NCBI GenBank assembly: GCA_016699265.1
Contig: CP064967.1
Coordinates: 90,001 to 122,000 of the forward strand
Reading direction: 5' to 3'
Origin: Candidatus Saccharimonadota bacterium
GTDB taxonomy: Bacteria; Patescibacteriota; Microgenomatia; UBA1406; GWC2-37-13
Length of the DNA stretch: 32,000 nucleotides
Below, in pieces: positions 1-32,000 of the stretch (its first letter is position 1; every line of letters begins with the position of its first letter). A model generated the notes under the pieces. That model searched no databases and was not told where the DNA came from. It saw only the letters and a program-made list of their open reading frames with translations. A program made the translations under genes and the position numbers.

Positions 1-111
1 ATGTAGGTATTGGAACAACAGCACCTGGGGCCAAGCTTGATGTTGTTGGTTCAGGTCTATTCTCCCAGAACCTTACAGTCACTGGATCAGTCTCTGCTGG
101 ATCACTAACTG

Positions 112-1077
112 TTGGAGGACACCATCACAGACTTTACAGGTACAGGACTTAGTGCAGCTGGTAACACACTTGTCACCACCCTTGGTACCTCAATCTCAAA
201 CGGGGAGCTTGATAACTCTACAATCACCTTTGCTGGTGACTTAGGCTCCTCAACAACAGCATTAGGTGCTACAAGAACAATCTCAGGTGGTACAAACGGT
301 ATTGACACCTCAGACAACAATGCCGGTACCTTAACCATTAACTTTGACTCTACAGAGGTTGGAACCACCACCTTTGGTTCAGGGTCTGCTTTTGCCTGGA
401 CCTTTGACTCAACTGCTGGAACCGATACCTCAATTGCCTTTGGATCTAACTCTCAGATCTTTACCTCAGGGACCGCCTCATTCTCAGGAAGACTTGGTAT
501 TGGTACAACCGCTCCTACCGTTTCACTTGATGTTGTTGGTTCAGGTCTATTCTCCCAGAACCTTACAGTCACTGGTTCAGTCTCTGCTGGATCACTAACT
601 GTTGGAGGAGACACCATCACAGACTTTACAGGTACAGGACTTAGTGCAGCTGGTAACACACTTGTCACCACCCTTGGTACCTCAATCTCAAACGGGGAGC
701 TTGATAACTCTACAATCACCTTTGCTGGTGACTTAGGCTCCTCAACAACAGCATTAGGCGCTACAAGAACAATCTCAGGTGGTACAAACGACAACAATGC
801 CGGTACCTTAACCATTAACTTTGACTCTACAGAGGTTGGAACCACCACCTTGGTTCAGGATCTGCTTTTGCCTGGACCTTTGACTCAACTGCTGGAACCG
901 ATACCTCAATTGCCTTTGGATCTAACTCTCAGATCTTTACCTCAGGTACTGCTTCATTCTCAGGAAGACTTGGTATTGGTACAACCGCTCCTACCGTTTC
1001 ACCTGGAGCTGGAGTCTTCTCAACTAACTCTTACCGTTAACGGGAACACAACCCTTGGAGATAACACACAGGTTTAA
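112..1077 (+). pseudogene. Fibre-gene fragment (authentic frame about 112-846, then off-frame)
   Basis: The ORF translation matches module A twice. It switches to the +1-frame peptide LVQDLLLPGPLTQLLEP after losing one t in the ttt at about 846. Confidence 0.6.
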
Positions 1078-3529
1078 TCAGGTGTATCAGGTGCAGGTGT
1101 TTCATTTGCCTCCTCAACATTTGGAACATGTACCGCCCTTGAGACAGTCGGTGGAGTCTTGACCTGCGGATCTGATGCTGGTGGATCAGACTCAGGTTGG
1201 ATTGATGGTGGATCAAACGTCTATCTTATTACCTCCTCTGACAATGTGGTATTGGAACAACAGCACCTGGGGCCAAGCTTGATGTTGTTGGTTCAGGTCT
1301 ATTCTCCCAGAACCTTACAGTCACTGGATCAGTCTCTGCTGGATCACTAACTGTTGGAGGGGACACCATCACAGACTTTACAGGTACAGGACTTAGTGCA
1401 GCTGGTAACACACTTGTCACCACCCTTGGTACCTCAATCTCAAACGGGGAGCTTGATAACTCTACAATCACCTTTGCTGGTGACTTAGGCTCCTCAACAA
1501 CAGCATTAGGTGCTACAAGAACAATCTCAGGTGGTACAAACGGTATTGACACCTCAGACAACAATGCCGGTACCTTAACCATTAACTTTGACTCTACAGA
1601 GGTTGGAACCACCACCTTTGGTTCAGGGTCTGCTTTTGCCTGGACCTTTGACTCAACTGCTGGAACCGATACCTCAATTGCCTTTGGATCTAACTCTCAG
1701 ATCTTTACCTCAGGTACTGCTTCATTCTCAGGAAGACTTGGTATTGGTACAACTCCCTACCGTTTCACTTGATGTTGTTGGAGCTGGTCTCTTCTCCCAG
1801 AACCTCTCAACTAACAGTCTCTTGGAGATAACTGTTGGAGGACACCAACCAGACTTTAAGGCAGGACTTAGTGCAGCTGGAACATTTGGCCTCCTCAACA
1901 TTGGATAACATAATCACCTTTGACAGTCGGTGACTTGACATCTGATGAACAATTGGACAAAATGCAGGTGTATAACCAACTTCAAGTTCAGACAATGCTG
2001 AAATTCAACCAACTCTCAATTTTTGCTCAAACCTCAAATCTTTTGACTCTCAGACTAACAATTTCCGTTTGGAACAGGGGGAACACAATCACCAGTGCAC
2101 CATTGCCTTTAATGCAGGTGTCAGACATTTGTCCTCAACATTTGGAACATGTACCGCCCTTGAGACTCGGTGGAGTCTTGACCTGCGGATCTGATGCTGG
2201 TGGATCAGACTCAGGTTGGATTGATGGTGGATCAAACGTCTATCTTATTACCTCCTCTGACAATGTAGGTATTGGAACAACAGCACCTGGGGAAGCTTGA
2301 TGTTGTTGGTTCAGGTCTATTCTCCCAGAACCTTACAGTCACTGGATCAGTCTCTGCTGGATCACTAACTGTTGGAGGGACACCATCAACCAGGACTTAG
2401 TGCAGCTGGTAACACAACCCTTGGTACCTCAATCTCAAACGGGAGCTTGATAACTCTACAATCACCTTTGCTGGTGACTTAGGCTCCTCAACAACAGCAT
2501 TAGGTGCTACAAGAACAATCTCAGGTGGTACAAACGGTATTGACACCTCAGACAACAATGCCGGTACCTTAACCATTAACTTTGACTCTACAGAGGTTGG
2601 AACCACCACCTTTGGTTCAGGGTCTGCTTTTGCCTGGACCTTTGACTCAACTGCTGGAACCGATACCTCAATTGCCTTTGGATCTAACTCTCAGATCTTT
2701 ACCTCAGGGACCGCCTCCTTCTCAGGAAGACTTGGTATTGGTACAACTGCTCCAACCGTTTCACTTGATGTTGTTGGTTCAGGTCTATTCTCCCAGAACC
2801 TTACAGTCACTGGATCAGTCTCTGCTGGATCACTAACTGTTGGAGGAGACACCATCACAGACTTTACAGGTACAGGACTTAGTGCAGCTGGTAACACACT
2901 TGTAACCACCCTTGGTACCTCAATCTCAAACGGGGAGCTTGATAACTCTACAATCACCTTTGCTGGTGACTTAGGCTCCTCAACAACAGCATTAGGCGCT
3001 ACAAGAACAATCTCAGGTGGTACAAACGGTATTGACACCTCAGACAACAAATGCCGGTACCTTAACCATTAACTTTGACTCTACAGAGGTTGGAACCACC
3101 ACCTTTGGTTCAGGGATCTGCTTTTGCCTGGACCTTTGACTCAACTGCTGGAACCGATACCTCAATTGCCTTTGGATCTAACTCTCAGATCTTTACCTCA
3201 GGTACTGCTTCATTCTCAGGAAGACTTGGTATTGGTACAACCGCTCCTACCGTTTCACTTGATGTTGTTGGAGCTGGTCTCTTCTCAACTAACCTTACCG
3301 TTAACGGGAACACAACCCTTGGAGATAACACCAGTGACACCATAACCTTTAATGCAGGTGTATCAGGTGCAGGTATATCATTTGCCTCCTCAACATTTGG
3401 AACAGCCCTTGAGAGAGTCTTGACCTGCGGATCTGATGCTGGTGGATCAGAAGGTTGGATTGATGGTGGATCAAACGTCTATCTTATTACCTCCTCTGAC
3501 AATGTAGGTTCATTGGAACAACAGCACTC

Positions 3530-4309
3530 TTGCTTGGTAAGCTTGATGTTGTTGGTTCAGGTCTATTCTCCCAGAACTCTCCCACAGTCACTGGATCAGT
3601 CTCTGCTGGATCACTAACTGTTGGAGGAGACACCATCACAGACTTTACAGGTACAGGACTTAGTGCAGCTGGTAACACACTTGTCACCACCCTTGGTACC
3701 TCAATCTCAAACGGGGAGCTTGATAACTCTACAATCACCTTTGCTGGTGACTTAGGCTCCTCAACAACAGCATTAGGCGCTACAAGAACAATCTCAGGTG
3801 GTACAAACGGTATTGACACCTCAGACAACAATGCCGGTACCTTAACCATTAACTTTGACTCTACAGAGGTTGGAACCACCACCTTTGGTTCAGGATCTGC
3901 TTTTGCCTGGACCTTTGACTCAACTGCTGGAACCGATACCTCAATTGCCTTTGGATCTAACTCTCAGATCTTTACCTCAGGTACTGCTTCATTCTCAGGA
4001 AGACTTGGTATTGGTACAACTCTCCCAGAACCTTACAGTCACTGGATCAGTCTCTGCTGGATCACTAACTTCACACCATCACAGACTTTACAGGACTTAG
4101 TGCAGCTGGAGTCACTTGTCACCACCCTTGGTACCTCAATCTCAAACAGGGAGCTTGATAACTTTACAATCACCTTTGCTTACTTGGGCTCCTCAACAAC
4201 AACATTAGGCGCTACAAGAACAATCTCAGGAAAAACAGATACCTCCATTAACTTTGACTCTACAGAGGTTGGAACCACCACCTTTGGTTCAGGATCTGCT
4301 TTTGCCTGA
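3530..4309 (+). pseudogene. Fibre-gene fragment (module A plus a truncated A)
   Basis: The ORF carries LDVVGSGLFSQN...GRLGIGTT, then a junction at 4020/4021 where about 80 bp of the module boundary are missing. Confidence 0.6.
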
Positions 4310-4337
4310 CCTTTGACTCAACTTAACCGATACCTCA

Positions 4338-5021
4338 ATGCCTTTGGATCTAACTCTCAGATCTTGGACCTCAGGTACTGCTTCATTCTCAGGAAGACTT
4401 GGTATTGGTACAACCGCTCCAACCGTTTCACTTGATGTTGTTGGTTCAGGTCTATTCTCCCAGAACCTTGACACTGGTTCAGTCTCTGCTGGATCACTAA
4501 CTGTTGGAGGAGACACCATCACAGACTTTACAGGTACAGGACTTAGTGCAGCTGGTAACACACTTGTCACCACCCTTGGTACCTCAATCTCAAACGGGGA
4601 GCTTGATAACTCTACAATCACCTTTGCTGGTGACTTAGGCTCCTCAACAACAGCATTAGGTGCTACAAGAACAATCTCAGGTGGTACAAACGGTATTGAC
4701 ACCTCACCGGTACCTCTAACCATTAACTTTGACTCTACAGAGGTTGGAACCACCACCTTGGTTCAGGATCTGCTTTTGCCTGGACTTGGCTTTGACTCAA
4801 CTGCTGGAACCGATACCTCAATTGCCTTTGGATCTAACTCTCAGATCTTTACCTCAGGGACCGCCTCCTTCTCAGGAAGACTTGGTATTGGAACAACTCC
4901 CCCTACCACATTGTTGGTTCAGGTCTATTCTCCCAGAACCTTACAGTCACTGGGTTCAGTCTGCTGGATCACTAACTGTTGGAGGAGACACCATCACAGA
5001 CTTTACAGGTACAGGACTTAG
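4338..5021 (+). pseudogene. Fibre-gene fragment
   Basis: Authentic module A frame about 4365-4750 and 4795-4905, off-frame elsewhere. Confidence 0.55.
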
Positions 5022-5421
5022 TGCAGCTGGTAACACACTTGTCACCACCCTTGGTACCTCAATCTCAAACAGGGAGCTTGATAACTCTACAATCACCTTT
5101 GCTGGTGACTTAGGCTCCTCAACAACAGCATTAGGCGCTACAAGAACAATCTCAGGTGGTACAAACGGTATTGACACCTCAGACAACAATGCCGGTACCT
5201 TAACCATTAACTTTGACTCTACAGAGGTTGGAACCACCACCTTTGGTTCAGGATCTGCTTTTGCCTGGACCTTTGACTCAACTGCTGGAACGGATACCTC
5301 AATTGCCTTTGGATCTAACTCTCAGATCTTCACCTCAGGGACCGCTTCCTTCTCAGGAAGACTTGGTATTGGTAATGCTCCAACCGTTTCACATGTTGTT
5401 GAGCTGAGTCTTCTCAACTAA
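4729..5421 (+). pseudogene. Fibre-gene fragment
   Basis: Off-frame at the start (MTLQRLEPPP is the +1 frame of module A). Authentic module A frame from about 4960 to 5400. Confidence 0.55.
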
Positions 5422-6837
5422 CCTTACCGTTAACGGGAACACAACCCTGGAGATAACACCAGTGACACCATAACCTTTAATGCAGGTGTATCAGGTGCAG
5501 GTATATCATTTGCCTCCTCAACATTTGGAACATGTACCGCCCTTGAGACAGTCGGTGGAGTCTTGACCTGCGGATCTGATGCTGGTGGATCAGACTCAGG
5601 TTGGATTGATGGTGGATCAAACGTCTATCTTATTACCTCCTCTGACAATGTAGGTATTGGAACAACAGCACCTGGGGCCAAGCTTGATGTTGTTGGTTCA
5701 GGTCTATTCTCCCAGAACCTTACAGTCACTGGATCAGTCTCTGCTGGATCACTAACTGTTGGAGGGGACACATCACAGACTTTACAGGTACAGGACTTAG
5801 TGCAGCTGGTAACACACTTGTCACCACCCTTGGTACCTCAATCTCAAACGGGAGCTTGATAACTCTACAATCACCTTTGCTGGTGACTTAGGCTCCTCAA
5901 CAACAGCATTAGGCGCTACAAGAACAATCTCAGGTGGTACAAACGGTATTGACACCTCAGACAACAATGCCGGTACCTTAACCATTAACTTTGACTCTAC
6001 AGAGGTTGGAACCACCACCTTTGGTTCAGGGTCTGCTTTTGCCTGGACCTTTGACTCAACTGCTGGAACCGATACCTCAATTGCCTTTGGATCTAACTCT
6101 CAGATCTTTACCTCAGGGACTGCCTCTTCTCAGGAAGACTTGGTATTGGTACAACCGCTCCTACCGTTTCACTTGATGTTGTTGGTTCAGGTCTATTCTC
6201 CCAGAACCTTACAGTCACTGGTTCAGTCTCTGCTGGATCACTAAACTGTTGGAGGAGACACCATCACAGACTTTACAGGTACAGGACTTAGTGCAGCTGG
6301 TAACACACTTGTCACCACCCTTGGTACCTCAATCTCAAACGGGGAGCTTGATAACTCTACAATCACCTTTGCTGGTGACTTAGGCTCCTCAACAACAGCA
6401 TTAGGCGCTACAAGAACAATCTCAGGTGGTACAAACGGTATTGACACTCAGACAACAATGCCGGTACCTTAACCATTAACTTTGACTCTACAGAGGTTGG
6501 AACCACCACCTTTGGTTCAGGATCTGCTTTTGCCTCTGGACCTTTGACTCAACTGCTGGAACCGATACCTCAATTGCCTTTGGATCTAACAGATCTTTAC
6601 CTCAGGTACTGCTTCATTCTCAGGAAGACTTGGTATTGGTACAACCGCTCCTACCGTTTCACTTGATGTTGTTGGAGCTGGAGTCTTCTCAACTAACCTT
6701 ACCGTTAACGGAACACAACCCTTGGAGATAACACCAGTGACACCATAACCTTTAATGCAGGTGTATCAGGTGCAGGTATATCATTTGCCTCCTCAACATT
6801 TGGAACATGTACCGCCCTTGAGACAGTCGGTGGAGTC

Positions 6838-7797
6838 TTGACCTGCGGATCTGATGCTGGTGGATCAGACTCAGGTTGGATTGATGGTGGATCAAACGTC
6901 TATCTTATTACCTCCTCTGACAATGTAGGTATTGGAACAACAGCACCTGGGGCCAAGCTTGATGTTGTTGGTTCAGGTCTATTCTCCCAGAACCTTACAG
7001 TCACTGGATCAGTCTCTGCTGGATCACTAACTGTTGGAGGGGACACCATCACAGACTTTACAGGTACAGGACTTAGTGCAGCTGGTAACACACTTGTCAC
7101 CACCCTTGGTACCTCAATCTCAAACGGGGAGCTTGATAACTCTACAATCACCTTTGCTGGTGACTTAGGCTCCTCAACAACAGCATTAGGCGCTACAAGA
7201 ACAATCTCAGGTGGTACAAACGGTATTGACACCTCAGACAACAATGCCGGTACCTTAACCATTAACTTTGACTCTACAGAGGTTGGAACCACCACCTTTG
7301 GTTCAGGGTCTGCTTTTGCCTGGACCTTTGACTCAACTGCTGGAACCGATACCTCAATTGCCTTTGGATCTAACTCTCAGATCTTTACCTCAGGGACTGC
7401 TTCATTCTCAGGAAGACTTGGTATTGGTACAACCGCTCCAACCGTTTCACTTGATGTTGTTGGTTCAGGTCTATTCTCCCAGAACCTTACAGTCACTGGA
7501 TCAGTCTCTGCTGGATCACTAACTGTTGGAGGAGACACCATCACAGACTTTACAGGTACAGGACTTAGTGCAGCTGGTAACACACTTGTCACCACCCTTG
7601 GTACCTCAATCTCAAACGGGGAGCTTGATAACTCTACAATCACCTTTGCTGGTGACTTAGGCTCCTCAACAACAGCATTAGGCATTAGGCAAGAACTACA
7701 AGGTACAAAACGGTCACCTCAGACAACAACAACGGTACCTGGACTCCAGAGGTTGGAACCACCACCTTTGGTTCAGGATCTGCTTTTCCCACCTTGA
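6838..7797 (+). pseudogene. Longest intact stretch of the array (end of B, a full A, and half of the next A)
   Basis: LTCGSDAGGSDSGWIDGG...VGIGTTAPGAKLDVVGSG... is in frame to about 7680, after which the sequence degenerates. Confidence 0.65.
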
Positions 7798-9028
7798 CTC
7801 AACTGCTGGAACCGATACCAATGCCTTTGGATCTAACTTCAGATCTTTACCTCAGGTACTACTCAGGAAGACTTGGAATTGGTACAACTGCTCCTACCGT
7901 TCACTTGATGTTGTTTTGGTTCAGGGATCTGGAGATAACTTTTTGCCTGCTGGTGACTTTGACTCAACTTTGGAACTGCACAATGGGATCTAACTCTCGG
8001 ATCAACAATGCTCTCAGTCAAACAACAAGGACTTGGTATTGGTCACCGGTTCAGGTCTAACTTCAGAACTTCTGAACCACCTTGGACTCTTTGCCTGGAC
8101 CTTTGACTCAACTAACCGATACCTCAATTGCCTTCTCAGATCTTACCTCAGGTACAGATCCCTTGGAGATGGAATATGAACATAACCTTAATATCTTGTT
8201 GGAGCCTCAGAACTGGATGGAAAGGTATTCTCAGACAACAATGCCGGTACCTACAACTTTGATGGTAAATGTTAACCTTTTGACAAATTTGCTGGAGACC
8301 TCAGGGTCTGCGGATCTGAGCTGGTTCAGACTCCAGTTGACCTCAACGGCTCACAACAGAAACATGGAATGGTGGATGGACTCAGGTGGATCCTCGATAC
8401 TCTTGGATTCTATCTTAAGAACTCATCAGTCTCTGCTGGATCACTAACTCAAACATGACAATCAGGAATGAAGAACAATCTCAGGTGGTACAAACTTATT
8501 GACATTCGACTCTGCAGAGGTTCCAAACACTTTGTTCAGGGTCTGCTAGTTCTCAACTCTGGAACCGATACTGGTAAACTAAATTTGCCTCAGGGACTAA
8601 CTAACAGGGGAAATGCCAACTTTACTTTACAGGTTCAGGACTTAGTGGAGCTGATCTGATACCTGCTGACTCGTTCAATCAATGCCGGTACCTGTTTAAA
8701 TGGAACCGACACTCGGATTGGATGGCCCTTCTAAATCAACCGGAAATTTCCGGGAACAAACCCGTTAATTATCTTCTCTGTCATCCTGGAAACAACCTCC
8801 CTCCATTAGGTTTACAAACGGTTCAACAACAAACATTTGGAGTGAACAATCTCTATTTAGCCAAACGGTACCTGACACTTAGCACTGGTACTAACCATTA
8901 ACTCTTGACATCTACAGAGGCAAAACCACCACCTTTGATTCGGTTCAGGATCTGACTTTGTTGGACCTTTGACTCAATGCAAGAACAATCTCAGGACAAA
9001 ACGATTTCTAGTCAACAGGCAACCTGCA
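7681..9028 (+). other. Scrambled, non-coding-looking zone built from short fragments of fibre modules
   Basis: Recognisable words (ggaagacttggaattggtacaactgctcctacc, gacctttgactcaact, atctcaggtggtacaaac) are separated by deletions and substitutions. The authentic frame changes every few tens of bp. Confidence 0.7.
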
Positions 9029-9450
9029 GACACCAATGCAACTCAATATCAATCTTCCTCATCAAACAAATGCAGATACTCTGCTTGGAAGACTTAACAT
9101 TGCCAATATTACTGGAGGCTCAGCGGTTGAGAGAGGTATTCAAATCAGATCAGGTTGGGACTCAAACCACTGTACTTTAACGACTCAACCAATCGCAAAC
9201 TCTGGCACCTTTTTACTCTCAACGATGGAACAAACACCTTGTTCTCAATCGTTGATGCAGGAACAACTGGTAACGTAACTACAACCGGCACATTCAACGT
9301 TAACTAACAACACAACCCTTGGAGATGCAACAACAGATACGGTTACACTAACTGCAAAGATTGCTGGGGCCTCAGGATCTGCTCTTGGCTTCTCAGACGG
9401 TTCTTTCACCACCTGTACCGCACTTGAGACTGTAGCTGGAATGCTTACCT

Positions 9451-10062
9451 GTGGAACTGACGATGTTGGAGGTGGAGCAGGGTATGGACAGATGGTACTG
9501 CCACAGCATATCTTGCAGTCTCCTCAGACTGGGTGGTATTGGAACCTCCACTCCAACAGACAAAGTCAATATCCTAGCCTCAACATCAGGATCAGCATCA
9601 TTTGATGGACTACAGATCGACTTCACCCAGTCAGATGACACCGATTCCACAGATGCCAATGCAGGACTAAATATCAACATCACATCGTCTTCCTCAGATC
9701 CAGATACCTTGTACGGAATCAATATCGCAGCAATTACTGGAGGTAGTGCAAGAGAGACAGAACTAAATGTGGGATCAGGTTGGGATTACTCCGCCTTATT
9801 TGCAGGTAAAGTAGGAATTGGGACGACCGCACCATCGAACGTTCTATCCGTCTACACAACTACAGCCAATGATGGCATCTATCTTGATGGTACAGATCGA
9901 CCAACTATACAGATCGCATCAAGCGGTGTAACGCGAGCTCGATTCGGTGTTTCTACCGGAGCAGGCCAATCATCTGACTCAGTCGCAAATGATGTAGTCA
10001 TTAGAACGGAAGGCACAAATCTACTATTTAATACAAACGGAGGATCATCAATGCTGCATTAG
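9451..10062 (+). pseudogene. Fragment of the degraded 2592-bp unit
   Basis: From about 9535 the translation matches residues GIGTSTPTDKVNILASTSGSASFDGLQIDF...NTNGGSS of the 11507-16309 ORF. Confidence 0.6.
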
Positions 10063-10156
10063 CGCTAAGCAGCACAGGTACAGCATTATTCAAAACACAA
10101 CCAACTCTACAACTGCTTTCGTAGTTCAGAACTCTGGAGGTACGAGCCTACTAAAT

Positions 10157-10609
10157 GTGGATACTTCAAACAACCGTATAACTTTGAAGGCAGATATTGA
10201 GACGTCCAATAATATCAGCAGTCCTTATGGCGGAACAGGTGTAATAGGAAACAGACTCGGTTTGTCAGAAGAGCTCGAAAATACTTTTCTATGGACGGCA
10301 AATAATCTAACAGTAACAGCCAACAACAGCTCAGCTCCAGACGCGACCCTGACAGCAGACACACTAAGTGGTTCGGCTGCAAATAGTACATTAACCTATA
10401 CTAACAGCGACATTGATGGTGCAGGCACTTACACATTTAGCATATGGCTTAAATCAAACGCCGGTAATATACCATCAACAATTCGTCTAGACTCTACGGC
10501 GGGTAGTCCTACTACCGGTACCGCAGTCAACATAACTGCTACTACCGAATGGAAGCGTTTCAGTGTGACCCAAACCTTCACTGGTAGCCCAACAGCCATT
10601 AGTCGGTAA
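10157..10609 (+). pseudogene. Fragment of the degraded 2592-bp unit (CBM-like part)
   Basis: VDTSNNRITLKADIE...TEWKRFSVTQTFTGSPTAIS is nearly identical to the clean copy at about 12749-13195. Confidence 0.6.
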
Positions 10610-11506
10610 TAACCATTACGAACAGTGGAGAAACCATTGTTGCGTGGGGAGCTCAGGTCAATCAGGCACCAGTATGGGAGTGTATACGCCAGGTGGAACG
10701 CATTCAAATCAGGAAGCTGGCGTCGTAGTCAACGGTTTACTACGACTATTTAGTAACGAGGATAGCGGAGGATATGCAGCAATTATATTTGGTTCCGGAG
10801 ACAGCAATTACAGTACTGCTCTAAGCAAAAGTGGTTTTGCAAGTACCAGGCAATACAGGTGATTTTGCATTTAACATAGATACGACGGATGGATTATTCA
10901 AATTTCAGTCAGGTTATGGGACGGCCCTTACTATAAAACCATCTGCTTATAATACCGGGACAGGTATCTTAATTTCTGGTTCGGCGCCAAGTTCCGTAAC
11001 CCAAACCAGCTGCGGTCACGGGCCTCAGCCTAAATCAGTCCACTAACTTTACTGTTCCAAACAGTTCTGCCGGAAATCAAACAGGCATTAACCTAACCAT
11101 AAAAGACGGTGGAGCCTCCGCAACCTCGAAAGGTATCTCTATTCAGGGTACTGCTGACACAGGTATAAGCTTTGGCGGAACTATAACCAATCTTATAGAT
11201 GCGACGAACTTCAAGGTTTCGAGCCTTGGAGTAGCTACTCTTGGCTCTGCGAACCAAGCTGGTTCGCTCGTCATCAATGACGGAACTAGTAGTACTGTTA
11301 CTATTAAATCCGGAACTCAGGTAGCTGCTACTAACTATGACATTACTATTCCCGCCATTACGGGCAGCGACATAATCTGCTTACAATCGTTCGCTAACTG
11401 TGGTGGAGCAAGCGTATGGATAGACGGAACCGCTAATGCATATCTTTCGGTCTCCTCAGACTGGGTAGGTATTGGGACCTCAACTCCAACTGATAAGCTA
11501 AACGTA

Positions 11507-14500
11507 TTGGCCTCAACTTCTGGGTCAACCTCATTTGACGGACTACAGATTGACTTTACTCAAGACGATGATGCGGACTCAGCAGACACCAATGCAGGAC
11601 TTAACATTAACATCACTTCATCTTCCTCAGACCAAGACACAGTACTTGGTATTAACATTGCAAATATTACCGGAGGCTCAGCGTTTGAGAGAGGATTGCA
11701 GATTGGATCAGGATGGGATAGCAATCTGTACTTTAATGACACGACAACCAATATTGGCATTGCAAACTCTCAGATCTTCACCTCAGGGACCGCCTCCTTC
11801 TCAGGAAGACTTGGTATTGGTACAACCGCTCCAACCGTTTCACTTGATGTTGTTGGAGCTGGAGTCTTCTCAACTAACCTTACCGTTAACGGGAACACAA
11901 CCCTTGGAGATGCTACAACAGATACGGTTACACTAACTGCAAAGATTGCTGGGGCCTCAGGATCTGCTCTTGGCTTCTCAGACGGTTCTTTCACCACCTG
12001 TACCGCACTTGAGACTGTAGCTGGAATGCTTACCTGTGGAACTGACGATGTTGGAGGTGGAGCAGGAGTATGGACAGATGGTACTGCCACAGCATATCTT
12101 GCAGTCTCCTCAGACTGGGTAGGTATTGGAACCTCCACTCCAACAGACAAAGTCAATATCCTAGCCTCAACATCAGGATCAGCATCATTTGATGGACTAC
12201 AGATCGACTTCACCCAGTCAGATGACACCGATTCCACAGATGCCAATGCAGGACTAAATATCAACATCACATCGTCTTCCTCAGATCCAGATACCTTGTA
12301 CGGAATCAATATCGCAGCAATTACTGGAGGTAGTGCAAGAGAGACAGGGCTAAATGTGGGATCAGGTTGGGATTACTCCGCCTTATTTGCAGGTAAAGTA
12401 GGAATTGGGACGACCGCACCATCGAACGTTCTATCCGTCTACACAACTACAGCCAATGATGGCATCTATCTTGATGGTACAGATCGACCAACTATACAGA
12501 TCGCATCAAGCGGTGTAACGCGAGCTCGATTCGGTGTTTCTACCGGAGCGGGCCAGTTATCATCTGACTCAGTCGCAAATGATGTAGTCATTAGAACGGA
12601 AGGCACAAATCTACTATTTAATACAAACGGAGGATCATCCAATGCTGCATTAGCGCTAAGCAGCACAGGTACAGCATTATTCAAAAACACAACCAACTCT
12701 ACAACTGCTTTCGTAGTTCAGAACTCTGGAGGTACGAGCCTACTAAATGTGGATACTTCAAACAACCGTATAACTTTGAAGGCAGATATTGAGACGTCCA
12801 ATAATATCAGCAGTCCTTATGGCGGAACAGGTGTAATAGGAAACAGACTCGGTTTGTCAGAAGAGCTCGAAAATACTTTTCTATGGACGGCAAATAATCT
12901 AACAGTAACAGCCAACAACAGCTCAGCTCCAGACGCGACCCTGACAGCAGACACACTAAGTGGTTCGGCTGCAAATAGTACATTAACCTATACTAACAGC
13001 GACATTGATGGTGCAGGCACTTACACATTTAGCATATGGCTTAAATCAAACGCCGGTAATATACCATCAACAATTCGTCTAGACTCTACGGCGGGTAGTC
13101 CTACTACCGGTACCGCAGTCAGCATAACTGCTACTACCGAATGGAAGCGTTTCAGTGTGACCCAAACCTTCACTGGTAGCCCTACCGCTATCAGTCCGGT
13201 AATAACCATTACGAACAGTGGAGAAACCATTGTTGCGTGGGGAGCTCAGGTCCAATCAGGCACCAGTATGGGAGTGTATACGCCAGGTGGAACGCATTCA
13301 AATCAGGAAGCTGGCGTCGTAGTCAACGGTTTACTACGACTATTTAGTAACGAGGATAGCGGAGGATATGCCGCAATTATATTTGGTTCCGGAGACAGCA
13401 ATTACAGTACTGCTCTAAGCAAAAGTGGTTTGCAAGTACCAGGCAATACGGGTGATTTTGCATTTAACATAGATACGACGGATGGATTATTCAAATTTCA
13501 GTCAGGTTATGGGACGGCCCTTACTATAAAACCATCTGCTTATAATACCGGGACAGGTATCTTGATTTCTGGTTCTGCGCCAAGTTCCGTAACTCAAACC
13601 GGGGCAGTCACCGGCCTCAGCCTAGATCAATCCACCAACTTCACTGTTCCAAACAGTTCTGCCGGTAATCAAACGGGCATCAACCTAACCATAAAAGACG
13701 GTGGAGCCTCCGCAACCTCGAAAGGTATCTCTATTCAGGGTACTGCTGACACAGGTATAAGCTTTGGCGGAACTATAACCAATCTTATAGATGCGACGAA
13801 CTTCAAGGTTTCGAGCCTTGGAGTAGCTACTCTTGGCTCTGCGAACCAAGCTGGTTCGCTCGTCATCAATGACGGAACTAGTAGTACTGTTACTATTAAA
13901 TCCGGAACTCAGGTAGCTGCTACTAACTATGACATTACTATTCCCGCCATTACGGGCAGCGACATAATCTGCTTACAATCGTTCGCTAACTGTGGTGGAG
14001 CAAGCGTATGGATAGACGGAACCGCTAATGCATATCTTTCGGTCTCCTCAGACTGGGTAGGTATTGGGACCTCAACTCCAACTGATAAGCTAAACGTATT
14101 GGCCTCAACTTCTGGGTCAACCTCATTTGACGGACTACAGATTGACTTTACTCAAGACGATGATGCGGACTCAGCAGACACCAATGCAGGACTTAACATT
14201 AACATCACTTCATCTTCCTCAGACCAAGACACAGTACTTGGTATTAACATTGCAAATATTACCGGAGGCTCAGCGTTTGAGAGAGGATTGCAGATTGGAT
14301 CAGGATGGGATAGCAATCTGTACTTTAATGACACGACAACCAATATTAGCATTGCAAACTCTGGTACCTTCACCTTCAATGACGGAACAAACACCTTGTT
14401 CTCAATCGTTGATACGGGAACAAATGCAGATCTTATTATTACCGGAGGCGTAACATTTGCAGCCTTTACGAATGGAGGCTTGGGCTGCTCAGCATTAGAA

Positions 14501-16309
14501 ACTACCGCTACAGGAGCGCTAAACTGCGGAACGGACGATACTACAGGTGGATCAGCTCCAGGTTGGACCGATGGTGGATTTAACGTCTACTTATCAACGC
14601 TCAATGACCTAGTGGGTATCGGAACAACTACTCCAACAGATAAGTTAAACATCCTAGCTTCTACCTCAGGTTCGGCAGCATTTGATGGACTACAGATTGA
14701 CTTTACTTTGTCATCGGATGGAGACAGTGCGGATAACAACGCCGGCCTAAACATTAATCTCACACAATCAAGTAGTGATGCTGATGTTCTCAATGGAATA
14801 AGCATCTCAATCGCCGGAGCGAGTACGAGCGCGAGAGAGCGAGGAATCTCAATAGGTACCGGTTTTGATGATGACATCTACTTCGCCTCTGCGTCAGCGA
14901 CTCTTAGAATTCAGAGTGGAGGACAGATTGCAATTACCGACAACTTTATCGGTGGAGGCGCAAGTAGCGATCTCCCACTTGCTCGACTAAAGGAGTACTT
15001 CTCCGATGCGAACTTTGGCGTTTGGGAGGCCGGTGGCTTCATAAATCTTGATGGATCGTATAGAATGGATAACTTTATTAATCCGGGATCTGCCTCAGCG
15101 GATATTTCCGGCGCATCGAAACTCGGAGACAATCGGGACTGGGTCGTCGATGAGGCTGCAACCGGCGCAGGAGGCACTGCTACTCAGCAGGTAGGATGTC
15201 AGGTAGGCGTAGGTGGCGGTAACACTAACCTTACATACGGTACCAGTAATCAACTAAATGGCGTTATGTATATGAAGCTTGACTCAAACTCAGTGACAAA
15301 CACACCGAATACGTGGTGCGCGATGTATCATGCTGACACCGCCGGCTCAAATGCCACACGCATGGCTCAGCTAAATGCAGCCAACAAGTTCATTATGTAC
15401 TATAAAGTCCGACCGGACTCAAACTACACCGCAACAAATACCCCAAGCAACAACAACCTCTTTTTCTGGCTAGGGGCAAATCAGCATACTCAAGGCTACT
15501 TTGGTAAGTCAACCCTTACTTCAAATAATAATCTCATTGCGTTCACCAATCTCAATGGTACCCAGACGCAGACCGGTACGAACGCTACGGCCGGTACGGT
15601 GTGGAATGGATGGGTGCAAAATGGAACTGCAGCTACCAATATATCTACGGTATCGTGTTCGAATGCCAACATCAGTACTGCTACCAATGCATGGGCATTG
15701 ATGCGTATCGAGGCTCGTGCCACTAATGATGTTCATTTCTTCATTGACGGGGATGTTTCTAACGGTGTTAGTCTGAGTGAGTGTGGAGGCGGCATTACCT
15801 CAAACATCCCAACCGGAATGTTAAGGCCACAAATTATGGCTGCCCAAAACGGCGGAACCGTCACCGTCACAAGAGGTCTATTTGTCGATCTTTTTGCCTT
15901 CGTTCAGGATGATGTGCGTGATGGTACGACTCCACAGCAGGCGTTATCAACCGACGCAGAGTTAGCCAACACAACGCAAGAAATCCCCGACATTATGGGT
16001 GGCGCAGACCTTGCCGAGCACTATTATGTTCCTGAAGGACAGGAGATTCACCCTGGAGAGATCGTTTCGCTCGGAAACTATGCAGGTCAGGTAAATAAAT
16101 CAACAAGACCATACGATCGCAAACTCTTAGGTGTAGTGTCTGAGTCTCCGGGTCTTGAGATTGGGCAGGCTGCGGCTAACTCTGTACCGGTCGCGCTTAC
16201 CGGACGCGTGTCAGTGAAGGTTAATGGTAGTGGTGGAGCAATAAAGATAGGCGATCCAATCACTCCATCTCTAATTTCAGGAGGGTATGAAGGCAACCGA
16301 GGCCGGTAA
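11507..16309 (+). CDS. Giant surface fibre/adhesin, intact 3' portion (1600 codons). It contains Cys-loop plus VGIGT(S/T)TPTDK modules, a CBM-like jelly-roll, a LamG/ConA-like region and the start of a conserved C-terminal domain. The 5' boundary is not a real start.
   Basis: This is the longest ORF in the window. It begins at a TTG inside the LASTSGS repeat. The same frame stays open and homologous back to about 11045 with no ATG/GTG/TTG. Motifs: WGAQVQSGTSMGVYTP (12893-13290 region) and WALMRIEARATNDVHFFIDGD (about 15690-15750). Confidence 0.85.
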   Translation: MASTSGSTSFDGLQIDFTQDDDADSADTNAGLNINITSSSSDQDTVLGINIANITGGSAFERGLQIGSGWDSNLYFNDTTTNIGIANSQIFTSGTASFSGRLGIGTTAPTVSLDVVGAGVFSTNLTVNGNTTLGDATTDTVTLTAKIAGASGSALGFSDGSFTTCTALETVAGMLTCGTDDVGGGAGVWTDGTATAYLAVSSDWVGIGTSTPTDKVNILASTSGSASFDGLQIDFTQSDDTDSTDANAGLNINITSSSSDPDTLYGINIAAITGGSARETGLNVGSGWDYSALFAGKVGIGTTAPSNVLSVYTTTANDGIYLDGTDRPTIQIASSGVTRARFGVSTGAGQLSSDSVANDVVIRTEGTNLLFNTNGGSSNAALALSSTGTALFKNTTNSTTAFVVQNSGGTSLLNVDTSNNRITLKADIETSNNISSPYGGTGVIGNRLGLSEELENTFLWTANNLTVTANNSSAPDATLTADTLSGSAANSTLTYTNSDIDGAGTYTFSIWLKSNAGNIPSTIRLDSTAGSPTTGTAVSITATTEWKRFSVTQTFTGSPTAISPVITITNSGETIVAWGAQVQSGTSMGVYTPGGTHSNQEAGVVVNGLLRLFSNEDSGGYAAIIFGSGDSNYSTALSKSGLQVPGNTGDFAFNIDTTDGLFKFQSGYGTALTIKPSAYNTGTGILISGSAPSSVTQTGAVTGLSLDQSTNFTVPNSSAGNQTGINLTIKDGGASATSKGISIQGTADTGISFGGTITNLIDATNFKVSSLGVATLGSANQAGSLVINDGTSSTVTIKSGTQVAATNYDITIPAITGSDIICLQSFANCGGASVWIDGTANAYLSVSSDWVGIGTSTPTDKLNVLASTSGSTSFDGLQIDFTQDDDADSADTNAGLNINITSSSSDQDTVLGINIANITGGSAFERGLQIGSGWDSNLYFNDTTTNISIANSGTFTFNDGTNTLFSIVDTGTNADLIITGGVTFAAFTNGGLGCSALETTATGALNCGTDDTTGGSAPGWTDGGFNVYLSTLNDLVGIGTTTPTDKLNILASTSGSAAFDGLQIDFTLSSDGDSADNNAGLNINLTQSSSDADVLNGISISIAGASTSARERGISIGTGFDDDIYFASASATLRIQSGGQIAITDNFIGGGASSDLPLARLKEYFSDANFGVWEAGGFINLDGSYRMDNFINPGSASADISGASKLGDNRDWVVDEAATGAGGTATQQVGCQVGVGGGNTNLTYGTSNQLNGVMYMKLDSNSVTNTPNTWCAMYHADTAGSNATRMAQLNAANKFIMYYKVRPDSNYTATNTPSNNNLFFWLGANQHTQGYFGKSTLTSNNNLIAFTNLNGTQTQTGTNATAGTVWNGWVQNGTAATNISTVSCSNANISTATNAWALMRIEARATNDVHFFIDGDVSNGVSLSECGGGITSNIPTGMLRPQIMAAQNGGTVTVTRGLFVDLFAFVQDDVRDGTTPQQALSTDAELANTTQEIPDIMGGADLAEHYYVPEGQEIHPGEIVSLGNYAGQVNKSTRPYDRKLLGVVSESPGLEIGQAAANSVPVALTGRVSVKVNGSGGAIKIGDPITPSLISGGYEGNRGR

Positions 16310-17135
16310 GATTCTTGGAACCGCGATGGAGGCATACACCGCAGAAGGGTCAGGAACCATTATGGTAAACGTCAATGTAGGTTATTATCTAGGGGATGAG
16401 CTTGGGTTAGAGCAGAACGACGAGATAGGCTTCGGTCAGAGCGAGCTCGCCTCGGGCTCCGCAACGCTTGCAAACAGCCCTGTCATCGCCATCCGAAGCT
16501 ATGTTTATAAAGGCCTTACAGAATTCTGGAATAAGGTTACGTTCAAAGAAACTGCTGAGTTCTGGGCTGAGGTGGTCTTCAAGAGCACTGTTCGTTTCGA
16601 AGGACAGGTTGAGTTCAATAAAGATACTGCGGGTTATGCAACAATCAGAAAGGGTGAAAGATTTGTAGATGTGGCCTTTGACAATTCGTATCAAACAGAG
16701 CCAATCGTCAACCTTAGCATTAACGTACCACAGGTCACCGATGAGCTATACCAAGAGTTAATAGCGTCTGGTGAGTGTGATGCCACTGAAGGAAAGGATG
16801 CATGTCAAGACAAAGTTGCAAACCTCGTACTAGGTGAAGATATTAAGGAAGGAGTTACTGGAAAGAGCTCGCAGGGCTTTATGATAATTCTGAACAAGCC
16901 AGCTCCGATCGACATCACCTACTCGTGGCAGGCGATCGCCGTAAAGAATGCAAAAACATCGGTCACAAAGACCACTCAGGAACTCCTAAATGAAGCGAGT
17001 GGCTCTGCGCAACTGGATCAAGGAGATGTGGCGGGTGAGGCAACTCCGAGCGCTATCATAACACCAATTGTTCCAATAACGCCTACTCCTTTTAGCGTTG
17101 AAGAGCTCACGCCAACTCCTTCAGTCGGACCGTAA
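16287..17135 (+). CDS. C-terminal continuation of the fibre protein in another frame (frameshift at about 16283-16290)
   Basis: The domain motif GDPITPSLISGGY | KATEAGKILGTAMEAY...GTIMVNVNVGYY runs straight across the ORF boundary. The 23-bp overlap with the upstream ORF fits a 1-nt insertion or a 2-nt deletion. Confidence 0.75.
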   Translation: MKATEAGKILGTAMEAYTAEGSGTIMVNVNVGYYLGDELGLEQNDEIGFGQSELASGSATLANSPVIAIRSYVYKGLTEFWNKVTFKETAEFWAEVVFKSTVRFEGQVEFNKDTAGYATIRKGERFVDVAFDNSYQTEPIVNLSINVPQVTDELYQELIASGECDATEGKDACQDKVANLVLGEDIKEGVTGKSSQGFMIILNKPAPIDITYSWQAIAVKNAKTSVTKTTQELLNEASGSAQLDQGDVAGEATPSAIITPIVPITPTPFSVEELTPTPSVGP

Positions 17136-17146
17136 AGGCTAAGGTC

Positions 17147-18781
17147 TTATTTAAGAAAGACTTCGTAGATCTGGAAGATATTACTTGTCTCGGCCTTGTT
17201 TAAATCGCTATGTTTGGCTGCGAATAGTTTTTCTATTTTTCTACATTTATGAGGGATGGCCTTACATTCGAAAGCATTCATGGTGAAAACTCTTCTACCA
17301 GATTTCAGTTGGTTTTTCACGAACTCGATGGTGGTATCATCCTCAAGGAAATACTGGTAGTAGACGGTAGGATGCCCATGAAGTAGCGGGATAGCTGTTA
17401 TAGGATGTATAACAACCGCATCTTTAGGTATCGCTGGAAGAAATATCTGTTCCAGATACGCATGAACATAAACTGGTCCCTGATCAACCGCGTTAAACAT
17501 TGTGGGCGCATATATGACCAGATCTTTATAATGCCAAAAATTAGAGCCGAGTTGAACCGTGGTCAGCGCAACCAGAAGAATAAATCCAGCCACGTACCTT
17601 TTTGCCTTATGAATGTTTGGTACGATATAAGATGCAATACAATCGGAGTACAGCAATATCAGTGGCGGAATTAGAATTAGGAAATACCGGCCGTACGAAC
17701 CTGAGAACTCAGCGGTTACAAACAGCCCCGCATAATAAAATGAATAAAGTAGAAAAAATGAAACGATCCAGAAGAGCTGTAAGCGATGTGAAATACTTTT
17801 GGAGGTAAGCCCAAGCCATAGTGCAGGAAGCGACAATACATACGGAAACTCAAAACCAGTGACAAGATACATAAGATTGGGTAGTGTATTTCGCGTAATA
17901 TACTTAGCGCTGAATGACTCAAGTGGAAGAGAGTCTGCACAGCACCATTTTTCTCCGAGAACCGAAAGAGAAGCGATCCCTCGCGCCAAGATTAGTGGAA
18001 TCATCATTATGAGAAGTTGTTTGTCATGCGACTGGAAAAGTATTTCTCCTCGACTTTTTCTATATCCCATTGCGAAGTACAGAAAAAGCGGTAGTAAAAT
18101 AAAGGCCTCAATGCGCACGCAGAGCAGGAGAAAAACACTCGTGGTAACAAATAGCGCATAGGTGAACGAAGGACCTTTAAGATAGAGTGCGAGAGATACG
18201 AATGAGGTTACGGTAAAAAATACAAAATAGGGGTCAAGTGCCATCGAAGCAGACCAGTAAACCAGTATCGGTAAGTAAAGCATGCCAACCAGAGTGAGTA
18301 GTGATCCAAGATATGATCGGAACAGCATGTAGCTTAGTACAGAAAGATAGATAGCGAGTAGCACGGACACGACGCGAGAGGCGTTGAAGAGGTTCGACTC
18401 CTGGTAACCAAATAGCTTGAGTATCCATCCATGCAATACGGGGACTGTGACTCGTACCGCTTGATCCGGTTTTCCGATCACTGATTTTTCAGGAGTAGCT
18501 GCCTCAACGCTTACTGCTTGATTTAGTCGCGCGAAGCTTACAGAATACCCAAGATACCGATCCTCATCGTAAAAAATGCGATGTTGATTGGGCACAAAGG
18601 CAAAGCGAAGATATACTCCTCCAGCTATGGCTGCAATCGCGATCAAGAGAATGATCTTCGGTGTTTTAAGTAAATGTTTAACGAATCTTGGAAGAAATAG
18701 AAGATTGAGCACGACAAACAGAAATAGAATGCCAGTTGTAGTCCAAGGAAAAATAATACCGAGGAGCGTTTCAGCGAGCAT
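17147..18781 (-). CDS. GT-C fold membrane glycosyltransferase (ArnT/PMT-like, GT39/83-type)
   Basis: 544 aa with many TM helices. An acidic motif, HRIFYDEDRY, sits in the first outer loop after TM1-2, as in ArnT/PMT enzymes. There is a C-terminal soluble domain. Confidence 0.65.
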   Translation of the reverse strand: MLAETLLGIIFPWTTTGILFLFVVLNLLFLPRFVKHLLKTPKIILLIAIAAIAGGVYLRFAFVPNQHRIFYDEDRYLGYSVSFARLNQAVSVEAATPEKSVIGKPDQAVRVTVPVLHGWILKLFGYQESNLFNASRVVSVLLAIYLSVLSYMLFRSYLGSLLTLVGMLYLPILVYWSASMALDPYFVFFTVTSFVSLALYLKGPSFTYALFVTTSVFLLLCVRIEAFILLPLFLYFAMGYRKSRGEILFQSHDKQLLIMMIPLILARGIASLSVLGEKWCCADSLPLESFSAKYITRNTLPNLMYLVTGFEFPYVLSLPALWLGLTSKSISHRLQLFWIVSFFLLYSFYYAGLFVTAEFSGSYGRYFLILIPPLILLYSDCIASYIVPNIHKAKRYVAGFILLVALTTVQLGSNFWHYKDLVIYAPTMFNAVDQGPVYVHAYLEQIFLPAIPKDAVVIHPITAIPLLHGHPTVYYQYFLEDDTTIEFVKNQLKSGRRVFTMNAFECKAIPHKCRKIEKLFAAKHSDLNKAETSNIFQIYEVFLK

Positions 18782-18784
18782 ACT

Positions 18785-20755
18785 CTATTCTACATTAATA
18801 CCAAAATCAGAGGCTATCTTTCGCGCTTTTTCTTTTTCAGTATGCGGAATAGTAAATGAGAGGTATCGCTCAAAGTAATGTCTTGCCTTATCTTTATCCT
18901 GATAGCAGCCAGCATACACAATTGCAAGATCCAGAACAGCTTGAGAAAAATTAGTTTCAGTACGGTCATCCAGTGCTTGAAGTAAAAACTGTTCAGCAGC
19001 TGCACAGTTTCCCATACTTGCCTGCAGTCTACCCATTTCGGTAAATAGTTTATAGTCCCATAGATTCAGAGGTATCTCGTAGAGAAGTCCGACTGCCTTC
19101 TCTGCTCGCCCTTGAATGCGCAACAATGTAGCAAGCTGTCCACGGTAGAGCAAATTGTTGGGGTATAGGCGCAGCATATATTCAAGTTCTGCAGTTGCTT
19201 CAGGAATGTGCTTGGGATCTGCCCCAAGGTTCGATACTAGTGAGAGGTATCGCAGCTCATACTTCTTCAAAAACGATTCGGAAACTTTATTTCGTCGCAC
19301 AAACAGAGCGCCATTTGAATCAAGATAGATAAGCGCCCACTCATCGGTAAGCGTTGTCTGAATTGATCGGGAAAAGTTGCCCGATTCCTTCGATGCAAGG
19401 ACCGTATTCACATGCTTTGAGTCTAAGGTCTTTTTAAGAGTGTCCTTTGGGAAGGTGCCGCTTTGTAAAAGAACATTTAGCGTTTCTGATTCGTCATAGA
19501 TTTCATCCAGTAGATCAATATTTAGCTTATGAGGAAGATATAGTTTGGTATACCCAGTAAGCTCAGAGGTGGTAAGAATATTTCCGGGAAGACTGTGAGA
19601 ATTAATGATGCGGATCTGTTCAACAGGACTTCGGACGCTAAGGACTTTTAGAGGAAAGAAGATGAGGTATGTAATGTATGGAACTAGCCCTATAAGCAAT
19701 GCAGTCGTAATTATTTGTGAGTATTTACCTTTTCTTTGTATCTCATCTATGACGGTTGCCAGAAATAAAGCAATACTGAGCATTGCAAGAGGCATAAATC
19801 GTATATAGATGTACGAAATTGGTATGAGCACTAGTAGAGGAAGTGCGATCGTATTTCTTTTAAGAAAGCCAAAGTCTTTTTTTATGACAAAATAAACCAA
19901 TGAAACCGCACATCCAACAATGATCAATGCGAATGCTGCGTAGGGGATCGTGGAAACATTTTCCATAAGAAAGCTTTGATTCACGAGAGAGAGGAGGTTC
20001 GGAAGACTTACAAAGGCGCGCTTAAGATAGACAGTGCCTTGGAAGGTGAAGAAGGTTGTGTATATTTTAAATCCATACGGATTAATAAGAGATACGATGA
20101 AGGACGCGAGAAGAGCTGCAATCTGCGCGCTCATCAGTAGATACTTTTGCCGTTCTACGTAAAAATATGTAACTGGAATATATAGTAACTGAGTAATAAT
20201 TGGTAGAAATATGTAGCCGCCGTACAGATTCGACCAGAGCAGTGCAGTCAACGGAAGAAGAGCGAGATATTTGATCTGCTTTTTTTGCAGGGCGATTATA
20301 TGAACTATGGAGATAAATAAATAGAGAGGGGAGATGATAATGATTGGGTGAATCCGCCAGTATATCTGGACCACAAACAGTATGGCAATAATGGTAAGTA
20401 TTCGAGCGGAAAACCCTATTTTCAACATGCCGAACAAGACCCAGATGAGCGTAACTGAAGCGGCAAAGAAAACGATCGATACGGCAGAGCTAAGTAGTTG
20501 CAGGTTGGGGGCTGTAAGGTTGTACAAAAGTATGTCCGAAAGCCATGAATGGCTAAACCATTCTAACGAAGCATCCGTAGTCTTATAACTTATATCGTAG
20601 TGTGACGGGATTTTTTGGAATAGTGCGATGTGTTTCCCAACAGCCAGATGAAGGTATGAATCTGAAAACAATGGGTTGGCAACCACTGTTTTGATGAATA
20701 GTATCGATGACGCAAGTAACGCAAAGATCAGGAGGAGATATGTATATTTCTTCAT
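18785..20755 (-). CDS. Polytopic membrane protein with a C-terminal TPR domain (putative GT-C glycosyltransferase, TMTC-like architecture)
   Basis: About 400 aa of TM helices are followed by TPR-like repeats (LRLYPNNLLYRGQLATLLRIQGRAEKAVGLLYE..., CAAAEQFLLQAL...). The ATG at 20755 (MKKYTYLLLIF) is preferred over the TTG at 20788 used in the ORF track. Confidence 0.6.
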   Translation of the reverse strand: MKKYTYLLLIFALLASSILFIKTVVANPLFSDSYLHLAVGKHIALFQKIPSHYDISYKTTDASLEWFSHSWLSDILLYNLTAPNLQLLSSAVSIVFFAASVTLIWVLFGMLKIGFSARILTIIAILFVVQIYWRIHPIIIISPLYLFISIVHIIALQKKQIKYLALLPLTALLWSNLYGGYIFLPIITQLLYIPVTYFYVERQKYLLMSAQIAALLASFIVSLINPYGFKIYTTFFTFQGTVYLKRAFVSLPNLLSLVNQSFLMENVSTIPYAAFALIIVGCAVSLVYFVIKKDFGFLKRNTIALPLLVLIPISYIYIRFMPLAMLSIALFLATVIDEIQRKGKYSQIITTALLIGLVPYITYLIFFPLKVLSVRSPVEQIRIINSHSLPGNILTTSELTGYTKLYLPHKLNIDLLDEIYDESETLNVLLQSGTFPKDTLKKTLDSKHVNTVLASKESGNFSRSIQTTLTDEWALIYLDSNGALFVRRNKVSESFLKKYELRYLSLVSNLGADPKHIPEATAELEYMLRLYPNNLLYRGQLATLLRIQGRAEKAVGLLYEIPLNLWDYKLFTEMGRLQASMGNCAAAEQFLLQALDDRTETNFSQAVLDLAIVYAGCYQDKDKARHYFERYLSFTIPHTEKEKARKIASDFGINVE

Positions 20756-20765
20756 GATAAGGTGA

Positions 20766-21701
20766 TTATAGGTTTGACTGTGATACAAATGAATAGGTCA
20801 TCTCCGCTACGCTCTTCATAATTTTACTAGCTTCCTCCTCATTGGATTGAATCATGATGCATACCAAAAATGGTCGTTTTGGAACATAAATAATTCCGCA
20901 GTCGGAGTATATAGATTCGCTTGAACGAGCTCCGTACGATACGCCATACTTACTTGCAACCGGAATGCCGTCTGGTATACCCGATCGAAGCCGAAGATCA
21001 TCACTTGACTGCGTCATTAACTCTAGCACCTCATTTGAGTGCTCCTGAGTGAGGTAGGAACTAAGGTATAGACTTCTCAAAATAGATGAATAATTTTTTG
21101 GAGTGATGGTTGCTGACTCATCATTCTCCGATTCAAGATCAATATCGAGAGTGTCAAACACAAACGATATTTCCTCTCGAGTAAGTAGACTTAGAAGAAT
21201 ATTTTTCGCAGTGTTATCACTCTCATCGATAGTTTTATCTATAGCATCCTTAACGGCAATCCGCGCACCAACACGCTCTTCCCATAAGGTGCCTGCAGTT
21301 TTATCCTTAAACCGTTCCTCTAGAGCGACAAAATCATTTTTTCTCAACTTACCAGACTCAATCTTTTTATAGATAGCCATAACAATTGGGACCTTGATAA
21401 GGCTCGCAGGAATAAACTCTTCTTTCTCATTGACCCCTATCGATGTGCCCGAGGGGAGATATTCAAAGTACACTCCCGTCTTCATTGGGATAGCAGCGAC
21501 ATAGGATCTTAGTAATGATCTCAGCTTTGTGAATCTGACCAAAACATCATTCTGATTTTCAACAAAGATTCTTTTTGAGAGATAGGGGTAGTTTTTGTGC
21601 AACGATGGTACAGGGTTCGGAGAACTCATGAACGTAAATGACAGTAAAGCTACATTTAAAATAATGCTCATAACAAGCACGGGGATAACGATACGTTTCA
21701 T
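20766..21701 (-). CDS. Membrane-anchored class A beta-lactamase-fold serine hydrolase, paralog 1
   Basis: N-terminal TM helix. S-x-x-K (PASLIKVP), S-D-N (ESDNTAKN) and K-x-G (ASKYGVS) occur in the correct order. Its ATG overlaps the GT2 stop (atga at 21698-21701). Confidence 0.7.
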   Translation of the reverse strand: MKRIVIPVLVMSIILNVALLSFTFMSSPNPVPSLHKNYPYLSKRIFVENQNDVLVRFTKLRSLLRSYVAAIPMKTGVYFEYLPSGTSIGVNEKEEFIPASLIKVPIVMAIYKKIESGKLRKNDFVALEERFKDKTAGTLWEERVGARIAVKDAIDKTIDESDNTAKNILLSLLTREEISFVFDTLDIDLESENDESATITPKNYSSILRSLYLSSYLTQEHSNEVLELMTQSSDDLRLRSGIPDGIPVASKYGVSYGARSSESIYSDCGIIYVPKRPFLVCIMIQSNEEEASKIMKSVAEMTYSFVSQSNL

Positions 21702-22378
21702 TGCTTGAAAAGTTCTTTAAATAATTGTATTACGAACTGAATTCCGGTTGGGACTGCCCATGAACCACTTTCGCCCGCAATACGAGAGCTTTCGTAGGTA
21801 GGAATTTCGCCGATTCTTAACCCTAGCTTAAGAGCCCTTATGCTCATTTGATACTCAATAACAAAACCTTCACCATCGAGCTTGAGCGAATCGAAGGCTT
21901 TTTTTGTAATTATTCTGTAGCCATTTATGCTGTCCGTAAGCTTTCCGTGCCAGAATAGATTTGCAAGAAGCGTGAATCCTTGGTTTGCCCATTTACGCAA
22001 CTTAATTGGCTGATCGTCCTCTTCATTGTGCGAACTCTTCATAAATCTGGAGGCAATTACCATGTCAAATCCTTCGTCCATTTTACCGATAAGCTTGGGG
22101 ATGTCTTTAGGATCCTCATTTCCATCTGGACTAAAAAAAAGGAGATTTTCATTCTTGGCTTGTTCTGCTGCGATACGAAAGGCTTCGCCACGCCCCTTTT
22201 TTTGTTGCTTTATAACCTTAATCTTGTGTTGCTCGAAAAATGCAACTGTGCCATCTGTTGATTTATAGTCTACCGCAATAACTTCATCTACTGCATCAAG
22301 CGGAATTCGGGGGACTATCTCTTTGACGCCTTCGATTTCGTTACGTGTGAGGATGATGAGCGTTGTGTTTGGTACCAT
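21698..22378 (-). CDS. GT2 polyprenol-phosphate glycosyltransferase (ArnC/GtrB/DPM1-like)
   Basis: LIILTRNE...VIAVDYKSTDGT, an acidic FFSPDGNEDP motif and a C-terminal ESSRIAGESG resembling the R-x-x-G-x-S-K signature of ArnC/GtrB enzymes. Confidence 0.75.
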   Translation of the reverse strand: MVPNTTLIILTRNEIEGVKEIVPRIPLDAVDEVIAVDYKSTDGTVAFFEQHKIKVIKQQKKGRGEAFRIAAEQAKNENLLFFSPDGNEDPKDIPKLIGKMDEGFDMVIASRFMKSSHNEEDDQPIKLRKWANQGFTLLANLFWHGKLTDSINGYRIITKKAFDSLKLDGEGFVIEYQMSIRALKLGLRIGEIPTYESSRIAGESGSWAVPTGIQFVIQLFKELFKQ

Positions 22379-23319
22379 TTGATTGTTTTTTTTAAGCCAA
22401 TTTCTAAGGGGATTGTCGCATTAAATCCTATCATTTTTTTTGCCTTTTTTGTATCTGGAAGTCTACGCGGTTGTCCGTCTGGTTTCGATCTATCAAGTAC
22501 GGTTCCTGTTTTTTTACTAGAGATCTTGATGATGAGCTTTGCAAGGTTTTGAATAGATATTTCCTCTGAGCTCCCCAGATTTACTGGATCGGGCTTGGGA
22601 TATTTCTCGATCAGATCGAGGAGTCCGCGCGTAAGATCCTCAACGTAAATAAAGGAACGAGTTTGTTTTCCGGAACCCCATACAACCAATGGATTTTCAC
22701 CATCAAGTACTCGTTTAATTAGACCGGGAATTACATGAGAGATCGCAGGATCAAAGGTGTCACGAGGACCGTAGGCATTGTACGGTCGTGCAATGGCCAC
22801 TTTTAGACCATATTCATCATGATAAAATCGGGCCATGAGCTCCATCACTCGTTTGGACCAACCATAGCCGAGATTGGTTGGTTCTGGGTCGTCTACGAAG
22901 CCCATGTTTTCGTTGGTTGGAGGGTTGGCAAAACGCGGGTAGACACAGGCAGAACTTACAAGAAGAACTCGTTCAACTTTGTTTGCGTGCGATGCTCGGA
23001 GAATGTTTTTAGTCATCTCAATATTGTCCTCAAACATCTCGACTGGATGATTCATTGTGTACTGAATTCCTGCCACCTTTGAGGCGAGGTGGAGCACTAC
23101 ATTGATATTTTTTGTAGCCTTGAGGCAACTTCGATAATTTGTAAGATCACACCTAATCAGCTTAATCTTTCCGGCAAGATGTGCAAGATTATTGTCGTTG
23201 TGATTACACGTCGCACTTACATGTGCACCATTTTTTACCAAAAGCTGAGTTACCCATGACCCTATAAATCCTCCTGCGCCGGTAACCAAAACACTTTTTT
23301 TATTCCAAAATGAATTCAT
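22315..23319 (-). CDS. NAD-dependent sugar-nucleotide epimerase/dehydratase (extended SDR)
   Basis: VLVTGAGGFIGSW Rossmann motif, SSACVYP, and the catalytic YGWSK (YxxxK). The 3' end overlaps the GT2 start by 64 bp. Confidence 0.8.
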   Translation of the reverse strand: MNSFWNKKSVLVTGAGGFIGSWVTQLLVKNGAHVSATCNHNDNNLAHLAGKIKLIRCDLTNYRSCLKATKNINVVLHLASKVAGIQYTMNHPVEMFEDNIEMTKNILRASHANKVERVLLVSSACVYPRFANPPTNENMGFVDDPEPTNLGYGWSKRVMELMARFYHDEYGLKVAIARPYNAYGPRDTFDPAISHVIPGLIKRVLDGENPLVVWGSGKQTRSFIYVEDLTRGLLDLIEKYPKPDPVNLGSSEEISIQNLAKLIIKISSKKTGTVLDRSKPDGQPRRLPDTKKAKKMIGFNATIPLEIGLKKTIKWYQTQRSSSSHVTKSKASKR

Positions 23320-23369
23320 GCCCAGACTATAGCAGAGAGAGTTTGCGCGTACAACAAGAAAACCGTTGA

Positions 23370-24311
23370 TTATTGATATGATTGAACGTAATCGAACGCG
23401 ATCTTTGAATACGAGGCAATAGTTGAGGTCGAGGTCGACTCGTCTGCCTCAACCATTACGCATAGAATATAGGGGCGTTTGGGTACATAAATAATGCCAC
23501 AGTCGGTGAAGGTGCTTTTCTCTGGGTTGCGCATGGATGGGTGCTCTCCAATCTTATGAGCCACTGGAATAGAGCTAGGAATTGTTGCGGGGAGTTTGTC
23601 ATTGAACTCTGTCTGAGATAGTTGCTGAAGAAGTTGATTTGAGTTGCTCTTAGACAAATAACAGGAAAGGTAGAGGCATCTTAGTATCGATGAGTAGTTT
23701 TTTGCTGTGACTACTGCCTCGCCGTCGCCATCTCTTACTTTTGGTATGTCCAGAGCATCAAAAACCTTATCGATCTCCTCAGTAGAAATTTTTTTAAGAA
23801 GTAGCTTTTGTGCGGTATTGTCAGACTCTCTTATAAGGTGATTTAATGCTTGCTCTACTGTAATAATGGTACCCGATTTAAGCTTCCAAAGCTTTCCAAA
23901 ACCCCTATCACGCGATACATCATCCATAATGATCGTATCCGATGGTTTGAGCTCTCCACTCTCATAGTGTTTATAAATCCCCATTGCCAAAGGAGTTTTG
24001 AGTAGGCTTGCCGGTACAAATGCGTTCTTTTCATTAATTCCGATCGAGGCACCTGTTGGAAGATACTCAAAGTACACACTGGTTTTATAACTAAGTTGTG
24101 ACGAAAGTTGTTGCATATGCTTTCTTAAGGAAACAAAGTTCACAATAAGGTTATTTTGATTTTCTGAAAAAATACGTGGTGATAAAAAACTATATTGAGA
24201 ACCTTCTGTGGCTATCGGCAGACCGACCTTTTTTGAGTCTTGATTTGCTAAAATAAAATAGACGTTCGTAGTGAGTGATAACAAACAGATTACGCCGAGT
24301 ACCTTTTGCAT
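23370..24311 (-). CDS. Membrane-anchored class A beta-lactamase-fold serine hydrolase, paralog 2
   Basis: PASLLKTP (SxxK), ESDNTAQK (SDN), AHKIGEH (KxG). It shares blocks with paralog 1: VYFEYLP.G.SIG.NEK, KNYSSILR.LYLS.YL and DCGIIYVPKRP. Confidence 0.7.
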   Translation of the reverse strand: MQKVLGVICLLSLTTNVYFILANQDSKKVGLPIATEGSQYSFLSPRIFSENQNNLIVNFVSLRKHMQQLSSQLSYKTSVYFEYLPTGASIGINEKNAFVPASLLKTPLAMGIYKHYESGELKPSDTIIMDDVSRDRGFGKLWKLKSGTIITVEQALNHLIRESDNTAQKLLLKKISTEEIDKVFDALDIPKVRDGDGEAVVTAKNYSSILRCLYLSCYLSKSNSNQLLQQLSQTEFNDKLPATIPSSIPVAHKIGEHPSMRNPEKSTFTDCGIIYVPKRPYILCVMVEADESTSTSTIASYSKIAFDYVQSYQ

Positions 24312-24321
24312 AAACGTCTTT

Positions 24322-24351
24322 ATTCTACATCACGTAATTATGTAAAGTTAA
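24322..24351 (-). promoter_or_regulatory. Candidate promoter of the minus-strand operon (TTAACT-18-TAGAAT)
   Basis: On the minus strand, tagaat (plus coordinates 24322-24327) lies 10 nt upstream of the ATG at 24311. ttaact (24346-24351) lies 18 bp further up. No Shine-Dalgarno sequence lies between. Confidence 0.35.
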
Positions 24352-24412
24352 GACAGAATGAGCTTAAAGAATCTTACCGCCATTATGTTTTAAAATTGCC
24401 TCTAATTCGGCA

Positions 24413-24441
24413 TTGACAAAAATAATCAAAACATATATAGT
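24413..24441 (+). promoter_or_regulatory. Sigma-70-type promoter TTGACA-17-TATAGT
   Basis: ttgaca at 24413-24418, an exact 17-bp spacer, tatagt at 24436-24441. The ATG at 24452 is 10 nt downstream of the -10 box, giving a near-leaderless transcript. The TTG 'start' in the ORF track is the -35 box itself. Confidence 0.6.
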
Positions 24442-24451
24442 GAACCTTACT

Positions 24452-24913
24452 ATGATAAGTTCAAAAATTCTAACAAACCAAGAACGAGGAAATATTGTCC
24501 TCGGATTATTGATCGGAGCTGTTTTAGCTCTTATCCCATCATATTACTTCTACACGAAGTATCAGCAAGCTCAAAAGCTGCTTAAAAACCCTCAACAGGT
24601 TTCATTAGAGCAGACGAAGTCAGTCGTGGATAAGGTTGGCAAACTTATTGCCTTGCCAAATGACGAAACACCATCATTGGCAACTGTCCAAGATAAGTCG
24701 AAGTTGAAAGATCAGCCATTCTTTAAGAATGCTGTCAACGGAGATAAGCTCTTGCTTTTCATCAAGGCAAAGAAAGCTATTCTTTATCGAGAGTCAAACA
24801 ATAAGATCATTGAGGTCGCGCCGATAAATATTCAGAAGCAAGCGGCAGCACCAACTGGAAGCGCCACTGTAGCCCCAACAAAGGCTCCAGTTGTACCAAC
24901 AGTTAAAAAGTAA
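24452..24913 (+). CDS. Small single-pass membrane protein of unknown function with an Ala/Pro/Thr/Val-rich tail
   Basis: MISSKILTNQERGNIVLGLLIGAVLALIPSYYFY is a TM anchor. The C-terminus is AAAPTGSATVAPTKAPVVPTVKK. The gene is followed by a strong terminator. Confidence 0.65.
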   Translation: MISSKILTNQERGNIVLGLLIGAVLALIPSYYFYTKYQQAQKLLKNPQQVSLEQTKSVVDKVGKLIALPNDETPSLATVQDKSKLKDQPFFKNAVNGDKLLLFIKAKKAILYRESNNKIIEVAPINIQKQAAAPTGSATVAPTKAPVVPTVKK

Positions 24914-24930
24914 ATTCAGGTTAGTAATCA

Positions 24931-24960
24931 AAAACCTCCCGATGTATCGGGAGGTTTTTT
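24931..24960. terminator. Bidirectional rho-independent terminator between convergent genes
   Basis: Perfect 8-bp stem cctcccga (24935-24942) / tcgggagg (24947-24954) with loop tgta. It is flanked by aaaa on the left and tttttt on the right. Confidence 0.85.
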
Positions 24961-24966
24961 GGATGA

Positions 24967-26337
24967 TTACTGTATGACGGGGTTGAGCGCGAGAGTTCCT
25001 GAGGAAGTCATTACGTGATATTCTTTAGAGTCGATGCTCAATGAGTTGGGAAGATCTGTAAAAAGAGGCTGCTCAAAAAATGTTTTAGTCACCGTGTCAT
25101 AGACCTTTAACATATCTTGGTCATCATTCTTCCAGATAATTACCCCGTCTTGAGACGTGATGCGCGTTTTTATGGTAAGGTGAGGATCTTGAATAAGCTT
25201 GTCTCCGGCATCCTTCTCACCATTGAGTAGAATAATGTGAGAATCTCGTTCTGTAAAAAGAGGTTTTGGAGTCGCTACGTAGATATAAGAAGGTGATAGC
25301 TCAATGCTCTGAATGACCGGTTCAGGTCTCACAAGGACCATATCGTAGGAAATCTGGGAAGTCGATAGTGGAATAGTAAAAATGAGCTGTTTTTCTGCCA
25401 CTTTATTATTATTTGAGGCAGAAAGAAGTGGAAGAGGATCTATCATCCGGCTATCGTTCCATTTGATTCCTAGATGGAGATGGGGTCCGGTCGATCTTCC
25501 CGTACTACCTGAAAATCCAATAATTTGTCCTTTTTTGACTTTTTCTCCAAGCTGTGCCGAGGAAGTAGATAGGTGACCATAAAACGACTGTCCCCAAAGA
25601 TGCTGAACCGCAACCGTCGTTCCGTAGTTGTTTTCCTCACGATAGGGGACGATCTCTCCTTCATCAACAGCAACGATTGGAGTTCCGGAGGCTGTGGCAA
25701 AATCAATTCCATCATGGTTAGGCATTCCAAGATGTTCGGTAGGATCGACCTGTCCGAAACCAAGGGTCAACTCATAGTCCTCGTTAAACGGAAATCGGAG
25801 ATTAAGGAGTTCAGGTTTTCGTATCTGCTGAATGTTCGGGTCATTGATTACTGCATCTATAGGTGCGCTTTCGACAAGGGTCATAGAGCTTGTAGCTGTC
25901 TTTGTTGTAATGTCAGGAATATTTAGAGTGACCGTTGTCGTTTTGTTTGGCTCAATTATCTTTGAGCTCATTCGGGTAATTGACGGCGATGGTTCGTCTA
26001 TTACGAATGTGTCTCGTAGTAGTTGGGTTGTTCCTTGTGTTATAGCTATAGAGTAGGTGCCTGTTTTCCAAGGTGAGTAGGGTAGAATTCTAAGAACTTC
26101 ATTGTTTGAATCTTTTTCCTGTAGAGCCGATACTGTGGCTTTATATCCGACAGACTGACCAATGGTGTTCTCAAGCGTTATTGTTAGCGGTTGTGGCGTC
26201 CCCAAATAGTTCAGCGTTACCGTTTCGCCTTTTCTAAATAGTTTTTTATCAAGTGATATCTTAGGAGCGGTGTTTTCCTGTGCGAATGCCGTAACTGCGA
26301 GTGTGAGAAATGATAGGAAAAATAGTAGGCGTTTCAT
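24967..26337 (-). CDS. Secreted M23 (LytM-type) metallopeptidase with N-terminal beta-rich domains
   Basis: Signal peptide MKRLLFFLSFLTLAVTAFAQ. The motifs NHDGIDFA (HxxxD) and GSTGRSTGPHLHLGI (HxH) are present. Confidence 0.85.
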   Translation of the reverse strand: MKRLLFFLSFLTLAVTAFAQENTAPKISLDKKLFRKGETVTLNYLGTPQPLTITLENTIGQSVGYKATVSALQEKDSNNEVLRILPYSPWKTGTYSIAITQGTTQLLRDTFVIDEPSPSITRMSSKIIEPNKTTTVTLNIPDITTKTATSSMTLVESAPIDAVINDPNIQQIRKPELLNLRFPFNEDYELTLGFGQVDPTEHLGMPNHDGIDFATASGTPIVAVDEGEIVPYREENNYGTTVAVQHLWGQSFYGHLSTSSAQLGEKVKKGQIIGFSGSTGRSTGPHLHLGIKWNDSRMIDPLPLLSASNNNKVAEKQLIFTIPLSTSQISYDMVLVRPEPVIQSIELSPSYIYVATPKPLFTERDSHIILLNGEKDAGDKLIQDPHLTIKTRITSQDGVIIWKNDDQDMLKVYDTVTKTFFEQPLFTDLPNSLSIDSKEYHVMTSSGTLALNPVIQ

Positions 26338-26359
26338 TGACTGTGTTTTCCCTTACAGC

Positions 26360-26941
26360 TTATTTCATTATATCTTCGTCGGTTCGAGTGTAGGAGCAGA
26401 TCTCTGATTTTTTAAACCATAGAGGGATTTCATATTTGGCTTCCTCTAGGTTTCCTGAAGCATGCATCAAGTTTTTAATAGCTCTCTTAGCAGTGTTTGC
26501 TAGAGCGGAAGAGTCGTATGAGTAGTCTCCTCGGATTGTTCCTGGAAGGGATAATAACGGTAGGGTGTGGCCACAGATCTTGCGAACCAATTCTACGGCG
26601 TGAGGTCCTTCTAGGACCATAGCGAACACAGGACCAGACACTATGTAGTCGAGTAGCCAAACGCGTACCATGTCTCCGATTTTTTTGGCATCGGTGGTTC
26701 CCAAGACTTTTTCTGCATCCATCTCAAGCGCTTTATAGTTATCAAGAGTTTTGTTTCCAATTGCGATCCAGAGTTCATCCCTATCAGCTGGGTAATGTTG
26801 ATCTGCGAGGTCTTTGGTTACGACCGTCATCTTTGAAGCGACCACTTTTAGACCAGCTTTTTCGAAACGAGAAATTATCTCTCCAATTAAACTTCGCTTT
26901 ACTCCGTCTGGTTTTACGACGACTAATGTTTTTTCAATCAT
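26360..26941 (-). CDS. ndk: Nucleoside diphosphate kinase with internal insertions
   Basis: EKTLVVVKPDGVKRSLIGEIISRFEKAGLKVVASKM, SGPVFAMVLEGPHAVELVRK, GTIRGDY and NLMHASGNLEEAKYEIPLWF are present. The ATG at 26941 (MIEKTL) is preferred to the upstream ATG at 26992. Confidence 0.8.
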   Translation of the reverse strand: MIEKTLVVVKPDGVKRSLIGEIISRFEKAGLKVVASKMTVVTKDLADQHYPADRDELWIAIGNKTLDNYKALEMDAEKVLGTTDAKKIGDMVRVWLLDYIVSGPVFAMVLEGPHAVELVRKICGHTLPLLSLPGTIRGDYSYDSSALANTAKRAIKNLMHASGNLEEAKYEIPLWFKKSEICSYTRTDEDIMK

Positions 26942-26992
26942 AGGTGTGATGCCTGTTATATCTGCAGGGTAGCTTAAATATATCATGCTCAT

Positions 26993-28068
<1,076 letters not shown>

Positions 28069-28076
28069 CCAAACCT

Positions 28077-28703
28077 ATGACCTATATCATTCTGTCTCTT
28101 GCGGTCTTTACTTTAGGACTCATTGCGGTGTATGCCTATTTCATAATCAAAAATGAGTTTGGAATTTCTAAGTATGAAAAGCATGCTAAGAAAAAAATAG
28201 ATGAACACATGAAACGGGTGATAAATAGTTCAGAAGCAGTTTTGAACGAATCGACCGAGAAAATGAATCGACTATTATCACAGACGAATCATTTTAAAGG
28301 CACTATCGAGTCTCAAGCAAAAATGATCTTCGAAGATTTTAAAGATAGGTATGTGGCTAGTCTTAACTCAGAGCTTGCCTCAGTAGAAAAACAATATGAG
28401 GAAGCGTTTTATCAAAATATGAAGGATCTAAGAAAGAAACTGGACGGCAGGTTTAAGGAACAGATGGACAAGACCGATGAGCTTGTGGAAGTTTTTAAGA
28501 AGACGCAGTTTGAGAACGTAACTAGGGAACTTGAAGCGTATAGAAAGCAGCAGGAGGAAAAAAGTGTGCAAGAACTACAGATAATTTTTACAAAAGTACT
28601 AGACGACGTGGTTAAGAAATCGTTAACTAAGGAAGATCAAAAAAGGCTCATATGGAGCTCCTTAGAATCAATAAAGAAAGATTTTTTTTCAGGTAAAAAA
28701 TAA
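28077..28703 (+). CDS. atpF: F-type ATPase stator stalk subunit b-like
   Basis: One N-terminal TM helix (IILSLAVFTLGLIAVYAYFII) followed by a long charged helical region. It sits between the c-like and delta genes. Confidence 0.6.
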   Translation: MTYIILSLAVFTLGLIAVYAYFIIKNEFGISKYEKHAKKKIDEHMKRVINSSEAVLNESTEKMNRLLSQTNHFKGTIESQAKMIFEDFKDRYVASLNSELASVEKQYEEAFYQNMKDLRKKLDGRFKEQMDKTDELVEVFKKTQFENVTRELEAYRKQQEEKSVQELQIIFTKVLDDVVKKSLTKEDQKRLIWSSLESIKKDFFSGKK

Positions 28704-28707
28704 TGAT

Positions 28708-29181
28708 ATGAACGATGTCTTAAGTTTTTTTGAAGGTCTCATCTTGGTGAGCGATCGTGAAAAACTCATTGATCAGATAGAGATGGTCAGACGTGAAATT
28801 TTTGCTGTAAGTAATTCCGAGACATTGGAGCAAACACTTAAAAAACAACTATCAGAATCGAGGGCAAAGGAGTTTTTTTTGTATCTAAGTAAGTATAAAA
28901 AAAATATATATGATGGACATATTATTGAGGAAATTCTGGAGTCCCTAAGAGGTAAGGCAATGGATCTGGACGTAGTAAGACTGAGCCTTGCCATAGATAT
29001 GAGTAGATCGGAGATATCCGAGCTACATACGAAGCTGACCGAACAACTTAATCAACGCGTTCTATTAGATGTCCACATAGAGCCTTCACTCCTCGGGGGA
29101 TTGAGGCTAGAATATAATGGCGTCTATCTCGATTTATCTTTGTCGACCAGAATTAAAGGCATGATCCAACCTAGCCGTTAA
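28708..29181 (+). CDS. atpH: F-type ATPase subunit delta (OSCP-like), short form
   Basis: The C-terminal VHIEPSLLGGLRLEYNGVYLDLSLSTRIKGM matches the delta pattern (D..liGG..i..g...iD.S....L). It lies immediately before alpha. Confidence 0.65.
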   Translation: MNDVLSFFEGLILVSDREKLIDQIEMVRREIFAVSNSETLEQTLKKQLSESRAKEFFLYLSKYKKNIYDGHIIEEILESLRGKAMDLDVVRLSLAIDMSRSEISELHTKLTEQLNQRVLLDVHIEPSLLGGLRLEYNGVYLDLSLSTRIKGMIQPSR

Positions 29182-29199
29182 TATTACTTTTTGAAAAAT

Positions 29200-30678
29200 A
29201 TGGATACCTATCAGAGCTATTTAGACACATTGAAGGAATATGGAGTAGTAACGAACGTGCATAATCATATGGTGAACGTTGACGGTCTGCCAAGTGTACG
29301 AATCGGTGAGCTCGTGTTGTTTGAGACGGGTGAGTGGGGATATGTATTCCGAATTGAGCGAGGAATAGTTCGAATTCTATTATTTTCTCAGACCCATATT
29401 CGAGTAGGGACAAAACTGGTGAGAACCGGAAAGACGATTTCCATTCCGGTAGGGCCCGAACTAAAAGGTTGTGTTATTGATCCGCTTGGAAGAATCATAT
29501 TACCGACACCAACCTATAGAAAGCCAAAGGTCGTACGTGAGGCGGTGCTTGAACAGATATCATTGTTAGATCGTAGAGTTCGAATTAGTAAACCCTTTTT
29601 TACCGGTGTAACCATGGTTGATTTTATGGTTCCACTCGGTAAAGGACAAAAGCAGGTAATAGTAGGAGACAGAAAGGTAGGAAAAAGTAGTTTTTTTTTC
29701 ACGACTGTAAAAACTCAGGTTAAGGAAAATCCTTCGCAGGTAATTATTTACGCCCTTATCGGAAAGAGTAAATCAGATGTGAAGCAATTAATTGAGAAGT
29801 ATAGATCGGCAAACCTCAGCTCACAGGTAATTTTTGTTGTTAGTACGTCGGAGGACTCACCAAGCATGATTGCTTTTACTCCTACAACGGCTATGGTTAT
29901 AGCGCAGTACTTTAAAAGCGAAGGTGTAGACTCGGTGGTTATCCTTGACGATCTCACAACGCACGCCAAATACTACCGTGAAATTATGTTGACCGGAGGT
30001 GAGTTTCCTGGTCGAGATTCGTATCCAGGAGATACTTTTTTTGTACATGCTAGACTGTTGGAAGCATCAGGAAACTACAGATCAAAAGACAATAAAGAGG
30101 TATCTATAACCTGTTTTCCTGTGGTAGAGACAATTGAAGGCGATCTGACCGGCTACATATGTACAAATATTATGAGTATGACCGATGGTCATGTTTTTTA
30201 TGATAGCAATGCGTACTTTAACGGGAGAAGGCCAGCGATTGAGCCATTACTTTCAGTAACTAGAGTAGGTAAGCAGGCTCAGTCATCACTTAAGCGTGAG
30301 ATTAATCATGAGGTTTCGGTGTTTTTATCTGAGTACGAACGTTCACTTAACTACTCACATTTTGGTGCCGAACTCTCACAAAAGATTAAGGACATTATTA
30401 AAAAGGGTGATTTGTTATATAAATTTTTTGACCAGAATTATGCGGAGCTCTTTCCAGAGGCAGTTCAGTTTGTTCTTTTCGCGCTAATATGGCTTAACAT
30501 AACGGATAAAATTCCTAACGTTAATATTGCTAGGTGTAAACAGCAATTAAGTTCTGCATTTGTAGCTGAACAGAGTCGACAACTTTTCGATTTATCATTA
30601 AATGCTAAGACGATGTACGAGTTATTAACGCGTGTTTCTCAGAATGAGCAGGAGTTTCTTACTATATGCAAAGTTTAA
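29200..30678 (+). CDS. atpA: F-type ATPase subunit alpha (divergent)
   Basis: GDRKVGKSS Walker A (canonical GDRQTGKT), VILDDLTTHAKYYREI, PGRDSYPGDTFFVHARLLE, ETIEGDLTGYICTNIMSMTDGHVF, RPAIEPLLSVTRVG. The ATG at 29200 lies 9 nt inside the TTG-initiated ORF. Confidence 0.85.
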   Translation: MDTYQSYLDTLKEYGVVTNVHNHMVNVDGLPSVRIGELVLFETGEWGYVFRIERGIVRILLFSQTHIRVGTKLVRTGKTISIPVGPELKGCVIDPLGRIILPTPTYRKPKVVREAVLEQISLLDRRVRISKPFFTGVTMVDFMVPLGKGQKQVIVGDRKVGKSSFFFTTVKTQVKENPSQVIIYALIGKSKSDVKQLIEKYRSANLSSQVIFVVSTSEDSPSMIAFTPTTAMVIAQYFKSEGVDSVVILDDLTTHAKYYREIMLTGGEFPGRDSYPGDTFFVHARLLEASGNYRSKDNKEVSITCFPVVETIEGDLTGYICTNIMSMTDGHVFYDSNAYFNGRRPAIEPLLSVTRVGKQAQSSLKREINHEVSVFLSEYERSLNYSHFGAELSQKIKDIIKKGDLLYKFFDQNYAELFPEAVQFVLFALIWLNITDKIPNVNIARCKQQLSSAFVAEQSRQLFDLSLNAKTMYELLTRVSQNEQEFLTICKV

Positions 30679-31541
30679 AATTCATTAACAAAGAGATGCC
30701 GGTTCTACAAAGTTTGCGCACAATAGCACAGGTATATCAGGAAACATCAATTATCAAAATTCAAGATGTTCGTACTGGAGTCGTGAAAACACGAGATTAT
30801 CTTTCGGGACTTTCTCAGATCTATTCCGAACTTAAATCTGCACGTTCAGGGGAGATTGCTCGACTTAACAAGACAAGACAACACAATAAGACAGTGACCA
30901 ATACAGGCAAACTGCAAAAAACATTAATTATTTTGCTGTCTGCAAATACGAAGCTTTATGGTGCCATAGTCCAGGATGTTTACCAACTTTTTGTTGAGGC
31001 AATAAAAAAAGAACCAGATGCTGATATTCTTATTGTAGGAAGGTTGGGTGAACGGTTATTTAAGGAAACGGGATTAGAGCGAAAGCATCTATTCTTTGAG
31101 ATCCCTGATGCAAATCTACAGACCAATGACCTTGAACCAATTATTTTTCATATAGTTAAATACGAAAAGGTCATTGTGTTTCATGGAAAGTTTTACAATC
31201 TAATGACGCAGAGAGCGATAAGGGCGAATATTACGGGAGATGTAATGGTAGAGGAGGGTATGCTTCAAGAGAATCATGCGGTAAAGCAATTTTTATTTGA
31301 ACCAAATCTTGAGAAGTTGATCCAGTTTTTTGAAACTCAAATATTCGCCACACTTTTTAGGCAAACCGTACATGAGTCTGAACTTGCGCGCTATGCATCT
31401 CGAGTAAATGCAATGGAAGAGTCACTGCAGTTTATAAAAAGAAGACAAAAAGAACTTCAAGATGCGAAAAAAAGATTTACCCGAGCGAGTCAACAAAAAA
31501 AGCAATTAGAGAGACTTTCAGGAATGCGTCTCTGGAGGTAA
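30666..31541 (+). CDS. atpG: F-type ATPase subunit gamma
   Basis: The N-terminal helix (LQSLRTIAQVYQETSIIKIQ) and C-terminal helix (ELARYASRVNAMEESLQFIKRRQKEL...QQKKQLERL) fit gamma. It lies between alpha and beta and overlaps alpha by 13 bp. Confidence 0.75.
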   Translation: MQSLKFINKEMPVLQSLRTIAQVYQETSIIKIQDVRTGVVKTRDYLSGLSQIYSELKSARSGEIARLNKTRQHNKTVTNTGKLQKTLIILLSANTKLYGAIVQDVYQLFVEAIKKEPDADILIVGRLGERLFKETGLERKHLFFEIPDANLQTNDLEPIIFHIVKYEKVIVFHGKFYNLMTQRAIRANITGDVMVEEGMLQENHAVKQFLFEPNLEKLIQFFETQIFATLFRQTVHESELARYASRVNAMEESLQFIKRRQKELQDAKKRFTRASQQKKQLERLSGMRLWR

Positions 31542-31555
31542 CAAGCACAAAGGTA

Positions 31556-32000
31556 TGAAAGAAGGAACAATTACAGCTATTAAAGGTCAGATAATCGAGG
31601 TTGAGTTCCGCGAGGATAAACCCGCCATCAACGATATTCTAACTCTTGAAAACGATCCTACAGCTATTTTTGAGGTGTATTCTTCAGCGTCCGACGAATC
31701 ATTTTATTGCTTTTTGCTAAGGAGTTCTCAGCAACTTCAACGAGGCATGAAGGTTCTAAACACAAAAAAACCATTAGTAGTGCCTGTAGGTAAAGGTTTG
31801 CTTGGTAGAGTAATAAATGTTTTTGGGGAGCCTTTAGATGGAGAAGCTCCGCTTGAGAATCTTACCTACGCTCCTATTTCACCCACAGATATTCCATATG
31901 ATCACATTTCGGTGCCATCTGTATTCTTGGAAACAGGCATCAAGGTTATAGATTTTTTCTCCCCCATATTAAAAGGTAGTAGAGTTGGATTATTCGGAGG
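31556..32000 (+). CDS. atpD: F-type ATPase subunit beta, 5' partial (runs off the window)
   Basis: The ATG at 31556 follows aaagg. MKEGTITAIKGQIIEVEF...PVGKGLLGRVINVFGEPLDG...[24 protein letters not shown] leads into the expected GAGVGKT P-loop. The ORF is absent from the track because it has no stop in the window. Confidence 0.85.

What the first reader, a model, noticed from the sequence alone, without database searches (positions are those of the whole stretch)
1..17135. A fibre gene of more than 17 kb whose first 11.5 kb is frame-broken: unpolished giant ORF, recent pseudogene, or silent-cassette reservoir 5' of an expressed copy
Every part of 1-17135 on the + strand belongs to one family of Ser/Thr/Gly/Asn-rich modules, about 5,700 codons if contiguous, and the 5' end is off-window. 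The only long ORF (11507-16309) has no credible start. It opens at a TTG inside a repeat. The same frame is open and homologous back to about 11045 without any ATG/GTG/TTG, Shine-Dalgarno sequence or signal peptide. Upstream of that, the authentic frame survives only in runs of at most about 285 codons. Base substitutions between paralogous copies are mostly synonymous. Examples: 11045-11100 vs 13637-13692 differ by ttt/ttc, gga/ggt, aca/acg and att/atc; 10586-10603 vs 13178-13195 differ as cca aca gcc att vs cct acc gct atc. The damage comes from 1-2 bp indels, several in short homopolymers: cc to c near 10050, 10604 and 10659; a5 to a4 at 10092-10095; t3 to t4 at 10835-10838. So the copies were under coding selection until the indels appeared, which means the indels are either artefactual or very recent. 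If they are real, the layout is a promoterless, same-strand stack of homologous frame-broken cassettes directly 5' of an open 3' copy. That resembles gene-conversion antigenic-variation loci (Borrelia vls, Neisseria pilS, Anaplasma msp2), which as far as I know have not been described for this kind of organism.
Basis: partly seen in the sequence, partly recalled or inferred. Interest (0 to 1): 0.8.

Follow-up and report, generated by a model that had tools for sequence, protein, structure and literature searches.

The report
Giant surface-protein gene broken by assembly errors
The "frame-broken" 11.5 kb is part of one very large, real cell-surface protein gene of a wastewater Roizmanbacteria (CPR) bacterium, and its frameshifts are almost certainly uncorrected nanopore errors in the repeats of an unpolished hybrid assembly, not decay or silent cassettes.

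Summary
Window 1-17135 (+) is one repeat-rich coding region, and everything 5' of 11000 is split by many small indels. A further 2-nt frameshift lies at 16279.

The window comes from CP064967, a closed 928,688-bp Ca. Roizmanbacteria MAG (Singleton et al. 2021). It was built with Unicycler using --no_pilon --mode bold, from 12x Illumina and 15x R9.4.1 nanopore data. Unicycler inserts raw long-read consensus wherever the short-read graph cannot resolve a repeat.

The damage fits that origin:
- About 65-70 frameshifting indels lie in 11.9 kb of repeats, against 2 in the next 16.2 kb compared with siblings.
- The indels are deletion-biased (49 deletions, 15 insertions in the 492-nt array).
- In the stretches that other assemblies cover, every indel is private to this assembly.

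Ten independent assemblies of the same species read straight through 16279. Those that reach further read through the copy-A indels, with ORFs open up to about 2,400 codons. Orthologues in two relatives are intact (2,575 and 2,604 aa).

Substitutions between the paralogous copies are 22/26 synonymous. The 3' "expressed copy" is less variable among strains than its flanks. The true start is off-window: QQR63997.1, with two MerR HTH domains, a TM helix and then the fibre.

Verdict: assembly artefact in a real giant gene. Pseudogene and cassette readings are not supported.

The parts
1..7532 (+). Array of about 492-nt coding repeats (at least 15 units, grouped in super-units of about 1.27 kb). 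It is an internal part of the giant gene, and the 5' end of the gene is off-window. Some units are clean (117-608, 7041-7532). Others carry up to 12 small indels (4073-4510).
   Evidence: Compared with unit 7041-7532, the family copies in 1-9000 show 136 mismatches, 49 deletion events, 15 insertion events and 51 frameshifting events over 6305 aligned columns.
7533..9308 (+). Most degraded stretch. It holds fragments of the 492-nt family and a sibling-like linker (9025-9308). These differ from their counterparts mainly by many short deletions and few substitutions. This is probably the poorest part of a long-read consensus bridge.
   Evidence: 7534-7925 has 14 gaps and 16 mismatches; 8090-8155 has 3 gaps and 1 mismatch; 9025-9308 has 10 indels against 5 siblings.
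9309..11755 (+). Copy A of a 2.45-kb tandem duplication. It carries 9 private indels (8 frameshifting) and 26 mostly synonymous substitutions relative to copy B. 11756-11893 is the junction to copy B.
11894..14347 (+). Copy B of the duplication. It has no indels against six sibling assemblies.
13564..13681 (+). 118-nt patch in copy B with 18 substitutions private to this assembly. Copy A and all six siblings share the other allele at most of these sites. No donor was found in the window or in the loci fetched. It looks like a short recombination tract.
14348..17135 (+). Unique C-terminal region of the giant protein, ending at the stop codon 17133-17135. It is nearly invariant among 10 sibling assemblies. 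It has a sub-threshold Peptidase_G2/IMC-like match.
16278..16281 (+). Site of the 2-nt deletion (GGGG->GG) that separates ORF 11507-16309 from ORF 16287-17135. It is private to this assembly and cuts through a conserved domain.
   Evidence: 10 of 10 siblings have GGGG; P0001 reads ...SLISGEGMKATEAGK....
17147..18781 (-). Convergent 544-aa neighbour gene. It is syntenic in relatives and served as the anchor to retrieve sibling contigs. It marks the 3' boundary of the giant gene.

Best explanation
Window 1-17135 is the larger, 3' part of a single giant gene for a membrane-anchored cell-surface fibre protein of a Ca. Roizmanbacteria (Microgenomatia, CPR) bacterium from activated sludge. The gene probably exceeds 20 kb.

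The gene starts upstream of the window. It opens with two cytoplasmic MerR-type HTH domains and one transmembrane helix. It then runs through a long array of near-identical 492-nt repeats, a duplicated 2.45-kb module and a unique C-terminal region.

The frame breaks are not biological. The genome (CP064967) was assembled with Unicycler without Pilon polishing, in 'bold' mode, at about 12x Illumina and 15x R9.4.1 nanopore depth. Where the short-read graph could not be threaded through the repeats, raw nanopore consensus was pasted in. That left deletion-biased small indels. Unique DNA came from Illumina contigs and is clean.

Shown: the source and the assembly method; the distribution, bias and privacy of the indels; the open frame in sibling assemblies and orthologues; and the real start.

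Inferred: that each individual indel is an error, because the reads were not inspected. The copy number of the repeats is not established.
For: 1. Source.
- Window ORFs are identical to QQR64019.1, QQR64024.1 and QQR64025.1 and to IPH70_00540 and IPH70_00545, all on a 928,688-bp Ca. Roizmanbacteria contig.
- Supplementary Data 3 of PMC8012365 lists a 928,688-bp MAG, Damh_18-Q3-R51-60_BAT3C.63_uni = CP064967. It is circular, with ilmcov 12.3 and npcov 15.5.
- '_uni' MAGs were made with Unicycler --no_correct --no_pilon --mode bold. The paper describes further polishing only for the Flye assemblies.
- The Unicycler paper states that when no graph path exists the long-read consensus is used directly and is error-prone. 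It also states that Pilon is the step that removes small errors, and that bold mode accepts low-quality bridges.

2. Distribution.
- In 11884-28069 (16.2 kb) the window has only 2 private indels and 21 private substitutions against 3-10 siblings.
- 1-11893 holds roughly 65-70 frameshifting indels.

3. Error signature.
- In the 492-nt array there are 49 deletion events (228 nt) against 15 insertion events (27 nt).
- Copy A has 7 deletions and 2 insertions, about half of them in short homopolymers.
- Degraded units show many gaps with few mismatches.

4. Privacy.
- All 10 independent assemblies (JGI, ENA, Logan) have GGGG at 16279.
- Six lack every copy-A indel.
- Their ORFs run open for 1,706-2,169 codons to the contig end, and for about 2,400 codons to an N-gap in L002.

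5. Orthologues are intact: 2,575 aa in L012 and 2,604 aa in L017, with the same downstream synteny. Both align across 16279.

6. Coding constraint. Of the A/B substitutions, 22/26 are synonymous third-position changes (p = 1e-7). Real decay producing 8 frameshifts should carry many unconstrained substitutions.

7. Real start. QQR63997.1 is on the same contig. It has 2x MerR HTH, a TM helix and fibre modules, and it terminates by frameshift exactly where it enters the first 492-nt unit.
Against: - No reads were available, so no single indel is proven to be an error.
- The 2-nt deletions at 16279 and 24954 lie in unique DNA. That DNA should have come from Illumina contigs, so either these spots were also bridged by long reads or they are real strain variants.
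- Copy A carries its own synonymous variants (10591-10600) right next to an indel (10603). Copy A is therefore a real distinct sequence, and Illumina reads carrying those variants could in principle have resolved it.
- The error density is very uneven, from about 1 per 300 nt in copy A to about 1 per 35 nt in 7534-9308. I can only attribute this to local consensus quality.
- The link from window to CP064967 rests on exact protein identity and matching contig length, not on the nucleotide record itself.
Confidence: 0.9

Rival explanations
1. Recent real pseudogenisation. In this particular strain the giant gene has just been inactivated and is accumulating small indels.
For: - The indels are in the deposited sequence.
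- Two of them (16279, 24954) lie in unique DNA of otherwise Illumina-grade accuracy.
- CPR genomes are reductive, and large surface genes are plausible targets of loss (background knowledge).
Against: - There are roughly 65-70 frameshifts with almost no unconstrained substitutions (22/26 synonymous).
- The indels are confined to the parts a short-read graph cannot resolve.
- They show a 3:1 deletion bias.
- Where siblings overlap, all are private to one assembly, and that assembly is documented as unpolished hybrid.
- All 10 conspecific assemblies and two orthologues are intact.
Confidence: 0.05
2. Silent-cassette reservoir. 1-11506 is a stack of promoterless, frame-broken donor cassettes that diversify an expressed 3' copy by gene conversion, as in vls, pilS or msp2.
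For: - The layout is same-strand homologous modules 5' of an open copy.
- One 118-nt patch (13564-13681) and a few smaller clusters (12004-12064, 12637-12706) look like short recombination tracts.
Against: - The 3' copy has no start of its own. In siblings the frame is continuous from the 'cassette' region into it.
- The real start is the MerR-HTH/TM N-terminus upstream.
- The 3' 5.25 kb is less variable among 10 assemblies than the flanking genes.
- The divergent patch has no donor in the window or in the loci fetched.
- The 492-nt units are near-identical to each other, so they would offer no diversity to donate.
Confidence: 0.01
3. Mixed case. The bulk of the indels are artefacts, but the 2-nt G-run deletion at 16279 is real, as a strain variant or phase-variable tract that truncates the last 285 residues. 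The 2.45-kb duplication may also be real.
For: - 16279 lies in unique, otherwise clean sequence, with 3 private SNPs in 16 kb outside the patch.
- Copies A and B each carry their own synonymous variants, so two distinct copies exist in the sample.
Against: - The deletion at 16279 removes 2 nt from a run of only 4 G, which is too short for classical slippage-based phase variation (background knowledge).
- A second private 2-nt homopolymer deletion sits in intergenic DNA at 24954 (T8->T6). That points to a shared technical cause.
- The deletion cuts a conserved domain.
Confidence: 0.12

Closest known systems
Long-read consensus bridges in Unicycler hybrid assemblies left unpolished (Wick et al. 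2017, PMC5481147)
   Same: The indel errors are restricted to repeats that the short-read graph cannot resolve, and unique DNA is clean. The assembly flags (--no_pilon, bold) and the low depth match the documented failure mode.
   Different: Nothing essential differs. The scale is unusual, with more than 11 kb of one gene affected, because the gene itself is a very long near-perfect repeat array.
Giant repeat-rich surface proteins of ultra-small bacteria (CPR/Patescibacteria, Omnitrophota)
   Same: It is a multi-thousand-residue, Ser/Thr/Gly/Asn-rich modular extracellular protein with a single membrane anchor. It is intact in relatives at 2,575-2,604 aa. Short-read assemblies break inside it.
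   Different: This copy carries an N-terminal tandem MerR-type HTH before the TM helix. If the nanopore-derived copy number is right, it is several times longer than its orthologues. Pfam gave no above-threshold hit for the parts scanned: two 492-nt-array stretches, 11000-17135 and the sibling-derived module and C-terminal sequences.
Gene-conversion antigenic-variation loci (Borrelia vlsE/vls, Neisseria pilE/pilS, Anaplasma msp2)
   Same: Only the superficial layout is shared: homologous same-strand segments 5' of an open reading frame.
   Different: - There is no separate expression site with its own start.
- The 'cassettes' are in frame in other assemblies.
- The cassettes are near-identical rather than diverse.
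- The 3' copy is conserved among strains.
Phage tail-fibre/tailspike-like C-terminal modules (Peptidase_G2 / intramolecular-chaperone type)
   Same: The motif 'IGTTAPT..LDV' recurs before module boundaries. There is a weak Peptidase_G2 IMC match (E = 0.003, below the cut-off) in the C-terminal region.
   Different: The match is below Pfam's threshold. There is no PDB sequence match. The context is chromosomal and cellular (ATP synthase, NDK, M23 peptidase), not a prophage.

Membership tests
Gene-conversion antigenic-variation locus (vls / pilS / msp2 type) | A distinct expression site with its own promoter and start codon, separate from the silent copies | tested here: not met
   The ORF 11507-16309 opens at an internal TTG, and its frame is open back to 11000. 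In siblings the frame continues upstream for about 2,400 codons or more. The real ATG start is in QQR63997.1, far upstream.
Gene-conversion antigenic-variation locus (vls / pilS / msp2 type) | Silent cassettes are genuinely non-coding or truncated in the organism | tested here: not met
   The homologous DNA in 6-10 independent assemblies of the same species carries none of the frameshifts.
Gene-conversion antigenic-variation locus (vls / pilS / msp2 type) | The expressed copy is hypervariable among strains or time points, with segments traceable to cassettes | tested here: not met
   Divergence over the 3' 5.25 kb is 0.1-0.9%, against 0.3-5.4% in the flanks. The one divergent patch has no donor in the window or the loci fetched.
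Gene-conversion antigenic-variation locus (vls / pilS / msp2 type) | Cassettes differ from each other in variable regions, giving a diversity reservoir | tested here: not met
   The 492-nt units are 95-100% identical apart from indels. Copy A differs from copy B by 26 mostly synonymous sites.
Unpolished long-read bridge artefact in a hybrid assembly | The source assembly was made from noisy long reads plus short reads without final short-read polishing | tested here: met
   CP064967 = Damh_18-Q3-R51-60_BAT3C.63_uni. It was built with Unicycler --no_pilon --mode bold, the R9.4.1 model r941_flip213 was in use, and depth was 12x/15x. The link to the window is through exact protein matches.
Unpolished long-read bridge artefact in a hybrid assembly | Errors are confined to repeats, and unique sequence is clean | tested here: met
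   There are 2 private indels in 16.2 kb (11884-28069), which includes the clean repeat copy B, against roughly 65-70 frameshifts in 11.9 kb of repeats.
Unpolished long-read bridge artefact in a hybrid assembly | Indel-dominated, deletion-biased and partly homopolymer-associated error spectrum | tested here: met
   There are 49 deletions against 15 insertions. Examples are CC->C three times, A5->A4, T3->T4, GGGG->GG and T8->T6.
Unpolished long-read bridge artefact in a hybrid assembly | Accurate reads from the same sample contradict the indels | not testable with these tools
Only independent assemblies from other samples could be compared.
Recent pseudogene | Substitutions since inactivation are spread evenly over codon positions | tested here: not met
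   22 of 26 substitutions are at third positions and synonymous (p = 1e-7).
Recent pseudogene | Disruptions are shared by other members of the lineage or population | tested here: not met
   Where siblings overlap, every disruption is private to this one assembly.
Giant membrane-anchored surface fibre proteins of CPR bacteria with N-terminal MerR-type HTH | N-terminal MerR/HTH_17 domains followed by a TM helix and a long repeat region in one ORF | tested here: met
   L018 and QQR63997.1 hit MerR at E = 9e-18 and MerR_1 at E = 3e-16 (two stretches each), followed by a hydrophobic helix and then fibre modules. More distant homologues of 1,351-3,056 aa carry the same Pfam set (P0008, P0010, P0012).

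The most novel reading that the evidence does not exclude
With the artefactual frameshifts removed, the locus would encode one protein of perhaps 7,000-9,000 residues. Two cytoplasmic MerR-type DNA-binding domains would be tethered through a single TM helix to an enormous extracellular fibre. That would make it a membrane-bound one-component regulator or anchor.

Its module content (number of 492-nt units, the 2.45-kb duplication, short conversion-like patches) would differ between otherwise near-identical strains of a CPR episymbiont. In that reading, intragenic recombination within a single expressed gene diversifies the surface fibre, with no silent cassettes involved.
Probability: 0.3. Interest if true: 0.4.

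Novelty: not a real feature. Interest (0 to 1): 0.1.

Why it matters
As posed (frame-broken cassettes or a fresh pseudogene), the finding does not matter biologically. It is a quality defect of one deposited 'complete' genome.

It has practical value:
- CP064967 is annotated with roughly 30 'hypothetical protein' fragments and a spurious 688-aa 'MerR family transcriptional regulator'. Together these are one gene.
- Closed CPR genomes built with unpolished hybrid assemblies will systematically shred their largest repeat-rich surface genes. Those are the genes most relevant to host attachment.

The underlying gene (HTH-TM-giant fibre) is a reasonable target for re-sequencing with accurate long reads.

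Tried and rejected
- **Alternative genetic code or stop-codon recoding.** Rejected. The breaks are frame shifts, not in-frame stops. All flanking genes read normally in table 11.
- **Retrieving the source contig around the 5' end.** Exact-protein look-ups of P0019 and P0023 found nothing on record. The part of the gene upstream of the window could therefore only be inferred from QQR63997.1 and L018.
- **Search for a donor of the divergent patch 13564-13681.** None was found in the window or in 26 loci.
- **Pfam on the repeat stretches tested and on the C-terminus.** No family reached threshold. The only hit was a weak Peptidase_G2 IMC match. The PDB sequence search gave no hit.
- **Consensus MSA of the seven super-units to classify indels as private or shared.** It is qualitatively clear that nearly all are private. 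The alignment was too gappy in units 1361-2354 and 7041-8317 for a clean count, so I used pairwise counts instead.
- **Frame-track by tblastn.** It was only roughly informative, because some queries were the window's own translations.
- **Literature search for the HTH-TM-giant-fibre architecture in Patescibacteria.** Nothing specific was returned.
- **Structure prediction.** Not run, because it would not bear on the artefact question.

Full report
**What is in the window**

The + strand of 1-17135 is one repeat-rich coding region. It ends at a stop codon (17133-17135) and is convergent with a 544-aa gene on the - strand. Downstream lie ordinary chromosomal genes, all intact in table 11: two beta-lactamase-family genes, a GT2 glycosyltransferase, an NAD-epimerase, an M23 peptidase, NDK and an ATP-synthase operon.

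Frame 2 is stop-free from 11000 to 16306. The last 285 codons (16281-17135) are in frame 3. Upstream of 11000 the homologous frame changes repeatedly, with stop-free runs of at most 362 codons.

The repeat anatomy is as follows:
- At least 15 units of about 492 nt in super-units of about 1.27 kb (1-7532).
- A badly degraded stretch (7533-9308).
- A 2.45-kb tandem duplication: copy A at 9309-11755, a junction at 11756-11893, and copy B at 11894-14347.
- A unique 3' part.

Overall, 22 of the 26 A/B substitutions are synonymous third-position changes (p = 1e-7).

**Comparison with other assemblies of the same organism**

The neighbouring 544-aa protein occurs with an identical sequence in 91 blocks of the public collection, and ten contigs were fetched. 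They are 96.8-99.8% identical to the window.

In all ten, the window lacks two G of a GGGG run at 16279. This is the frameshift that separates 11507-16309 from 16287-17135. The JGI protein P0001 reads straight through it...SLISGEGMKATEAGK....

Six contigs extend into the duplicated module. They carry none of the nine copy-A indels. Their giant ORF is open to the contig end for 1,706-2,169 codons. In scaffold L002 it is open for about 2,400 codons up to a run of N.

Over 11884-28069 (16.2 kb) the window has only 21 private substitutions, 18 of them in one 118-nt patch. It has two private indels, both 2-nt homopolymer deletions, at 16279 and 24954.

The repeats look very different. Copies of the 492-nt family, measured against a clean unit, show 49 deletion events (228 nt), 15 insertion events (27 nt) and 51 frameshifting events. 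The stretch 9025-9308 has 10 indels against five siblings, and copy A has 9. The degraded units differ from clean ones mainly by gaps, with few mismatches.

**Relatives**

A scan of GTDB genomes found orthologues with the same downstream synteny. One is an intact 2,575-aa ORF in a relative with 85% amino-acid identity (L012). Another is an intact 2,604-aa ORF with an N-terminal membrane anchor on a 1.23-Mb Roizmanbacteria contig (L017). Both align across the 16279 site without a break.

The domain cut at 16279 is also present, uninterrupted, in the 287-aa ORF at 27205-28068.

**Where the sequence comes from**

Window ORFs are identical to the NCBI proteins QQR64019.1 (IPH70_00565), QQR64024.1 and QQR64025.1, and to the IPH70_00540 and IPH70_00545 products. 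All are on a 928,688-bp Ca. Roizmanbacteria contig.

Supplementary Data 3 of Singleton et al. 2021 (PMC8012365) lists a MAG of that size, Damh_18-Q3-R51-60_BAT3C.63_uni = CP064967. It is circular, classified as Microgenomatia, with Illumina coverage 12.3x and nanopore coverage 15.5x.

The methods state that '_uni' genomes were reassembled with Unicycler v0.4.6 using --no_correct --no_pilon --mode bold. They describe further polishing only for the Flye reassemblies.

The Unicycler paper (PMC5481147) states three relevant points:
[quoted passage not shown] - Pilon is the step that reduces small errors.
- Bold mode accepts low-quality bridges.

A near-perfect 492-nt array and a 2.45-kb duplication at 12x Illumina depth are exactly where a graph path would fail.

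**Interpretation**

The pattern matches what that pipeline predicts: clean unique DNA, indel-ridden repeats, deletion bias and privacy to one assembly. A biological origin is hard to reconcile with the data. Eight frameshifts in copy A alone, alongside substitutions that are 85% synonymous, would require decay with essentially no neutral substitutions. No conspecific assembly shares a single lesion.

The cassette model fails on four counts:
- The 3' 'expressed copy' has no start of its own.
- In siblings it is in frame with the supposed cassettes.
- Its divergence from the ten siblings (0.1-0.9%) is lower than that of its flanks (0.3-5.4%).
- The 492-nt units are too alike to be a diversity reservoir.

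The 'missing start' exists upstream of the window. QQR63997.1, on the same contig, is annotated as a 688-aa MerR family transcriptional regulator. It begins with two MerR HTH domains (E = 9e-18 and 3e-16), followed by a TM helix and then fibre modules. It terminates by frameshift exactly where it enters the first 492-nt unit...GIGTTAPGAK|ENYRSLVIRMKFN against ...GIGTTAPGAKLDVVGSG... in clean units.

About 21 annotated fragments lie between QQR63997.1 and IPH70_00565. This count is inferred from accession numbering. The whole gene is therefore probably 20-27 kb, a rough estimate.

**What remains uncertain**

- I could not inspect reads, so each indel is an inferred error, not a demonstrated one.
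- The two 2-nt homopolymer deletions in unique DNA (16279, 24954) are the best candidates for real variants. They could equally be long-read patches over short-read dead ends at low coverage.
- Copies A and B each carry private synonymous variants (10591-10600 in A, 13564-13681 in B). Two distinct copies therefore exist in the sample. Whether they are tandem in one genome, and how many 492-nt units there truly are, rests on nanopore bridging in bold mode.
- Sibling short-read assemblies show at least two different module arrangements upstream of 11884. L005, L006, L007, L010 and L002 show one, and L008 shows another. This may be real strain variation or assembly chimerism.

**Verdict**

This is a real giant surface-protein gene whose apparent fragmentation is an assembly artefact. 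Interest in the finding as posed is low. The gene's architecture (MerR-HTH, TM helix, giant fibre) is a modest side lead.

Noticed in passing
off-window 5' of position 1 (QQR63997.1 on the same contig; L018 8420-10682): The protein annotated 'MerR family transcriptional regulator' (688 aa) is really the N-terminus of the giant gene. It has two MerR-type HTH domains, one TM helix and then fibre modules. More distant CPR homologues of 1,351-3,056 aa carry the same HTH Pfam set (P0008, P0010, P0012). A cytoplasmic DNA-binding head on a giant extracellular fibre is an unusual architecture, and I found no description of it.
   Followed up: partly
window 24954: A second private 2-nt homopolymer deletion (T8->T6), seen against three siblings, lies in the intergenic gap between ORFs 24413-24913 and 24967-26337. 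It is the same kind of lesion as at 16279, in otherwise clean unique DNA.
   Followed up: partly
window 13564-13681: A 118-nt patch in copy B has 18 mostly synonymous substitutions private to this assembly. Copy A and six siblings share the other allele at most of these sites. It looks like a short recombination tract. No donor was found in the window or the loci fetched.
   Followed up: yes
window 27205-28068 (+): The first ORF of the ATP-synthase cluster (287 aa, same in siblings) has a signal/TM segment. It also has a domain homologous to the giant protein's C-terminal domain (28% identity, E = 9e-11). It ends in a c-subunit-like hairpin (weak ATP-synt_C hit) whose second helix has no acidic residue. 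No ATP-synt_A (a-subunit) match turned up among the cluster ORFs from 27205 on that were scanned against Pfam.
   Followed up: partly
window 20000-23400: Sites where the sibling assemblies differ among themselves are concentrated in the beta-lactamase-family/GT2/epimerase stretch. There are 110-201 polymorphic sites per kb at 21000-23000, against 0-3 per kb across 13000-18000. The 3' end of the giant gene is among the most conserved parts of the locus. In L001 and L003 no epimerase gene was called in the corresponding gap.
   Followed up: no
L011-L014 (GTDB genome contigs): Four MAG records titled 'uncultured Gammaproteobacteria bacterium' carry close homologues (59-86% aa) of this Microgenomatia gene. 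L012 also has the same downstream synteny. The organism labels look wrong.
   Followed up: no
L005-L008, L010 and L002, upstream of the equivalent of window 11884: Short-read siblings show two different module orders 5' of the 2.45-kb unit. In L008 a 492-nt unit comes directly before it. In L005, L006, L007, L010 and L002 a 9025-9308-like linker precedes it, with divergent paralogous modules further upstream. This may be real strain-level structural variation or repeat-induced chimeras.
   Followed up: partly

What the first reader, a model, noticed from the sequence alone, without database searches (positions are those of the whole stretch)
11765..11911. Gene-conversion-like patch: an A-to-B junction segment from the upstream array is pasted into the open 3' copy
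Three versions of the same position can be compared. The degraded copy (about 9200-9330) reads IANSGTF..NDGTNTLFSIVDAGTTGNVTTTGTFNVN.NTTLGDATTDTVTLTAK. The third copy (14350-14460) reads IANSGTFTFNDGTNTLFSIVDTGTNADLIITGG. The open copy reads IANS | QIFTSGTASFSGRLGIGTTAPTVSLDVVGAGVFSTNLTVNG | NTTLGDATTDTVTLTAK. The inserted 11771-11893 matches the array's A-to-B junction, and it shares the rarer cagatcttcacc variant seen at about 5323. Both borders fall in short shared identity: aactct at 11765-11770 and aacacaacccttggagat at 11894-11911. This is what a homology-bounded conversion tract from array to downstream unit looks like. It shows that sequence has moved between the two repeat families.
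Basis: seen in the sequence. Interest (0 to 1): 0.6.

Follow-up and report, generated by a model that had tools for sequence, protein, structure and literature searches.

The report
Recombinant joint in giant repeat gene
A 123-base piece of the upstream repeat array really does sit between two copies of a 2.5-kb block inside one giant, repetitive surface-fibre gene of a tiny wastewater bacterium (Candidatus Roizmanbacteria). It marks the joint of a strain-specific duplication, which is an ordinary kind of repeat shuffling, and the sequence comes from a partly unpolished assembly.

Summary
Window 11771-11893, with shared borders AACTCT (11765-11770) and AACACAACCCTTGGAGAT (11894-11911), is array-type sequence. 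Of 67 informative sites inside 11765-11911, 65 follow the array; outside, 5 of 142 do (Fisher p=2e-45). The closest array copy is 5317-5454: 136 matches, 2 substitutions, 9 gap positions.

The "gene conversion into the open copy" reading is only partly supported.
- The patch is the joint of an in-frame 2,592-nt tandem duplication (9309-11783 vs 11894-14375, 98.3% identical). Six other samples of the same species have one block, no patch and an intact ORF.
- The left border has only 6 nt of identity.
- The right border (array tail followed by NTTLGD...) is a native adjacency, seen in the array, in a seventh sample and in related species.
- "Degraded" versus "open" copies is very probably an assembly effect. 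The window comes from CP064967, a Unicycler assembly run with --no_pilon and --mode bold, and positions 1 to about 11010 carry singleton indels over an open consensus frame.

My best reading is short-homology template switching or illegitimate recombination among paralogous modules of one giant gene. It is not a silent-cassette system. No independent contig confirms the X|patch joint, so read-level confirmation is still needed. Interest is low to moderate.

The parts
1..7915 (+). Upstream array: 13 A units of about 490 nt, five of them followed by a B unit of about 290 nt. It is part of the same giant gene, whose 5' end lies outside the window.
   Evidence: Repeat families and spacings 492/752/781/994. 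The consensus A unit is an open 170-aa frame, yet the individual copies carry 64 singleton indel events.
5317..5454 (+). Array A-to-B junction closest to the patch, and the candidate donor.
   Evidence: 136 matches, 2 substitutions and 9 gap positions against 11765-11911. It is the only other site with CAGATCTTCACC.
7916..9024 (+). Heavily frame-broken stretch of diverged A-like sequence between the array and X1.
   Evidence: The three-frame translation switches frame every few tens of bases. There is no match to the allele-I sequence upstream of X1.
9025..9308 (+). X1-Y1: the end of an M/X module followed by a Y module (GTF..NDGTNTLFSIVDAGTTGNVTTTGTFNVN), noisy in the window.
   Evidence: 89-97% identical to intact X1-Y1 in L002, L005-L007, L010 and L017, with 8 indels against L006.
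9309..11783 (+). Block copy 1 (Z start, body with a GTA-spike-fibre-like domain, M/X module). Noisy up to about 11010.
   Evidence: 98.3% identical to 11894-14375, with 30-31 substitutions and 9 indels.
11765..11770 (+). Left border: AACTCT (Asn-Ser codons), shared by the X modules and the A units.
11771..11893 (+). The patch: an array-type A-unit tail encoding QIFTSGTASFSGRLGIGTTAPTVSLDVVGAGVFSTNLTVNG, in frame.
   Evidence: 65 of 67 informative sites in 11765-11911 are array-like; identities to array copies.
11894..11911 (+). Right border: AACACAACCCTTGGAGAT (NTTLGD), shared by array B units, Z modules and other modules. The shared stretch extends to GTTAACGG.AACACAACCCTTGGAGATGC (11885-11913) against Y-type tails.
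11894..14375 (+). Block copy 2, clean and in frame.
   Evidence: No indels and 23 substitutions against L006.
13564..13681 (+). Cluster of 15 mostly synonymous substitutions found only in copy 2: a second mosaic tract with no donor identified.
14363..14470 (+). Y3 module after X3 (GTFTFNDGTNTLFSIVDTGTNADLIITGG), the unpatched paralogous state.
   Evidence: 99-100% identical in the nine other contigs that span it.
10997..17135 (+). The open 3' part of the giant gene. The ORF is split at 16279 by a 2-nt G-run contraction into 11507-16309 and 16287-17135.
   Evidence: In the other contigs this is one ORF running to the stop that corresponds to 17135.

Best explanation
Everything from window position 1 to 17135 is one giant, modular, repeat-rich gene. 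It encodes more than 5,700 codons of fibre-like protein with GIGTTAP-type modules and a GTA-head-spike-fibre-like domain. The organism is a Candidatus Roizmanbacteria bacterium (Patescibacteria, the CPR group) from activated sludge.

In this genome a 2,592-nt in-frame segment has been added relative to the common allele X1-Y1-[Z-body-X]-Y3. The added segment is the 123-nt A-unit tail plus a second copy of the Z-body-X block. The patch is the joint of that tandem duplication.

I think it arose by short-homology template switching or illegitimate recombination between paralogous modules. Synthesis or strand exchange left the end of X at the 6-nt AACTCT. It copied an A-unit tail from the array; the best match is the A-to-B junction at 5317-5454. 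It then re-entered the start of Z at the 18-29-nt AACGG.AACACAACCCTTGGAGAT identity. That gives a templated insertion at a duplication joint.

Shown: the mosaic, its borders, its array affinity, the duplication, and the single-block alleles in other samples. Inferred: that one event made both features, and the direction from array to joint. The protein consequence is an extra 864 residues of fibre, in frame.
For: - Mosaic with one switch at each border, and 95-99% identity to array A-to-B junctions.
- Tandem blocks 9309-11783 and 11894-14375 are 98.3% identical, and the patch lies exactly between them.
- From 11771 to 14362 is 2,592 nt, which is 864 codons, and AACTCT lies immediately before it (11765-11770) and forms its last six bases (14357-14362).
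- Five gap-free contigs from other samples at 97-99.5% identity (L005, L006, L007, L010, L017), plus scaffold L002 with a 2,469-N gap, run X1-Y1-block-Y3 with one block and no patch.
- Copies 1 and 2 share four substitutions seen in no other contig (13412, 13586, 13618, 13660). This points to a lineage-specific duplication.
- Left-border identity is only 6 nt.
- The same NTTLGD 18-mer follows several different upstream modules in the window and in other alleles. L008 shows a second, independent array-to-Z joint. These module borders are therefore recurrent switch points.
Against: - No independent contig or read confirms the X|patch joint. Two JGI scans and one viral-contig scan gave no hit, and the protein search found no product containing the junction.
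- Copy 1 is a noisy Nanopore consensus, so the sites it shares with copy 2 could reflect pooled reads.
- A two-step history (Y3 x Y1 unequal crossover, then replacement of the hybrid Y) predicts the same final sequence.
- The adjacency of array tail and Z is conserved in related species. The patch-to-Z side could therefore be old rather than newly copied from the array.
Confidence: 0.5

Rival explanations
1. Two-step history. First, a tandem duplication formed by unequal crossover between the homologous Y3 and Y1 modules. Then a non-reciprocal gene conversion from an array A-to-B junction replaced the hybrid Y module at the joint.
For: - Y1 and Y3 are about 80-85% identical and share a roughly 30-nt identical run, enough for a RecA-type crossover.
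- A Y module must lie between the blocks after such a duplication, so the position of the patch is expected.
- The tract is donor-like and bounded on both sides.
- The TTCACCT string shared by the patch and Y3 could be retained recipient sequence.
Against: - The left flank offers 6 nt of identity and about 55% similarity beyond it. That is poor substrate for homologous conversion.
- No duplicated allele with a Y-type joint was seen in any sample, although short-read assemblies could hide one.
Confidence: 0.2
2. Assembly artefact. The X2|patch joint, or the whole second block, is a mis-bridge or strain chimera produced by Unicycler in bold mode. The region is a strain-mixed repeat at about 12-15x coverage.
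For: - The source MAG CP064967 was reassembled with Unicycler v0.4.6 using --no_pilon and --mode bold.
- Positions 1 to about 11010 are error-rich consensus.
- Copy 1 mixes L006-like and copy-2-like states site by site in 13564-13681, as a consensus of pooled reads would.
- Eleven contigs plus one gapped scaffold from other samples reach the Y|Z or X|Y3 border, and none has the joint.
Against: - The joint lies in clean sequence, is in frame, and switches inside exact shared strings.
- Overlap or graph bridging cannot join X to an A tail across 6 nt unless reads or k-mers span it.
- No polishing step was run that could have rewritten the region.
- Copies 1 and 2 differ at many sites, so two distinct block sequences exist in the sample.
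Confidence: 0.17
3. Old architecture retained. X-[A tail]-Z with two blocks is the older form in this species. The single-block alleles arose from it by recombination between the two blocks, and concerted evolution keeps the patch similar to the array.
For: - The A-tail-to-Z adjacency is conserved in L011, L013 and P0001.
- Recombination between copy 1 and copy 2 would give exactly allele I. Recombination between an array A unit and the patch would give an L008-like allele.
Against: - Copies 1 and 2 share derived sites absent from all single-block contigs.
- No other sample shows the X|patch joint.
- Related species place Z after a GIGTTAP-type module that is not itself preceded by an X module (L011; the L013 contig starts at QIFT, so its upstream context is unknown).
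Confidence: 0.1
4. Programmed antigenic-variation system. The upstream array would be a bank of silent, frame-broken cassettes that donate segments to a single expressed 3' copy, as in vlsE, pilE/pilS or msp2.
For: Superficial anatomy only: a broken upstream array, an open downstream copy and a donor-like tract.
Against: - The array consensus is one continuous open frame, and the breaks are singleton indels.
- The region corresponding to the 'degraded copy' is intact and continuous with the 3' part in five other contigs, giving ORFs of more than 2,100 aa.
- The assembly was never short-read polished.
Confidence: 0.03

Closest known systems
Periscope proteins: bacterial surface proteins whose near-identical tandem repeats expand and contract by intragenic recombination (SasG, Rib/Alpha C, R28; review PMC9704523)
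   Same: A very long gene with tandem units of high DNA identity (A units 95-100%, blocks 98.3%). Unit number differs between near-identical strains (one block versus two). The changes are in frame.
   Different: The units here are heterogeneous modules (A, B, M/X, Y, Z, body) rather than a uniform domain array. The event joins two different repeat families. Cell-surface location, anchoring and a monomeric rod fold are not shown. The organism is a CPR bacterium.
Templated insertions at duplication joints by serial template switching (FoSTeS/MMBIR-type events; RecA-independent microhomology duplications in bacteria). Named from my own knowledge.
   Same: A tandem duplication whose joint holds a short segment copied from a nearby paralogous site, with 6-nt and 18-nt identities at the two switch points.
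   Different: The mechanism is inferred from the end product only. The same product can arise in two steps. The right switch point has enough identity for ordinary homologous exchange.
Segmental gene conversion between paralogous repeats or cassettes (Borrelia vlsE, Neisseria pilE/pilS, Anaplasma msp2). Named from my own knowledge.
   Same: A donor-like tract bounded by recipient sequence, with the donor family present in many upstream copies.
   Different: The donors are not silent cassettes but in-frame parts of the same ORF. Only one tract is seen. The left border lacks usable homology. There is no evidence for repeated switching.
Phage tail-fibre and GTA head-spike-fibre proteins (NCBIfam NF048003)
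   Same: The block body matches the GTA_spike_fiber domain (E=1e-17). Fibre genes are classic mosaics that shuffle at module borders.
   Different: The gene is chromosomal, lying between housekeeping genes (F-type ATPase, NDK, M23 peptidase). There are no phage neighbours. Only one domain matches.

Membership tests
Gene-conversion tract between paralogous repeats | A tract of donor-like sequence flanked on both sides by recipient-like sequence | tested here: met
   65 of 67 informative sites are array-like inside 11765-11911, against 5 of 142 outside.
Gene-conversion tract between paralogous repeats | A donor copy persists elsewhere | tested here: met
   Array A-to-B junctions near 909, 3165, 5302 and 6573; the best is 5317-5454.
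Gene-conversion tract between paralogous repeats | An unconverted allele of the same site exists (same locus, with the recipient-type module) | tested here: inconclusive
   Other samples lack the whole second block, so the orthologous site is absent. Only the paralogous sites Y1 and Y3 show the Y-type state.
Gene-conversion tract between paralogous repeats | Homology at both borders sufficient for homologous strand exchange (tens of bases) | tested here: not met
   The left border has 6 nt of exact identity and then about 55% similarity. The right border has 18 exact bases, or about 29 with one mismatch.
Silent-cassette antigenic variation (vls / pilS / msp2 type) | Donor copies are silent, truncated or frame-broken cassettes separate from the expressed gene | tested here: not met
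   The array consensus is an open frame, and the breaks are singleton indels in an unpolished bridge. In other samples the downstream repeat region, including the counterpart of the 'degraded copy', is one intact ORF.
Silent-cassette antigenic variation (vls / pilS / msp2 type) | Many different donor tracts at the expression site among clones | not testable with these tools
   This needs clonal or long-read population data. Only three structural alleles were seen at the Y|Z border.
Periscope-type variable-repeat surface protein | Tandem repeats with very high DNA identity | tested here: met
Periscope-type variable-repeat surface protein | Repeat number differs between closely related strains | tested here: met
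   Two blocks in the window, against one in L005-L007, L010, L017 and L008, at 97-99.5% identity. This depends on the window's assembly being correct.
Periscope-type variable-repeat surface protein | A cell-surface-attached, single-chain, rod-like fold | tested here: inconclusive
   The N-terminus lies outside the window. Pfam, PHROGs and PDB sequence searches gave nothing beyond GTA_spike_fiber. The AlphaFold model has pLDDT 39.7.
Template-switch (FoSTeS/MMBIR-like) duplication joint | A tandem duplication with a short templated insertion at the joint, and microhomology at each switch point | tested here: met
   The blocks, the patch and the 6-nt and 18-nt identities.
Template-switch (FoSTeS/MMBIR-like) duplication joint | Duplication and insertion arose in a single event | not testable with these tools
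   This needs intermediate alleles or experimental reconstruction.

The most novel reading that the evidence does not exclude
The giant fibre gene of this CPR episymbiont could be a recombination-driven variable locus. In this reading, short conserved strings at module borders (AACTCT, and AACGG.AACACAACCCTTGGAGAT) act as recurrent switch points. Modules from different repeat families are re-joined in frame at these points. That would generate the structural alleles now seen within one species at more than 98.8% identity: Y1-to-Z, full A unit with a long connector to Z, and X-patch-Z with a duplicated block. Such alleles would change the length and composition of a host-attachment fibre.
Probability: 0.2. 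Interest if true: 0.55.

Novelty: new member of a known kind. Interest (0 to 1): 0.3.

Why it matters
If reads confirm it, this is a clean example of in-frame module shuffling and block duplication in a giant surface-fibre gene of a Patescibacteria (CPR) bacterium, with different structural alleles in different wastewater samples. Such genes are candidates for host attachment in these episymbionts, so structural variation there could bear on host range.

It is also a practical caution. The apparent contrast between decayed copies and one open copy is most likely produced by an unpolished long-read bridge. It should not be read as pseudogenes or silent cassettes.

Tried and rejected
Searches that found nothing useful:
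- Exact-protein look-ups of the window's own ORFs (11507-16309 and 16287-17135) are not on record. The gene is split in this assembly.
- JGI metagenome scans gave 0 hits, both for the X|patch 25-mer and for the generic A-junction 23-mer. The viral-contig scan also gave 0.
- A protein search with the 161-aa X-patch-Z segment returned 4 hits, none containing the IANS|QIFT joint. It did identify the source MAG through IPH70_00535 and IPH70_00545.
- The genome-contig search found only relatives at 61-65% identity.
- Pfam, PHROGs and PDB sequence searches of the intact L006 product found nothing except NCBIfam GTA_spike_fiber.
- The single-sequence AlphaFold model of 11402-12400 had pLDDT 39.7, so I ran no fold search.
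- I looked for a donor of the copy-2 cluster at 13564-13681 and found none.

Explanations considered and rejected:
- Silent-cassette system: the array consensus is open, and the downstream repeats are intact in other samples.
- Polishing artefact: no Pilon was run, and a 6-nt left anchor cannot recruit reads.
- A simple microhomology duplication of an A-tail-Z-body-X segment: copy 1 is preceded by X1-Y1, not by an A tail.
- My first BLAST figure of about 85% identity between the patch and the array was misleading. It averaged the 95-99% tract with its roughly 55% flanks.
Full report
**What is in the window**

Positions 1-17135 on the + strand are one long repeat-rich coding region. Only 10997-16309 is open as assembled. 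It has several parts.
- An array runs from 1 to about 7915: 13 'A' units of about 490 nt, five of them followed by a 'B' unit of about 290 nt.
- A badly frame-broken stretch covers 7916-9024.
- A downstream repeat family follows. Its largest element is a 2.48-kb block present twice: 9309-11783 (copy 1) and 11894-14375 (copy 2). They are 98.3% identical, with 30-31 substitutions and 9 indels, all the indels being breaks in copy 1.
- Each block starts with module Z (NTTLGDATTDTVTLTAK...). It contains a body that matches NCBIfam GTA_spike_fiber (E=1e-17). It ends with module X (...GSGWDSNLYFNDTTTNIGIANS).

The flanking genes from 17 to 32 kb are intact housekeeping genes: a divergent F-type ATPase, NDK, an M23 peptidase, a GT2 glycosyltransferase, an epimerase and two beta-lactamase-like proteins.

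**Source of the window**

Two array ORFs are identical to GenBank proteins IPH70_00535 and IPH70_00545 of a Candidatus Roizmanbacteria MAG on a 928,688-bp contig. Supplementary Data of Singleton et al. 2021 (PMC8012365) lists one circular genome of exactly that size. It is Damh_18-Q3-R51-60_BAT3C.63_uni, accession CP064967, classified as Patescibacteria; Microgenomatia; UBA1406. The two values listed next to it, about 12 and 15, I read as coverage.

The 'uni' genomes were made with Unicycler v0.4.6 using --no_correct, --no_pilon and --mode bold. This matters for everything below.

After the shared AACTCT (11765-11770), copy 2 is preceded by QIFTSGTASFSGRLGIGTTAPTVSLDVVGAGVFSTNLTVNG (11771-11893). 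The paralogous positions in copies 1 and 3 read GTFTFNDGTNTLFSIVD....

I made a three-way alignment of the window, an unpatched X-Y-Z parent (L006) and an array A-to-B junction.
- It gives a clean 1...1 / 2...2 / 1...1 pattern.
- Inside 11765-11911, 65 of 67 informative sites follow the array. Outside, 5 of 142 do (Fisher p=2e-45).

The tract is 139/147 identical to the array copy near 3165. Against the copy at 5317-5454 it has 136 matches, 2 substitutions and 9 gap positions, the gaps being breaks in the noisy array copy.

CAGATCTTCACC occurs only at 5323 and 11771. The same TTCACCT string also stands at the aligned position of Y3, so that single base does not identify the donor. My first BLAST figure of about 85% averaged the tract with its poorly matching flanks.

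**The patch sits at the joint of a tandem duplication**

It lies exactly between copy 1 and copy 2. From 11771 to 14362 is 2,592 nt, or 864 codons. AACTCT lies immediately before this segment (11765-11770) and forms its last six bases (14357-14362).

Exact-protein look-ups of two neighbouring genes returned 16 contigs of the same species from other metagenomes, 97-99.8% identical.
- Five gap-free contigs (L005, L006, L007, L010, L017) run X1-Y1-[one block]-Y3 to the end of the gene, as a single intact ORF of more than 1,850 to 2,169 aa. They have no patch and no second block.
- Scaffold L002 has the same order, with a 2,469-N gap where the block should be.
- L008 has one block preceded by a complete A unit and a connector 17 aa longer (...LDVVGSGLFSQNLTVTGSVSAATLNISGNGAI-NGNTTLGD). 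This is an independent array-to-Z joint.
- L009, L014 and L018 end 110-130 nt inside Z, consistent with an assembly branch near that border.

None of these 16 contigs has the X|patch joint. Two JGI scans and one viral-contig scan for it found nothing.

**The two borders are not equivalent**

The right one is a native adjacency.
- 'GIGTTAP...LDVVG...NG' followed by 'NTTLGD...' is how every A-to-B junction of the array reads.
- The specific continuation into Z (NTTLGDAT.DTVTLTAKIAGASG...) follows a GIGTTAP-type module in L008, in two related species (L011 and L013, whose neighbouring gene is 61-65% identical) and in P0001.
- The 18-mer AACACAACCCTTGGAGAT follows A tails and Y tails and precedes at least four different module types.

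The left border is the unusual one. X is fused to the middle of an A unit after the shared Asn-Ser codons. It has 6 nt of exact identity and only about 55% similarity upstream.

That is too little for ordinary homologous conversion. It is what microhomology-mediated template switching or illegitimate recombination leaves behind.

**Mechanism**

I favour a single complex event. Synthesis or exchange leaves X at AACTCT, copies an A tail from the array, and re-enters the start of Z at the 18-29-nt identity. The block is then copied a second time.

I cannot separate the two models with the data available.

Copies 1 and 2 share four substitutions absent from all other contigs. This argues that the duplication is specific to this lineage rather than ancestral. 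The caveat is that copy 1 is a noisy consensus.

**'Degraded' versus 'open' copies**

- The consensus of the 13 A units is an uninterrupted 170-aa frame, yet the individual copies carry 64 singleton indel events, about 1 per 110 nt.
- Over 9025-11783 the window has 17 indels relative to L006. Over 11884-17200 it has one.
- The same DNA in other samples is an intact ORF.
- The assembly had no short-read polishing, and bridges without a graph path are raw long-read consensus.

The frame breaks are therefore best explained as unpolished Nanopore bridge sequence ending near 11010. This removes any reading of the array as silent cassettes feeding an expression site.

**Reliability of the joint**

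The joint lies in clean, in-frame sequence. An assembler cannot join X to an A tail across 6 nt without reads or k-mers that span it. The two block copies differ at many sites, so two block sequences exist in the sample.

Against that, bold-mode bridging, low coverage, strain mixture and the lack of any independent confirmation leave about a one-in-six chance of an artefact.

**Comparison with known systems and verdict**

In behaviour this resembles repeat-number variation in Periscope-type surface proteins (PMC9704523), and the mosaicism of phage fibre genes. The joint looks like the templated insertions described for template-switch duplications.

It fails the defining feature of cassette-based antigenic variation, which is silent donors. 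It also fails one feature of classical gene conversion, which is usable homology at both borders.

It is a new example of a known kind of event, in an unusual organism and a very large gene. Interest is low to moderate. Confirmation from the original reads is the essential next step.

Noticed in passing
window 1-11010: High density of singleton 1-4 nt indels: 64 events across 13 A units over an open consensus frame, and 17 in 9025-11783 relative to L006. The next 21 kb have only two. This fits an unpolished long-read bridge from Unicycler run with --no_pilon and --mode bold.
   Followed up: yes
window 16279: A 2-nt contraction of a G run (GGGG to GG) splits the giant ORF into 11507-16309 and 16287-17135. 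All 16 other contigs have GGGG. It could be a real strain-specific frameshift or an error.
   Followed up: partly
window 24954: A second 2-nt homopolymer difference (T6 in the window, T8 in L001), in the intergenic space between 24913 and 24967.
   Followed up: no
window 13564-13681: Fifteen mostly synonymous substitutions unique to block copy 2. They are interleaved with three sites shared only by copies 1 and 2 (13586, 13618, 13660). This looks like an imported tract, or in copy 1 a pooled-read consensus. No donor was found in the window or the fetched loci.
   Followed up: partly
L008 (ENA ERZ27268713 k119_42571), reverse-complement positions 1-330: A different structural allele. A full array A unit is joined to Z through a 17-aa longer connector (TGSVSAATLNISGNGAI), with no X or Y module upstream. 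It shares T at window 11914 with copy 2.
   Followed up: yes
L002 (JGI 3300038404 Ga0393997_0000071), reverse-complement positions 2737-4741: Allele I upstream of the block. An A tail (GVFSTNLTVNG) runs into NTTLGDATTDVTYVTGKIGIGDSTP..., followed by three X-Y pairs. This shows that the Y module is the usual partner of X in this species. The scaffold has a 2,469-N gap where the block lies.
   Followed up: yes
window 12004-12031: A polymorphic cluster (ETVAG versus ETVNG) among samples. Three contigs (L009, L014, L018) end at 12004-12023, probably at an assembly branch.
   Followed up: no
L011-L013 (CAYOIN010000007.1, CAYZRL010000007.1, CAZHVF010000028.1): These records carry a relative of the neighbouring 544-aa gene (61-65% identical) next to a related giant repeat gene. 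Their titles say 'uncultured Gammaproteobacteria bacterium', which is probably a taxonomic mislabel.
   Followed up: no
window 1-17000 versus 17000-32000: G+C is 44-49% across the giant gene and 35-43% in the flanking housekeeping genes.
   Followed up: no
window 20766-24311 (- strand): Two paralogous Beta-lactamase2-family (PF13354) genes flank a GT2 glycosyltransferase and an NAD-dependent epimerase.
   Followed up: no
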